A DNA stretch of 64,000 bases from contig OZ251252.1 of NCBI GenBank assembly GCA_965240325.2, positions 372,001-436,000 on the forward strand, in the 5' to 3' direction. How positions within the stretch are numbered: position 1 is the stretch's first letter; every line of letters begins with the position of its first letter. The position numbers and the translations under genes are program-made. This DNA is from Rebecca billardiae RCC1528 (taxonomy: Eukaryota > Protista > Haptophyta). The notes under the pieces were generated by a model that ran no database searches, was not told the origin of the DNA, and saw only the letters and a list, made by a program, of their open reading frames with translations. Of the stretch, positions 1-64,000 are shown piece after piece.

Positions 1-1655
1 TGGCCCGTGCGACAACATGGCAGCGTCAGCACCAACACCCAGAGCTTGGCCGCGCTGTGTCACCGCAAAGCTCTGACCGAGAGCGACAGTGACGCGGCGA
101 TCCCGCCGCCGCGCCGCCGCCTCAGCCGTCTCACAGCCCGTCTTCGTCGGGCCGCCGAACCGTCCACCGAGCCAGCCACCGGTCTCCACCATCACTGAGC
201 CACCGCCCGCAGCAGTCTACGTCCCGGCCAAGGCGCAGGCATCGGCCCGGCGTTTGAGCCTGCCAGCACGCCGGCCAGCGCTCTGATGCCGCGCGTCCTC
301 GATACTGGTTGCCGAGCTGTCGCGCTGCCGTGCCCGGCAAGACACGTGGATCCGCTGCCGAGCATTCACCAGCCTCCGAACCCGCGCACGCCTCCGACCG
401 GGGCATGCATGCACCGTCGATCTACCCAGCCGGAAGCAGCTCGACAGCCCCGCTGTGTGGCGCGCCTGCCGGTACGTCCGCTGCCTGCTCGAGGGCGAGC
501 GCGCACCGCCTCGCCTGTCGACCACGACAGCACGCCTCGCGTGCACACTCTGACGGCGAGGCCCGGGATCCGGGCGGGCGATGGCACTACCCACGCCTCC
601 GCCAAGTCTCGGCCTGGCCGAGGGGCGCAACACTGGCCGAGCCCTTGGCCCGGCGCGCCGCCGCCATCCTGTGCTGACAAGCCCAAGCCGTGCGCGGCAG
701 GCATGCACGTGAGAGCGGCGATGGGCGGCGTTGCGCGGCGCCAGGAGGGCCAGGGGCATGTCAGACTCGACTCCGCCGCGTCGCGCGCGGCCAAGCGCGC
801 GCTCTGCACCAGGGACGCGCGACGCGAGGCGGGCGCTGCGCACGCACGCGGCCATCCCGACCAGCGTCAAACGGGCGGCGCCAGCGGAGGGAGGTGGTGT
901 CGTCAGACGAGAGCACCTCCCTCCGAACGAGAGCGCCTCCCAGTGGGAGGGACGTGCTCACGAGTACGAGTTCGGCTGTGCGCACTCTGTTCGCGCCGGC
1001 CGGCGGCGCACGGACAGACACACAGATCACGTCGGCTGGCAGCCAGCCGCTCTCTGACCAGGTCAGAAGAGATGGTGGCAGTCAGCTGTACCTGCCCCTC
1101 TTTGCCCGCGCCAGAAACAGCCCCTGCGGCGCTCCCTCGCCCTGCGCGCGCGTCGCGCGCGCACGCGGGGCCGCGGGGCGCCGTTCTGAGCACGCGCGTG
1201 TCTGGCGGTTGCGGAAATCGCAACGCGGCCGTATCCGGCTCGGTGGCCCGGGCGCGCGCGATGGCTTTTGGGGTCATACGCACGCCCCCCGCGCGCGGCG
1301 CCCGCCTGGCCGCCCTCGGCCGTGCCACGCGCGCGCGACCCCGCGAGGGTGCGCGGCCGCCCCGCGCGCGCACGCCACACGCGCGAGCGGGCGGGCGGGC
1401 GAGGGAGTGCAGCTGCTTGGCCGCGGAGGCGCGGAGCAGGGCCACACACGACCGGTGCGTGCAGGCGCGCACCTCGTCGCCGCCTCCTCGCTCGCGCCGC
1501 GGCGCCGCGCCCCCTCCGCCGAGGGGCGTCGGCTGCGGGGCCGCATCCCGGCCGACGCCATCGCGAGGCTCAGATCTCGCGAAGCGTGCACTTGACCCGG
1601 ACTGTCGCGAGCGGCGCCCAGCGGCGAGCGGCCCTTCTCGCGGCGCCCGGTCAGG

Positions 1656-3279
1656 ATGGCCGCGCCCACGGCGTGGCTCTCGCACCTGCGCGCCAACCCG
1701 ATGCGCGCGTGGCTGTGCGCGTCGCTGTGCGCGGTGGCGCTGTACCTCGCGCTCGCGCTCGCGTACATGACGCGCGGCCTCCTCCTCCCGCGCGACGCGC
1801 CGCCCGCCCTCGAGCCCGACGTCCAATTCGTCGGCTCGACGCTGTCGGTTCTCTCGGCGGTCGCGAGCTTCGGCGCGTGCCGCGAGGCGTGCGCGGCGCG
1901 CGCGGGGTGCGTGGGCTGGTCGTACGAGGCGGTGGACACGGCGTGCTGGCTCAAGCGCCCCGGCTTCGCCCGCGTCGTGCACGCCGGCACCATCTCCGCC
2001 GAGGCCGGCGGCGGCGGCGGCGGCGGCGGCGCGGCGCGCGCGCGCGCCACGCAGCAGCAGCTTGCGCAGGCTGTCTGGGCGTTCGACGACGAGGGCGAGC
2101 CGGTCGGCGCGGCGCAGCTGGCCGAGTCGGGCGGCCTCGGCGCCGACGCCGCGCCGGACGAGCAGGGAGGCGCGGGCGCGGACGGCGCCGATTCGCTCGA
2201 CGACATTTTCGACGGCGACGGCGACGGCGGCGCGCCGCCGCTATCGCCCGAGGAGCGCGGCGCGTTTCTGGACGGCGTGTCGCTGTTCGGCGACGTGGAG
2301 GTGCACCAGGACGTCTCCACGCCGCGCGGCTGCGCCGACCTCTGCTGGTACACCTCGCGCTGCGTCGCGTGGGCGCTCCAGCGGTACGCGTACCTGTGCA
2401 CACTCCGACTGGCGCGGCCAACTGCTCTGGAGGACCCGGGGGCCGTTTCGGCCTGGCTCAACGCGACGGAGCTGGCGGCGCGCGCGCGCGAGTGGGGCGA
2501 GCTGAAGCACGCGCGGCTGGTGGGGGACGCCGCTCGGGGCGGCGCGGGCGGCGCGGCGGAGGCGGCGGCGATCGAGGCCGCGCGCGACGCGGGCGCGGAC
2601 GGCGGCGGCGGCGCGGACGGCGGCGGCGGCGCCGAGGGCGGCGGCGGCGGCGGCGGCCTGGACGGCGGCGACGGCGAGCTGGATCCGCTGGCCGGGGACG
2701 GCGGTGGGTGGGGCGTGGATGGTGAGGACGACGACGACGGGCTCGACGGCTTCGACGACGAGGAGGAGCCGTACACAGGCGCGCGCGCCGCCCGCTCGCT
2801 GTCCCCGCCGCGCCGCGCCGCGCCGCGCCGCCCGCTGCCCGCGCCGCGCCGCCCGCGCGCCCGCGGCGGGCGGTGCGCGCTGTTGCGCGCGCCGCCGCTC
2901 GCGCGCGTGACGCTGACCGCGGCCGCGTGTGCCCGTCGGGCTCGCCCCTGCCTTCGCGCCCCGCCCCACGCCGCTCGGCCGGCCGACCGGCCGTTACAAA
3001 AACCGTTACAGGCGCGCCATGGGTGGAGCAGCTCTTGCCCGAGCTGCCGGGAGTCCTGTGGCACACCGGACTCGTGGCCGCCAGCACCGGACTCCCGCCC
3101 GGACCCGAGGCGCCGAGCGGCGGCGTGCGCGTGCAGCCGCGCTTCCTCGAGCGCGACGCGCTGAGCTCGTGCGCGCGGCTGTGCGCCGAGGCGCCCGCGG
3201 AGCCGTGCCCGCCCGCGGAGCCGGCCGCCCAGCCAGCGGCAGCGGGCGCGGCGGCGGCGGGCGCGGCGGCAGCGGGCGC

Positions 3280-3314
<35 letters not shown>

Positions 3315-3802
3315 GTTCGGGCGGGCCGCAGTGTGGCTGCGTGGGCTGGAGCGTGCTGCTGGGCTCGGGCGAGTGCCAGCTGCTGTACGCGCGCGCCGCG
3401 GCGGCGCTGAGGGTGGTGCACAACGACTCGGCCGTCTCGGCGCTCCTCCCGGCCCGACCGCCGCCCAAGTCCGGGGCGGCGACAGCCCGGCCGCCGACCG
3501 CAGCCGCCGCCACGCCCGGGGCTGTGTCGGGTGGCAGCGGTGTGTCCGGGGCGGCGACAGCCCGGCTGCCGACCGCAGCCGCCGCCACGCCCGGGGCTGT
3601 GTCGGGTGGCAGCGGTGTGTCGGGAGCGGCGGCGGCATCCGGCGCAGACGGGGGCGTGCCGATGGCTGCGCCCACGCCCGAGCCCCGTGCCGGTACGGCT
3701 GCGCCGACCGCGCAGCCGACGTCCGGCCTGCCGTCGGGGGCGCAGCAGGTGCCCGGGTCTGATGGCAGCCGCGCCGCGACGCCCGCGACTCGCCGACGAT
3801 AG
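1656..3802 (+). CDS. Type II membrane protein with three PAN/Apple-like Cys modules; 2 exons (1656-2778, 3012-3802)
   Basis: N-terminal hydrophobic anchor (AWLCASLCAVALYLALALAYM). PAN-type patterns CREAC..CVGWSY..CWLK, CADLC..CVAW..YLCTL, CARLC..CVGWS..CQL. A phase-1 GC-AG intron 2779-3011 joins ORF 1656 to ORF 2873 in frame (YT-G-APWVEQ). Confidence 0.7.
3471..3620 (+). repeat. 75-bp in-frame tandem duplication in the PAN gene
   Basis: ccggggcggcgacagcccgg...ggtgtgt at 3471 and 3546, encoding SGAATARxPTAAAATPGAVSGGSGV twice. Confidence 0.9.
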
Positions 3803-4161
3803 CGTCACGCTGAGCACGACGCACGCGGCGCGAGCACTGCTCTGGCTCAGCGCGGCGCACCGTGATAGCCGCCTGGCGCCGTGAACGCGCGCTTCTGCTC
3901 AGTGGCGGCGTCTCAGCACGGCACCTCGTCACAAAGGCTTCGTTCGTCGTTAATTGATGTGACAGCTAGTACTCAGTATTACAGCAGTAGCGTCCGTCGC
4001 GGGGCCTGGCCCGCGCCTCGGGCCCCCCGGGCCACCACCGGGTCCGGCCGGGTAGCAGCAGCAGGCTGCTAGCATTACGTTAGCACGGCGCGGTCAGTAG
4101 TTAGTAGTGACTTCTAGTGTCAGGCCACTGCCTGCGCTACTCACAACCACCTCGGCAGCTT

Positions 4162-5533
4162 TTATACTCCGGCCCGCGGCCGGCCGGCGTGCGCGGCTGC
4201 TGATGGCGGCGGCGGCGGCAAGTGATGGCCGGCATGGCCATGCGCCGACGATGCATCTGCCGCCATTGGCATCGTCGCCGCCGGCACGGCGGCGGCAACG
4301 GCGGCGGCAGGCGCAAGAGCGGCAGCCTGCCACTGCGCTGGTGCCGCCGGTGCCGCCGCCGCCGTGAGCAGCTCGTGCGCATCGCCGGTGGCAGCTGCGC
4401 CGACGCTGCCACGCGCATCACGGCCTGCCGCCGCCGGCGGTGCGCGCGCGGCTTGGCGCCAGCCCTCCCGCGCGCCGGGCCCGGCCGCCGCCTCGGCTGC
4501 CGATCCGTCGGCACGAAAGTGCATGAGGCTCATGTCCACCCGGACCGGAAAGTGGTCGCCAGGGAAGCGGCGCGCGTCGGCGGCGCGGCCGGCTGACGCG
4601 CCGCCTGCGGCCGCGCCGAGCGCCGCGCCCCGCGCCTCCCGCTCGACGGGCGGCGCCACGGCCTCGCCCTGGTGCACGAGCGCGCTCCGCCATTCCTGCA
4701 GCGTGCTCGCGTGAGAGCGTTCCGCGCCGCCGACCGCCCCGGCGGGCGGGCGCCATCGCTCTGGGATCACGAGCTCAGCGCTGTGCACACGCACGTCGCA
4801 CGCGGCGGCGTCCGCGTCCGCGCCGGCCGCGCCGCGCTTCGCGCCGCGCCCGCCGTCGCGCCCACCTTGGCGCGAGACGAGCACCCAGTCGATCAGCCGG
4901 CCGGGTGGGTTGAGCCACGCGCTCACCCAGCCGTGGTAGGAGCCGCAAGGCCAGCCGTGCCGGCCGTCGCCGCCCGCGAGCGCGCCGCCGCGCCGCGCGA
5001 TCTCCCAGCACGAGTCGAAGTGGGCGCACACGCCGCGCAGCTCGGAGCGCTCGCGCCGCGCGGCGGCCGCGCCACTCACCGCCGCGCCCTGCCCGTCGGC
5101 GCGCGCCGAGAAGACGGCGTGGTGATCGGTGTTGAAGTCCCCAAGAAGAATGACGGTGGGCGGCGGCGGCGCGCGCCCGCGGCACGTGGCGCGCACCCAC
5201 CGGCTGAGCCGCACGAGCTGGTTGCGCCGCACCGCCGCGCTGCGCTCGTCGCCCGCGGGCAGCAGGTGCACGCCCGCGACCACGATCTCGCGCGATCTCC
5301 CGGCCCGAGATCGCGCCGAGATCTCGCGCAGGCGCGCGACCGACAGGCCGTACTGCACCGGACTCCCGGGCGGCGTGGGCGCGACCCCGCCGCCGTTCCG
5401 GTCGGCCTGCGCCTCATCCGTCGCCCCCGCGCCGCGCCGCTCCCCCGGACTACCCTCCGGACTGTCCTCCTGGCTGTCGTACTCCTCACCGCCCGCCCAC
5501 AGGTCCACGACCCCGGCCGCCGAGCCGCCGCCG

Positions 5534-5611
<78 letters not shown>

Positions 5612-5973
5612 GCGAGCTCGAGTCCGCGCGAGAAGAAGATGGGGCGGTCGTCGGCGTAGCGGTACGGCCGCTCGACGAGCGTGAGCTCGGGCTGCAGCAG
5701 GCCCGCCAGCACCGGCAGGTAGAAGCAGCGGCACTCCTGCAGGCAGACGACAGCGTGCCCGCCCGCGCGCGTCGCGCTCTGGACCACCTCGCGGATGAGG
5801 GCGGCCATGCTGATCAGCCGGCGCTGGAAGGTGGCAGGCGTGTCCTTGGGCGACTTCTCGTTGTGGCCCACGTTCCACGTGAGGCATGTGAGGCGCAGCC
5901 CGCCGTCGTCGCCCATCGTGTGCGCGACTTCCTCGTGTGGTGAGAGACGATATGTGGCGACGGCGGCAGCCAT
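4162..5973 (-). CDS. Endonuclease/exonuclease/phosphatase (EEP) family protein
   Basis: Ordered EEP motifs LTWNV, CLQEC, GVHL, LLGDFN, IDWVLV, GDHFPV; poly-Gly insert. The 3' end is uncertain. Confidence 0.88.
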
Positions 5974-6168
5974 GCTGAGTTGCGTACTGACTACTACTAC
6001 TCTACTTCAGAATTTCGGTCGCTGGAGTCCGGTGATCCGGTGTCCGGATGGCCGTCACAACGGTCATCCGCAACCAAAAGAAATAGAGGGGATCGATGAT
6101 CCGCAACCACGCCTTTGGCCACCGCGGAGGCACCGCGCCGCCCGCCACGCGTGGAGCGCACTCGCGTG

Positions 6169-7350
6169 ATGGAGGACAGCGCTGAGGTGAAGCTCCTTCG
6201 GCGCGCATCTGCGCGGGGCGATACGCGCGCCGCGCTCCGTCTAGCCGAGCGCCTCACGCTCGGGGACGGTGTCGCCAAGAATGAGCGCGAGGCGGCCAGC
6301 CTGTACCACGTTGCCGCCGAGCGCGGGGTGGCGGATGCTCAAGTCAAGGTTGGCGACATGTATCGAGATGGGGCGATGTCTCTGGCCCGAGATCCCGGCA
6401 AGGCAGTGCACTGGTACCGTCTGGCCGCCAGGCAGGGCCACGCAGCAGCGCAGTGCTCTCTGGGCTTGCGCTTCGCGCAAGGCGAGGGTGTGCCGCAAGA
6501 TCTGGCCGAGGCGGCGCGCTGGTACCGGCTGGCGGCCGAGCAGGGCTACGCAGCCGCGCAGCGCAACCTGGGCTTGTGCTGCCAGAAGGGCAAGGGCGTG
6601 CCGCAGGAACTGGCCGAGGCGGCGCGCTGGTACCGGCTAGCGGCCGAGCAGGGCTACGCAGCCGCGCAGAACAACCTGGGCTTGTGCTGCGAGAAGGGCG
6701 AGGGCGTGCCGCAGGATCTGGCCGAGGCGGCGCGCTGGTGCCGGCTGGCGGCCGAGCAGGGCTACGCAGCCGCGCAGTTCAACCTGGGCGTGTGCTGCGA
6801 GAAGGGCGAGGGCGTGCCGCAGGATATGGCTGAGGCGGTACGCTGGTACCGGCTGGCGGCCGAGCAGGGCTTTGCAAACGCGCAGTTCAACCTAGGCGTG
6901 TGCTGCGAGGAAGGCGAGGGCGTGCCGCAGGATACGGCAGAGGCGGCGCGCTGGTACCGGCTGGCGGTGGACGCTGGGCACGCGCCGGCCAATTTCTTGC
7001 TTGGGCGGCTGCTGGTGGCGGGCAAAGGAGTGCAGCGCGATGTGAAGGAGGGCGCAGCATTGCTGCGCCGTGCGTACGAGCTCAACAGCTCGTTTGAGCC
7101 AAGTAAGGCGCTCCTCGCATTGGCTGGGGAGCGCGAGGTGGTGTCGAAGTGCTGTATCATGTGTGCACAGACGGGTCGTGGTCTGAAGAGGTGCGACCGG
7201 TGTTACGTGGCTGTCTTCTGCTCGCACGACCACCTGCGGTGCGCGTGGAAGGCGCACAAGCCGCACTGTCGCACGTGGCACGCTGCCCCAACTACCATCA
7301 AGTCCTCGACTACCGCGGACGTCGTCGCGGACGTCGTCTCATCAGCATAA
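6169..7350 (+). CDS. Sel1-like repeat protein with C-terminal MYND zinc finger
   Basis: Repeats AQxNLGxxxxxGEGVPQDxAEAARWYRLAAEQG; C-terminal CIMC..RCDRCYVAVFCSHDH..WKAHKPHC. ATG at 6169 (the track start at 6115 is not ATG). Confidence 0.93.
   Translation: MEDSAEVKLLRRASARGDTRAALRLAERLTLGDGVAKNEREAASLYHVAAERGVADAQVKVGDMYRDGAMSLARDPGKAVHWYRLAARQGHAAAQCSLGLRFAQGEGVPQDLAEAARWYRLAAEQGYAAAQRNLGLCCQKGKGVPQELAEAARWYRLAAEQGYAAAQNNLGLCCEKGEGVPQDLAEAARWCRLAAEQGYAAAQFNLGVCCEKGEGVPQDMAEAVRWYRLAAEQGFANAQFNLGVCCEEGEGVPQDTAEAARWYRLAVDAGHAPANFLLGRLLVAGKGVQRDVKEGAALLRRAYELNSSFEPSKALLALAGEREVVSKCCIMCAQTGRGLKRCDRCYVAVFCSHDHLRCAWKAHKPHCRTWHAAPTTIKSSTTADVVADVVSSA
6481..6970 (+). repeat. 108-bp near-identical tandem repeats encoding Sel1 units
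   Basis: ggc(g/a)agggcgtgccgcagg anchor recurs at 6481, 6589, 6697, 6805, 6913. Confidence 0.92.
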
Positions 7351-7874
7351 TTATTCATCACTACCGGGATTCGCGTGGCGCGTCGCAGGCGCTTGCGATA
7401 TATGCCGCCGCATCATCATCAGCGCACACGATGACTCACACTATACTACGAGAGTACGAGTCACCGCGACTGTCAGTGACAGTGTCACGGATGGGCGCGC
7501 AGTATATATATCATCATCAGTGATTACAGCGCGCACGCGTCTACGCCGCGGCGCGGCATGCCCGATGTGATGATCGCCAGTGTCACGTACACTGTCAGTG
7601 TCAGCATCACGCGGCTGATGACGTGATGACATGTGTGACGCCGCGCCGCCCACGCGGTTGCGAGTGCGCGACGATGCGCGCGGGGCGGACGGTGAGTACT
7701 GAGTCTGAGTGCGAGCTCACTCTGCTCAGACTGCTGCCATCGGCATGCCACACGGCGGTTGACCGTGAGCCAACGGGCAGCGGCCCCTTCCCACGCGCCC
7801 GCAGCCCCTCCGCCCGCGCGCCGTCGGCGCGCGCGCGCGCTCGCTCAGTGGGGCCCACGCGGCGACGTCGGCGC

Positions 7875-8794
7875 TCAGAACGCCGCGCGGCCGCGCGGCC
7901 GCACCGGGCTGAGCGGCAGCACGCCCCCGCCGCCATACGCAGCGGTCTGCTCGTCGCCGGCGGCGAACCCGGTGAAGGCTGCTTTGACGACGGCGGCGGG
8001 CGAGGCGGAGGCGGCGAGCCCGCTGGGGCGGGTTGGGGTGGCGCCGCCCGCCGCGCCCGCGCCGCCGCCGAGCGGGCCGCCGCCGCCGCCCTGCCCCAGC
8101 ACCACCGAGCCTCGGCGCGAGCCCGGCACCGATCGCTCGCCGAGCGCCGCCCCCGCATCAAGCGACGCGCGTCGGGAGCTGGAAGACCGCCGCCCGCTGC
8201 CGCCGGTCGGGAGCCCCGCCGCGACGGCGGCGGCCTCGCGCTGGCGGAACGCGCGCGCGGCGCGCTCCGCCGGGTCCGCCAGCTGGAACGGCTCGTCGAC
8301 GATCTTCTCGCAGCGCAGCGTCACCCAGTTCCGGTCGGCGACCGGCGCGTCGGCCGCGCGCGCAAAGAACTGCCGCTGCCGTTCATAATATTCCGCCGCC
8401 GTCGCTTCGGTGACGAACAGCAGCTTGTGCAGGCAGCACGGGCAGAAGCGGAGGGGCACGTGACCGGGGCGCTGGTGCCTCGAGACCTTGCGCGCGGCGT
8501 GCACCGCGGTGGCGGAGCGCTGCAGCGCGGCGAGCGGCGCAGGCGGTGCCGTCTGCGCACCCGACGGCGCGCGCCCGCCGAGCTTGCTGCCGGGGCGGTC
8601 TGCAGTCCTGGGGCCGTATCCGGATTCGTTCGCCCGGACCACCGGGCGCAGCGAGGGCTGCGGCGGCGTGTCGGGCGGCGCGCCGCCGCCGCCGCCGCCG
8701 CCGCCCGGCCGGAGCTGCGGCAGCGGGCCGCCGAGCGCGCCGCCGGGCGCGGTGAGCGGGCGGAAGACAGGCGACAGTCCGGCTGCGTCTGCGC

Positions 8795-8828
<34 letters not shown>

Positions 8829-10796
8829 GCCGCCGCCGCCGTTGGCAATGGGGGCGAGGGAGCCGGCGCCGGCGGGCCGGCGCTTGGCGGCCTGGCTCGA
8901 GCCGAGCGACTTGCGCACGGCGGGCGCGGGCGCGTCGTCCGGCCCGTCCACCTCGACGCCCGGCACCGCCGCCACCACCGCCGCCGCGCCCGCCGCGCCC
9001 GGCTTGGCCAGCGGCATGCGCGCGCTCCCGAACAGCCGCTTGGCAACGGAAGGCGGGTTGTTGGCACAGACGTACAGCACGCATGGCTGGATGTCGAGCG
9101 CGCGCATCACGGACTGGAGCACGTTGAGCGCGAGCGTGTGCACGAAGGCGAGCCGCTCGGACGGCTCCGCGTCCTCGCGCAGCCCGTCGTACAGCGGCAC
9201 GCCGATCGCCGCACGCCCGTACATCGCTTTGGGCTCGGAGCAGAAAGGAAGCGATTTGGCCGAGCGGTCGACGAGCGTGCCCGCTGTGAGGCCAAACACC
9301 GTGAAGGGCTCGGAGGGGAGCGAGGCGTCGGTGATGTCCCACGGCGCGTGCGCGACCTCGGAGAGGTCGGGCGCGGGCGGCGAAGACGCCCCGCCCTTCC
9401 CGCCGGGCGAGAGCGGCGCCTTCCCACCAGGCGACAGGGGCAACGGCAGCGCCGCGCCGCCGGGCGACGGCGGCGGCAGCAGCCGACCGCCGCCGCCGTC
9501 GTCGTCGCGGCCGCCGCCGAGCCCGAGGCGGCCGGAGGCGGCGGAGGAGCCGAAGCCCTTGCGCCCGGCGCGCGACGGCGTGAGCGGCAGCACCAGCATC
9601 GCGCCGTCCACCACGCCGCCGCCCGCCGCGCCGCCCGCCGCGCCGCCCGCCGCGCCAACGCCGCCACCACCGCCGCCACCGCCGCCGGCGCCGCCGCCGC
9701 TCCCGCCGCCGCCTGCGCTGCCCTCTGCGGCGGCGGCCGCGGCCATGCGCGCGCCGAGCAGCGAGGAGACGGCGATGGGCGTCTCGGCGAGCGCGCGCAC
9801 GAGGTCGCGCCCGTCGGTCGCGCGCCCCTTCCGCTTCACGCCCAGCCGCCTCGCCGGCGCCGACGCCAGCCGCAGCACGGGCAAGCACAGCGTCGCACCG
9901 ATCAGCGTCTCCGCGAGCTCAAGCGCCGCGCCGAGCGCCGGCTCTGTCTCGGGGTCAAAGTCGAGGGGCTGGACGAGGACGACGTCGTGCGGGCCCGGGT
10001 GGCCGTGGCCCGTGCGCACGCACTCGCGCGCGTACTCGACGAACACCTGCTGCGTCTTCGCCTCCGCCGGCTGCGTCACGTGCGACTCTCGGAAGAAGAG
10101 CGGCGCCGGGTCGAGCGCGCGCGCGAGGTCGCCGACAAATTCTTCGTTGGCGCGCGCGCGCGGCGGGTACATGTAGAGGGCGTCGTGGGCGAGGCGCGGG
10201 CCGGCGGTGCGGCCGGTGCGCGAGGTGATCTCGATCCCGATCGCGCGGCCGAACATCTCCTGCCGCGCCTTCGCCGCCGCCGGGTCCGACGCCGCGGCGA
10301 GCTCGGCGTAGTGGGCCTCCTGCCGTGCGCCGTATTCCAACTGCCGCTGGATCGACGGGTTGAAGGCCTGGTTCATGGTGCGCGCGTGCACCGACTCGAC
10401 CTTGAGCTGCGTGGCGGTCCACCGGTCCTTCGTCTTGTCCACCGACTGCAGCAGCTGGTCCACGCGCGTCATCATGTGCTGCGACTGCTCGCGCGACGCG
10501 TCGACCGCCTCGTTCAGCGTGAGCCGCTGCGGGTCGTCGCCGCGCGGCTTGTCGCCGCGCGCGATCGCGCGGAGCTCGTCGACGGTGTAGTTGCCCAGGT
10601 TCTGCTCCTCGATCCCCATGTTGTTGCGCAGGTGCTGCAGCGCCTTCTCGCGGGAGCTGATGGGCATGCGGCTGCCGGCGGCGCGGCCGGCGGCGCCAGC
10701 CGCGCGCGCGCCGTCGGCGCCGCCGGCCTTGGTGACGGCGCGGAAGCCCGCGGCGCCGCCGTGGCGGGCCGGCGAGCTGGGCCCCGCGGGATGCAT
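7875..10796 (-). CDS. Archaemetzincin (AMZ)-like protein lacking the zinc-binding motif
   Basis: 973-aa ORF with AMZ-like blocks in order (VLVQPL, TVFGLT, CVLYVCANN, PLRFCPCCLHKL, EYYERQRQFF) separated by low-complexity inserts. HExxHxxGxxH is replaced by QSVMRALDIQP. Confidence 0.6.
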
Positions 10797-11099
10797 CGGC
10801 GCCGCGCCCCTTCGCGCGCTCCGCGCGCGCCGCGGACGGCCGGTGGCTTCGGGGGGCGGGGCGTGTGCCCGCGCGCGTGCACAAGGCCCTGCTGGCGAGG
10901 TGCTCGTGTGCGCTGCTTCTGGGCGCCGCCCGGACCAGCGAGGCTGTAGTAACCACCACCAGCGGCAATTGGGCGGCGCTGCTCGCGGTCTTGTGATTGG
11001 CTGATTCTCATCCGGTAGAGTGGTCGCTGAACTGACGAGCGACGTGAGTAAAAAAACCGACTATCGCAGTATGGGGGTACAGTAGCTCGGAATTGATAC

Positions 11100-13925
11100 T
11101 CACGCCGAGGCGCCGCCCGCCTCGCCCCGCGGCGCCGCGCTGCCGGCGTCGGACGCGTCGCCGGCGAGGTTGAACTCGCCCTCGAGCTCGCTCTCGCTCT
11201 CGCCCACGCTCTCCTCCTCCTCCTCCGCCGCGTGCAGCCGCCGCAGCTCGCGCTGCAGGAGCAAGTACTCGCGGTCGCCCCTGAGGAGCTGCTGCTGCCG
11301 CGCGCCGAGAGCGTCGCGCACCTCGCGCACGAAGGCCTCCTGCGGGTGCGGCAGCCCGTGCTCCCCGGTGATCGTCGACGCCCACCGCCGCTGCGTCTGC
11401 CGCCCCGTCCGCGCGTCCGCGTCCACGTACGCGCGGAACGCCGCCGGCACCGTCTGCATGCGCGGGTCCATGAGCAGCTCTGGCAGCCATGCAAGTTCAG
11501 GCTCGTCCATCAGGTGGACGCCGAGCGCGTACCCGCGCGAGTAGATGTCCGGCACCGCGCGCGGCGCGTAGAACACCGACTCCCACCGCGCGCGCGCGTG
11601 CAGCTCGCCCAGCTCGACCGCCGCGCGCCGCATCGCCAGCGCCTCGCGCGCGCGCGCCTGCGCGGCCGTCTCAGAGGCCAACTGCAGCCGGACGGCGCCG
11701 ACGAGGGAGGCGCGGCGCGAGCGCGAGCCGCTCGACGAGATCGCCATCTGCCGGCGCTCCCCCGCCGAGAAGCCCACGCCCTGGCCCAGCAGCTTCTCGC
11801 GCTCCTGCGCGCACGGAGGAAGCGAGCCAGGCGGCGGGGCGCGGCGCGCGCGGCGCGCGGCACGTGCGGGCAGCGCGCGCGGAGGCGGAGGCGGGGCGGT
11901 GGAGCGGCACGCGTGAGCGCGGCGGGGGCGGGGCGGGGCGGTGCGCGCGCGGGGCGGGGGCCGCGCGTGCAGCGACCCCCCGAGCGCGCGCGCGCGCACG
12001 CGCGCGCGCACGCACGCACCCGCTGCGCCTTGCGCTGCGTCACGGCCGGCGCCTCGACTACCGGCAAATCGGCCAATTCGGCGCCTTTTGCAAAGTCGTA
12101 GTAGTACACGCCGCACACCTCCTCCTCGGCGTCGGAGGAGGCGGAGGAGGCGGCGTCGGCGTGGGCGGGCGCGCGCGGCGCCGCGCCGGCCAGACGCGCG
12201 TCGAGCGAGTCCGGCCGCTGCAGCGAGGCGTGCGCCTCTGGCGAGCGCGGCGAGCGCGGCGCGGCGGCGGCGCGCGGCGGCCGAGGCCGAGCGAACTGAA
12301 GGACGTGCGCGAGGTGGGACCACTTGCGCGCGCGCGCGCCGAGCCGCTTGCGCTCGGCGCCCACGAACGCCTGCAGCGCGGGCAGGAACGGGTGCTCGTC
12401 GAGGATCTCGCCCGTCAGCTCGTGCACAAAGTGCCCGCCGGCGCGCCGCCGGTAGGCAAAACTGCTGCCGGCGGCGGCGGCGGCGGCGCGCGCGGCCGGC
12501 TCGGCGCGCCGCGCGCCGCCCGCCGTGGGTGCGGCCGTGGGCGAGGGCATCGAGGGCGCGGGCGGCGAGCTGGCGGCGGTGTCCTCGTCGTCGTCCGCCA
12601 TCACCAGGTCGGAGAGCGGCCGCCGCCCGGCGGGCGAGCGCAGCGGCGTGCCTCGAGCCAACGGCAAGCGATCGGCGCCGCCGCCCGCGGCCGCGCCGTC
12701 CGCGCCGCCGCCGCCGCTGCCCGCGCCGCGCGGCGGCGCTCGGCCGGGGCCCGAGGCGCCGGGGCCGCGCTCCGGCGTGCTCCGCCCGCGGGCGGCCTCG
12801 GGCGTGCCGCCGCCACGGCCGCGCAGCTCGGGCGTGCTCGCGAAGGAGGCGCGCCCCCCTGTGGGTGGCGTCTTGGCGCGTGCGGCCGAGCCGGCCTCGG
12901 CCGCGGCCGCGGCCGAGGCCGCGCGCGCGGGCGTCGCGCTGGGCGGCTGCTGCTGCGCGGCGGCGCGCGCGGCGGCGACGCAGCCGAGCGCGCTCCCGCC
13001 GCCCGCACCGCCGCCCGCACCGCCGCCGCCGTGCTCCTCAGCATGGCGGCTGAAGCTCGCGCGCCGGCTGTTGCCCCGCGACTCGAGCGACGCGCGCGCC
13101 ACGCCCTCGGCGCGCGCGCGCGCCACGACCGCCTCCGACGCCGCCTCCGCCTCGGCGCGTGAGGCGTGCTCGTGCCACTGCGCGGGGACCGGCGCCGTGA
13201 GCGCCTCGAGCGCGATCCACACCAGCGCCAGGTCGTCCTCCGGCGCCGGCCCCGGCGCGTCCAGGTACCGAGATTGCGATCTCGCCGAGGAGGTGACGCG
13301 CATCGACGTCCGCCACGCGGCGCGCTTGCGCGCCGCCGGCGTCGCAAGTCGCTCCGCCTCGACGGCGGGAGTAGGGAGCCAGATGCCGAGGCGGCGGCAC
13401 ATGGCGCGCACGTCGCGCGGGTCGATCGGCCGCGCGCCGTCGCTCCCGGCCGCCTCCGAGAGGAACGCGCGCGCGCGCAGCCCCGTCGCGGCGCGCGTCA
13501 GCTCCCACGGCGACGGCGCGGCCGCGGCGGCGCGCGGCCGCGGCGACGGCTGCGCAGAGGAGGCTGAGGACAGCAGAAGCGAATCTAGGGTGGGCCCGGC
13601 GGCGAGGCCGAGGCTGGGGCGCGGCGCGCGGCGCGGGGGCGAGTCGCCCAGCCGCGCGCCGGCGCCGCCGAGCGCGCCGCCGCCGCTCGCACCGCCACCG
13701 CCACCGGCCGCGCCGGCCGCCGCCGCCCCGCCGCGCCGCGCGGCGGTGGCGGCGGAGGGCGAGGGTGGCGCGCCGCCGCCGCCGCGCCGCGACGGGGGGC
13801 GGCCGGCGGCAGCGTGTGCCGTGGGCGCGTGCGGCGGCGGTGCGGCCGGCGAGCCGCGCGCGTCGAGGCCCCCGCCGCCGGCGCGCACGCTCACGCCGCG
13901 CGCCTCCGCCCCTTCCCACACGCCT

Positions 13926-13956
<31 letters not shown>

Positions 13957-16475
13957 CGTCGAGCGAAGCCGCAGCGCGCACCAATTCGCCGTCGGCGGCG
14001 GCGGCTGCGGCGGCGCGCGCGCCCAGCGCACGCAGCGCGCTGTCTGCGCGCGCGGCGAGGGCGTGCGCCGCCTCCGCGAGCGCCTTGGCCAGCCTCCGCC
14101 GCGCCGCCGCGCGCTCCGCGTCGTACCACGGCTCCAGCCGGTCGCTCTCCCCCGGCGTCCGCGACGTGTCCAGCGCCGCCGCCACCGCCGCAGCTGTTTC
14201 CTCCGAGTCAGCCGATAGCGCGAGCGCCGCCGCGCCCGACGCGCCGCCTCCGCCGCCGCCGCCGCCGGCGGCGGAGCTGAGGGCGAAGGAGGGCGTGAGG
14301 ATGGGCGGGAGCCCGCCGCCCGCGAGCGAGCCGATCGAGAGCCGGCTGCCGCGCACGCCGATCGCCGCCCTCGGCGCCGCCAGCCCGGCGGCGCCGCCGC
14401 CGCCGCCGCGCGCGCCGCCGCCCGCCGAGCCTGCGGCGGCGGCGTCAGCCAAGCCGGCGCCCGCGCCGCTCTGCGCGGCGGCGGCGGCGGCGGCGTCGAT
14501 CGCGCGCGCGACGGCGGCGCGCGCGCCGCGCAGCTCCTCCCCCAGCGCGCGCACGCGCACCTTCAGCCCGTACCGCCGCGCGTACAGCGGCTCGACGAAC
14601 GCGAGCGCGCGCGCCGGCGCGTCCGCCTGAAGCGCCAGCCGCGCGCTCAGGTCAGTCAGACCTGACGGCAGCCACGCGCGCTGCGCGGCGAGCACGGTGG
14701 AGGGCGGGCACGCGGCCTCGAGCGCGGCGAGCGCGGCGAGCCGGCCCGACGCGACGTTCAGCTCGGCCTTCGCGCCGCGCGAGCCGAGCGGCGCGCGCAG
14801 CACCGCGCGCGTCGCGCCGCCGCCGCCGGGCGCGCCCGCGCGCGCGTCGCGCCGCGCGCGCACGCCGTCCAGCCGAGCGCGCGCCGCGCTCACGGCGAGC
14901 TTGGCGTGGCCCTGGCGCTCGGAGAGCAGCCGGCGCACGTTGAAGGCGCGGTAGGTCGGCGTCGTCCGCGCGACCACGCTCGCCACCGGCCGGTCCGCGC
15001 GCAGCCCGAGCGCGGCGGAAGTTTCCGGAAAGTTCGGGTTGGCGTGCTGCAGCGCGGTCTGAATCGCCTCGACCAGCGCGCGCGGCTCGCCGTAGCGCTG
15101 GTCGGCGTGCGACGGGCGCACGCGGAGGCGCACGGTGACGACGGGCATCGCGCCCAGCCCCGGCCCGCGCCCGGTGCCGCCGCCCTCCATCGCCGCCTCG
15201 ACGACGAGCCGCGCGCCTTCGGGCGCGGCCGCGCGCACGGCGGCGAGCGCGGCCGATTCGGCGGCGCCGCCGCCGCCGACGCCGCCGACGCTGGCGCTGG
15301 CGCGCGAGACGGCGGCGTGCATCGCCAGCGCGGCCTCCGCGCTCCCGCCCGCCGCCGCCTCGGCCATCGCCGCCGCCGTCGCCGCCTCCGCCGCGCGCTC
15401 GCGCGCGTCCGCGTCGACGCCATCGTCATCGCCGCCGCCATCGTCGATGCCCAGATAGGCGCAGAGGTCCGTTGGCAGTCCGGCCGCGAACGCGAGCACG
15501 AGGTCGCGGCCGGTGCGCACCTCGGGGCCGCGCAGCGTGCACTCGAGCGTCACCGTCGTCGGCGGCACGTGCGTGAGCGCGCGCAGCTCGGCGCACGCCT
15601 CGCGCGCGCCGCGCAGCTGCTCGAGCGTCGCGCGCGCGCGCTTGTACACCGGCTTCACCGCCTCCGTCGCGAAGAGCTCGGCGTTGAGCGCCGCGCGCGC
15701 CGCGTGCAGCGCGTGCCACCGCGCGCGCGCGACGCTCTCCTCGAGGCTCGCGAGCACGCGCAGCGCGCCCGAGACGCGCTGCAGCTCGCACGAGAGCCGC
15801 TGCACCGCGCTCACGTCCGCCAGCGCCGCGGGCAGCAGCGGGCCCAGCTCCCGGATCGTCGCCTCCGCGTCGGCCAGCAACTCGCGCGCGCGCGCGGCAA
15901 ACACGCGGCGCGACGTGCGCGCCGCGTCCGGACCGAGCTCCTCGGAGAGTCCGGTGAGCGCGTCGCGCTGGCCGCGGCGCCGCTCGGCGATCTCGCACGC
16001 GCGGTGCGCCGCGCCGAGCGGCGGCTGCGCCGCGTGCTGCGCGCGCAGCTCGGCGAGCGCGCGCGCCGTGTGCCACACAGTCCCCATCGTGTAACCGACG
16101 CCCACGCCCGCGTAACCGCCGGCGTAACCGCCGGCGGCGTCGGCGCCGGCGTCGGCCGCGGGCGGCGGCTGCGCCTGCACGCGCCGCGCCTCGTCGAGCG
16201 CGCCCTCGATGAACGCGAGCCGCCGCTCGCGCTCGTGCGTCGCGTCCGTCAGCCTGTGCAGGACAGTCAGAGACAGCCCGTCGGGCGGCATGGCGGCGCT
16301 CGGCCGCCGGCCGGCGCGCGGCGCGCCGTGCTCGGCCGCGGCGGCGGCGGCGGCGGCGGCGGGCGGCGTGGGATCGGGGTTGGGCGGCGCCGGGCGCGCA
16401 GAGGTCACGCGCCGCGGCCGGCCGTACACCGCGACGGGCGGCGAGTCGTCCGCCTCCTGCGTCGGCCCAAGCGCT

Positions 16476-16525
<50 letters not shown>

Positions 16526-17389
16526 ACGCCGCGCCGCCGCGCCCGCGCTCGGCGCCGCCGGCGGGACGGCGCTCTTCAGAAACTGCTTGCCGCGGCCGGG
16601 CGCGGTGCGCGCGCGCGACGGGCTCGCCGGCATCGGCGGGAGGGCCGGCGCCTGCAGCGTCGGCGCCTCCAGGCTGAGGAGGCCGGCACGGCCCGCTCCG
16701 GGAGTGCCGCCGCCGGCCGCCGCGCCGCCGCGCGGCGGCGCGCCGCCTTGCGGCGGCGGCGGCGGCTGCTGCGGCTGCTGCAGCGCGGCGGCGGCGGCGG
16801 CGGGCGCGGGCGGCGACGCAGACCGCCGCATTGCGCCCGCGGGGCTCTGCGCGCTGCCGCGCCGGCTGGACGCTCGCGAGCCGCCGGCCGCGCGGCGCTG
16901 CTGGCCGGCCAGCGGCAGCTGCCCTTGCGGCCGAGGCTGCCTGGCGGCGGCGGCGGCGCCGCCGCCGCCGCTGCCGCCGCGCGCGTCTGCGGACGACACG
17001 GGCGTGCCGCCGCGCGGCTGCTCCGAGTCGTCGCCGTCGGCGGCGCCGTCGGCCGCCGCCGCGCCCGGGCTCCGCCTCCGCCGGCTGCTGAAGCTCATGC
17101 TCCCGCCGCCGCCAGTGGGCGTGCCGCCATTACTAGTAGTAGTAGTAGTAGCTGTAGTATCTCCAAAGATGATCTCGAGATTGTGCATCTCGTCTGCCGC
17201 CGCCGCCGCCGCCACCTCGGCCCACGCGCCGTTCTCGAGGGCGGCGGCGGCGGCGATCTCCTCGTCCTCGAGCGCGCGCAGCCGCGCGCCGAGCCACACC
17301 ATCGGCGGCGGCGCCGCGCTGAGCGCAAGCGCCGCCGCCGCCGCCGCCGATGTGCGCCGCCCGCGCGTGCCCTGAGTCCCGCTGAGCCC

Positions 17390-17424
<35 letters not shown>

Positions 17425-20400
17425 GCTCAGCGGGCGCGCCCTGGTCGTAGAGCGCGACGAACTCGCGCAGCGCGGCGGCCATCCCGTGCGCGTGCGCCAC
17501 CGCCGAGAGCAGGTGCGAGTGCTTCGACGCCGCGGAGGGCGGCAGGCTGCGCCGCTGCGCGCGCGTCGCCGCCGCGCGCGCCTCAAGCGCCGCGCGCCGC
17601 GCGGCGCACAGCGCAAGAACTCTGCCGGACTCGGCCGCGCGCTCCTGCGGCGTGAGGGTGGTGGAGGCGACGAGCGCGGCGGACGCGCGGCGCGCGCCGC
17701 GGCTGCCGAGCACCGGGCTCGGCGCCTCGCCGCCCCCCGCCCCATCCGCGCCGCCGCCCGCGCGCGCCGCGCCGTCAGCGCCACCCGCGTCCGCGCCGCC
17801 GCCCGCCGCCTCCGCCGCCGCGCGCTGCGCCTCCAGGATCGCATCGGCGAGTCCGCGCGCGTCCGCCGCGCCGAAGCGCGCAAAGTCGGCGGCGGCGCGC
17901 GAGGCGCGCTCGTACGCGACGTGCACCACCGCGCGCTGCGCGCCCCACCGCCGCAACTGCCGCTGGAACGCCGCCAGCGGCGCCGTCAGTTCGTAGTGGT
18001 TAGCACTTGTCACGCGCAGGTTGAACGCAGCACGCGTCGTCCGCGCGTCGCGCGCGTCCATGCGCGCAATCATCACGCGCACCTGCGGGGGTTGGCGGCG
18101 GGTGGGCGTGGGGAGGCGTGCGCGGGCTGGAGTCACCACGCCGCGTGCAAGGGCGCTGGCGCTGGCGCCACGGCCGGCCGCAGCGGCGATCCGTGTGCGC
18201 GCTCGGCAACAGCAGCGCAGCGCCGGCAGCATCCGCCGTTGCGGCCGCGTTCGCTCAAGCCCGCGCCGGACGGCCCGGGGCGCGCGCGCGAGGGGATCGC
18301 GGCGGCCCGCCGCGCGCACACACCTGCTTCTGCACGCGCACCACCGCGCCCTCGTACGCCGGGAAGGCTTGCACGGCGCGCCGCAGCGCGCGCCGGCGGC
18401 GCCTGAGCGAAAGCTCACGCCGCTTGCGCAGCAGCTCCAGTAGCCCGCGCTCCTCCGCCTCGTCGAGCATGGTGCGCAGCTGCACGAAGCGCAGCTTGCG
18501 CCGCCACGCGTGCTGCAGCACCCGCGCCGCGCCGTCGCGCCGCCCCGCCGCGCGCTGCGCCGCGCGCCGCCACACGAGCGCCGCTCTGAACGCCAGGCCC
18601 ACGCGCCGCCTCATCTCGGCCTTGATGTGTTGTGCACGCTTGCGCTCGGCAAAGGCGGCGGCGGAGCCGTACAGCAGCGCGCACAGCGCGTGCCACCCCT
18701 CCGCGTCGGCCCTCGCCACGCCGCGCGGCAGCCCCAGCTCGTGCGCCGACAGCGCCTCCGCACGCCCCTTCCCCAAGACCGCCTCGAACGCAAATTGCTT
18801 TGCGAGGCGCATCTCGCGCAGCGCGCCCGGCGCGTGCCGCCGCGCGGGCTGATACGCCGAGACGTCGAGCGCCCAGCCACGGCCGGTGGCGTCGGCGTCG
18901 GCGGCGGTGTCGGCGGCGGCGGCGCCGCCCGCCGACACCTCCCCGACCGAGGAGCCGCGCGCCCACGCGCCAGGCTCCGCCGGCGGCGCGCCTTCGCTCC
19001 ACCGCTCCGGGCGGGGGCCGCCGCCGCCGCCGGGGCAGGCGCCAAACCCGCCGCCGCTCGCGCCGCCGAGGCTGGCGACGGCGCCGTCGGCGGTCGCGGG
19101 GGCGGTCGCGGAGGGCGAGGGCTGCTCGTCGTCGGCGGCGTGCCACGCGCCCCGCGCGAGCCCGCCCTCGCCCCCGCCGCCGCCCCGCCGCCGCGTCGGG
19201 CTCGGCACGGGCAGCGCCCCCGCGCCCACCGCCGCAGCGAACGCGATCACATCCAGCGACGGTGCTGCGCCCCCGCCCGCCTGCCGTGGCATGCCCGCGG
19301 GGCGCGGGATGACGCCGTCCGCCCACCAGTCGTCGAACCAGAACTCGCAGAACGGGTCCGAGCCGAGCGGGAGGGGCACGCGCCAGTAGTCCGTCAGCTG
19401 CCGCACGATGAACCCAAAGCCTTGCCAGAGGCAGGGCGCGTCGCGTGGCCAGGGCGCCGGCCTGGGCGCGGGCGGCGCGCGTGCGCGCGCCGGCTGCGGA
19501 GGCGGGTGCGGCGGCGGGTGGGGCGGCGGCTGCGGCTCGGGTGCGCGGGTGCGCGAGGTGTGCGCGGGCGGCGACGCCGTGCGCGCGCCGCCGGCGCCGT
19601 CGTCGTCGTCGTCCAGCCGAGGCCAGTCGCGCCGCCGCCGCGCGGCCGCCGCCGCGCCGCCCGCCGCCGCCGCGCTCGCCGGCCGCCGCCGCGCCGCCGG
19701 CGCGAGCGGCGGCGGCGGCGGCGTCTTGGGCGGCTCCGCGCCGCCCAGCTCGGAGCCCCAGCCCCCGGCGTGCCCCGCCGCGCGCGCCGCCTCCGCCGCC
19801 GCCGCCGCGGGCGTGCTCCCCGCATAGACGAGCGCAGCATGGCCGACGAGGGACGCAGCGCTGCGCTCGGCCGGACGGCGCAGCGCGGCGCGCGCGCCGG
19901 GCGCGGCGGCGGCGCGCGGGGCGGCGGCGACGGGCGGCAGCGGCGGCGGGAGCGAGGGCTGCCGAGCCGGCGGCGCCGCCGCGCTGCTCGGCCGGCGGCT
20001 CGTGCCGAACGACGCGGCGACGGCGGCGGCGGAGGAGGTGCGGCGACGGTTTCGCTTCGCCTCGGCCGCGGCGGCCGCGCGCTTTGCCGCGGCCGCGCGC
20101 GCGGCGGCGCGCGCGCGGCGCGCGGAGAGGACGGACGGGTCGGTGCGCCACGCGTCCGCCGCGCCCTGCGTGTGCTCCAGGTGCTGCAGCGACTTGAGCA
20201 GCGTGATCCGCAGCTCGGCGAGCACGAGGACCACGTCTGCCCGCAGCTGCTCGGCGCTGGGCTCGCGCAGCTGGGCGGCGAACGCGGCGGTGGCCCAGTG
20301 GTGCGCGGTGGGCGCGGGCGCGTGGGCGCGGGCCGTGCGCACCGACAGCTGCCACCGCGTGCCCAGCCGCAGCAGCGCCTGCACCTGCGCCTCGTACACG

Positions 20401-20618
20401 TCCGCGAGGCGCGCGGCCTCGTGCAGCGCGCGCTGCATCGCGACGGCCGGCGGCACGCCGGTGGGCAGCCGGCCGACGACGAAGTCGCGCGCGGAGGGGA
20501 GGACGGTGGAGGCGCGCGCGAGCGCGAAGAGCGCGGCGGACGACGGCGGCGGCGGCGCCGCCGAGGCGAACGCGCGCGCGAGGCGGATGTGCTCCGCGTC
20601 GCCAGGCTGGTCCGCCAT
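11100..20618 (-). CDS. Giant (~3020 aa) coiled-coil/low-complexity protein with IQ motifs and CEP164-type WW modules; 3 exons (20618-18324, 18082-12020, 11804-11100)
   Basis: GT-AG introns 18083-18323 and 11805-12019 join three track ORFs in phase 0, and splicing completes an IQ motif (VVRVQKQ|VRVMIAR). Second IQ: ARVLQHAWRR. CEP164-like segments DDLALVWIALEALTAPVPAQW..FVHELTGEILDEHP and DEPELAWL..WASTITGEHGLPHP. Confidence 0.72.
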
Positions 20619-20740
20619 CCTGCTGCTGTTGTTCGACGTCAAAGCTCTCAAGACGTAACGTCGGGCGTCGGCTGGCGGCTGGCCGACTGCCCGGTCGCGG
20701 GCGGGGGCACGACGACAAGCCAAGTCCTTGACCAAGCGCG

Positions 20741-24781
<4,041 letters not shown>

Positions 24782-25146
24782 GCGCGACGCGCCAGGGCCG
24801 CCGCCTTCGTCGGGGTTGGTTGCGCCGCCGTGCCGTCGGGCCGGCGCCATCTTAGACTTATGTATCGACAGATCACTGCGAATGTCATCGGCCGAATCCG
24901 GAGTTGTGGATTGTGGAAGCAAACTTTCTCTCGGCCGACCCTCCGAAAGATGCAGGAATCCGGGTACCTGCTCTAGCAAGCAGCGTTGGCGGCTGATTAT
25001 TGGGCCGCACGGGTCGCCGCCTATTCATCGCGCCCAAACCTGGGCAGCCGTAGCCGCGGCTCATCACGGGAGCGCTGAGGAAGCGCGTGCGCAGCGCGAC
25101 GGCGCCAGACAGCGGGGGCGGCCATCAGCCACCGGGGCGCCGGCGG

Positions 25147-28485
<3,339 letters not shown>

Positions 28486-28670
28486 GCGCCGACTGGCGCC
28501 AGCAGCCTCACTCACGCCGCACTGTGGCCTCGGTGCGGCCTGTGTGCCGAGTGCGCGTGATGACCGCGATATTGATTTCTGAACGCCATTGGAGTCGACT
28601 TGAGGACTACGGGCACTCGCGGCCGCTCCGGCCGTCGTCCCGGCGCTCAGCAGCGTCAGTATAGTAATTA

Positions 28671-28774
<104 letters not shown>

Positions 28775-29679
28775 CTTAGATGTATATCACAGTGCAGGAT
28801 TGGAATTTTCCGTGACGCTTCGGACGGTCCGCAGCTCGAGTCAGCGAATCCGGTCTCGGCCGGACAGTGGAACTCGGGTGGAAGCCGCGACTTCGCGGCG
28901 GACGGAGCCTCAAACGAGCGGTGCCTCGGCTCGCGGCGCGATCTACTCGGCGAAGACCGACGAGGCTGCTCGCGGGCCCGACTATGCGTCGACGCGGGCT
29001 GGGGTCGTCTTCCGCGTGGCGCTGGGCAAGTTCCTCGCCGCCCTGACGGGTGCTCTCCTTTCGCCCTCACGGCGCGCGCGGTGCGTTTCGCGAGCTTCTT
29101 GCATGCGCCGCCCGCGGTTGCGCCCGAGCCTGATGCTTCAGTCGACACGGCAGGTGGCTCGCGCAGGGTGGGATTGTGTGCGGGTGCCGCTGGCGGTGCG
29201 TCTCACCCTCCTGAAATTGTGTGGGAGGCTGTGACATTGCACGCGTACACCCCGCCACGCCCGCGGCCCGCCCGCGCAAACGCCGCGCCGCGCAGTTGTC
29301 TTTGACCTCGAGCGAGCCTGAGGCGTGGAGGCGACCGACGGCGGGGTGCGACTTGCCCATCGACCCGAGCCGCATCACCCAGCGCAGCCTCGCCCGCGAC
29401 GACGCTTCGCCTGGCTGCCACTGCTCAGCCGCGTGCAAGGCGGGCAGTGGGCGACGTCTTTGCCGAGCGCGGCTGCAGCGCAGCACGCGAGAGGCTGGAG
29501 CACCATGACGCGGATGGCGGAGCGGGCTTTGGGCTGGCTGGCATGAGCCGCCAGGCTGTACCGTCCGCGCAGATCGCGCTCGGCCCGGCCGCAGCCCTCC
29601 TGAGCGCGCGCCTCAGAGCTGAGACTGATCACGTGCACGCGCACAAGCCACACTGCCGTGGCTGTGTCGAGCAGCTGCG

Positions 29680-30420
29680 TGTGCTCGAGGCGCGGCGCTC
29701 GCACGGGCCACGCGGGCGCAGCGGGTGCGCGCAGCTGGCGCACGCAGTGCCACGTCCTGCCGTGCCAGTTTGGCGGCCGTCCGCCCCCCCGAGCTCGAGT
29801 TCTGCGCGCTTTGCGACGGCGCGGCCGGCCGCGCCCATCTTCATGCTTGGGCACGCCAGCATGGCCGCCGCCGGGCCTGCTGCGCGCGCCGAAGCTGGAG
29901 GGCGGAGGAGGGCGCTGGGCTGCTCCTACGGCGTGCTGCAGCCCGGGCAGGCTTTTCCGCGGCGCGGCGAGGCCGTCGCGCCTGCTCGCCGCCGTCGAGT
30001 CGCCCGTGCTGAGTGACCGTCGGCCGCATGTGCTCGGCGGCACCGCAGGCAGGCGTCCCATACCAGTGTGCTCGAGCCGCTGCGCGCACCCAAGACGAGC
30101 TGCTCGAGCGGGCTAGGTGGGCCCACGGAGTGCGCGCAGCTGGCGCACGCAGCCCCGCGTCATGGGGTGTCGGTTTGACGGTCGCCAGCCCCCGTGGGCT
30201 CGAGCTCTGTGCGCTTCACCACGGAGGTGCCGACGGCGCCCCGCGGCGCGCAACGGCGTGGCAGCATGGCCGCCGCCGGCGCCGCCGCACATGCCGCCGC
30301 TTACGGGCAGTCGAGAGCTTGGGGCAGCACCTACGGCATGCTGCAGCTCGGGCGGGCTCTGCCAGCCTGCTGTGGCGTGATCGCGCATTTTCCAGACCGT
30401 CGACTCGCCCGCGCTGCATA
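29680..30420. repeat. Diverged tandem duplication, 405-bp period
   Basis: Anchors gtgcgcgcagctggcgcacgcag (29725/30130), cagcatggccgccgccgg (29857/30262) and cctacggc (29925/30330) are all offset by 405 bp. Confidence 0.85.
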
Positions 30421-31642
30421 TTTGTTTGCTGCGCGTGCTCGACGGCGCCGCTGCTGCCGCTACGGCCGCGCGTTGCTGCGTCGCGAGCGAGCCCGATGCG
30501 AGCTGAACGGCGGCGTGCTCATCGCTGCTGGCGCAGATGGGCGCGTCATGGTGGCCACGCACGATGCTGAGTGCTCGCGCGTGCCAGACGAGGCGCGTGC
30601 TCGCGCTGTGGCTCAATGTCCGGCAGTGCGCGTGGCAGGCCGCAGCTGCTCGACAACAGAACCAGCGGGCAGTGATCGGGCTGCGCGCGCGCAGCTGATG
30701 GCGGCGAACGAGCGAGCCCGCACCGCCGCGCAAGGGCTGGGCGACTGGCGCCGAGGTGGCGCGCACGTCGTCCGCTGCCGTTGGCATCGCGGCGGACGCT
30801 TCAAGCTCGTTCGGCCGGCGTGTTTTCTCCGACGCCCACCTGCGAGCGCTGCCGGCACCGTGCTCGGGCGTCAGTATCGGTGGGCTCGAGCACGCGTGGT
30901 GAGGCGCTCGGAGCGGTCGACGGCCATGATCGGGCAGCGCACGGTGGGCGCAGGCCACGCGCACGCCAGCGCCCCGCGTGGCGTGGCTTCACGGGGCGCA
31001 GCCACCAGGAGACTGTGCTGCGACGAGCTCGGGCGCGCTCGGGCGCCGCTGCTCTGCATTTTCCCGAAAAATCGGTTTTCGTGCCCTCGACCGGCGGTAT
31101 GCCGCCGGGGTGGCCGCAGCTGCGCTCGGAGCAGCGCGCACGGGCACCGCCGTGTGCGCCCGCCCGCTTTCGCCGCCGCCGAGCTCGAGCACAGCGCTGC
31201 GCGGGGCTGCGTAATGCCAACGGCGCATGATTTTTTGCCCGCGCCGAGCGCGCGTCGGCGCGCGCAGCGCGCTCAGGTGTGGCCTGCTACCAAGGTCTGT
31301 GCCACGATTCGACGCGCCTATGGTGCGCCGAATTTAGGCGCACCGCTTCAGAATTGTCCGATGATTCGACTAGTGGTGCGGACAACTTAAAACGTCACCC
31401 TGTGCAGTTTTCCGGCACTGTGATATTATATATATTACTAATATATATATTAATATTCGCGACGACGACGTGACGACGACTGTAGTTTACCCGGCGCGGC
31501 GCCGCCGCGGCCCGCGTCGTCATCAGCAGCAGCCTCGTCATCCGTCATCGCGAGTCGTCATCGGACAGACGATGACGACTATATGACGAGGCGCGGGCCT
31601 GACGAACGCGACGACGTCGACAGTCGTCCGGCGCGCCCGCCT

Positions 31643-33019
31643 TCAGGCGGTGCTGTTCTGCCCGCCGCCGAAGGCGCGCTCCCACAGCGCGTCCGCCGCG
31701 GCGCGCTCGCCGCCCGTCTCGTTGAGCAGCAGGAACATCGGCATCTTCCGCGCGCACGCGCTCTGCGCGCGCTGCGCGGGCGTGAGCCAGGAGAGGCACT
31801 CGCGCCTGAACGAGCGCTCGCAGCCGCCGCCCCTCGCCGCGCGCTCGGCGTCGGAGTACGGCGGCAGCACGTGGTAGCGGAAGATGTCGCCGAAGCGCGC
31901 GCGGTTAGTGGGCGGGCTGGGGCAGCGCAGCGCCGCGGCCTCGCACGCCGCCATCAGCGGGATCGCGCGCGCGTCCGCCAGCAGCATGTCGTGGCACACC
32001 GTGCGCCCGTCGCACGTGCGGGCGCACTGCCGCTCGGTCGTGGGGATCACAAAGTTGTTCGTGCGCACGTCGAGCTGCGTGTACCGCAGGTACGAGCCGA
32101 CGCGCAGCGCGGAGAGGCCCGCCTCGCGCCCGGCGACGTGCATGAAGTCCCCCTCCGCGAACCCGAAGCGCGCGGCGGGCGGCACGACGAAGCTCGCCGG
32201 CATCACGCAGTCCCACGCAAAGTCCGGCCGAATTCGCATCACGTACGAATAGCGAACGCCGCCGCGCAGCCCGGACTCGGCGGCCTGGATCTGCTGGGCG
32301 CAGTGGTGCCAGCGCCAGGCGAGCATGAGCCGCACGCTCGTGGGCGCGCGCACGGCGCACACGCCGCTGGGCGTCTTGCCCGGCTCGGCGAGCAGCGCGT
32401 CGGCGGCCAACGGGCGGCGCGCGCCGGGCGGCGCGCGCGGCGCTGGCGGCCCCTCCGCGCCCAGCGCCTCGTCGGAGCGCACGTCGAGGTGGACGAGGCC
32501 GCGCGGCTGCCAGTGCGCGTGCAGCGCGCGCAGGTCCGCCGCGCTCGCCCACGGCTGCATGCGCAGGCAGCCGTTGGGCAGCCTCAGCGGGCGCTTCACG
32601 AGCGGCCACGAGGCGTTCCACTCGGCGCACGGCCCGTTCGTGTCCGGCGACACGTGCAGAAACAGGTCCGGCCGCGCGGGCTGCACGAGGTGCTGCTCCC
32701 AGTTGCGCCAGAGCAGCGGCGCGTTGAACGTGCGCAGCTGGCCCGCCACGCAGACGGCGAGCGGGCGCGTGCCGTTGCGCAGGAGCCACGCAGCGTACGT
32801 CGACTGATCCACGGTGTACGACGCTCGCGGCCGCGGGCTGGTCTCGTTGCCGTCGTCGATGGCGAGCTCGCGAGCGCGCCAGGCGGGCGACGCGGCGATG
32901 AGGTCGTCGCTGCCGGTGCTGGTGGCACGGTCTGAGGCGGTGCTCGCGCGCGCCGGGCCGCGAGCTACCGCCCCATGCAAGAGCGCCACCACCACGAGCG
33001 CCTTGCCGCCGGGCGCCAT
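31643..33019 (-). CDS. Secretory-pathway glycosyltransferase-like protein
   Basis: Signal/anchor at the N-terminus; LAVCVAGQLRTF, DLFLHV and YSYVMRIRPD motifs typical of a GT-A-like family widespread in algae and large viruses. Confidence 0.7.
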   Translation of the reverse strand: MAPGGKALVVVALLHGAVARGPARASTASDRATSTGSDDLIAASPAWRARELAIDDGNETSPRPRASYTVDQSTYAAWLLRNGTRPLAVCVAGQLRTFNAPLLWRNWEQHLVQPARPDLFLHVSPDTNGPCAEWNASWPLVKRPLRLPNGCLRMQPWASAADLRALHAHWQPRGLVHLDVRSDEALGAEGPPAPRAPPGARRPLAADALLAEPGKTPSGVCAVRAPTSVRLMLAWRWHHCAQQIQAAESGLRGGVRYSYVMRIRPDFAWDCVMPASFVVPPAARFGFAEGDFMHVAGREAGLSALRVGSYLRYTQLDVRTNNFVIPTTERQCARTCDGRTVCHDMLLADARAIPLMAACEAAALRCPSPPTNRARFGDIFRYHVLPPYSDAERAARGGGCERSFRRECLSWLTPAQRAQSACARKMPMFLLLNETGGERAAADALWERAFGGGQNSTA

Positions 33020-33089
33020 CGTGACATCATCAGCTTACTGCGCACACCGTACAGTACTGTAGGAATTGACAAACGCCGAGCACGGCAGG

Positions 33090-34331
33090 ATGGCGGCGTT
33101 GGCGAGGGCTACATCCCTCAGGCTTCGAGGTATTGCAGCAGTCGCCATCGCCTGCAGGGTCTCCCCCGTGCGATGCGGGCACAGAGCATCCTCCGGCTCC
33201 ACCGACTCCGCTGATGTAGTGGTCGTCATGTCCGACACGGCCAGTCCGTTCGCAATGGTTGAGGGTGTGGCCGATAATGCCTCGGCGGCGTTTCACCGGC
33301 GCGCGATGGTGAGTAGATCCGTGGCAATCAACTACAGGTACGCGGTCAAGAATGGCTACAATTTTGCGTTCGCCCACCTCCCTGCGGTGACGCTGCGGCG
33401 GCAGCCCGAGATGACAATCAGCTGCGCGCACCGCGCGCGCATGCGCGAGGCAAGCGCCAATCACTCGCTGCTGGCGATGCGTGGCCTTCGCCCACCACCA
33501 TGGTGCAAGCTGGTTGTCCTTTGGGAGGTGGCGAGCGTGCTGACGTCGAAGCTACTGCTGTTTGTCGACTCGGACGCAGTCTTGCTGAAGGGGCGGGCCC
33601 CCTTGCACCGCTCAGTGCTCTTCAATGCGACGAACCCCAATTGGACCCTGTCGGCATATGACGACTTGCCCTGGAGGCACTCGCCCATCAACACGGGCGT
33701 GCTTCTCATGCGCAACAATGCGCACATGGCGCACATCCTCGCCGACTGGTGGGATCTGCCGGATGCGGATCTGGCCGAGTGGGAACACACCACTCCGTGG
33801 GAGCAGGCAGCGATGCGGTTCAAGTACTTTGAGCGATACAGTGACCACATCAATGTCGTGCCGGCCCATGGCGTGGTGAAGCCAAGTACCTATCGTGGCT
33901 CGTATGTGTGGCACCTCGCCGGGGCGGCTCGTACACCAGAGTGGACTGCGGATGTTTTCGAGCACCATCGTGCGATCAAGCGCATCCCGAGGCTCTGGGA
34001 GAGCAAGCACCCGTTCGGGCATTCCCACCAGTTTTCGTTGATGACCGACACTGGGTTGGCCCCCGTCGCCAGCAACGCGAGCCACGCGCTCGCATCGTGC
34101 ACGCCGCGAAGGCTGGGAGCGCATGCAAGTGCCGCCCCGTCTGGCGTGGCTGCCACGACCGCTGAAGCGGCAGATGCAGACCGTGGCACCGCACAGCCTT
34201 GCCTTCTGTTCGACCGTGAGCTCCAGTGGCAGGAGAGCAGTGGGCTTCGGCTGTGTGGAGTGATCTACTTCCGCTTGCGGCCAGGCCAGCAGCAGCCGCA
34301 TCATCGTCACTGCGCAGCGACGCCACGATGA
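33090..34331 (+). CDS. GT34 (Mnn10/Gma12)-like glycosyltransferase
   Basis: NYRYAVKNGY, PPWCKL, LFVDSDA (DxD), INTGVLLMRN, WEQAAM; hydrophobic N-terminus; ATG at 33090. Confidence 0.8.
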   Translation: MAALARATSLRLRGIAAVAIACRVSPVRCGHRASSGSTDSADVVVVMSDTASPFAMVEGVADNASAAFHRRAMVSRSVAINYRYAVKNGYNFAFAHLPAVTLRRQPEMTISCAHRARMREASANHSLLAMRGLRPPPWCKLVVLWEVASVLTSKLLLFVDSDAVLLKGRAPLHRSVLFNATNPNWTLSAYDDLPWRHSPINTGVLLMRNNAHMAHILADWWDLPDADLAEWEHTTPWEQAAMRFKYFERYSDHINVVPAHGVVKPSTYRGSYVWHLAGAARTPEWTADVFEHHRAIKRIPRLWESKHPFGHSHQFSLMTDTGLAPVASNASHALASCTPRRLGAHASAAPSGVAATTAEAADADRGTAQPCLLFDRELQWQESSGLRLCGVIYFRLRPGQQQPHHRHCAATPR

Positions 34332-35767
34332 CGATGACGATGGCGCGGCAGACTCGCCGGCGTACGCGAGGCCATGGTGGCACTAGCTGCCATCGGGTAC
34401 CCGCGCCTGCTGCCAGGGGCTTCACTGATATATATAGTTCATATAGCGCTGATATGATCCGCGCAATATATAATCTGAAGAGCTACTCGGCTATAGCGGC
34501 GGGATCATATCGTCCTGCCATTCGATCGTCAGCTGGTGCGTCAGCTGCCATTCGGCTCAGGCTGTTACCATGCTGCAGCGATTGCAAGATTCGGGATGCC
34601 ATTGGCCCGGCAGCGTGGCCGGTGGGTACCGGCCTCATTATAATATGAATTTAATGATATGAGGATGCAGCAGCTAGTCAATATATGACGACTCAGAGTG
34701 AATGCAGCGGCAACTGCGCCCGCCTTCTCTGCCTGTAGCTCGACTCAGATGTGCTCTGATGCGGGCAACGGGCCGCAACGGTGGGGCAGCCGAGTGCTGC
34801 CGGCGTGTGGTCGTGCCGCGAGTGCCGCCGGACCGTTGACCGTGACAGGTCACATCCGCACAGAGGCAGTAGTGATGCATGAGGCGACTCGGATTTAGAT
34901 GGACTAGGTCGAATGCGCTGCATGCGGCTACACGCTGCCCCTGCGCCTGACTGTGCACTGTGAATGGTGCCGTGCAGCCGCCACGGACTACCCGTGTCGG
35001 AGAGCACGGCACGACAGAGCACAGCACGACTCCTGCGTTCGTGGCACACGCAAGACAGCATCCACGCCTGCATGGGTCGAGACGCACCTAACCAGCTATC
35101 CAGCGGGGAGCAGATACAGGTTTCACAGCCTCCCTCACGCAATGCACTCACAAAGTACCTCAGCAGAGCCGACGGAAGCGGCACGCGGATGCTGCGCGGC
35201 TTAAGCAGACGTTTGCGCGTCGCGCGCGATCGCGTGCATTGTGCAGGCCGCGACCCGGTGGACAATGCGGCGAGGGCCACGGCGAGGGTGCACGTTATCA
35301 TGCGCACCATGCCCAGCGAGATCCCCGCCGACGCACGAGCTTCTATGCCTCGCGGCGGAGGCCCGAAGCGACGCCATGCACAAGCCCTGGGACGGACGGG
35401 CCCGCTCATCTCAATGAGCGAATAAATACAACTGCTTTACATACTGGCATTACTCACAATACTGATGGCAATTCACTGAGATACACGCATCACGCGCTCA
35501 CTTTCAGGCCATCCTGTGAGCCGTCAAAGTATCAGTGTCCCCGTGCTGAGAATCCAGGACAGCAAGCCTGATCGCCCTGATGATGAATATGAGCTCTAAC
35601 CTACAGTTTACTATGTTTTAACGTGCACACTTGGTTAAGGCGCGATACCCACTTTCTGAACTCGCCCTGAACCCCCTGAGCAACCTCCTTAAGTTTAGTT
35701 TCATCCCTTTGCTTTGACGGACGCGGGCGTAGGACCGGACCACCGACGACGGCGGGCGTCTCATCAG

Positions 35768-37585
35768 ATGCTGCCGCCTCCCGCCCGGCGGGACAGCGAG
35801 GAGTACGCGCACGCGCTCGTCGCCGCGTGCGCGCAGCGCCAGTACGACCAGCTCGGCGACCTGCTCGGCGACGCCGACGCCGAGCGCGGGGCGGCCGCGG
35901 AGGAGATGCGCGCGGGCGCGTTCACGCCGCTGATGGTCGCGTGCCGCTCGGCGCACGCCAACCTGGCGGCGGCGCTGCTGAGGGGCGGCGCGGCGATCGA
36001 CGAGCCCTCGGCCGACGCGCGTACCGCGCTCATGCTCGCCGCCGAGCGCGGCCACGTCGAGTGCGTCGCCACGCTGCTCGCGGCGAGCGCGGACGTGCGC
36101 GCGAGCGACCGCGACGGCTGGGACGCGCTGATGCTGGCGGCGGCGGGCGGGCACGCGGAGGTGGTGAGCGTGCTCATACGCGCGCGCGCCGACGTGCGCA
36201 ACGCCGAGGCGGACGGCTGGACCGCGCTCATGCTCGGCTGCGAGAAGGGCGACGGCGAGACCGTCCGCCGGCTGCTCGACGGCGGCGCGCCGCACGGCGC
36301 CACGGACGCGTCGGGCGCGACCGCTCTGATGGTGGCGAGCCAAGAGGGGCACCGTGAGTGCGTGGTGGCGCTGCTCGACCGCGGCGCGGAGCTGCACGCG
36401 GCGAACAGGCACGGCCGCACCGCCGTCCTCGCCGCGTGCGAGGAGGGCCACGCCGCCGTCGTCGACGAGCTGCTGCGCCGCTGCCTCGCAACCCCTCCCT
36501 CGTGCGGCAGCCACTCGTTCGCTCCAGGTGGCTCGTCAGGCGCGCGGCGGCGGCCGACGCTGGCGACGCTGCTCGCGGCGGCGTGCAACGAGGGGCACGT
36601 GGAGGTGGCGCGGCTCCTCATCGCGCGCGGCGCCGACATGCGCACCACCAACGAGCTCGGCGCCACCCCGCTGATGCTCGCCGCGCAGGAGGGCCACGTG
36701 GAGTGCGTCGAGCTGCTCCTTGCGTGCTCCGCTGACGTCGGCCAGCAGAACGGGGACGGCTGGAGCGCGCTGATGATGGCGACGCAGGAGTCGCAGCTGC
36801 GCGTGATCCGGCTGCTGCTCGCCGCCGCAAGCCCCGCCGCCAGCCTCGAGTGCGCCAACTCGGAGGGCGGCACCGCGCTCGCCATCGCGTGCGAGTACTC
36901 GTCGCTGCCCGTGGTGTGCACGCTCAGCGCGGCGGGCGCTCAGCGCTTCTTTCCCAACGGCTTCACGGCGGAGGCGGTGGCGACGGCGGCGGCGCTGAGG
37001 CAGCCGGGCGCGCCGGAGCGCGTGCGCGTGCTCGAGTGGCTGCAGGCCACGCGCGAGTGGGCCACGCCGCTCCACCACGTGCCCATGCTCAGCGCGGCGC
37101 GCGCGACGCAGCTGCTGCGCGCGGGCGCGGACCCGCGCGCGCGCTCGAGCGCGCCGTTCGCGCCCACGCCCGTCGCGATCGCGCGCACCGTGCTCGCGGC
37201 GGACGCGGAGGCGGGCGGGTGGCGGCGGCGCGGTGCGGGCGCGGGTGCGCACGGCGCCGACGCCGAGCCCAACGCCGACGCCGACGACCACGCGCACGCG
37301 CCGGACGGCGGCGTGGGCGCCGCCGAGCTGATCGTTCGCGCCGCGGCGCCTTGGTCGCCCCGCTCGCACACGCTCTTCCCGGAGCGTGCGCGCGCGCGCG
37401 CGCGCGAGCTGCTCTTCGTCGGGTACCAGCTGGCGGCGCAGCCGGGGTTCGTGGGGCACTCGCAGCAGCTGGTCGACGTGTGGGTGGCGTACGTGCTGCC
37501 CGCCGCCGTGAGCCGCCCGCTGCCGCCGCGCGCACCCGCGCTCAGCTGGAGGCGCACGTTTGCGGGCGCGGCGCAGTGCTTGTAA
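35768..37585 (+). CDS. Ankyrin repeat protein
   Basis: Multiple TALMLAAxxGHxExVxxLL repeats; C-terminal TPLHH..WSPRSHTLFP segment; ATG at 35768. Confidence 0.93.
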   Translation: MLPPPARRDSEEYAHALVAACAQRQYDQLGDLLGDADAERGAAAEEMRAGAFTPLMVACRSAHANLAAALLRGGAAIDEPSADARTALMLAAERGHVECVATLLAASADVRASDRDGWDALMLAAAGGHAEVVSVLIRARADVRNAEADGWTALMLGCEKGDGETVRRLLDGGAPHGATDASGATALMVASQEGHRECVVALLDRGAELHAANRHGRTAVLAACEEGHAAVVDELLRRCLATPPSCGSHSFAPGGSSGARRRPTLATLLAAACNEGHVEVARLLIARGADMRTTNELGATPLMLAAQEGHVECVELLLACSADVGQQNGDGWSALMMATQESQLRVIRLLLAAASPAASLECANSEGGTALAIACEYSSLPVVCTLSAAGAQRFFPNGFTAEAVATAAALRQPGAPERVRVLEWLQATREWATPLHHVPMLSAARATQLLRAGADPRARSSAPFAPTPVAIARTVLAADAEAGGWRRRGAGAGAHGADAEPNADADDHAHAPDGGVGAAELIVRAAAPWSPRSHTLFPERARARARELLFVGYQLAAQPGFVGHSQQLVDVWVAYVLPAAVSRPLPPRAPALSWRRTFAGAAQCL

Positions 37586-37970
37586 GTCAAAGTGCATGGC
37601 CCTCGTGCCAGGGACGGCGGCGGCATCAAATGTAGTTGCTGATGATTGCAACGGTAGCCGCGGCTGCCGCGCGCGCAGGCCCCGCGCGGACTATACAGTG
37701 CAGCAGCCTCACGCCGGGCTATATACGCAGCAGATGCCGATCTCATGATCGGACTCCTATCACTCGTGATACTATCAGACCTAGTCCTCGTCGTCGTGCC
37801 TCGGCTGCGATGTCGATGATATATATCGTCGGATGACGATGATGATGATATATATATGATGTGCGTGGTCATCATCATCATCGTCGCGCGATCATCATCA
37901 TGATATCATGCCGCGCGCCGATCGCGACGACGTCGCGTATATATAATTAATATATATATATATATATTAA

Positions 37971-39089
37971 TTAGTCGTCGTCGCCGTGCGGCCGCCGGCC
38001 ACCAGGCGCCGCCCTCGGCGCGGTCGCCGCGGTACCACGCGCCTCCGGCTGCGCGGCCGCCCCGCTGCCACCCTCGGCCGCCGCCGGCCGCGCGGCGCGG
38101 TCGCCGAGCGCCGCGCGCAGGAAGGCGCTCGTGTCGCCCACGCCGCGAGCGAGGACCGTCGGCTCCCACACGCCGGCGCACGGCGTGCCGGCGAGCTGCG
38201 CGAGCTGCTCGACGGTGCCGCGCCCCGTGCCCACCGCGATGCACGCCACGCACACCCCCGCGCCCAGCCGCCCGTCCTCAGCGCACGCCTTGGCCGCTAG
38301 CACGTCTGCAGGCGCGTCGCCAACGTGCACGACGCGGTCCAGATACGAAGTGCCGCCCGGCTGCGCGGCCACGAGCGCGCGCGCGCGGCGCACGGCGATG
38401 GCGAGCTGCTCGGCGCGGTCGAGGTGGTGCCTGGCCGGGTCCTCGATGTCGCCCGAGCAGAAGTCCGAGCCGAAGCCGCCGAGGAACGCCGACTCCTCGT
38501 CGCCCGGCCAGCGCTGCTCGGGAGCGGGCGGCGAGAGAGCGCCAGTGGCGACGATGCCGAAGGCGCGCATCTTCTTGCGCGCGATGCCCTCGACGTTGCC
38601 CGTGACGAGGCCGCAGAGCACGCGTCCGTCGGCGACGTCGTCTCGCAGCGCACGCAGCGTCTCGAGCACCCCCGCGATCGGCTCAACGCCCGCCACCACG
38701 TCCGCATCCGAGCAGCGCGCCACGTACTCGTCCATGCTAGCAAACACCTCCGCCAGGCGCGGGGCGACGGCCTTGGGGCAGAGGCCGAGCTCCTGCCGGG
38801 CGAGGTTGAGCGCGATCAGCCCGTCCGTCGAGCCGTGGTACTTGTCGTGCGGCAGCACCGACGCCGGTAGCGCGGTCGCGGCGCCGCTCTCGCTGAGCAC
38901 GCGGCCGACGCCGTGTGCAAACGCGTGCGCGTGCGCCGACGTCTCGGCGCCGCGACCGACGCCGGCGACGAGCGTGCCGTCGACGTCGAAGGTGATGAGC
39001 GTGCGCGCGCCCGGAGCCGTGCTCGAGCGCGCCCCCGCCATCAGCGCAACGCTCAGCACGACGGCGCGGCACTGCCACCGGGTCGGCAT
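37971..39089 (-). CDS. HAD-superfamily hydrolase with signal peptide
   Basis: Motif I FDVDGTL, motif II LVTGN, GGFGSD, motif IV HVGDAPAD; N-terminal AVVLSVALMAGA. Confidence 0.9.
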   Translation of the reverse strand: MPTRWQCRAVVLSVALMAGARSSTAPGARTLITFDVDGTLVAGVGRGAETSAHAHAFAHGVGRVLSESGAATALPASVLPHDKYHGSTDGLIALNLARQELGLCPKAVAPRLAEVFASMDEYVARCSDADVVAGVEPIAGVLETLRALRDDVADGRVLCGLVTGNVEGIARKKMRAFGIVATGALSPPAPEQRWPGDEESAFLGGFGSDFCSGDIEDPARHHLDRAEQLAIAVRRARALVAAQPGGTSYLDRVVHVGDAPADVLAAKACAEDGRLGAGVCVACIAVGTGRGTVEQLAQLAGTPCAGVWEPTVLARGVGDTSAFLRAALGDRAARPAAAEGGSGAAAQPEARGTAATAPRAAPGGRRPHGDDD

Positions 39090-39276
39090 GGCTTGATGGC
39101 GGCCTCGGCGCGGCGCCCCGGCCGTTCCCGCGCCGCCGCGCGGCTTGGAAGAAAGAGAATCTCGCTTCGGAGAATCTTTCAGGTTGATCAGGACCAATTG
39201 ATCAGGACTGCCGACCGGATAAGCTCGAGCGCTCCACCGCCCCGGCCGGCATCGCGCGAGAACTCGAGATCAATCC

Positions 39277-40425
39277 ATGGCGGGCCCGTGGCTCGTCGCG
39301 GCGGCGACGTGGCTGCCGCTCGGCGCGAGCGCGCTCGGACGCCGCTCCGCGTCGACGCTGCTCGTGAGCTTTACGACAGACCCGGCGAGCGTCACCCTCG
39401 CGCGCGCCGTGCGCGCGCACTGCGGCCGCTGGGAGCCGGTGGAGGCGGCGGGCGTCGCGCGGCTCTGGGCAGCAGCGGACGCCCCCGCGCACGCGCCCGC
39501 ACACCTCCTCGAGATCGACGATCGGCCGGTGCACGCGGACCACGTGGACGTGCGCTTCGCCGAGCTCACCGGCGGCCCCGCCCCCGCCGAGGTCCTCTTC
39601 CTCTCGCGCCACGCCTCGGCGTCCGCGCGCCCGGCGCTCTGCGTGCACCCGATTGGTAACCCGCGCGCGGCGGCGGGCGCTGCGCACGGCGGCTCGGCGG
39701 GGTTCTGCCCGCCGCCCGCGCCGAGGCTGGCGCAGCTGTACCGCCTCGGCCTGGAGGAGTGCGCGCGCGCCGGGCTCGACGCCGAGTTCGAGACCACCCT
39801 CGAGGCGACGCACCACGGGCCCACGCTCGAGCGCGCGCCGTCCGCCTTTGTCGAGATCGGATCGGACGAATCTGCATGGCGCCGGGAGGACGCGGCGGCG
39901 GTGTGGGCGCGCGCGCTGCGCCGGCTGCTGGGGACGGGCGAGCCCGCGTGCGAGGGCGGCGCCGACGCGCGCGTGCCGCTGTGGGCCGAGCGCGACGACG
40001 CCGCGCGCGCCGCGTCGACGGTGGTGCTCGCCTTTGGCGGCGGTCACTACATGCCCGCGCTGTGCGACGCGGCGCGCGCGTCGCGGGGCGGCGGCGCAGC
40101 GGGTGAGGGCGGCGAGCTTTTCCTGGGGCATCTGCTCGCGAGCTACGCGCTCACGGACCTCGGCGCGCCGCGCGCGGCCGAGGGCGCCGAGCCCGCGCCG
40201 GCACACGCCGACGCCGAGCCCGAGTGGCACGCGACCGTCGCGTCGGCCGTGTCGTCGACGGCCGCAGCCTTCCCCGGCGCCGGCCGGCTCCTCGGCTTCG
40301 TGCCCAAGAAGGCGTTCCGGGCGGGCGCGCGCGAGGCGCTGCGCGAGCATCTGGCGCGGGCGCACGGCATCGAGTGCGTGCAGACCAAGGGCGAGCTGCT
40401 CGCGATCGCGGGCGGGCGCGCGTGA
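39277..40425 (+). CDS. DTD2: D-aminoacyl-tRNA deacylase 2 (archaeal DtdA / plant GEK1 type)
   Basis: FLSRHAS, LCVHPIGN, TLEATHHGP, FVEIGSDE..W and FGGGHY in the canonical order. Confidence 0.9.
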   Translation: MAGPWLVAAATWLPLGASALGRRSASTLLVSFTTDPASVTLARAVRAHCGRWEPVEAAGVARLWAAADAPAHAPAHLLEIDDRPVHADHVDVRFAELTGGPAPAEVLFLSRHASASARPALCVHPIGNPRAAAGAAHGGSAGFCPPPAPRLAQLYRLGLEECARAGLDAEFETTLEATHHGPTLERAPSAFVEIGSDESAWRREDAAAVWARALRRLLGTGEPACEGGADARVPLWAERDDAARAASTVVLAFGGGHYMPALCDAARASRGGGAAGEGGELFLGHLLASYALTDLGAPRAAEGAEPAPAHADAEPEWHATVASAVSSTAAAFPGAGRLLGFVPKKAFRAGAREALREHLARAHGIECVQTKGELLAIAGGRA

Positions 40426-40656
40426 CAGCGGACGCCATGCCGAGCGGCGAATCGCCCGGCTCGGTCGCCGCCGGACGACCAGTCCGGAGCTAATTACGGC
40501 TGATATTACGCCGCTTGCGAAAATTGTTTATTGCGCCCGCATCAGCAGCGCGATCGCGTGGACAGCCGGCCTGCTCACTGGACTGGGCCACGGCCGCATC
40601 ATCAAGCGGGGTCCCACCCGCACCGCACGGCCGGCGACTGAAGGAGAGCGCGCGCG

Positions 40657-42696
40657 ATGGAGGGCACGGTCGTGCTGACCACATCCGAGCGCATCACCGC
40701 GGAGGCCATCTCGCGCCTCGAGCGCCGCGGCTTCTCGCTCGTCGGCATCAAGCTCACGCGCGCGAGCGCGGCGCTCGCGGCGCAGCACTACTCGGCGCGC
40801 GTCGCCGACCGCGACTTCCGCGAACTGGTCTCGGCGATGGCGGGGCAGCGCGTGACCGCGATGGCGTGGGAGGGCGACGGCGTCGTCGCCGCGGCGCGCG
40901 CCCTTGTTGGCGAGGGCGACGCCCCCGCCGCCGCCTCGCTCGCCGGCACATTTGGGCTTGCGCGCACGGACGGCGCGGCGGGCGCGCCGCTGCTGCACGC
41001 GTCGGCGGACGCGGCGCAGGGGCAGCGCGAGCTGTGCCTGTGGTTCAGCGCGACCGAGCTCATCCGCGACGCCCCGCCCGCCACGCCCGACGCCGACATC
41101 AACTTCGCCGTCGCCGCGGCCAACGCCGCGGCGGTGTCGGCGGACCCGTCCGCCGCCGCGGCCAAGACGCAGCAGCGCGCGAGGGTGGAGACGCTGTCGG
41201 ACAAGGTGCGCGGCGCGCGGGTGGGCGTGGTGGGCGCGCGCGGGGCGGGAGGGTGAGAGCGCGGGCTGCGGGCGGCCGGCGGCGCGCAGGGCTGCCGCGC
41301 GCGCTGCGGCGGAGCCCGCGAGGCGCTGACTCTCTCGCGCCGCCGCCCGCCGCTCCGCCGCTGCCGCGCCTGCGCCGCGCCACTGCACGGCGCCGTGCCG
41401 CCGCTCCGCCCAGGTGATCGACTCGAACCCGTACAGCCGGCTGATGGCGCTGAAGAAGATGGGCGTGGTCAAGAACTACGAGCGCATCCGCGAGAAGACC
41501 GTCATCATCGTCGGCGTCGGCGGCGTCGGCTCGGTCGCCGCCGAGATGCTCGTTCGGTGCGGCGTGGGTAAGCTGATCCTATTTGACTATGACAAGGTCG
41601 AGCTGGCGAATATGAACCGGCTGTTCTACACGCCGGACCAGTGCGGGCTGTCGAAGGTGGAGGCGGCGCGGCGTTCGCTCGGCTTCATCAACCCCGACGT
41701 GCAGTTTGAGGCGCACAACTACGACATCACCACCGTCGCCAACTTTGAGCACTTCATGGGCCGCATCCAGGCCGGAGCGCTCGGCGGCGGGCGCGTCGAC
41801 CTCGTGCTGAGCTGTGTGGACAACTTCCAGGCGCGGATGAGCATCAACCGCGCGTGCAACGAGCTGGGGCAGGTGTGGATCGAGTCGGGCGTCTCGGAGG
41901 ACGCGGTCTCCGGCCACATCCAGCTGATCAAGCCCGGCGAGCTGGCGTGCTTCGAGTGCGCACCGCCGCTCATCGTCGCCTCAGGTGCGATGCGCGGCCG
42001 GCTGGCTGGCAGCGCGCCGTGGCGCGCGGAGCGGCCGCGGCGCGCGCAGCGTGCGCGCGCCAGGCGCAGCGCGCACGCGGCATTGCGGCGAATGCGCGGG
42101 CTTCTGGGCGGCGGGCGCGCTCAGCCGCCCCCTTCGCTTCGCGCGCGCGCCCCGCCGCCGCCGCAGGCATCGACGAGAGCACGCTCAAGCGCGAGGGCGT
42201 GTGCGCCGCCTCGCTGCCGACCACGATGGGGATCGTTGCCGGGCTGCTCGTGCAGAACGCGCTCAAGTACCTGCTCGAGTTCGGGCAGGTGAGCGAGTAC
42301 CTGGGGTACATCGCGCTGCGCGACCACTTCCCGATGATGTGCCTCAAGCCCAACGCCGAGTGCGACCAGTTCTGGTGCCGCAAGCGGCAGCAGGAGCACA
42401 AGGCGTACCTCGCGTCACTGCCGCCGCCGCCGGCGCCGAGTGCCGCCGAGCCGGCGGCTCCGGTGGACCTGCATCCGGACAACGAGTGGGGCATCGAGCT
42501 GGGGGACGATGGCGGCGACGGCGGCGGCGGCGGGGGCGGCGGCGGCCCGAGCGCGGGCGCGAGCGGGCTCTCCGCGGACTTCAAGTACGCGCACGAGGCG
42601 GCGGCCGTGCAGGAGGTGAAGGCGGAGGACGCGGTGCAGGACACGGGCGCTGACCTGAGCGAGCTGATGAGCCAGCTCAAGGCGGTGCAGCACTGA
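40657..42696 (+). CDS. UBA5: UFM1-activating enzyme UBA5 with an N-terminal degenerate NDPK domain; 3 exons (40657-41205, 41414-41984, 42167-42696)
   Basis: [78 protein letters not shown] (catalytic Cys), [15 protein letters not shown]. Exon 1 is NDPK-like and ends in the UBA5 N-terminal segment [10 protein letters not shown]. Confidence 0.93.
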
Positions 42697-43279
42697 GGAG
42701 GCATTGGCTGGCGGAGGGGGGAATGCGCGGGCGCATCGGCGCGTGCGTGACGCGCGCCGACAGGCGTTGGCGTGGCGTCGGGGCCCCACGTCACGCGCGG
42801 CTCTCCCTCTGCATATTATCGTCCTGCTCAAGGACGAGATGGATATGCTGATATGCACCTTGCAGTTGCAGCACGACGGCGACACGCTTCGCATCGGCGC
42901 ATCAATCGGCGCGGCCGGTCTAGATCGATCTGTGACTGTAGGCAGCCATCCTCGCTGAGCGGATGGCGGCGGCCGGGCGATGATCGTGCGCGTCGTCGAT
43001 CGATGTATATCGCGTCGGCGGTCATCGGCGCCGAATGAGAGCCATCGATCTGTCCTAGCCGTGACGTCCGTGCGCCCGTGCCGGCTCCTGTCCATGACTC
43101 ATGAGTCGACAGTCACAGAGTGAGCAGCATCACGAGGTGGGATGACGACACACGACGAAAAAAATCCGGTGGCCGGACGCGGTCGAACTCGAAGAGAATC
43201 GCGAGCGGTGGGTCGGAGATCGTCCATCATCCATTCTCGACGAGGCCGCGTAATTTGCGCGCCTGGACGACGCTGCACG

Positions 43280-43942
43280 ATGACGGGGCGGAGCCGCTGG
43301 GCGGCGCGCGCGTGCGCGTGGCTGCTGCTCTCGGCCCTGCTGCCGCTTGCCAACTCCCTCCGCCCGCTGCACCACCGGCGAGTCGCGACCTCGCCGCTCC
43401 TGCGCCGCGCCGCGGGCCGTCAGCACAGCGGGGGTCGCGCGCGGCGAGCGGAGCCACAATGCGCCATCGACCTCGCCGAATGCCTGCGCACGTTCGTCGA
43501 GTCCGGGGTGGTGACGTGCGCGACGCAGGCAACGGACGAGGCCGCCCGCTCGCCCGCCGTCGTGGACGACGTCTTCGCCGGGCTCACCGGCGGCTTTGTC
43601 GGCTGCACGGGCACGATCATCGCCCTTGAGCTCCGCAAGGCTCCGGTCAAGAACATGCTCAAGTGCGAGTACTGCGAGGGCACGGGCCGGCTCAAGTGCG
43701 GCACGTGCTTCGGCGCGGGCTGCGACGAGTGCAAGGACACGGGATCCGTGCGCTGCGTCACGTGCGCGGGCACCGGGCGCGCCGTCTCGACCGAGGTCGA
43801 GAAGCAGCAGTTCCGCGCCATCTTTGGGCTGTTCCCCGAGATGCGCTATGGGCCCGAGTCCACCATGTTCGACGACCGTGACCCGGACACGTCGGACGCG
43901 GTGGAGACGACGTCGAGCGGGCGGCCACCATCGCAGCAGTAG
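43280..43942 (+). CDS. Orange (OR)-like DnaJ-type zinc-finger protein, probably plastid-targeted
   Basis: Signal peptide plus Arg-rich transit-like stretch; TM segment VFAGLTGGFVGCTGTIIALE followed by four CxxCxxxG repeats, the layout of the OR C-terminus. Confidence 0.72.
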   Translation: MTGRSRWAARACAWLLLSALLPLANSLRPLHHRRVATSPLLRRAAGRQHSGGRARRAEPQCAIDLAECLRTFVESGVVTCATQATDEAARSPAVVDDVFAGLTGGFVGCTGTIIALELRKAPVKNMLKCEYCEGTGRLKCGTCFGAGCDECKDTGSVRCVTCAGTGRAVSTEVEKQQFRAIFGLFPEMRYGPESTMFDDRDPDTSDAVETTSSGRPPSQQ

Positions 43943-44833
43943 CGGCCGTGCCGCGTGTGGCGGTGCTGATAAGCCGGTTGAGGAAGGGCGCGCCCGCGGG
44001 CGGCAGAGTCTGTCACGCACAGTCGAGTACGACGGGGTGGTGGTCATCATCATCATCATCATCATATATATATATATATACTCAATGCGCTACTGCTGCT
44101 GAAATCAGTTCTGCTGCGCGCCGGCTCGCGCGCCGCCGCGCGACATCATCACTGCTCACTGGCGGCCGAGCTGGACGAATCCGACGACTGTCATGACAAT
44201 ATAAATAATCAGTAATATATAATAATAATATGATCGAAATATATGACAGTCGTATCGTACTGACGATCGATGATGATTACAGATTAGCAGACTGAGTAAC
44301 CGTATTAGTATAGCGCATAGCTAGTCGTCACTGCTACTCGGTAGTCGGTGCGGCCGCGCCGCCTCGCGGAGCCCGGGTCACCGCCGCCGCGGTCGGGCAG
44401 CGCGGTGAGCGCCCGGCTCGGTGGCCGCAGGCTGCGCGGTGCCAGCAGCCGGCGTCATCCTGATCCGTGCCGCGTCGAGCCGTGAGATGCTGATGATTAT
44501 ATAATAATAATCTAATATATATAAGCGTCGTCGTAGTCACTCTTCGCGTCTGACTCATCACCGCCCCCGACTCGTCCCGCCGTCGGAATTGTCGTTCACG
44601 TTGAGTCAGAGTCGGGGCCGTCGTCATCGTTACACTGCTCGTCGCCCCATATATCGGCCCGCCGCCCATACATCCGCGCCCATGAGGTCCCATCCGCCCA
44701 TATTATGAGTATCAACTTGCTGATATGTTATGATGATATATATGTATAACGGAGCTACGCTGCTGCTATTATAATAAATAAATAAATTAAATAATGGGGC
44801 GGCGTCGGCCGCGACTGGCCGCGCCGGGCCGCA

Positions 44834-46294
44834 TCAGCAGACACGAGCACGCCACGCCGTCTCGACGCACGCGGGCGTGGCAACCAGCTGGGTGGGCTCG
44901 TCTTGCTCGGCCGCGCTCATGCCGAGGCCGAGCGCAGCCGACCGCCTGCCGCACGCGTACACGCTGCCGTCCGAGCTCACGAACAGCGAGTGGGAGTAGC
45001 CCATGGCACAGTGCGCCACGCGTGCTTGAGCGAGGGCGTCGATACGAGCGGGTAGCCACCGTTCGCCGGCGCCATCGCACCCCAGCCGACCGTCCTCGTT
45101 GTTCCCAAACGTGTGCACGCTGCCTTCCGCGCCCAGCACCGCGCTGCTGTTGTAGCCGGCGCTGGCGCGCACTGCGAGCACATCAGCGGACGCCTCGATG
45201 CGCCGGGGCGTGGCAGGTGACCCACGGGCACCTTGGCCGAGCTTGCCGCGCCACCTGTCTCCAAACGAGTACACGCTGCCTGCTGCGTCCACCACCAGGC
45301 TGTGGTAGGCACCTGCGCTCACGTGCACGGCAGGCACGCCCGCAAGCGCCTCGATGAGCCTCGGCGTGGGCTGCTCCTGCCTGTCGCCGTGACCCAGCTG
45401 GTCGCAAGTGCCACGGCCGCACGAGTAGACGGCGCCACGCGTGGTCAGCAGCAGCGTGTGTGCATACCCCGCTGCAAGCATGCCCACGCGCTCGCCTCCG
45501 AGGCCCCTGACACGCGTGGGCTCCCGCCGGTTCGTGTGGCCGCCGTCGCCGAGCTGGCCGCAATCGTTCTCACCCCAGCTGTGCGCGCACCCAGCGGCTG
45601 TGAGCGCGAGGCTGTGGTAGTGGCCGGTCGCGATGGCGACGACGGGCTCGCTCGCGGGAAGCTTGACGAGAGCGAATGAACGCCGGTCCCTCGTGTCCCC
45701 CAGCCCCAGCTGGCCGTATCGGTTCCTGCCGCAGCCGTACACGGCGCCGGCCTCGCTGAGCGCGAGCAGGTGGTAGTGGGCAGCGGCCACTGAGCACAAG
45801 CGCACCGCGCTGAGGGAGGCGACGCGCGTCGGCACGCGCACTGCCGGCCTGCCCGAGAGTCCTGAAGCCACATGCGCCCGATACCCGCCCACCAGCCGCC
45901 CGAACTTGTCCCGCGCCTCCTCCTCGCCGCACGTGTGCAGCCTGCCCTCAGCGTCCACAATCGCGCTGAAGCCAAAGCCGGCCGCCACGGATAGCGAGCG
46001 CGCGCGTGCGACCTCAAGCAACCGCTCGCGTATGAACAGCTCCTCTGTCCATGTGCGCACGCCCGAGGGCAGCGACGCCGGCAGCGCGCGCTCGTGCCCC
46101 CGCGCGCGCACGCGCTCGCGCAGCGCGCGCTCGACCGGCGAGCGCTCGCCGGGCGGCGCGGCGTGGAAGAGGCACGCGGTGGCGTTCAGGCTGGCGAGGT
46201 CGCGCGGCGATATGAGCGGGATGATGCGCTCGAGCACCTCGCGTGGCAGGTCGTCGAACCCGGGGCGCGGTGCGTGCGTCCGTGCCGTGGCCAT
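44834..46294 (-). CDS. F-box + RCC1-repeat protein
   Basis: FDDLPREVLERII F-box; repeats GxYHSLALTxxGxVYSxGxNxxGQLG. Alternative upstream ATG at 46450. Confidence 0.88.
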   Translation of the reverse strand: MATARTHAPRPGFDDLPREVLERIIPLISPRDLASLNATACLFHAAPPGERSPVERALRERVRARGHERALPASLPSGVRTWTEELFIRERLLEVARARSLSVAAGFGFSAIVDAEGRLHTCGEEEARDKFGRLVGGYRAHVASGLSGRPAVRVPTRVASLSAVRLCSVAAAHYHLLALSEAGAVYGCGRNRYGQLGLGDTRDRRSFALVKLPASEPVVAIATGHYHSLALTAAGCAHSWGENDCGQLGDGGHTNRREPTRVRGLGGERVGMLAAGYAHTLLLTTRGAVYSCGRGTCDQLGHGDRQEQPTPRLIEALAGVPAVHVSAGAYHSLVVDAAGSVYSFGDRWRGKLGQGARGSPATPRRIEASADVLAVRASAGYNSSAVLGAEGSVHTFGNNEDGRLGCDGAGERWLPARIDALAQARVAHCAMGYSHSLFVSSDGSVYACGRRSAALGLGMSAAEQDEPTQLVATPACVETAWRARVC

Positions 46295-46470
46295 CGAGTC
46301 GAGCACGAGAAGACGAGGTGAGGGGCGAGCGGTCAGCGGAGGACGGTGCGCTGCTGAGGACAAAAGTGCCTGCTCTGTCCTCAAGTCCGGGCGGTGCCAC
46401 AACTCCAAGTCTCCAACAGGCAACACAGCTTCCGGACTACTGTCATTCATGCAGTGCGGTGACAGTTGGC

Positions 46471-46540
46471 GGGCGTCGATCTCGCCTGCCTGATTTGATG
46501 ATGATGAGCTGTGTGCGTCTCTTATTCTTAGTAAACTGTA
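46471..46540 (-). mobile_element. Isolated pogo/Tc2-like terminal inverted repeat
   Basis: Matches 58127-58182 apart from an internal gat-rich insert; reads TA|CAGTTTACTAAGAATAAGAGACGCAC on the minus strand. Confidence 0.5.
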
Positions 46541-47219
46541 GCTCGCAGTGCCCGCTGCCAGCCGCAGTAGTGCGGCGGCAGAGCAGTGTAATCCGAGCAG
46601 GTGAGCCGTTAGTCAAAGTTTATATTAGTGACCGTAGTACCGCCATTGTAGCAGCACTATTAGCCAGCCTCCGGGACCGCTAATGCCGATCACTCCGCGG
46701 TGCTGACCGACTGTGGCAATAACCATTATTATATGCTCAGTAACGACAGTAATGGCGGCGGCAAAGTCCCAGTCGAGGGTCATGCTGAGCAGTGAGCTCA
46801 GAGCTGCCTAGTACTGTAGTAGCTCACCTGGCCCGCACTGCGGGCACCGTGTCAACGTCACAGCCGGCTGAGGCCTGGCTGAGAATTAATGTGACGTATA
46901 CTAAATTATTATACGACATCTGAGTATACTCGTCGGTTTAATATTATAACTGAATTAACCGATACGACGTTCGACATTCACTGACTGTTCATATTTATTA
47001 TTATAAATGAAATCATAAGAAATGACATCACTGGTCCGAGCCTGCTGCTGTGTCGCTGCGGCTCGGACCAGTGATGTCATCGTCGCCGGCCGAGCTGCTC
47101 AGGCCCGCTGGGCCTACTCGACTGTCCGAATGTATGCTTGAGTATTGCAGAGGCGTAGCCTGCTCAATAGGCTGCTCATCACTATTCACTGCGAATATCC
47201 GGTATATACTCACTCACTG

Positions 47220-47729
47220 CAGGGACCGTCGCTCGCACTTTCCCTGGCTGCGAGTAGAGCGAACTCGCACTCGCACTTTTGAGGGGACCTTGCGAGTTCC
47301 TCTGCGAGTTGAACTCGCAGGCCCACTGGGCGGAATCGGCGGCCGCGAGTGCGAGTGCGAGTAGAAGTGCGATACGAGTGGCACTCGCAAAGTGCAAGTG
47401 CCAACTCGCAGATGTCCGGGGGCCATTCTTGCCTCTTTGAGCATCATTCTGAGACATTCTCCCTTGATTTCTTTGATTCCATCAACTCTGTACAGTGGTT
47501 GGACCAAAGGAATCCGGCGACAGAGCCAACTCGCGTTGAACTCGTCGCGCTCAACTCGCACAATCGCCCAGAAAGGCCCTTTGCGAGTACCCTTGCGAGT
47601 TGACTCGCAAGCCCGCTGGGCCGGATCGGCGCCTCATGCGAGCGCGAGTGCGAGTGCCTGTAGGCACTCGCGCTCGCGCCCTGCTCGCACTCGCACCGCG
47701 AGTGCACTCGCTGCGAGCACCAGCCCCTG
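47220..47729. mobile_element. Non-autonomous hAT-like MITE rich in ACTCGC/GCGAGT motifs
   Basis: Imperfect TIRs CAGGGaccgtcGCTCGCA and TGCGAGCaccagcCCCTG; many ACTCGC hexamers in both orientations; internal direct repeat (~47263-47360 vs ~47553-47655); gtatata near both flanks. Confidence 0.55.
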
Positions 47730-48040
47730 GTATATATAGCAGTCACATATCTGATATCCGAGTAGTTATAGACGCTTATTCGGACCTGCTGCTTACTGCA
47801 TAGCAGCCGAGCAATAATTCGTTATTCATCTACTGCGAGTCCGCGAGCCCGCCCCCGACCCGCCAGTGGAGCATCAGTCGTATATATGGCGGTAGTATAG
47901 TTAGTTACGCCGCCTGAGCGGTATCGAGCCTTACTGCTGCATATATGCGCCGCCGCCGCTTCGTCCGAGTTGCGGGCATCCGCGCGGTGCCAGTCGTGCG
48001 CGGGCGGTGCCACGCGACTACTGCGCGCCATTGTCATCAC

Positions 48041-49069
48041 TCATTGTATTGACTCATGGTCCGCCCGCCTCGTGCTGCGCGCGCGCCAACCACATGTCGT
48101 GCTGCCAAGCTGCACGCGCTGCTCACGCGTGAGGAAGCTGAGAGCACGCTCGGGGTCCGTCCTCAGCCACGCGTTCAGTTTCGTCAACTGCGCCGCCGAC
48201 AAGTGTCCGCTCCGCGACTGGGCCAACGCGGCGGCCGGCGTACCGCGCAGCTGCCGCTTCTGGTCCTCCTCCGGCGCGCGCCGGTAGCCACGAAGCTCGG
48301 CCACGCGCCCTGATGTCTCCCCCTCCACTGTGCTCAGCAGCGCTGCAGGCAGCAAGCAGATGTCCGCGCATGAGCGCGCGCGCGCCGTGCGGATCAGCTC
48401 AGCGAGCGGCAGGACCGCGGGGTCGAAGGCCACGAGGACGGCCTCACGCCCGCTCACGAACCCCGCCTCGGTGCTCACCACGCCGTCGATCTGCCCGAGG
48501 CAGCCCTCGCCCTCCCAGAAGCAGGGCATGCACAGCGCGGCACGCGCCACTCGGGCAGACAGCTCCGAGGCCAGCAGCTCGAGCTGCGCGGGGACGGGCT
48601 GGTGGCACGCGCGGAGCGCGGCGAGCATGCGCACCACGAGCGCGTCTGCCTGCCACACGCGGTCTTGACGTGGGATCACGTCCGCCCCCTCGCCGTCGAC
48701 GAAGCGCACGACCTGGTAGTTGAAGGCCGGCTCTGCAAAGCGCGCGAGCGTTGCCGCGTCCTCGCCTGGCGCGTTGTTTCGCACGAGGAGGGGGATGAAG
48801 GCGTGCTCGATCGCGTCGACGATGCGAGCGTGCGAGAGCACGTCCTGCCCGAACTGACGGCACCCCACGCAGCCGGGCACCTCCTGGAAGAGGATGAGCA
48901 CAGGCACGCCCGACGCGCGGCTGCGTGCGAGCGCCTCGTCGCAGCGCCGGCCCCAGCGGACCGTGCCCACTTCGGTCGGCGGGGCGCTCGGAGCCGGAGT
49001 GGCCTTTGGTCGCGGCGGGTGCGTGACGTCCCGCGTGGAGCTGCGCATGAGATGCACGAGCCCGCGCAT
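48041..49069 (-). CDS. VPGUxxT-family thioredoxin-like domain fused to an MsrA-like domain
   Basis: EVGTVRW, PVLILFQEVPGCVGC, VLSH, FIPLLVRNN, then CFWEGE..DGVVSTEAGF..EAVLVAFDP; intronless. Start uncertain (49069 or 49048). Confidence 0.8.
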   Translation of the reverse strand: MRGLVHLMRSSTRDVTHPPRPKATPAPSAPPTEVGTVRWGRRCDEALARSRASGVPVLILFQEVPGCVGCRQFGQDVLSHARIVDAIEHAFIPLLVRNNAPGEDAATLARFAEPAFNYQVVRFVDGEGADVIPRQDRVWQADALVVRMLAALRACHQPVPAQLELLASELSARVARAALCMPCFWEGEGCLGQIDGVVSTEAGFVSGREAVLVAFDPAVLPLAELIRTARARSCADICLLPAALLSTVEGETSGRVAELRGYRRAPEEDQKRQLRGTPAAALAQSRSGHLSAAQLTKLNAWLRTDPERALSFLTREQRVQLGSTTCGWRARSTRRADHESIQ

Positions 49070-50980
49070 GTCCCGGGGGGCGAGTGGGGCGGTGAAGAAG
49101 ACTGCACGGACGGGTGGCAGACCGACCGACGACCGGCGAGTTCCGCGAAGCGACGAGTCAAACGGCCGCCGCGACAGGCCTCTGCAGCCTGCCACACCTC
49201 TTGTGGCATGGCCGCTCCAATATGTTACCCCACTGGCTCGCCGCGATGTGCGTCCGTCGGACAATGTGTTGACACATGGGGGCCCTGAGATTGAGGCAGA
49301 CCCTGCTGCGGGCAGTCGCACTGGTCACGGAGCTCACAACGGCATTACACAGTCAGACACTGGACAGCAGGCCACACAGCCACCTGCTGGCTCTGCCAAG
49401 ACACTGGCAGCCCCCAGGCGCAGGCTGCCTCCTCCTAGTCAAGCTCAGCAAGACAGCCCCCCGCCCAAACGACACTGCCCACCCCACCAGGCAAATGTGC
49501 CTATCCTAACACCAACTGGCAGGCAGGCTCAGCCTGCGCAACGAAGTATGCAACCCCCTGCAAAGAGCAGCAGAAAGAGGCGCGCAAACGACACCTCCCC
49601 AGGCGTATTAGCCATCGCCACCACTCTGCTTGCGTCCTACAGCGGCCCACGCCCTGACTTGATGCCCGATATCGCACACATGTCTGACATGACACCATCT
49701 GCCTCCATAGCAGCACGAGTGAAATACAGGCGCCTCACTGCCAGGACCAGTGGCCCAGACCCCTGCCCAGCTACTGGGCTCGCTGACAGCCCCCTCCGTC
49801 CCCTCCCCCGCGCAGGGATCGGCTAGTGGCTGGCCCTCTGCCCACACTGGGGCGCCCTAGGGGGTGCCCAGTCTGCCGACTCGGCTCAAACTCGATGATC
49901 TCGAATTGCAAGGCAGTGCACTGCTGGTACCTGGGACCACCCCACAGTGTTGGGCTTGTATGCTGTCGGCAATGGCATACCCCCGCCCCCTCTGGAGGCG
50001 GGCTGTCCACAGCGGAGTGGTGTCAAGGCACTTGGTGTATCGGTCAGTGGTTTGAGGTTGGGTGAGGGTGGTGGTTGGTTGGGGGCTGGCCAGGGTAGGG
50101 CTGGAGGCTTCGGCCGCCAGTCTGATCACCCGGAGCCCGTTATAAAGGGGAATTTATACGACCCGTTGCACGCGTGAGCGCCGAAAAAACGACACTTTGG
50201 CAGTGATAGTCATCAGCACCGTCGCCGCATCGTGGGCATGCCGCTGCCGCCGCCGGCGGCGGCAGCGGGAGCGTGGCAGCAGATCTACCACCTTCCGCGT
50301 TACGCGCTGCGTCGTGCGCGCCAGGTGGCAGGTTTCCCAGGTCCGCCGCGCGGAAGGCAGCGTGAGCGGTCGGCGAGCGCACGGAGATGAGAAGTAAGCG
50401 CGCATCGTGAGAGCTTCAGCAGCTTGCCCACGCGCTTCACGAAGGCGGTGTGGTTGCGTGCGCACGCCTTCTGTACCCGTACCCGCGATCAAAGCGTGAG
50501 CCACTCCCTAGGTCTTGCCTGCGCATCGCGGGCCGCGCCTCGTCTCCTGAATCCTCGTTCACGAGGACAGCACGTGTATCCGTGTACGCGCTCGCGGCCG
50601 ATGGCGGCTCCCCGCGTCGAGAGCCGTTTGGCTGGAGCCGCATCCAAGGGCATGTATCCTCACGGCCCCACCCGATGCTGACGCTGAGGTGGCGTGCTTG
50701 CCGAAGGTAGCCGCATTGGCTGATCTCTCTGCCTTTGGGCAACCCTTTGCAACCGCGCCGGCTCACGCTGCCAGCGCGCGCGCGGCGTGGCTTCGTGGTG
50801 GACACCTGCCCTGGGTTTTGTCGTTCGTTCTCAGCGACGGTTGGGTCGATTGACATGCGGATTGGATTGGTGCATTGCGAATCGGCTTCGCAATGCACCA
50901 TTGCGCTCGGATCGGCGCGGACGTCAGCCATGCGGCAGCGCGAGCGACAAAACCGCGAGATTTCATACGCTTGTCGTTTT

Positions 50981-51197
50981 TGGTGCGATAAACACCGAAG
51001 GCTGGTGGCAGCTTACTAATCAGAAGATGGCTCAAACAACCAGAGGTCACAGCACACCATGCATCGTGCCCGGACCGTGCGCGGTCCGGCAGTGCACAGA
51101 CTCACAGTGGACCGGATGTTCTTCCGGGTGAGGCGGCACTCGCCGCCGCAAGGGGAAGCGCATCAGCAGGCGGCTCCGAGTCGCAGCTGCATCGCGT
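50981..51197. repeat. Repeat A, copy 1 (217 bp)
   Basis: Identical by eye to 54993-55209. Confidence 0.96.
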
Positions 51198-51269
51198 TGC
51201 GTTGCCCCCCGGGGGCGCGGCGACGGCCTCGGCGAGCGTGCCCTTGGGGCCGCAGCTGGGCTCGCACAG

Positions 51270-54260
51270 CGACATGGCCCAGTCCTCGTGGCGCGATGGC
51301 CCGCGGGGATAGGGCCTCCCCCGACCGCCGGCTCTTCGCGGGTCGGCGAGGGTTGCCAACAACCTGCAACCCTGCAACCGAGAAGCGCTCGTTGCATTCC
51401 GCGGCGCTGCCGCAGACGGTCGGGGCGAGCGTGCCCTCGGGGCCGCCGTCGGTGTCTCATGGAGACAGGGTCCAGCCCTCGTGGCTCGATGGCCCGCTGG
51501 CGCTCTGGCCTACCTCAGTCGGCCCTTCGGGAGTCTGTGAGGGTTGCCTGCAACCTGCAACCGGGAAGCTCACGCCGCATATCGCGGTGCTGCAGCGGAC
51601 GGTTTGGGCGTGTGCGCCCTTGTGGCCGCCGCCGTTGTCTCATGGAGACAGGGTCCAGCCCTCGTGGCTCGATGGCCCGCTGGTGCTCTGGCCTGCCTCA
51701 GTCGGCTCTTCGTGAGTCGGTGAGGGTTGCCTGCAACCTGCAACCGGGAAGCTCACGCCGCATATCGCGGTGCTGCAGCGGACGGTCTGGGCGTGTGCGC
51801 CCTTGTGGCCGCCGCCGTCGTCTCATGGAGACAGGGTCCAGCCCTCGTGGCTCGATGGCCCGCTGGTGCTCTGGCCTGCCTCAGTCGGCTCTTCGTGAGT
51901 CGGTGAGGGTTGCCTGCAACCTGCAACCGGGAAGCTCACGCCGCATATCGCGGTGCTGCAGCGGACGGTCTGGGCGTGTGCGCCCTCGTGGCCGCCGCCG
52001 TCGTCTCATGGAGACAGGGTCCAGCCCTCGTGGCTCGATGGCCCGCTGGTGCTCTGGCCTACCTCAGTCGGTCCTTCGTGAGTCGGTGAGGGTTGCCTGC
52101 ACCTGCAACCGGGAAGCTCACGCAGCGTACAGCTGTGCTGCAGCGGCCGGTTTGGGTGTGTGTGCCCTTGTGGCCGCCGCCGTTGTCTCATGGAGACAGG
52201 GTCCAGCCCTCGTGGCTCGATGGCTCGCTGGTGCTCTGGCCTACCTCAGTCGGCTCTTCGTGAGTCGGTGAGGGTTGCCTGCAACCTGCAACCGGGAAGC
52301 TCACGCCGCATATCGCGGTGCTGCAGCGGACGGTTTGGGCGTGTGCGCCCTTGTGGCCGCCGCCGTTGTCTCATGGAGACAGGGTCCAGCCCTCGTGGCT
52401 CGATGGCCCGCTGGTGCTCTGGCCTGCCTCAGTCGGCTCTTCGTGAGTCGGTGAGGGTTGCCTGCAACCTGCAACCGGGAAGCTCACGCCGCATATCGCG
52501 GTGCTGCAGCGGACGGTCTGGGCGTGTGCGCCCTCGTGGCCGCCGCCGTCGTCTCATGGAGACAGGGTCCAGCCCTCGTGGCTCGATGGCCCGCTGGTGC
52601 TCTGGCCTACCTCAGTCGGTCCTTCGTGAGTCGGTGAGGGTTGCCTGCACCTGCAACCGGGAAGCTCACGCAGCGTACAGCTGTGCTGCAGCGGCCGGTT
52701 TGGGTGTGTGTGCCCTTGTGGCCGCCGCCGTTGTCTCATGGAGACAGGGTCCAGCCCTCGTGGCTCGATGGCTCGCTGGTGCTCTGGCCTGCCTCAGTCG
52801 GCTCTTCGTGAGTCGGTGAGGGTTGCCTGCAACCTGCAACCGGGAAGCTCACGCCGCATATCGCGGTGCTGCAGCGGACGGTTTGGGCGTGTGCGCCCTT
52901 GTGGCCGCCGCCGTTGTCTCATGGAGACAGGGTCCAGCCCTCGTGGCTCGATGGCCCGCTGGTGCTCTGGCCTGCCTCAGTCGGCTCTTCGTGAGTCGGT
53001 GAGGGTTGCCTGCAACCTGCAACCGGGAAGCTCACGCCGCATATCGCGGTGCTGCAGCGGACGGTCTGGGCGTGTGCGCCCTCGTGGCCGCCGCCGTCGT
53101 CTCATGGAGACAGGGTCCAGCCCTCGTGGCTCGATGGCCCGCTGGTGCTCTGGCCTACCACAGTCGGTCCTTCGGGAGTCGGTGAGGGTTGCCTGCACCT
53201 GCAACCGGGAAGCTCACGCAGCGTACAGCTGTGCTGCAGCGGCCGGTTTGGGTGTGTGTGCCCTTGTGGCCGCCGCCGTTGTCTCATGGAGACAGGGTCC
53301 AGCCCTCGTGGCTCGATGGCCCGCTGGTGCTCTGGCCTGCCTCAGTCCCGGGCTCTTCGTGAGTCGGTGAGGGTTGCCTGCAACCGCCTGCAACCTGGAA
53401 GCTCACGCAGCATTACATTGCGGTGCTGAGGCGCGGCGGACGGTCTGGGCGTGTGTGCCCTGGTGGCCGCCGGCGCCGTTCGGTCTCATGCTGAGACACG
53501 CGGGCGGTCCCGGCAGGCCCGTGTGGCTCGATGGCCCGCTGATGCTCGGGCCTACCTCAGTCCCGGGCTCTTCGTAAGTCGGTGAGGGCGTTGCCTGCAA
53601 CCGCCTGCAACCCCTGGAAGCTCACGCTAACACGCAGCACATTGCGCGGTGCTGTTCGGCGCGCGGACGGTCTGGGCGTGTGCGCCCTGGTGGCCACCGC
53701 CATCATGTCTCATGGAGACAGGGTCCAGTCATCTTGGCTTGATGGCCCGCTGGTGCTCGGGCCTCCCTCAGTCGGCTCTTCGTGAGTCGTCGGTGAGGGT
53801 TGCCTGCAGCCTTTATACCTCATTCGACCCTTCGTGCGTCTGTGAGGGTTGCATGCCTGCGACTTGCAGCTGAAAAGCTCGCGCAGCATCACTGCAGCAT
53901 GCAGCGGTGGCTGCAGCTTACGGTCTGGGCCGATGAGTGTGCCCTCGTGGCAGCTGCGTTGTCTCATGGAGACAGGGCCCAGCCCTCATGGCTCGATGGC
54001 CAGCTGGTGCTCTGGCCTCCCTCAGTGGCCCTCCGGGAGTCGGTGAGGCTGGCCGAGTGCAGCCTGCAACCAGGACTGGCTCACGCTGCATACTGAAGCT
54101 GGGCTGCAGCGGGCGCGGGTCCGGTCCGAGTGGGCGTGTGCGCCCTCTGGGCAGTTATCTCCTCATGGAGATAGGTTTCAGCCCTCGTGGCTCGATGGCC
54201 AGCTGGTGCTCGGGCCTACCTCACTCGGCTCTTCGTGAGTCGGTGAGGGGTGCCTGCATC
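51270..54260. repeat. 183-bp tandem array, ~16 units, with a 548-bp three-unit higher-order repeat
   Basis: ATGGAGA anchor at 51459, 51642, 51825, 52008, 52190, 52373, 52556, 52738, 52921, 53104, 53286, then degenerate units at ~53488, 53712, 53966, 54165. Confidence 0.97.
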
Positions 54261-54653
54261 AAGGCTCGAGCAGTTCGCGTGCGCTGGACTGACTCGTGCG
54301 CACTAGCGGTGGGGCATGCCATTGCGCACACCGGCGGTCAACGGACCGACTCGCCAGCGGGGAGGCAGGACTACTCGAACAAGGGACTGCCCCCGCTGCC
54401 GCAGCCAGTGCCAGCAGTCGGGCACTGGCAGCGCAGATAGCACCTGATGGTGCTATCTGGCCGGTGATGGCCATCAGGCGCGCATGCTCCACAGTGATGC
54501 ATGCGGCACTGTGCTGCATCATACATACTATGCAGCGAGCAGGCCAGAAGTGGCCGAGCAGACCTCTGCAGTCTCCCTGTGCGCCATCTGAGGCAGCGAT
54601 GGGAAGGGATGACGCCGGGTGCGGGCAACCGCAGTGGCCAGGAGGGCAATCAA

Positions 54654-54993
54654 TGGGGCTAGGGCGGCCACACGCCCGCACTCACACCCAGCCGACGCGG
54701 CTGCTGCCGACAGCGCAGCGCCGGTCGGCAGGATGAATGCGGGCGGAGGGGCCGTCCGTTCCTGGCAATGCCTCATCCCTCTAATCCCATGCAAGCCTCC
54801 GCTTAAGGCGGCAGGCAAGGCATAGGGTCTGCTCATCTCTATTCCATAATCCATATGCTGATCATCAGCAGTTGGATAAGTGATATGGTTGATTGGCTGA
54901 CAGCCACGTCAGCGCCGCCGTTGAGGCCCATTTGAGATGGGCAGCGCAGCTGACTCAGTCAGGGGACCTGGTTGACCCAGATGCCTGATTAGT
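54654..54993. repeat. Repeat B, copy 1 (340 bp)
   Basis: Matches 57642-57974 except for a 7-bp indel near 54845. Confidence 0.96.
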
Positions 54994-55209
54994 GGTGCGA
55001 TAAACACCGAAGGCTGGTGGCAGCTTACTAATCAGAAGATGGCTCAAACAACCAGAGGTCACAGCACACCATGCATCGTGCCCGGACCGTGCGCGGTCCG
55101 GCAGTGCACAGACTCACAGTGGACCGGATGTTCTTCCGGGTGAGGCGGCACTCGCCGCCGCAAGGGGAAGCGCATCAGCAGGCGGCTCCGAGTCGCAGCT
55201 GCATCGCGT
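54993..55209. repeat. Repeat A, copy 2
   Basis: Directly abuts B1, sharing one T. Confidence 0.96.
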
Positions 55210-55299
55210 CCCACCCAACCCACCCTACACAAGGAAGCTGCAGTGCAGTCATATCGTCTACTCATCATTGGACGTGTGATCCCCACCTGAGTCTGACCC

Positions 55300-56232
55300 T
55301 GCCTTGCGCTTCCCGCGGCCGTCGCCAGCCTTCGGCTTTGCTTCTGCTGCACATGGAGGAAGCGGCACCCCACCTTGGGGCAGCTGCCGCTCCGCTGGAA
55401 CGAGTGGCACACGCCCGTGACTGGTCGTCTCGGAGCGCTGGCACGAGGGCCGTGTCGTTCACCTCGTCCAGCACCATGTGCTCAGGGAGCAGGGCACGCG
55501 CACTGCTCACGCCCCTCCGGCGATGGCACGGATGCCCCGGCGGCGAGGACGTCCGAGAACTGCGGGAACGGCGGCACTTGGCCGCCGGAGATCTCTCCGA
55601 GTGCCCGGGGAGCTTCTTCGAGGCGTTGAGCGGCCCGGGCAGCAGGACGATCGAGACGGTCTGGTCGTTGACAAGGTGGGCCTCCTGCCACACGCAGCCT
55701 TTGGTCAGCAGCTGCTGGGGCTTCTCGTCCTTCGTGGGCCGCGATGGCTCCCGCCGGAGCCGAGGCGCCTCGTCACGCGGCGGCGGCAGTGTTGCGGGCG
55801 CCAACGTCGGCATGGCGGCGGCGGTGATCGTTGACATCTCCCGCTGCTCCGCCGACCGATCGGCTGATCGTCACTTCGACTTGGCCGTTGCGGGCGGCCA
55901 GCGTCGCGCTCTCGAAGGCGTCCGCCCACGGGCCGTCGCCCGGGGCGGGCGCCGTCCTCAGCGTCTCGATCACCTGGTTCGTCAGGCCGCGGTCGCTCTC
56001 GGCGCCGGCGACCCCGAGCAGCTGCAGCAGGCGGCAGGCCGCGTGCCCGCAGCCCCTGACGGCAGCAGCGCGGCGGGCCGCGCGTGCGCGACGCACCCGG
56101 CGCCGGCTCGGCGCCGGTGGCGTCCAAGGCGAGTTTCACCGCCGCCACCGCGTTCGCGCGAGCGCGCGCCACTGCGGCCGCCAATTCGTCGGGCGCCAGC
56201 GGCGCGTCGGCGGGGTTGGGGACGGCTGCCAT
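55300..56232 (-). pseudogene. Frameshifted gag-like ORF ending in a CCCH zinc finger
   Basis: ATG at 56232 (MAAVPNPADAPL); protein-like segments spread across several minus frames; CHSFQRSGSCPKVGCRFLH at ~55350-55410. Confidence 0.55.
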
Positions 56233-56350
56233 CGGGGCGCTCGTTGCGCGGCGGCTGATTTCCCGCCCGCGGCCCCGGCCGCACGGTGACCCTGCGCACC
56301 CCGGACACCCGGGGTCTTTCGGTCCCGGATCGGCCGTCCGCACATGCGGC

Positions 56351-57641
56351 ATGGCGGCCGGTGAGTTCGGCGTCGCAGCGGACGCACAGCGCCGGGAGGC
56401 GGTGCGCGCGCAACGCGACGTTATGCGCCGGCCGCCCGTCCACCAGGCGGCGACGTCGGTCATCCCAGGCCTGGTGGTGGCCACCGCATACCAGCGGCCG
56501 ACGCTCAAGCAGCAGCAGTGGCACTCCCAGGATCGAGGCCGCGTGCCAGATGGAGCACCCCTTCAACGCGCCTGTGCTCGGCCTGGCACTCGACATGCGC
56601 GCGGCGGCCTCGTGGATCTGTGCACCAAGAGGCACCTCGGTCCACGACGCCCGACTGGCTTGGTTCCACACCGTGAGAGGTGGCGGACAGCCTGTCTGGC
56701 TGGTCGGCTGAACTGCGTCAGCTCGGACCGGGTTCCATCCGCCGACCCGAGCGGGTCTTCGGAACGCGGAATGGTAAGACCGTCGGCAAGCCCCATGTGG
56801 CTTTCATCTGGTCTGCGGTGTCCAGTGCGTGGGCAATTGCGCGGACAGCGGAGTCTTCCGAGCAGATGCGCAGCACGCCTGCCTCCGCATGGCGGACCTG
56901 GATCACGCCGGGTGGGATGCGGCGGTGGAGGAGCAACTCCAATCCCAGGCTGCCGGCGCCGCTCACGCAGACGTCCTTGAAGCACTGTGGGCCCACACCC
57001 AGCAGGAGGTGCAGGACTGATGGGCGGCGGAGATCGGCTCGTCGCCAGACGTCGATCGCCTCTTCGGCAGGCACAAGTGGCGTGCCCATAATCCGCCGCG
57101 GGGTGCCACAAGGCGGCAGGGTCAGCCCATGCGACAACGCCAAGGCCTCCTTGCACAACTCGTGTACAACGTTGCACGAACGGCTTCGGTGCACCTTGGG
57201 CGATTTCCCGGCAGGGGCGGCTGCCCTGTTCAGCGACGTGCTGGGACAGCTGGGCCACTCTGGATGGTCTATGATGCTGGGCATCGAGGACATGGAAGCA
57301 GGGTATCGCCTGATCCAGTGCTCTCAGCCACGATTCACGTTGCTCGCGCACTGGGACCCATTCCGCTGACGTGTGGTGTTCTTTCGCCTCCAGGGGTCAA
57401 CTCTGGCCTGAAGAGCGCGGTCATCCAATTCAATCGCCTGGCTGAGTTCGTCACCAGGGTCGCAGTGCTGGCGCTTCCCATCTGTGTGGGGCACTACTTT
57501 GAGTAGGACTTTGCTGTGTGTGAGCCCACCTTTGCGAAAGGAGGGCAGGGGCTGCTGGTGGACCTGGGCCTCCTTATGGGCTTCCAGGTCAACCAGGCCA
57601 AGTCTGGTGAAAACCTTCCTAAGGGTCATACACGACTTCTC
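56351..57641 (+). pseudogene. Decayed, 3'-truncated reverse transcriptase of DIRS/Ngaro type
   Basis: Across plus frames: LWAHTQQEVQD*W, RRGVPQGGRVSPCDN, DMEAGYRLIQ (57289), GLKSAVIQFNR, HYFE*DF (57492; YxDD site). Cut off by repeat B2. Confidence 0.78.
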
Positions 57642-57974
57642 TGGGGCTAGGGCGGCCACACGCCCGCACTCACACCCAGCCGACGCGGCTGCTGCCGACA
57701 GCGCAGCGCCGGTCGGCAGGATGAATGCGGGCGGAGGGGCCGTCCGTTCCTGGCAATGCCTCATCCCTCTAATCCCATGCAAGCCTCCGCTTAAGGCGGC
57801 AGGCAAGGCATAGGGTCTGCTCATCTCTATTCCATATGCTGATCATCAGCAGTTGGATAAGTGATATGGTTGATTGGCTGACAGCCACGTCAGCGCCGCC
57901 GTTGAGGCCCATTTGAGATGGGCAGCGCAGCTGACTCAGTCAGGGGACCTGGTTGACCCAGATGCCTGATTAGT
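57642..57974. repeat. Repeat B, copy 2 (333 bp)
   Basis: Matches 54654-54993. Confidence 0.96.
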
Positions 57975-58133
57975 TCATACGCTCACGGTTACTCACCCGT
58001 GCAACATACAGGGTTACTTACGTAGTACTACTAGTACTACAGTCAGTCCGACAGAGTCGGTCACTGGTACACTGTACAGTAATTAACGGAGTATGTTCGT
58101 CAATCTTGATGATGATGACAAACGTAGGGCGTC

Positions 58134-58243
58134 AATCTCGCCTGCCTGAGCTGTGTGCGTCTCTTATTCTTAGTAAACTGTACATGCAGTTTTTACTAAG
58201 AATAAGAGACGCACACAGCCTCAGGCACTAGGCAGGCGAGATT
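58134..58243. repeat. ~110-bp imperfect palindrome made of two back-to-back TIR-like arms
   Basis: aatctcgcctgcc..tagtaaactg|tacatg|cagtttttactaag..ggcaggcgagatt. Confidence 0.9.
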
Positions 58244-58741
58244 CAGTAGACTGAACATGACAATGGCGGCGTGATACAGTACGATGATCATCGCTGCGCC
58301 GTCATCGAGTAACAACCCTGCCTGGCTGGCGCCAACGATCGGGCCCAGTGCTCGGCCAATAATAAAGTCCACAACGTTGGTCACACACTGCCACGCGCGC
58401 CGCGTCCCCAAGGCAAACGGCCTGCCTTCTTCCGCGCCGGCGCGTCGCCTGCACGTCGGCGGCCCCCGGCCCGCCGCGTCGGCGTCATCCGCCACGTCAC
58501 CCCGTCGCCATCGCGCGCGGCGTGGCGCCAGTAGCGGACTCATCCCGGTCGCGCCGGCGGCGCAGCGTGGCTTCCACCCGTGGCGTGCGCTCGCTGACGA
58601 TCGCCGCTGCCATCAGCCGGCGGCTCACCCACACGGGCCACGGGCCACAGAGCCCCGGCCCACAGCCCCAGAAGCGGTGCCGGCCACGGGGGCGGCGCGC
58701 GGTCGGTCGACGGGCTTGCCGGGGGGCGCGAGCGCGTGGGC

Positions 58742-61700
58742 TCACGCCGCTGCGTTCACCGCCGCCGCCTCCGCCCCCGCCTGGTACGCGGCCGGTGTGG
58801 CGTGGGGCGCGGGCGAGGGCGCCGCCGAGTAGCCCGCCGAGCCGACGGAGGGCGAGCGAGGTCCGGCGCCGTGCGCGCCCGCGCCGCTGCCGGCTGAGAG
58901 GCCCTGCGTGGCGCGCGCCGCGCCGTGCGCGCCGTGCTGCGCGCCTGAGGACGAGGAGCCCAGCCAGCTGTAGCCCGCCCCATCGGCGCCGTTGGCGTAC
59001 GCGTACGCGCCGTCCGCGCTGCTGCTGCCGCCGTCGTCGCTCGGCTGCAGCAGCGGCGCGAGCGCGTCGTGCACCGCCTGCGCAGCGGCGCGGCGGGAGC
59101 AGCAGCGCGCGGCGCAGGCGGGCCAAGCCAAGGCATCGCGGGGCGGGGCGGGGCGTGGGCGAGTCAGAGGGAGCTCGGAGGGAGCTCGCGCGGCAGGGGC
59201 CCGCCTGCGCCCGCGTGGACGGGCGTGTGTGTGTGTGTGGACCGGCGCAGCACGCATGGCGTGTGCGCGCGCGCAGGCAGCGCAGCGCGCTCGGGCGCGG
59301 GGGAGAGCAGAGCAAGCGCACGCGCACCGTGGCGGAGCCGAGGCCGAGGCCAGGGCCTGCGTGCCCGTGCCTGCCACCGCCGCCGCCGCCGCCGCCGCCG
59401 CCGAAGTTCGAGGCGCGCTGCGGCGGCGCGATGCCGTCGGCGCCCGGCGCAGCGCCCGCGCGCGCGGCCGAGCGCTGCAGCAGGTGCGCGAGCGGCGGCG
59501 CGTGCGCCCCGGCGGGGCCGGTCGAGACGCGCGCCGCGCCGTGGCCTCCCGCCCCAAACTGCTTGAGGGGCCGGCTCATCTCGAAGAGGGGCTCCGCCGT
59601 CGTGCGGCGCTGGCTACTGGAGGGCGCGCTGTTGTCGGCCGGCGTGTCGGGCGGCGCGGCGGAGGCGGGCGGGGTGGCGGCGGCACCGCCGCCGCCGCCG
59701 CGCGCGTGCGCCGAGGCGGGCGGCGAAGACATCACGCCGCGCAGCGCCGCGGCAAAGCTCAGATGACTCTCAGCGCCGTGCGCCTCGGCGCGCTCGGGCG
59801 CGGCGCCGCCCTCGGCGGCCGCGGCCGCGCCACGCCCGCCGGCGGTGCCGCCACCAAAGTACGCGGTGCCGCCGGCGGCGGCGCGCTCGGCGTCGGAGGC
59901 GTCGGCAGCCGAGCGCTCCGCCGCCGCGTCCACATCGCGGTCGGGGTCGGTGCCGTGCGGCGGCGAGCGCGCCGCGTGCGCACCACCGGCTTGAGGCGTC
60001 GCCAGCGCGCCGCCGGCGCCGGGCGCGAAGGAGCTGGGGCGGCCGCTCGGCGCGGCGGTGCCGCCGCCCGCGCCGCTGGCGAGCGTGGACGAAGAGACGC
60101 GCGCGTGCGCGTGCGGCGGCGTGGACAACATGGACGCCCACGGCTGCTGCGGCTGCTGCGCGCCCGCCGCAGCCGCGGACTGGCCCATCGGCCCAAAGGC
60201 ACCCAGGGAGAAGCCGCGCGCCGACCCGCCGCCGAGGCCGGCGCTCGCGTCGGCGGCGGCGCCGCCGAGCCCGCTGCCGCCGCCGCCGACGGAGGAGGGG
60301 AGCGAGGTGCGCGCGCCGCCGAGGCTCGGCGCGCCGTATGCGCCGCCGGCGCCCAGCCCGGGGATCCACTTGGGCTGCGGCGCGTGGGCGCCGGCGCCCG
60401 CCGCGCCAGCGAGCCCTGCGCTGTACGCGCCGGCGCCCTTGCCGGGCGTGCCCGCGCTGCCCGCGGCGCCGCCCGCTCCGGCCGAGGCGGCGCTGAGGGG
60501 CGAGCGGAAGGTGGTCGACGCGGAGGAGAGCGCGAGCGAGACGGCGCTCGCCGGCGAGCCGCTCAGCCGCCCGAGCTGCGCGTCGTTCACCTCGCGGTTC
60601 AGCCACTGGATCACCTGCGCGGCAGCGGAGGGCGCGCGGCGCGACCGGCGGCGGGCGCGGGCGGGGGCGGGCGTGGGCGGGGGCGGCGGCGGGCGTGGGC
60701 GTGGGCGGCGGCGGGCGCGCGAGCGAGCACGCGGGCCGGTGAGTGCAGGCGCGGGCGGTGCACGCGCGCAGACGAGGGGGGAAGCGCCCGGGCGCGGCGT
60801 CGCGCGCGGTAGCGCCCGCGCACCTGCTGGTTCGCCTGCAGCTGCGCGTGCGCCTCCTCCAGCTGCCGCGCCGCCTCGGCCGCGCGCTCGTCCGAGCGCT
60901 CGCGCGCCGCGGCCGCCTGCGCCATCTCGGCGCGCAGCCGCTCGAGCGCGAGGTGCGACTCGTCGAGGGCGCGCTGCTTCTCGGCGGCGAGCTCCTCGGC
61001 CTTCTCCGCCTTCTCCCCCTTCACCTTCGCGCGCGCCCGAGCCGCGCGCCCGTCCGCCTGCAGCTTCTCGATGATCTCGTTCCCCTTTTGGATCTCAGAG
61101 GCGGCCGCACTCAGCTTGGCGTCCAACCGGTCGGCGCGCGCGCGGCTCTCGGCGAGCGCGGCGTCGGAGGCGCGCTTGGACTCGGAGGCGGCGTCGAGCA
61201 GGGCCTGGGTCTTCGCCGCGAGCTGCTCCTTGTCGCCCACCGCCTGGTTCAGCGCGGACAGCTCGAGCGCCGCCGCGTGCGCCTCGCTCTCAAGCGCGCG
61301 CACGCGCGAGCGCAGCGTGCCCGCCTCGGCGCGCAGCGCGCCCGCCTCCTCCTTGCTCGCGCCGCCGTCGGCCTCGGCGGCGGCGAGGCGCGTGGCGGTG
61401 GCGGCGGCGCGCATCTCGAGCTCGTGCTTCTCCGCCGTCAGCTTCTCGCACGCCGCACTCGCCGCCGCGAGCGCGCTGCGCGCCTCGCCGAGCTCGGCGG
61501 CGGCGCGCGCGCGCTCGGCGCCGAGCGCGTCCGCGGCGGCGCGCTCCGCCGCCGAGAGCGCCGCCGTGGCCTCCTCGCGCGCGGCGGCGAGGTCCTGCGC
61601 GCGGCGCGCCTCGGCGTCGCGCGCCGCGGCGTCGCGGTGCGCGCGCTCCGCCACGAGCGCCTCGTGCGCCTCGCGCCCCGCGCGCTGCGCCTCGTCGCGC

Positions 61701-62221
61701 GCGGCGCCGACGCGCGCGAGCTGCTCGCGATTCGCCTCCGCCTCCGCGCGCAGCGTGCGCACGACCGCGGAGAGGTGGGCGCGGAGCGCGCCGTCGGTGG
61801 CGGGGCGGACCTTGAGCGAGAGGTGCGGCAGCTGCGAGAACGAGTTGATCTCGTGCACCGCGAACGTCGGGCCCTGCGGCAGGCAGCGCAGCGTCGCGGT
61901 GAACGCGGGCCGCTCGTCGGCCGCCGCGCGCACGCAGCGCTCGAGCAGCTCAGAGAGCTTGGGCGTGAACTGCTGGAAGTCGACGAGCAGGTTGTGCTCG
62001 GCCTTGATCGCGTGGTAGTCGTCCTCCGAGATCTCCAGCGTGTACAGCAGCAGCGCGTCCTCCGGGTCGGTGAGCTGCAGCCGCAGCACCTTGGGCGAGC
62101 GCGGCGAAGGCGCCGACTGCGCGATGCGCACGCTCAGCCGGGCGAGGCGGTCCTCGCGCTCGGGCACCTTGACGCGCGTGGGCACCTCGGACGAGTAGAG
62201 CAGCTCGTCTACCGCGGACAT
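58742..62221 (-). CDS. SAS6: Centriole cartwheel protein SAS-6; 3 exons (62221-60824, 60614-59328, 59077-58742)
   Basis: Head domain LQLTDPEDALLLYTLEISEDDYHAIKAEHNLLVDFQQF, coiled coil with EIQKGNEIIEKLQ, and NQQ|VIQWLNREVN across intron 60615-60823. The second intron (59078-59327) is less certain. Confidence 0.92.
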
Positions 62222-62420
62222 CGCGGACGAGCGGCGCGCCGCGGCCCGGGCTCGCCTGGCGCTGCGCGCGGGCAACTCAAAAGGCGATGGAGCGCAGCCT
62301 GCGCTGCCAACGGTGGGCACACAGGGCCTCGGCCGGTGGCACGGGAAAGCTCAAACGAGTCCGGGCGTGGTGTCCATGACACTGCGTCATCCGGACCGCA
62401 GCACTCAGCAGCGCATCGAA

Positions 62421-62840
62421 ATGGCGCAGCAGGTGACGGCGGCGGCGCTCGCGGGCGTGGCGGCGGCTCTGGCGGTACAGCTGTACCGCAAGCAGCGGCG
62501 GCACGCCGCGCACGCGACGGACGAGCGCATCTTCCTGCACGTCACCTTCGAGATCAAGAAGCCCAACGAGCCGGACTTCCTCCGAGCGTTTGCGCCGCTG
62601 CTGCAGGCGTCCGTGCGCGAGTCTGGGTGCATCAAGTACCAGATGACCAAGGAGAAGGACGCGGCGCCCGAGAGCAGCACGTACGTGCTGCTGGAGGAAT
62701 GGACCACCGAGGCGTCACTCGCCGCGCACGAGCAGACCGCCCACTTCAAGGAGTACGTGCCGCGCATGGCCGCCAACGCCAAGATCTTTGTCCTCAAGTA
62801 CAAGCCGTGCGACGTCGCCGCGCTCGCGGCCAAGCTGTGA
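62421..62840 (+). CDS. ABM-domain (YgiN/quinol monooxygenase-like) protein with N-terminal membrane anchor
   Basis: SVRESGCIKYQM, YVLLEEW, LAAHEQTAHFKEY; hydrophobic AAALAGVAAALAVQLY. Confidence 0.88.
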   Translation: MAQQVTAAALAGVAAALAVQLYRKQRRHAAHATDERIFLHVTFEIKKPNEPDFLRAFAPLLQASVRESGCIKYQMTKEKDAAPESSTYVLLEEWTTEASLAAHEQTAHFKEYVPRMAANAKIFVLKYKPCDVAALAAKL

Positions 62841-64000
62841 CGAGAGTTCTGTGCACGGGGGCGCGGCCATGCCGCGTATATCTATAGACGATATGGAGTA
62901 TGTATAGCGCTACGACAGATGGCGTATACTACGCGAGTGACGCGATGATATCTGTACGTAGTAAATATATATTAGCAGCTTATAATGAGACTTATATTGA
63001 CGACTACTATAGTCGGCGTCGCAGACGCAGGTCTCGGGACCGTACTCCGTAGTCCGTAATTATCACTAATCAGTAACTTCGACGGACAGTCTATACATCA
63101 GTCATACTCTGATTCGTCACGCGGAGTCTACGGCTGTCTACGCTGCCTACCGACTGGCACTCTGGCCCGCAGCAGATCGATGAACTCGTGCTCGACTGCT
63201 CGTATTACGGACGGATATCCCACTGCAACAGATAGGATCTGATCCGCCTATGGCATAGGATGAGTTCACCAGAGCGCCAGCGGCTCAGTTCTGCGCATAC
63301 GATCATCGGTGTTGCTATATCGTACACACAACTCCACCGGCTGTCGACACACACCATCTCCGCCTGCCGCCACTGCCACGGCGGTCGCGCGCGCGCGCGC
63401 GCGACCGCGCGCGCGCGCGCGATCCTATGCCATAGGATCCGCGACGGCATGACAGCGTCAGTTGCTCGCCCCTGGCAGCCGAGCGGCGACCCTGGGCACG
63501 GACGGCGCAGGCGAGTGCTCGCACCGGATGCCCGCGCTGCCGCCCGCACCGCCGCCCACGCCGCCAGGCGCGTTGCTGCCCGTGGCCATTCTTGGGGCGG
63601 GGCGAAGAGAGGGCAACCGCCATCGTGCGTGCGGCCACAGACCTCCCACGATTGGTGGCGGCCGTCCTTGTGTGGACCACTAGCCCACGAATCCAAGAGC
63701 GTGCGGGTCGAGCGTCGCGTAAATCGACTGCGGCACACGCATGGCGTGTCTACAGGTGCGATACCATCCACGCACGCGACATGGCAAGATGTTCCGGCTA
63801 CCTCCGAGGCTTGCTCTACATGCGTGCCGATGCTCGATCGCAACCACCTGACGACGCGAGCGACCTGCAGCGGCTTGTGCGCGCAGCCCCGGCGTGACGT
63901 ACAATGCCATGCTTGGCGAGGACCAAAACGCATTGTGATTGAACCTCGTACGGCTCCGGTCGAACACAGTGAACCACGATGTGTGAGCATCAAGCTGGGT

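Follow-up and report, generated by a model that had tools for sequence, protein, structure and literature searches.

The gene described here lies on the plus strand of a 64,000-nt stretch of DNA from Rebecca billardiae RCC1528 (the window), in a region with a G+C content of approximately 74%. Its three exons together comprise 549 codons plus a stop codon, as counted from their coordinates, and they join a domain with the nucleoside-diphosphate kinase (NDK) fold to UBA5, the E1 enzyme for UFM1. Exon 1 (40657-41205) is a single open reading frame (ORF) of 183 codons that extends to the GT donor at position 41206. An in-frame TGA stop codon (40639-40641), 18 nt 5' of the ATG at 40657, makes this ATG the earliest possible start, and in sequence comparisons the ortholog proteins begin at the equivalent residue. 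Residues 1-140 (40657-41076) form the NDK-fold domain, which was assigned from Pfam, PDB, AlphaFold2 and Foldseek comparisons together with a table of active-site residues, and which its residues mark as a pseudoenzyme. The rest of the exon (41077-41205) encodes a linker and a 12-residue segment belonging to the N-terminal extension of UBA5. The original prediction stated that the NDK-like region runs into UBA5's own N-terminal segment within this exon, and this was borne out: both parts share one ORF, the motifs are present in its translation, and the exon contains no Met beyond residue 69 and no stop codon between the two parts. An Ala-rich helix within the linker is conserved (consensus ELNFAIAAA; window, DINFAVAAA), and a stretch equivalent to the UBA5 N-terminal extension also precedes the DSNPYSRL sequence of prymnesiophyte and human UBA5s.

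Exon 1 is followed by a GT..AG intron of 208 nt in phase 0 (intron 1, 41206-41413). The sequence read across its junction, LSDK/VIDSNPY, agrees with LSDKVVDSNPY, which relatives have unbroken in their ORFs and cDNAs, as expected from the in-frame splice originally proposed. Exon 2 (41414-41984) encodes the first part of the ThiF-type adenylation domain of UBA5. Intron 2 (41985-42166; 182 nt, GT..AG, phase 1) splits a Gly codon, and its junction reading likewise corresponds to the cDNAs of relatives. Exon 3 (42167-42696) contains the remainder of the adenylation domain, the UFM1-interacting sequence and the C-terminal tail, and ends with a TGA stop codon (42694-42696). The window exons were searched one by one, and the natural full-length relatives P0170, P0171 and P0172 were taken to represent the joined product. 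We infer the 41205/41414 junction and the transcript structure in the window by comparison with relatives.

Exons 2 and 3 matched human UBA5 structures with E-values of 1.2e-92 (6h78) and 2.2e-37 (5l95), respectively, and the ThiF-type adenylation domain was recognized by Pfam (5.5e-46), with its C-terminal part in exon 3. Exon 2 supplies the nucleotide loop (GVGGVGS) and one zinc pair (CFEC). In exon 3, we found the codon for the catalytic Cys (42202-42204), the 14-residue context of which is identical to that of human Cys250, the second zinc Cys pair, and the UFM1-interacting DNEWGIEL (42478-42501), which aligns with the human sequence in 5l95. The 13 C-terminal residues, a putative UFC1-binding sequence, are conserved across all haptophyte UBA5s retrieved. 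These results show that the UBA5 portion of the window gene is complete.

UBA5 is seen as a minimal E1, and its homodimer binds UFM1 in trans. The window gene shares with canonical UBA5 (human 6h78, 5l95 and 3h8v) the complete adenylation domain, the catalytic Cys context, both zinc Cys pairs, the UFM1-interacting sequence, the conserved C-terminal tail and the N-terminal extension before DSNPYSRL, but differs in having an additional NDK-fold domain of approximately 140 residues and a linker of approximately 45 residues before the usual extension. Among the search matches, the UBA5s of prymnesiophytes, cryptophyte-like organisms, chlorarachniophytes and animals have 10-60 residues at this place and no NDK domain. 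UBA5 is an obligate homodimer, in which the N-terminal extension increases the affinity for ATP and aids UFM1 transfer (PMC12355090).

Active site and constraint of the NDK-fold domain

Exon 1 matched the Pfam NDK profile (PF00334) over profile positions 14-134 of 135, with an E-value of 4.6e-20 and a score of 72.3 bits (cutoff, 27); failure to match the NDK HMM had been named beforehand as one of two outcomes that would overturn the original prediction. Among solved NDK structures (E = 4e-19), the best matches were human NME4 (1ehw) and Arabidopsis NDPK2 (1s57). The AlphaFold2 model of the exon, with a pLDDT of 92.8, places strands and helices in the order of the ferredoxin-like NDK fold, and the best 50 PDB matches obtained with this model in Foldseek were all NDKs (probability 1.00; TM-score up to 0.84 by target). 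The claim that exon 1 follows the NDK fold is therefore well supported by these comparisons. The domain has the same fold and the same order of secondary structures as the Group I NDKs (PF00334; 1ehw and 1s57), at 30-40% identity.

The NDK fold is also reused as a non-catalytic module in multidomain proteins of the NME5-9/TXNDC type. The inactive NDK domains of these proteins resemble the window domain in being embedded, non-catalytically, in larger proteins, but their partners are thioredoxin or Dpy-30 domains in ciliary proteins, and they have no link to an E1. P0016, which is named thioredoxin domain-containing protein 6, is just 27% identical to the exon 1 domain.

Eight further orthologs carry the NDK-UBA5 fusion (P0002, P0003, P0013, P0014, P0015, P0170, P0171 and P0172), and orthologs score 35-46 bits against the Pfam profile. 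We scored ten active-site positions in the nine UBA5-attached domains using the canonical NDK P0004 as a ruler; the numbering is that of human NME1, and the list of active-site residues follows known NDK structures. In the window domain, Lys12 is replaced by Thr (Thr9), Phe60 by Asp, Thr94 by Gly, Arg105 by Gly or Ala (the alignments differ) and Asn115 by Pro, whereas the equivalents of Tyr52 (Tyr45), Arg88 (Arg81), His118 (H114, encoded at 40996-40998), Ser120 (Ser116) and Glu129 (Glu125) are shared with the Group I NDKs. This table agrees with the original prediction, according to which the phospho-accepting His and its Glu partner are kept, and the Lys of KPD, the Arg of IRG and the Asn before the His are lost.

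Across the nine orthologs, the equivalents of Lys12, Phe60, Thr94 and Asn115 are gone without exception, and the four residues following the KPD position are deleted in every case. The Tyr52 equivalent is mostly His, the Arg88 equivalent is variable, and the Arg105 equivalent is retained in some orthologs but has gone from both the window domain and the forms with a deleted loop. The window domain still has a Kpn loop, in remodelled form; in three orthologs (P0002, P0003 and P0172) this loop is shortened or deleted. Only the window domain and P0002 have the catalytic His; the other seven have Glu (P0170), Ser, Ile, Leu or Cys at this position. The equivalents of Ser120 and Glu129, on the other hand, are invariant in all nine. 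Group I NDKs are furthermore free-standing, whereas the window domain is fused to another enzyme. Neither a conserved catalytic His nor the full set of nucleotide- and phosphate-binding residues of an active NDP kinase (EC 2.7.4.6) was found. Because these residues are lost, the His is variable and the Kpn loop is remodelled, the UBA5-attached domain can be classified, from the alignment, as a pseudoenzyme, and the His retained in the window is not a conserved feature.

A cleft remodelled in this manner might still bind a nucleotide or another small ligand and thereby tune UBA5 as an allosteric sensor. Consistent with this idea, the helix hairpin that makes up the base-binding site of canonical NDKs has acquired an invariant motif, LAAQH with ADRxFR or ADRxYR six residues further on, in which A50, D51, R52 and R55 are invariant and position 54 is either Phe or Tyr. 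Ser116 and Glu125 are invariant as noted above, and UBA5 activity depends on an ATP affinity that the N-terminal extension modulates (PMC12355090). However, the residues missing from all nine domains include the equivalents of the phosphate- and ribose-binding Lys12, Thr94 and Asn115 and of the stacking Phe60, the window domain and the loop-deleted forms also lack the Arg105 equivalent, and three orthologs have lost the Kpn loop, which closes the site. We consider a ligand sensor of this kind unlikely. A canonical nucleotide sensor, which was among the roles originally suggested, is likewise improbable with the nucleotide- and phosphate-binding residues gone.

Among the nine orthologs, 27 positions of the domain are invariant, including G25, L28, K32-L33, L40-H44 (LAAQH), A50-R52 (ADR), R55, G73, G75, S116, R124-E125 and C127-F130 (CLWF). 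Pairwise dN/dS ratios calculated by NG86 were 0.21-0.63 for the domain and 0.10-0.14 for the UBA5 core, although these ratios are inflated, because a GC3 of 0.80-0.98 depresses dS. The ratio for the domain was below 1 in all 21 pairs, and for the closest pair it was 0.21 by NG86 and 0.14 by YN00. These results indicate that the domain is under purifying selection, weaker than that acting on the UBA5 core. Conservation is highest in alpha1-beta2, which at the same time forms the fold's core, so that it does not point to an interface in particular. The transcript contig L015 has a TAG at codon 7, and all other genomic and cDNA copies keep an intact ORF.

The same data bear on the possibility that the domain is a functionless passenger, acquired by a chance exon fusion and decaying slowly and harmlessly. 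The elevated dN/dS relative to the UBA5 core, the loop deletions in three of the nine orthologs, the free drift of catalytic residues and the early TAG in L015 would all be expected of such a passenger. Against it, the ORF is preserved in every copy other than L015 despite the divergence of introns and linker length, the 27 invariant positions are maintained, AlphaFold2 still gives a confident NDK fold, and no pair reaches a dN/dS of 1 even with dS underestimated at a GC3 above 0.8. A passenger thus seems an improbable explanation, on about the same footing as the ligand sensor.

The retained His raised the possibility of a phosphohistidine switch coupled to ufmylation, as put forward in the original prediction, or of a residual NDP kinase coupled to it. 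The window domain indeed keeps His114 together with Ser116, Glu125, Tyr45 and Arg81, but the His occurs in only two of the nine orthologs, the equivalents of Lys12, Thr94 and Asn115 are gone in all of them, and that of Arg105 is gone in the window. From NDK enzymology, a nucleotide cannot be positioned to phosphorylate the His without Lys12, Thr94, Asn115 and Arg105. A phosphohistidine switch thus lacks support as a conserved function, and we regard this explanation as very improbable.

Orthologs, expression and origin

The orthologs were collected by several searches. A word search with exon 1 identified two ORFs at 49% identity. In P0002, from a JGI metagenome, the NDK-like domain continues directly into the UBA5 segment with no intron there, and on the contig of P0003 (L001) every UBA5 exon lies downstream, colinear and on the same strand. 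P0013, P0014 and P0015 came from an exhaustive search with phmmer, which covered 1.84 billion representatives. In P0013, NDK and ThiF domains occur in one ORF, in which the NDK domain leads straight into UBA5; P0015 contains both domains in a continuous single ORF of 378 residues; and P0014 is an NDK-only ORF, and on its contigs (L007 and L008) colinear UBA5 exons follow downstream. With P0015 as the query, a word search then gave the full-length proteins P0170 and P0171 (544 aa each) and P0172 (531 aa), each with both Pfam domains. Among all the genomic fusion loci, the order is colinear, whereas intron positions and linker length have diverged. A tblastn search of phage records with exon 1 returned nothing beyond two weak matches to canonical NDKs.

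Expression was indicated by P0172, which is an MMETSP transcript labelled complete. Its 531-aa fused ORF is also present on intron-less, cDNA-like contigs of approximately 2 kb from four JGI samples. Residues 1-111 of P0172 are identical (100%) to positions 2613-2945 of L009, a locus in the genome of Pavlovales sp. CCMP2436 (GCA_026770615.1, MU631489.1), and residues 112-150 are identical (100%) to positions 4001-4117 of the same locus. The intron between them is approximately 1.05 kb, and further UBA5 exons are spread across approximately 10 kb. Because P0172 matches the genome exons across this intron, the NDK exon is joined to the UBA5 exons by splicing in the CCMP2436 mRNA. The NDK plus ThiF architecture, which the original prediction had recommended looking for in protist transcriptomes, is present in this transcript. 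The NCBI protein model for UBA5 of CCMP2436 (P0174) is partial; it starts at the second of the two exons and is missing the NDK exon.

We conclude that the NDK-UBA5 fusion is a real, clade-restricted gene architecture that is expressed in a relative of the window organism. Among the search matches, the UBA5s of prymnesiophytes (Emiliania, Chrysotila, Prymnesium and relatives) lack an NDK domain and have only 10-45 residues ahead of DSNPYSRL, and the sequences collected place the fusion in what appears to be a single haptophyte clade that includes Pavlovales sp. CCMP2436, to which the window organism is related. That the fusion is an artefact of the gene model, with separate transcription units or with UBA5 translated only from the exon 2 Met (MALKKMG), is very improbable: a short isoform of human UBA5 does span residues 57-404 (PMC12355090), an equivalent Met is present in exon 2 and the transcript structure in the window rests on comparison with relatives, but neither a stop codon nor a Met interrupts the ORF between the NDK domain and the N-terminal segment of UBA5, the relatives show single continuous ORFs and spliced full-length transcripts, and any short isoform might be made alongside the fused protein without replacing it.

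The phmmer matches also included NDK-like domains fused to histidyl-tRNA synthetase (HisRS; P0035, P0106 and P0144) and methionyl-tRNA synthetase (MetRS; P0111 and P0155), together with P0047, an NDK-like domain with a partner not assigned to either enzyme. The hosts of the HisRS and MetRS modules are GC-rich protists, probably haptophytes. Similar to the UBA5 modules, the modules appended to aminoacyl-tRNA synthetases (aaRS) are dead, are N-terminal to an enzyme that is ATP-dependent and forms adenylates, and are followed by an Ala-rich linker. All of these modules, and P0047 as well, have Glu at the His position within ECSADAA or ECSASAA. The aaRS modules retain Lys or Arg at position 12, Arg105, in most cases Asn115, and a full Kpn loop, whereas the UBA5 modules have lost those residues and are variable at the His position. 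Moreover, the aaRS linkers are Lys-rich, unlike that of UBA5. Accordingly, the window domain does not show the residue signature of the aaRS modules (His replaced by Glu, with Lys/Arg12 and Arg105 kept). P0170 is alone among the UBA5 modules in having Glu, within ECSASAA, as in the aaRS modules.

The nine UBA5 modules grouped as one clade (100/99) in a maximum-likelihood tree, and in a tree computed without two long rows, the UBA5 and aaRS modules together lay on one side of a branch that separated them from 36 canonical NDKs (95/92), although the bootstrap had not converged and, as both groups are divergent and Ala-rich, long-branch or compositional attraction may contribute to this grouping. 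The tree and the residue signatures are consistent with the UBA5 modules being a sister lineage of the aaRS-appended modules rather than members of that group. The fusion with UBA5 probably reused an NDK module that was already non-catalytic and appended; recruitment of such a dead module fits both the tree grouping and the Glu of P0170 within ECSASAA. The relationship to the HisRS and MetRS modules and the limitation to one haptophyte clade, as suggested by these comparisons, go beyond the original prediction.

Proposed role and biological meaning

In our interpretation, the fusion would have arisen once, in the haptophyte clade that includes Pavlovales sp. CCMP2436, when a dead NDK module of the kind attached to HisRS and MetRS was probably recruited to UBA5, and it would since have been kept by purifying selection. 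The domain is predicted to be unable to serve as a kinase or as a phosphohistidine relay, and may instead mediate protein-protein interactions without catalysis, held on a flexible helical tether of approximately 45-60 residues. The model of full-length P0170 is confident within the NDK domain and within the UBA5 core, with a pLDDT of 56-65 in the linker and an overall pTM of 0.61, which corresponds to two domains joined by a flexible tether and lacking fixed packing. We consider it likely, with good confidence, that one gene in the window encodes a UBA5 (UFM1 E1) of approximately 549 residues with an N-terminal, independently folding and catalytically dead NDK-fold domain. Of the roles listed in the original prediction, a non-catalytic scaffold or oligomerization function stays the best reading, as a suggestion, whereas the phosphohistidine switch and the canonical nucleotide sensor do not.

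What this module might bind can be proposed only tentatively. Two copies could associate via the surface by which NDKs dimerize (helix alpha1 and strand beta2) and thereby stabilize or regulate the obligate UBA5 homodimer; alternatively, the domain could dock UBA5 to a partner. Such a dimerization or docking role is plausible, but we hold it with distinctly less than even confidence. Two observations run against the interaction-module reading: the Kpn loop, which is required for NDK hexamers, is shortened or deleted in three of the nine orthologs, and the dN/dS of the domain is several-fold above that of the UBA5 core.

The ribosome is the main known target of ufmylation. A more speculative possibility, which we think unlikely, is that the dead NDK modules of UBA5, HisRS and MetRS co-assemble through dimer or hexamer contacts of the NDK type. 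If this were true, a haptophyte-specific complex would position the UFM1 E1 next to aminoacyl-tRNA synthetases, and would constitute a new physical link between ufmylation and translation, comparable to the multi-synthetase complex of metazoans, although with another scaffold.

The original prediction knew of no such fusion, and our search of the literature on UBA5-NDK fusions, haptophyte UBA5 and NDK pseudoenzymes as aaRS appendages found no paper describing NDK-UBA5. The phylogenomic study of UFMylation (PMC10183829) makes no mention of NDK or of domain architecture, and none of the papers searched describes an accessory globular domain on UBA5. Sequences of this UBA5 with an added pseudoenzyme domain are present, unremarked, in public transcriptomes. 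The public NCBI model of UBA5 from CCMP2436 is corrected by these results, as the NDK exon belongs to the gene. Considered alongside the HisRS and MetRS modules, the fusion suggests that the NDK fold has been reused in a lineage-specific manner as a domain appended to acyl-adenylate-forming enzymes. As a conserved and expressed pseudo-NDK on UBA5, it may represent a natural experiment on how the dimerization, ATP affinity or localization of this E1 can be tuned.

NDK-like domains on aminoacyl-tRNA synthetases

NDK-like domains were found at the N-terminus of the histidyl-tRNA synthetases P0035, P0106 and P0144 and of the methionyl-tRNA synthetases P0111 and P0155, all encoded on GC-rich protist contigs. 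In each of these domains, as well as in that of protein P0047, the catalytic His is replaced by Glu, and all of them cluster with the UBA5 modules in the maximum-likelihood tree.

Gene models and transcripts of NDK-UBA5 orthologs

In Pavlovales sp. CCMP2436, the NCBI UBA5 model (P0174), which is labelled partial, starts at position 4001 of the genomic locus L009 (MU631489.1) and does not include the NDK exon; the MMETSP transcript P0172 contains this exon (L009 2613-2945). NCBI annotates a 190-aa gene across the exon on the minus strand (L009 2429-3500).

The transcript contig encoding the full-length ortholog P0171 (L015) carries a TAG at codon 7 (positions 27-29; MSAGTE*TLVLL), where the orthologs have Gln. 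The TAG may reflect an error in sequencing, read-through, or a nonsense change specific to the strain, in which case translation would re-initiate at a Met 10 codons 3' of it.

Neighboring genes and the position of intron 2

Directly 5' of UBA5 in the window lies a single-exon ORF of 382 aa (39277-40425, plus strand), with 231 nt between its end and the ATG of UBA5. For the identical contig L003, the precomputed annotation records a match of this ORF to PF04414 (tRNA_deacylase, DTD2-type). On the 3' side, a plus-strand ORF of 266 aa (43142-43942) contains a series of CxxCxGxG-like cysteine motifs (CEYCEGTG..CGTCFGAG..CDECKDTG..CVTCAGTG), resembling in sequence a DnaJ-type zinc finger.

The UniRef UBA5 of Chrysotila carterae (P0186, 496 aa) contains an insertion of approximately 96 residues, directly preceded by APPLIVASG, at the exact position of intron 2 of the window gene. 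The insertion looks like an intron retained in the transcript, and the position of intron 2 would therefore be common to the window and a prymnesiophyte.

Follow-up and report, generated by a model that had tools for sequence, protein, structure and literature searches.

The 7.0-kb feature at positions 50972-57983 of the window (the 64-kb stretch of DNA analysed here) is in our judgement probably a single decayed, non-autonomous copy of a tyrosine-recombinase (YR) retroelement family whose members normally consist of two A..B compartments. Repeat finding and self-blastn bore out the layout A1-[183-bp array]-B1|A2-[gag/pol region]-B2 that an earlier note had proposed, and relatives with host flanks, found in metagenome contigs, are arranged as A1-[orfX]-B1|A2-[DUF4326(-), gag-like(-), pol(+)]-B2. 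This two-compartment layout is the normal form of the family, and is closest to that of the PAT/Kangaroo elements.

Tyrosine-recombinase retroelements are rare, and little is understood about them; as far as is known, the model for their replication (rejoining of the ends on an internal template followed by site-specific integration) has hardly been tested in organisms other than Dictyostelium. The family provides a compact, testable case of that model: its TTAG|T junction is conserved, its 9-bp covarying stem is present only at joined ends, its putative recombinase occupies a compartment of its own, and non-autonomous derivatives that keep every repeat, the window copy among them, occur naturally. 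It also illustrates that standard domain libraries miss whole retroelement lineages in protists, and it places a putative ADP-ribose-processing domain of phage/giant-virus type (DUF4326) inside a retrotransposon. For the annotation of GC-rich haptophyte genomes, it accounts for a class of ‘LTR-like’ repeats and for an internal satellite array. The host is probably a pavlovophyte haptophyte: an exact look-up of the SAS-6 product encoded in the window matched no record, but its nearest relative comes from Pavlovales sp. CCMP2436, after which a Cafeteria host, suggested by the GC content, was rejected.

Repeats, junction and element ends

The features of the element are listed in Table 1. The earlier note had described two 217-bp A copies and two B copies of about 335 bp as nearly identical, and this is what we found: both A copies are 217 nt with 100% identity (repeat finding and self-blastn), and the B copies, at 340 nt (B1) and 333 nt (B2), show zero substitutions and a single 7-bp indel near 54848. 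B1 adjoins A2, with one T at 54993 common to both (self-blastn), so that the internal junction does reproduce the joined ends of the element as had been claimed. Self-blastn gave no further A or B copies within the 64-kb window, and neither a B to the left of A1 nor an A to the right of B2 is present in it. A motif conserved in the family, T..GCGATAAAC..GAAG, opens the A repeat and is kept in three relatives (L002, L009 and L015). A tRNA primer-binding site at the start of A (reverse complement ending ..TCGCACCA) was considered as well, and was rejected because the other three lineages have no CCA-complement.

Table 1. Features of the element and its flanks, in window coordinates.
Feature	Position	Strand	Description
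Left flanking duplication	50962-50971		Left copy of 10-bp direct duplication TTCATACGCT; direct reading
Nine-base spacer	50972-50980		TGTCGTTTT, between left duplication copy and A1; direct reading
A1	50981-51197	+	217-bp left terminal repeat; identical to A2
183-bp tandem array	51219-54268	+	Core 51363-53812, degenerate units at both ends
Unique spacer	54269-54653	+	385 bp between array and B1; no repeat or homology found
B1	54654-54993	+	Internal copy of right repeat; 3' end ...GATTAG, family-conserved
Junction-spanning inverted repeat	54985-54993 and 55027-55035	+	Arms of 9 nt each, 100% complementary, 33 nt apart
A2	54993-55209	+	Internal copy of left repeat
Expected site of antisense gag-like gene	55210-56386	-	By synteny with relatives; broken into at least three frames
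pol remnant	56387-57641	+	N-terminal helical domain and RT motifs A-E; stops after ..VIHDFS
B2	57642-57974	+	Right terminal repeat; start is exact point of pol truncation
Right flanking duplication	57974-57983		Right copy of 10-bp duplication TTCATACGCT; direct reading

The outer boundaries given in the earlier note, 50972 and 57983, reflect a direct duplication of 10 bp at the ends of the element. Such a 10-mer came to lie no further than 40 nt from the left end in only 4 of 200,000 mononucleotide shuffles of the flanks, a chance of about 2e-5. The nine-base spacer that separates the left duplication copy from A1 has no counterpart at the internal B1|A2 junction, and could be either filler or original target sequence. 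Among the relatives, L015 carries a weaker, imperfect version of the duplication and L009 has none. A 10-bp duplication combined with a 9-nt spacer is not predicted by YR integration, and such a flanking duplication is atypical for insertion by a recombinase.

The pol remnant and a possible gag remnant

The reverse transcriptase (RT) was recognised only through phmmer against 1.84 billion proteins and through a family profile, the broken gene being searched as its natural pieces. Pfam found nothing in the eight ATG-started ORFs of 55071-57813. The phmmer search returned 128 matches (best 1e-24), and the remnant was matched to residues ~4-460 of a family of ~770-aa RT-RNase H proteins with E-values of 1e-24 to 1e-34; it covers positions 4-462 of the 755 in the family profile, and by tblastn it aligns to residues 5-455 of P0005. 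The pieces between stops scored 4e-34, 1e-15, 2e-12, 4e-5 and 1e-4 against the profile of the relatives. Four in-frame stops (56709, 56775, 57018 and 57504) and at least four frame changes (near 56433-56578, ~57086, ~57366-57390 and ~57600) agree with the earlier description of the RT as decayed. What survives is the N-terminal two-thirds of the RT, cut after the palm motifs and exactly where B2 starts; RNase H is missing and no orfX was detected by HMM, in keeping with the reported absence of both RNase H and recombinase from this copy.

The only recognisable mark of the gag region is a zinc-knuckle-like motif, C-x2-F-x3-G-x-C-x4-C-x3-H, at 55353-55409 on the minus strand, whose pattern matches the C-termini of the family gags. 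The gag HMM gave no significant match to the window element (best E 0.26), nor did tblastn with pieces taken upstream in 17 loci, and the knuckle together with synteny hints faintly at an antisense gag-like gene at this site. A gag on the plus strand is not supported: the gags of the relatives are all on the minus strand and the window shows only the minus-strand knuckle. DUF4326 is missing from the window copy.

Intact relatives and their proteins

The loci of the relatives, gathered with a six-sequence alignment, belong to a very divergent family that is apparently uncurated. In L015/L013 the two A copies (210 bp) and the two B copies (128 bp) are all 100% identical, 2 nt are shared between B1 and A2, and host flanks are present; L009 shares this two-compartment topology and likewise has host flanks. 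The distance from A2 to B2 is 4.8 kb in L015 and 2.4 kb in the window. With the A and B copies located, an RT remnant recognised and relatives of the same topology at hand, the description of the feature as a retroelement with split direct repeats can be upheld. In all relatives where gag was detected it lies directly upstream of pol and divergent from it, and this antisense arrangement of gag and pol is a new observation.

The AF2 model of the family pol (pLDDT 88.6) matched the RT-RNase H of MMLV, CaMV, Ty3 and HIV in Foldseek with E-values of 1e-10 to 1e-7, and in BFVD it matched Caulimoviridae, retroviral and hepadnaviral polymerases. At the sequence level the pol profile found only CaMV RT among PDB sequences (E 0.04), and no useful match came from PDB sequence searches that used P0005, the L002 gag or the orfX profile. 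The family RT and recombinase fall below the Pfam thresholds of RVT_1 and Phage_integrase. Pfam searches of 30 pol proteins and all L015 ORFs found DUF4326 and no methyltransferase domain, and an rve integrase or a protease was found nowhere in the family.

Conserved in 14 loci, orfX is predicted to be a protein of the tyrosine-recombinase fold. Almost all of the top ~40 PDB matches of its model are tyrosine recombinases or protelomerases, including Flp, Cre, IntI, TelK, lambda Int and Xer (probability up to 1.0, target TM-score 0.5-0.56), the model itself being of medium confidence (pLDDT 70.8, Foldseek E 0.007-0.1). No Pfam or PDB sequence match was obtained for orfX. Its invariant residues R392, K422, H519, H522, W553 and Y612 form an R..K..HxxH..W..Y pattern, in which by motif order the second catalytic Arg is apparently His in 24/24 sequences.

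A covarying hairpin at the junction

The inverted repeat that spans the B1|A2 junction is complete only where B joins A. Its 9-bp stem is kept with compensatory changes in four lineages, in which 36/36 cells are paired and 4 of the 9 pairs are compensatory; the covariation score was reached by none of 500 shuffles. This covarying B|A junction stem is likewise newly observed here. In four lineages, too, the elements end precisely at the conserved TTAG|T, and in three lineages the left flank, the junction and the right flank have only 1-2 bases in common.

If replication resembles the Cappello/Poulter model of DIRS and PAT elements, an RNA that extends from A1 to B2 would be reverse-transcribed, with the internal B1|A2 junction serving as the template on which the two ends of the element are rejoined. 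The rejoined ends would restore the junction hairpin (...TTAG|T...), and the recombinase would then exchange this site with a target that matches it in only 1-2 bases. Because the window copy encodes none of the enzymes, it could be mobilised only in trans, presumably by the proteins of an autonomous relative. From its retained repeats and missing enzymes, together with the near-identity of A1 to A2 and of B1 to B2, the best reading is that of a non-autonomous copy mobilised in trans; the same near-identity suggests that the mobilisation was recent. The presence of only one copy in the window counts against this reading.

Alternative origins of the feature

The earlier note had set one split-repeat element against two head-to-tail A..B units as equally valid readings. 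Here the two amount to the same thing, as the autonomous relatives L015/L013 and L009 themselves consist of two A..B compartments. A distinct, and in our view unlikely, origin is a hetero-dimer, in which a separate non-autonomous A-array-B and an A-gag/pol-B were joined head to tail and inserted together, through two circles recombining at B|A sites or an end-to-end template jump of the RT rather than through two-compartment descent. The compartments have only A and B in common, the first carries no orfX trace, and head-to-tail tandem relatives do exist (L007, with a 4767-bp period), all of which speak for such a dimer. However, the autonomous relatives already possess two compartments in the same order between host flanks, so that descent with replacement of orfX is simpler, and the window junction is identical in form to theirs. 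The flanks raise a further scenario, recombinase-free insertion, in which target-primed reverse transcription or end joining placed a read-through RNA or cDNA into a staggered break, leaving the 10-bp duplication and 9 nt of filler. The exact duplication with its spacer on the 5' side, improbable by chance, and the weaker version in L015 speak for it; nevertheless we give it a low probability, since the duplication is lacking in L009 and could pre-exist in the target, the element has no poly(A) and no 5' truncation, and its ends coincide with the conserved TTAG|T.

Two readings in which the repeats have a more ordinary source fare worse. B1 plus A2 does resemble a complete LTR (557 bp), and one relative, L001, has a pol-only unit of 2.98 kb flanked by repeats of at least 520 bp, as if the feature were a tandem of an ordinary LTR retrotransposon with a common middle LTR and truncated outer LTRs. 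This is very improbable: in the window, L015 and L009 alike, A1 is not preceded by a B nor B2 followed by an A, the family lacks rve integrase and protease, and truncations exactly at the B|A boundary would be needed on both sides in independent lineages. Assemblers err at near-identical repeats, and the short metagenome contigs of L002, L018 and L024 end inside repeats, but an assembly artefact from a collapsed or duplicated repeat is scarcely credible when B1 and B2 differ by the 7-bp indel and lie in different contexts, and when independent assemblies (L013 from ENA, L015 from JGI) show the same topology with unique flanks.

Comparison with known retroelements

The topology had been attributed to PAT/Ngaro elements. 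The PAT half of this attribution stands, as the family has PAT-like split direct repeats, A1..B1A2..B2 as defined in PMC4157794; the Ngaro layout, A1-[ORFs]-B1A2B2, is not the one found. In line with the DIRS order, the family has a modelled RT and RNase H of LTR/retroviral type and terminal repeats with an internal joined-end copy, but its resemblance to PAT does not establish membership of either PAT or Ngaro. Internal repeats placed between two gene compartments are known from the nematode Pat1 and Kangaroo (PMC4157794), and Kangaroo (Volvox) and the nematode-form Pat1 also share with the family one inverted gene and an LTR/retroviral-type RT-RNase H (PMC4157794). In contrast to both, the recombinase compartment comes first here, and it is gag and DUF4326 that are inverted rather than the recombinase. 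The family further differs from the PAT-like/DIRS group in having DUF4326 instead of a methyltransferase domain. In DIRS-1 of Dictyostelium, too, the joined ends have an internal replica, which the element needs in order to retrotranspose (PMC7192593), and the short junction/target match of DIRS (PMC7192593) resembles the 1-2 bases common to flanks and junction here; DIRS-1, however, has inverted terminal repeats and an internal complementary region, whereas the repeats of the family are direct.

Ngaro (e.g. those of Cafeteria burkhardae) and VIPER/TATE are also YR retroelements with A/B split repeats that lack a methyltransferase, and non-autonomous derivatives (SIRE) as well as solo AB repeats occur among them too. 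On the other hand, the Ngaro/VIPER layout A1-[gag, RT/RH, YR]-B1A2B2 has all genes on one strand, unlike the antisense gag and DUF4326 of the family, and the Cafeteria Ngaros match PF00078, PF17919 and PF00589, which the family does not. The split LTRs of TOC1 from Chlamydomonas reinhardtii measure 217 and 237 bp. TOC1 is a non-autonomous element of the DIRS order that keeps its unusual terminal repeats and depends on others (PMC9940879); its host lineage differs from that of the window, and the likeness, by description, is one of retained terminal repeats and non-autonomy. Compared with the Ty3, Ty1 and Bel LTR retrotransposons, the element has no complete LTRs at both ends, no rve integrase and no 4-6-bp duplication. 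Retrozymes and Penelope-like elements, with their GIY-YIG endonuclease and hammerheads in the repeats, were rejected as candidates, no hammerhead or other ribozyme being detected by Rfam, either by E-value across 50000-59000 or at gathering thresholds across the whole window.

DUF4326 is otherwise known from phages and giant viruses. More tentatively, and as a possibility that we rate below even, the relatives might constitute an undescribed clade of YR retroelements from GC-rich protists of the sea and of fresh water (haptophytes probably among them), a clade that combines a Pfam-invisible RT-RNase H and recombinase, an antisense zinc-knuckle gag from a shared intergenic region, a two-compartment split-repeat genome, a covarying joined-end hairpin as the recombination site, and DUF4326 (rhodanese-phosphatase), a possible countermeasure to ADP-ribose-based defences of the host. 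The window copy would, in that case, be a parasite of the clade that carries a satellite.

The tandem array compartment

In the window copy the array fills the A1..B1 compartment that holds the recombinase gene orfX in intact relatives, and the HMM found no orfX remnant anywhere in the window element. There was no Rfam match for the array and no unusual RNA fold of the 183-bp unit (z -0.4 and -1.6). TRF delimited the core of the array at 51363-53812, with a period of 183, 13.1 copies and 89% matches. A higher-order period of three units (548 bp) is superimposed on the array; its copies, found at 51736, 52284 and 52832, match one another at 99-100%.

Layout of the element and its relatives

A1-[X]-B1A2-[Y]-B2 is the normal form of the family to which the window copy belongs, because L015/L013, L009/L010 and L002-L004 agree in this arrangement. 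L015 (a 40-kb JGI contig) and L013 (an independent ENA assembly) contain the same element with host genes on both sides, and its pattern recurs in the other loci named. Intact relatives exist among the metagenomic loci: L015 and L013 carry a full pol and orfX, a gene whose modelled product resembles tyrosine recombinases, in the same topology as the window copy. As regards layout, the PAT/Ngaro comparison made in the earlier note holds in part. The nearest known layouts are those of nematode Pat1 and Kangaroo, where the internal repeats lie between methyltransferase and recombinase and, in Kangaroo, one gene is inverted (PMC4157794), whereas Ngaro and VIPER are arranged as A1-[ORFs]-B1A2B2 (PMC6681497; PMC8547959). 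The two readings offered by the earlier note, one element with split repeats or a head-to-tail pair of A..B units, are not alternatives and come down to a single object.

Satellite arrays seem to accompany the family. Tandem 147-bp arrays, unrelated in sequence to the 183-bp array of the window, lie just outside and to the left of A1 in L009 (2352-4366) and L026 (3758-5803). L007 (40-8008) contains two head-to-tail copies, with a 4767-bp period and 99.8% identity, of a degenerate relative whose pol and gag are both broken. L026 and L037 are 99% identical from A rightwards and unrelated left of A, which reflects either polymorphism or a jump by the assembler at A, a repeated segment, and urges caution on topology read from short metagenome contigs.

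Coordinates of features in the window and in loci of relatives (L015, L002)
Feature	Sequence	Positions	Strand	Remarks
A1	window	50981-51197		217 nt; 100% identical to A2
A2	window	54993-55209		217 nt; 100% identical to A1
B1	window	54654-54993		340 nt; vs B2, 0 substitutions, one 7-bp indel
B2	window	57642-57974		333 nt; vs B1, 0 substitutions, one 7-bp indel
183-bp tandem array	window	51363-53812		between A1 and B1; TRF, 13.1 copies
10-bp direct duplication TTCATACGCT	window	50962-50971 and 57974-57983		flanks window copy
Junction inverted-repeat arms	window	54985-54993 and 55027-55035		
pol remnant	window	56387-57641	+	residues ~4-460 of family pol (tblastn and family profile)
Tubulin-tyrosine ligase family protein	window	25054-28482	+	
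Ankyrin-repeat protein	window	35699-37582	+	
RCC1-repeat protein	window	44837-46612	-	
SAS-6	window	60614-62350	-	
A1	L015	2504-2713		
orfX	L015	3732-5771	+	
B1	L015	5928-6055		
A2	L015	6054-6263		2-nt overlap with B1
DUF4326	L015	6366-6806	-	
gag	L015	6945-8312	-	
pol	L015	8473-10893	+	
B2	L015	11078-11205		
DUF4326	L002	2686-3075	-	

Repeats and flanks of the window copy

The two A copies, the two B copies of about 335 bp, their near identity and the B1|A2 join were all confirmed. B1 directly abuts A2, with one T common to both, and the 64-kb window holds no additional A or B copies. Degenerate units extend the 183-bp array from 51219 to 54268, with a higher-order period of three units (548 bp), and a unique spacer of 385 bp follows it.

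The outer limits drawn by the earlier note coincide with the 10-bp duplication, the left copy of which is separated from A1 by 9 additional bases; shuffling gives an expectation of about 2 in 100,000 for the placement seen. Such a duplication with a 9-nt spacer is not expected under tyrosine-recombinase integration. The counterpart in L015 is imperfect, the L009 element has no flanking duplication, and the one in the window may have pre-existed in the target or be the trace of insertion by another route.

Nearby, 160 nt to the right of the window copy, lies a near-perfect palindromic hairpin of ~90 nt (58139-58231), in an AT-richer flank (GC 0.50), that matches Rfam mir-44 below threshold on both strands (40 bits versus a gathering score of 54). 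About 80 nt to the left, at 50869-50899, two 13-nt arms (GGTGCATTGCGAA / TTCGCAATGCACC) form a perfect inverted repeat around a 5-nt loop.

Family proteins and their remnants

Gene order is constant among the 53 metagenomic loci of relatives that we compared, a gag-like gene (minus strand) lying directly upstream of pol and divergent from it. Its product combines a coiled-coil region with a knuckle at the C-terminus, C-x2-W-x3-G-x-C-x7-9-C-x3-5-H. Often present is a minus-strand DUF4326 gene (129-146 aa), and Pfam scans place DUF4326 and pol inside one predicted protein in P0018 and P0053. DUF4326, known from phages and giant viruses, is a rhodanese-phosphatase clade for which a role in processing ADP-ribose-linked phosphates has been proposed (PMC9503650). 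Among the relatives, P0039 terminates in a SET domain.

The family pol representative, P0005, was modelled with AlphaFold2 from a 30-sequence alignment (pLDDT 88.6, pTM 0.88). The model matched MMLV, cauliflower mosaic virus, Ty3, HIV and HERV-K reverse transcriptases in the PDB (E 1e-10 to 1e-7), and caulimovirid, retroviral and hepadnaviral polymerases in BFVD; RNase H-like motifs were read off the alignment in the C-terminal third.

Pfam gave no match to ATG-started ORFs of the window copy, and its pol was searched as natural pieces, without mending or consensus. Searched against 1.84 billion proteins, the stop-to-stop piece 56677-57366 (+) matched 128 cluster representatives (best E 1e-24), in every case over the last ~90 residues of the piece; these are metagenomic proteins of ~770-800 aa with almost no Pfam annotation. 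The RT is decayed, as the earlier note had it, with four in-frame stops (56709, 56775, 57018, 57504) and frame changes near 56433-56578, ~57086, ~57366-57390 and ~57600. RT motifs A to E are kept, the RNase H half is deleted, and homology reaches no further than ..VIHDFS, breaking off exactly where B2 begins. An all-helical N-terminal domain of ~260 residues (1-260), confidently modelled in P0005, precedes the RT; it is conserved across the family and broken but present at window 56387-57080. The gag placed by the note in the second compartment is unrecognisable but for a knuckle-like motif at 55353-55409 (-), at the position where synteny predicts the gag C-terminus.

Found in 14 loci, orfX encodes ~680 aa on the plus strand and has no sequence match in Pfam or PDB. 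Of the ~40 best PDB matches to its model (24 sequences; pLDDT 70.8; N-terminal 165 residues disordered), almost all are tyrosine recombinases or protelomerases (Flp, Cre/Tre, IntI, TelK, lambda Int, Xer), with probabilities up to 1.0, target-normalised TM-scores of 0.5-0.56 and E of 0.007-0.1. R392, K422, H519, H522, W553 and Y612 are invariant, and judging by motif order a histidine appears to replace the second catalytic arginine.

The B|A junction and a proposed mechanism

In four lineages with pol proteins only ~45% identical, B ends in ..RTTAG and A starts with T..(C/G)GA(T/C)AAC..GAAG, and a simple pattern of this motif is confined to B|A in each locus, with a single match in the 64-kb window. 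Across the junction runs a 9-bp inverted repeat: the B end plus the first T of A make up the 5' arm, and the 3' arm lies ~33 nt into A. In the four-sequence alignment, a small sample, 36/36 cells are paired, with compensatory changes in 4/9 pairs, and 0/500 shuffles reached the covariation score; slid controls were only 25-47% paired. The stem is complete only at joined ends, each integrated terminus carrying half, as attL and attR do relative to attP. Only 1-2 bases are common to the junction and both flanks (T in the window, TT in L015, TA in L009), much like the short match between junction and target that has been proposed for DIRS elements (PMC7192593).

On the DIRS/PAT model, RT-RNase H would copy a transcript running from A1 to B2, the internal B1|A2 junction would serve as template for end rejoining, and the recombinase would exchange the TTAG|T hairpin site, once rebuilt, with a target. 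For gag and DUF4326 to be expressed, an antisense transcript would have to come from the gag-pol intergenic region (160-360 bp). The recombinase and RNase H that the earlier note found missing from the window copy are indeed absent, as is DUF4326; with the RT broken, gag unrecognisable and all repeats intact and near-identical, the copy can therefore be moved only in trans.

Genomic context

Host genes of the window are long intron-free ORFs with GC3 of 0.8-0.95, flagellar or centriolar products (tubulin-tyrosine ligase, SAS-6) among them; for SAS-6, the sole close relative found comes from Pavlovales sp. CCMP2436 and is 58% identical. The window's GC of roughly 72% (average over 2-kb windows) fits that of Diacronema lutheri, at 73.3% GC with 45% single-exon genes (PMC11347835; PMC8379373), whose genome paper relied on de novo repeat annotation alone, with RepeatModeler and RepeatMasker (PMC8379373). 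On these grounds the host is probably a haptophyte of the pavlovophyte group. An open frame of 2366 codons (11513-18610, minus strand, GC3 0.91) lies within an 81-82% GC region. Composition is odd at 21000-24000 (AT skew -0.36 at 22001-24000), where overlapping long ORFs have extreme codon-position GC, e.g. 0.93/0.94/0.29; this looks like low-complexity coding sequence adjoining a radical-SAM match.
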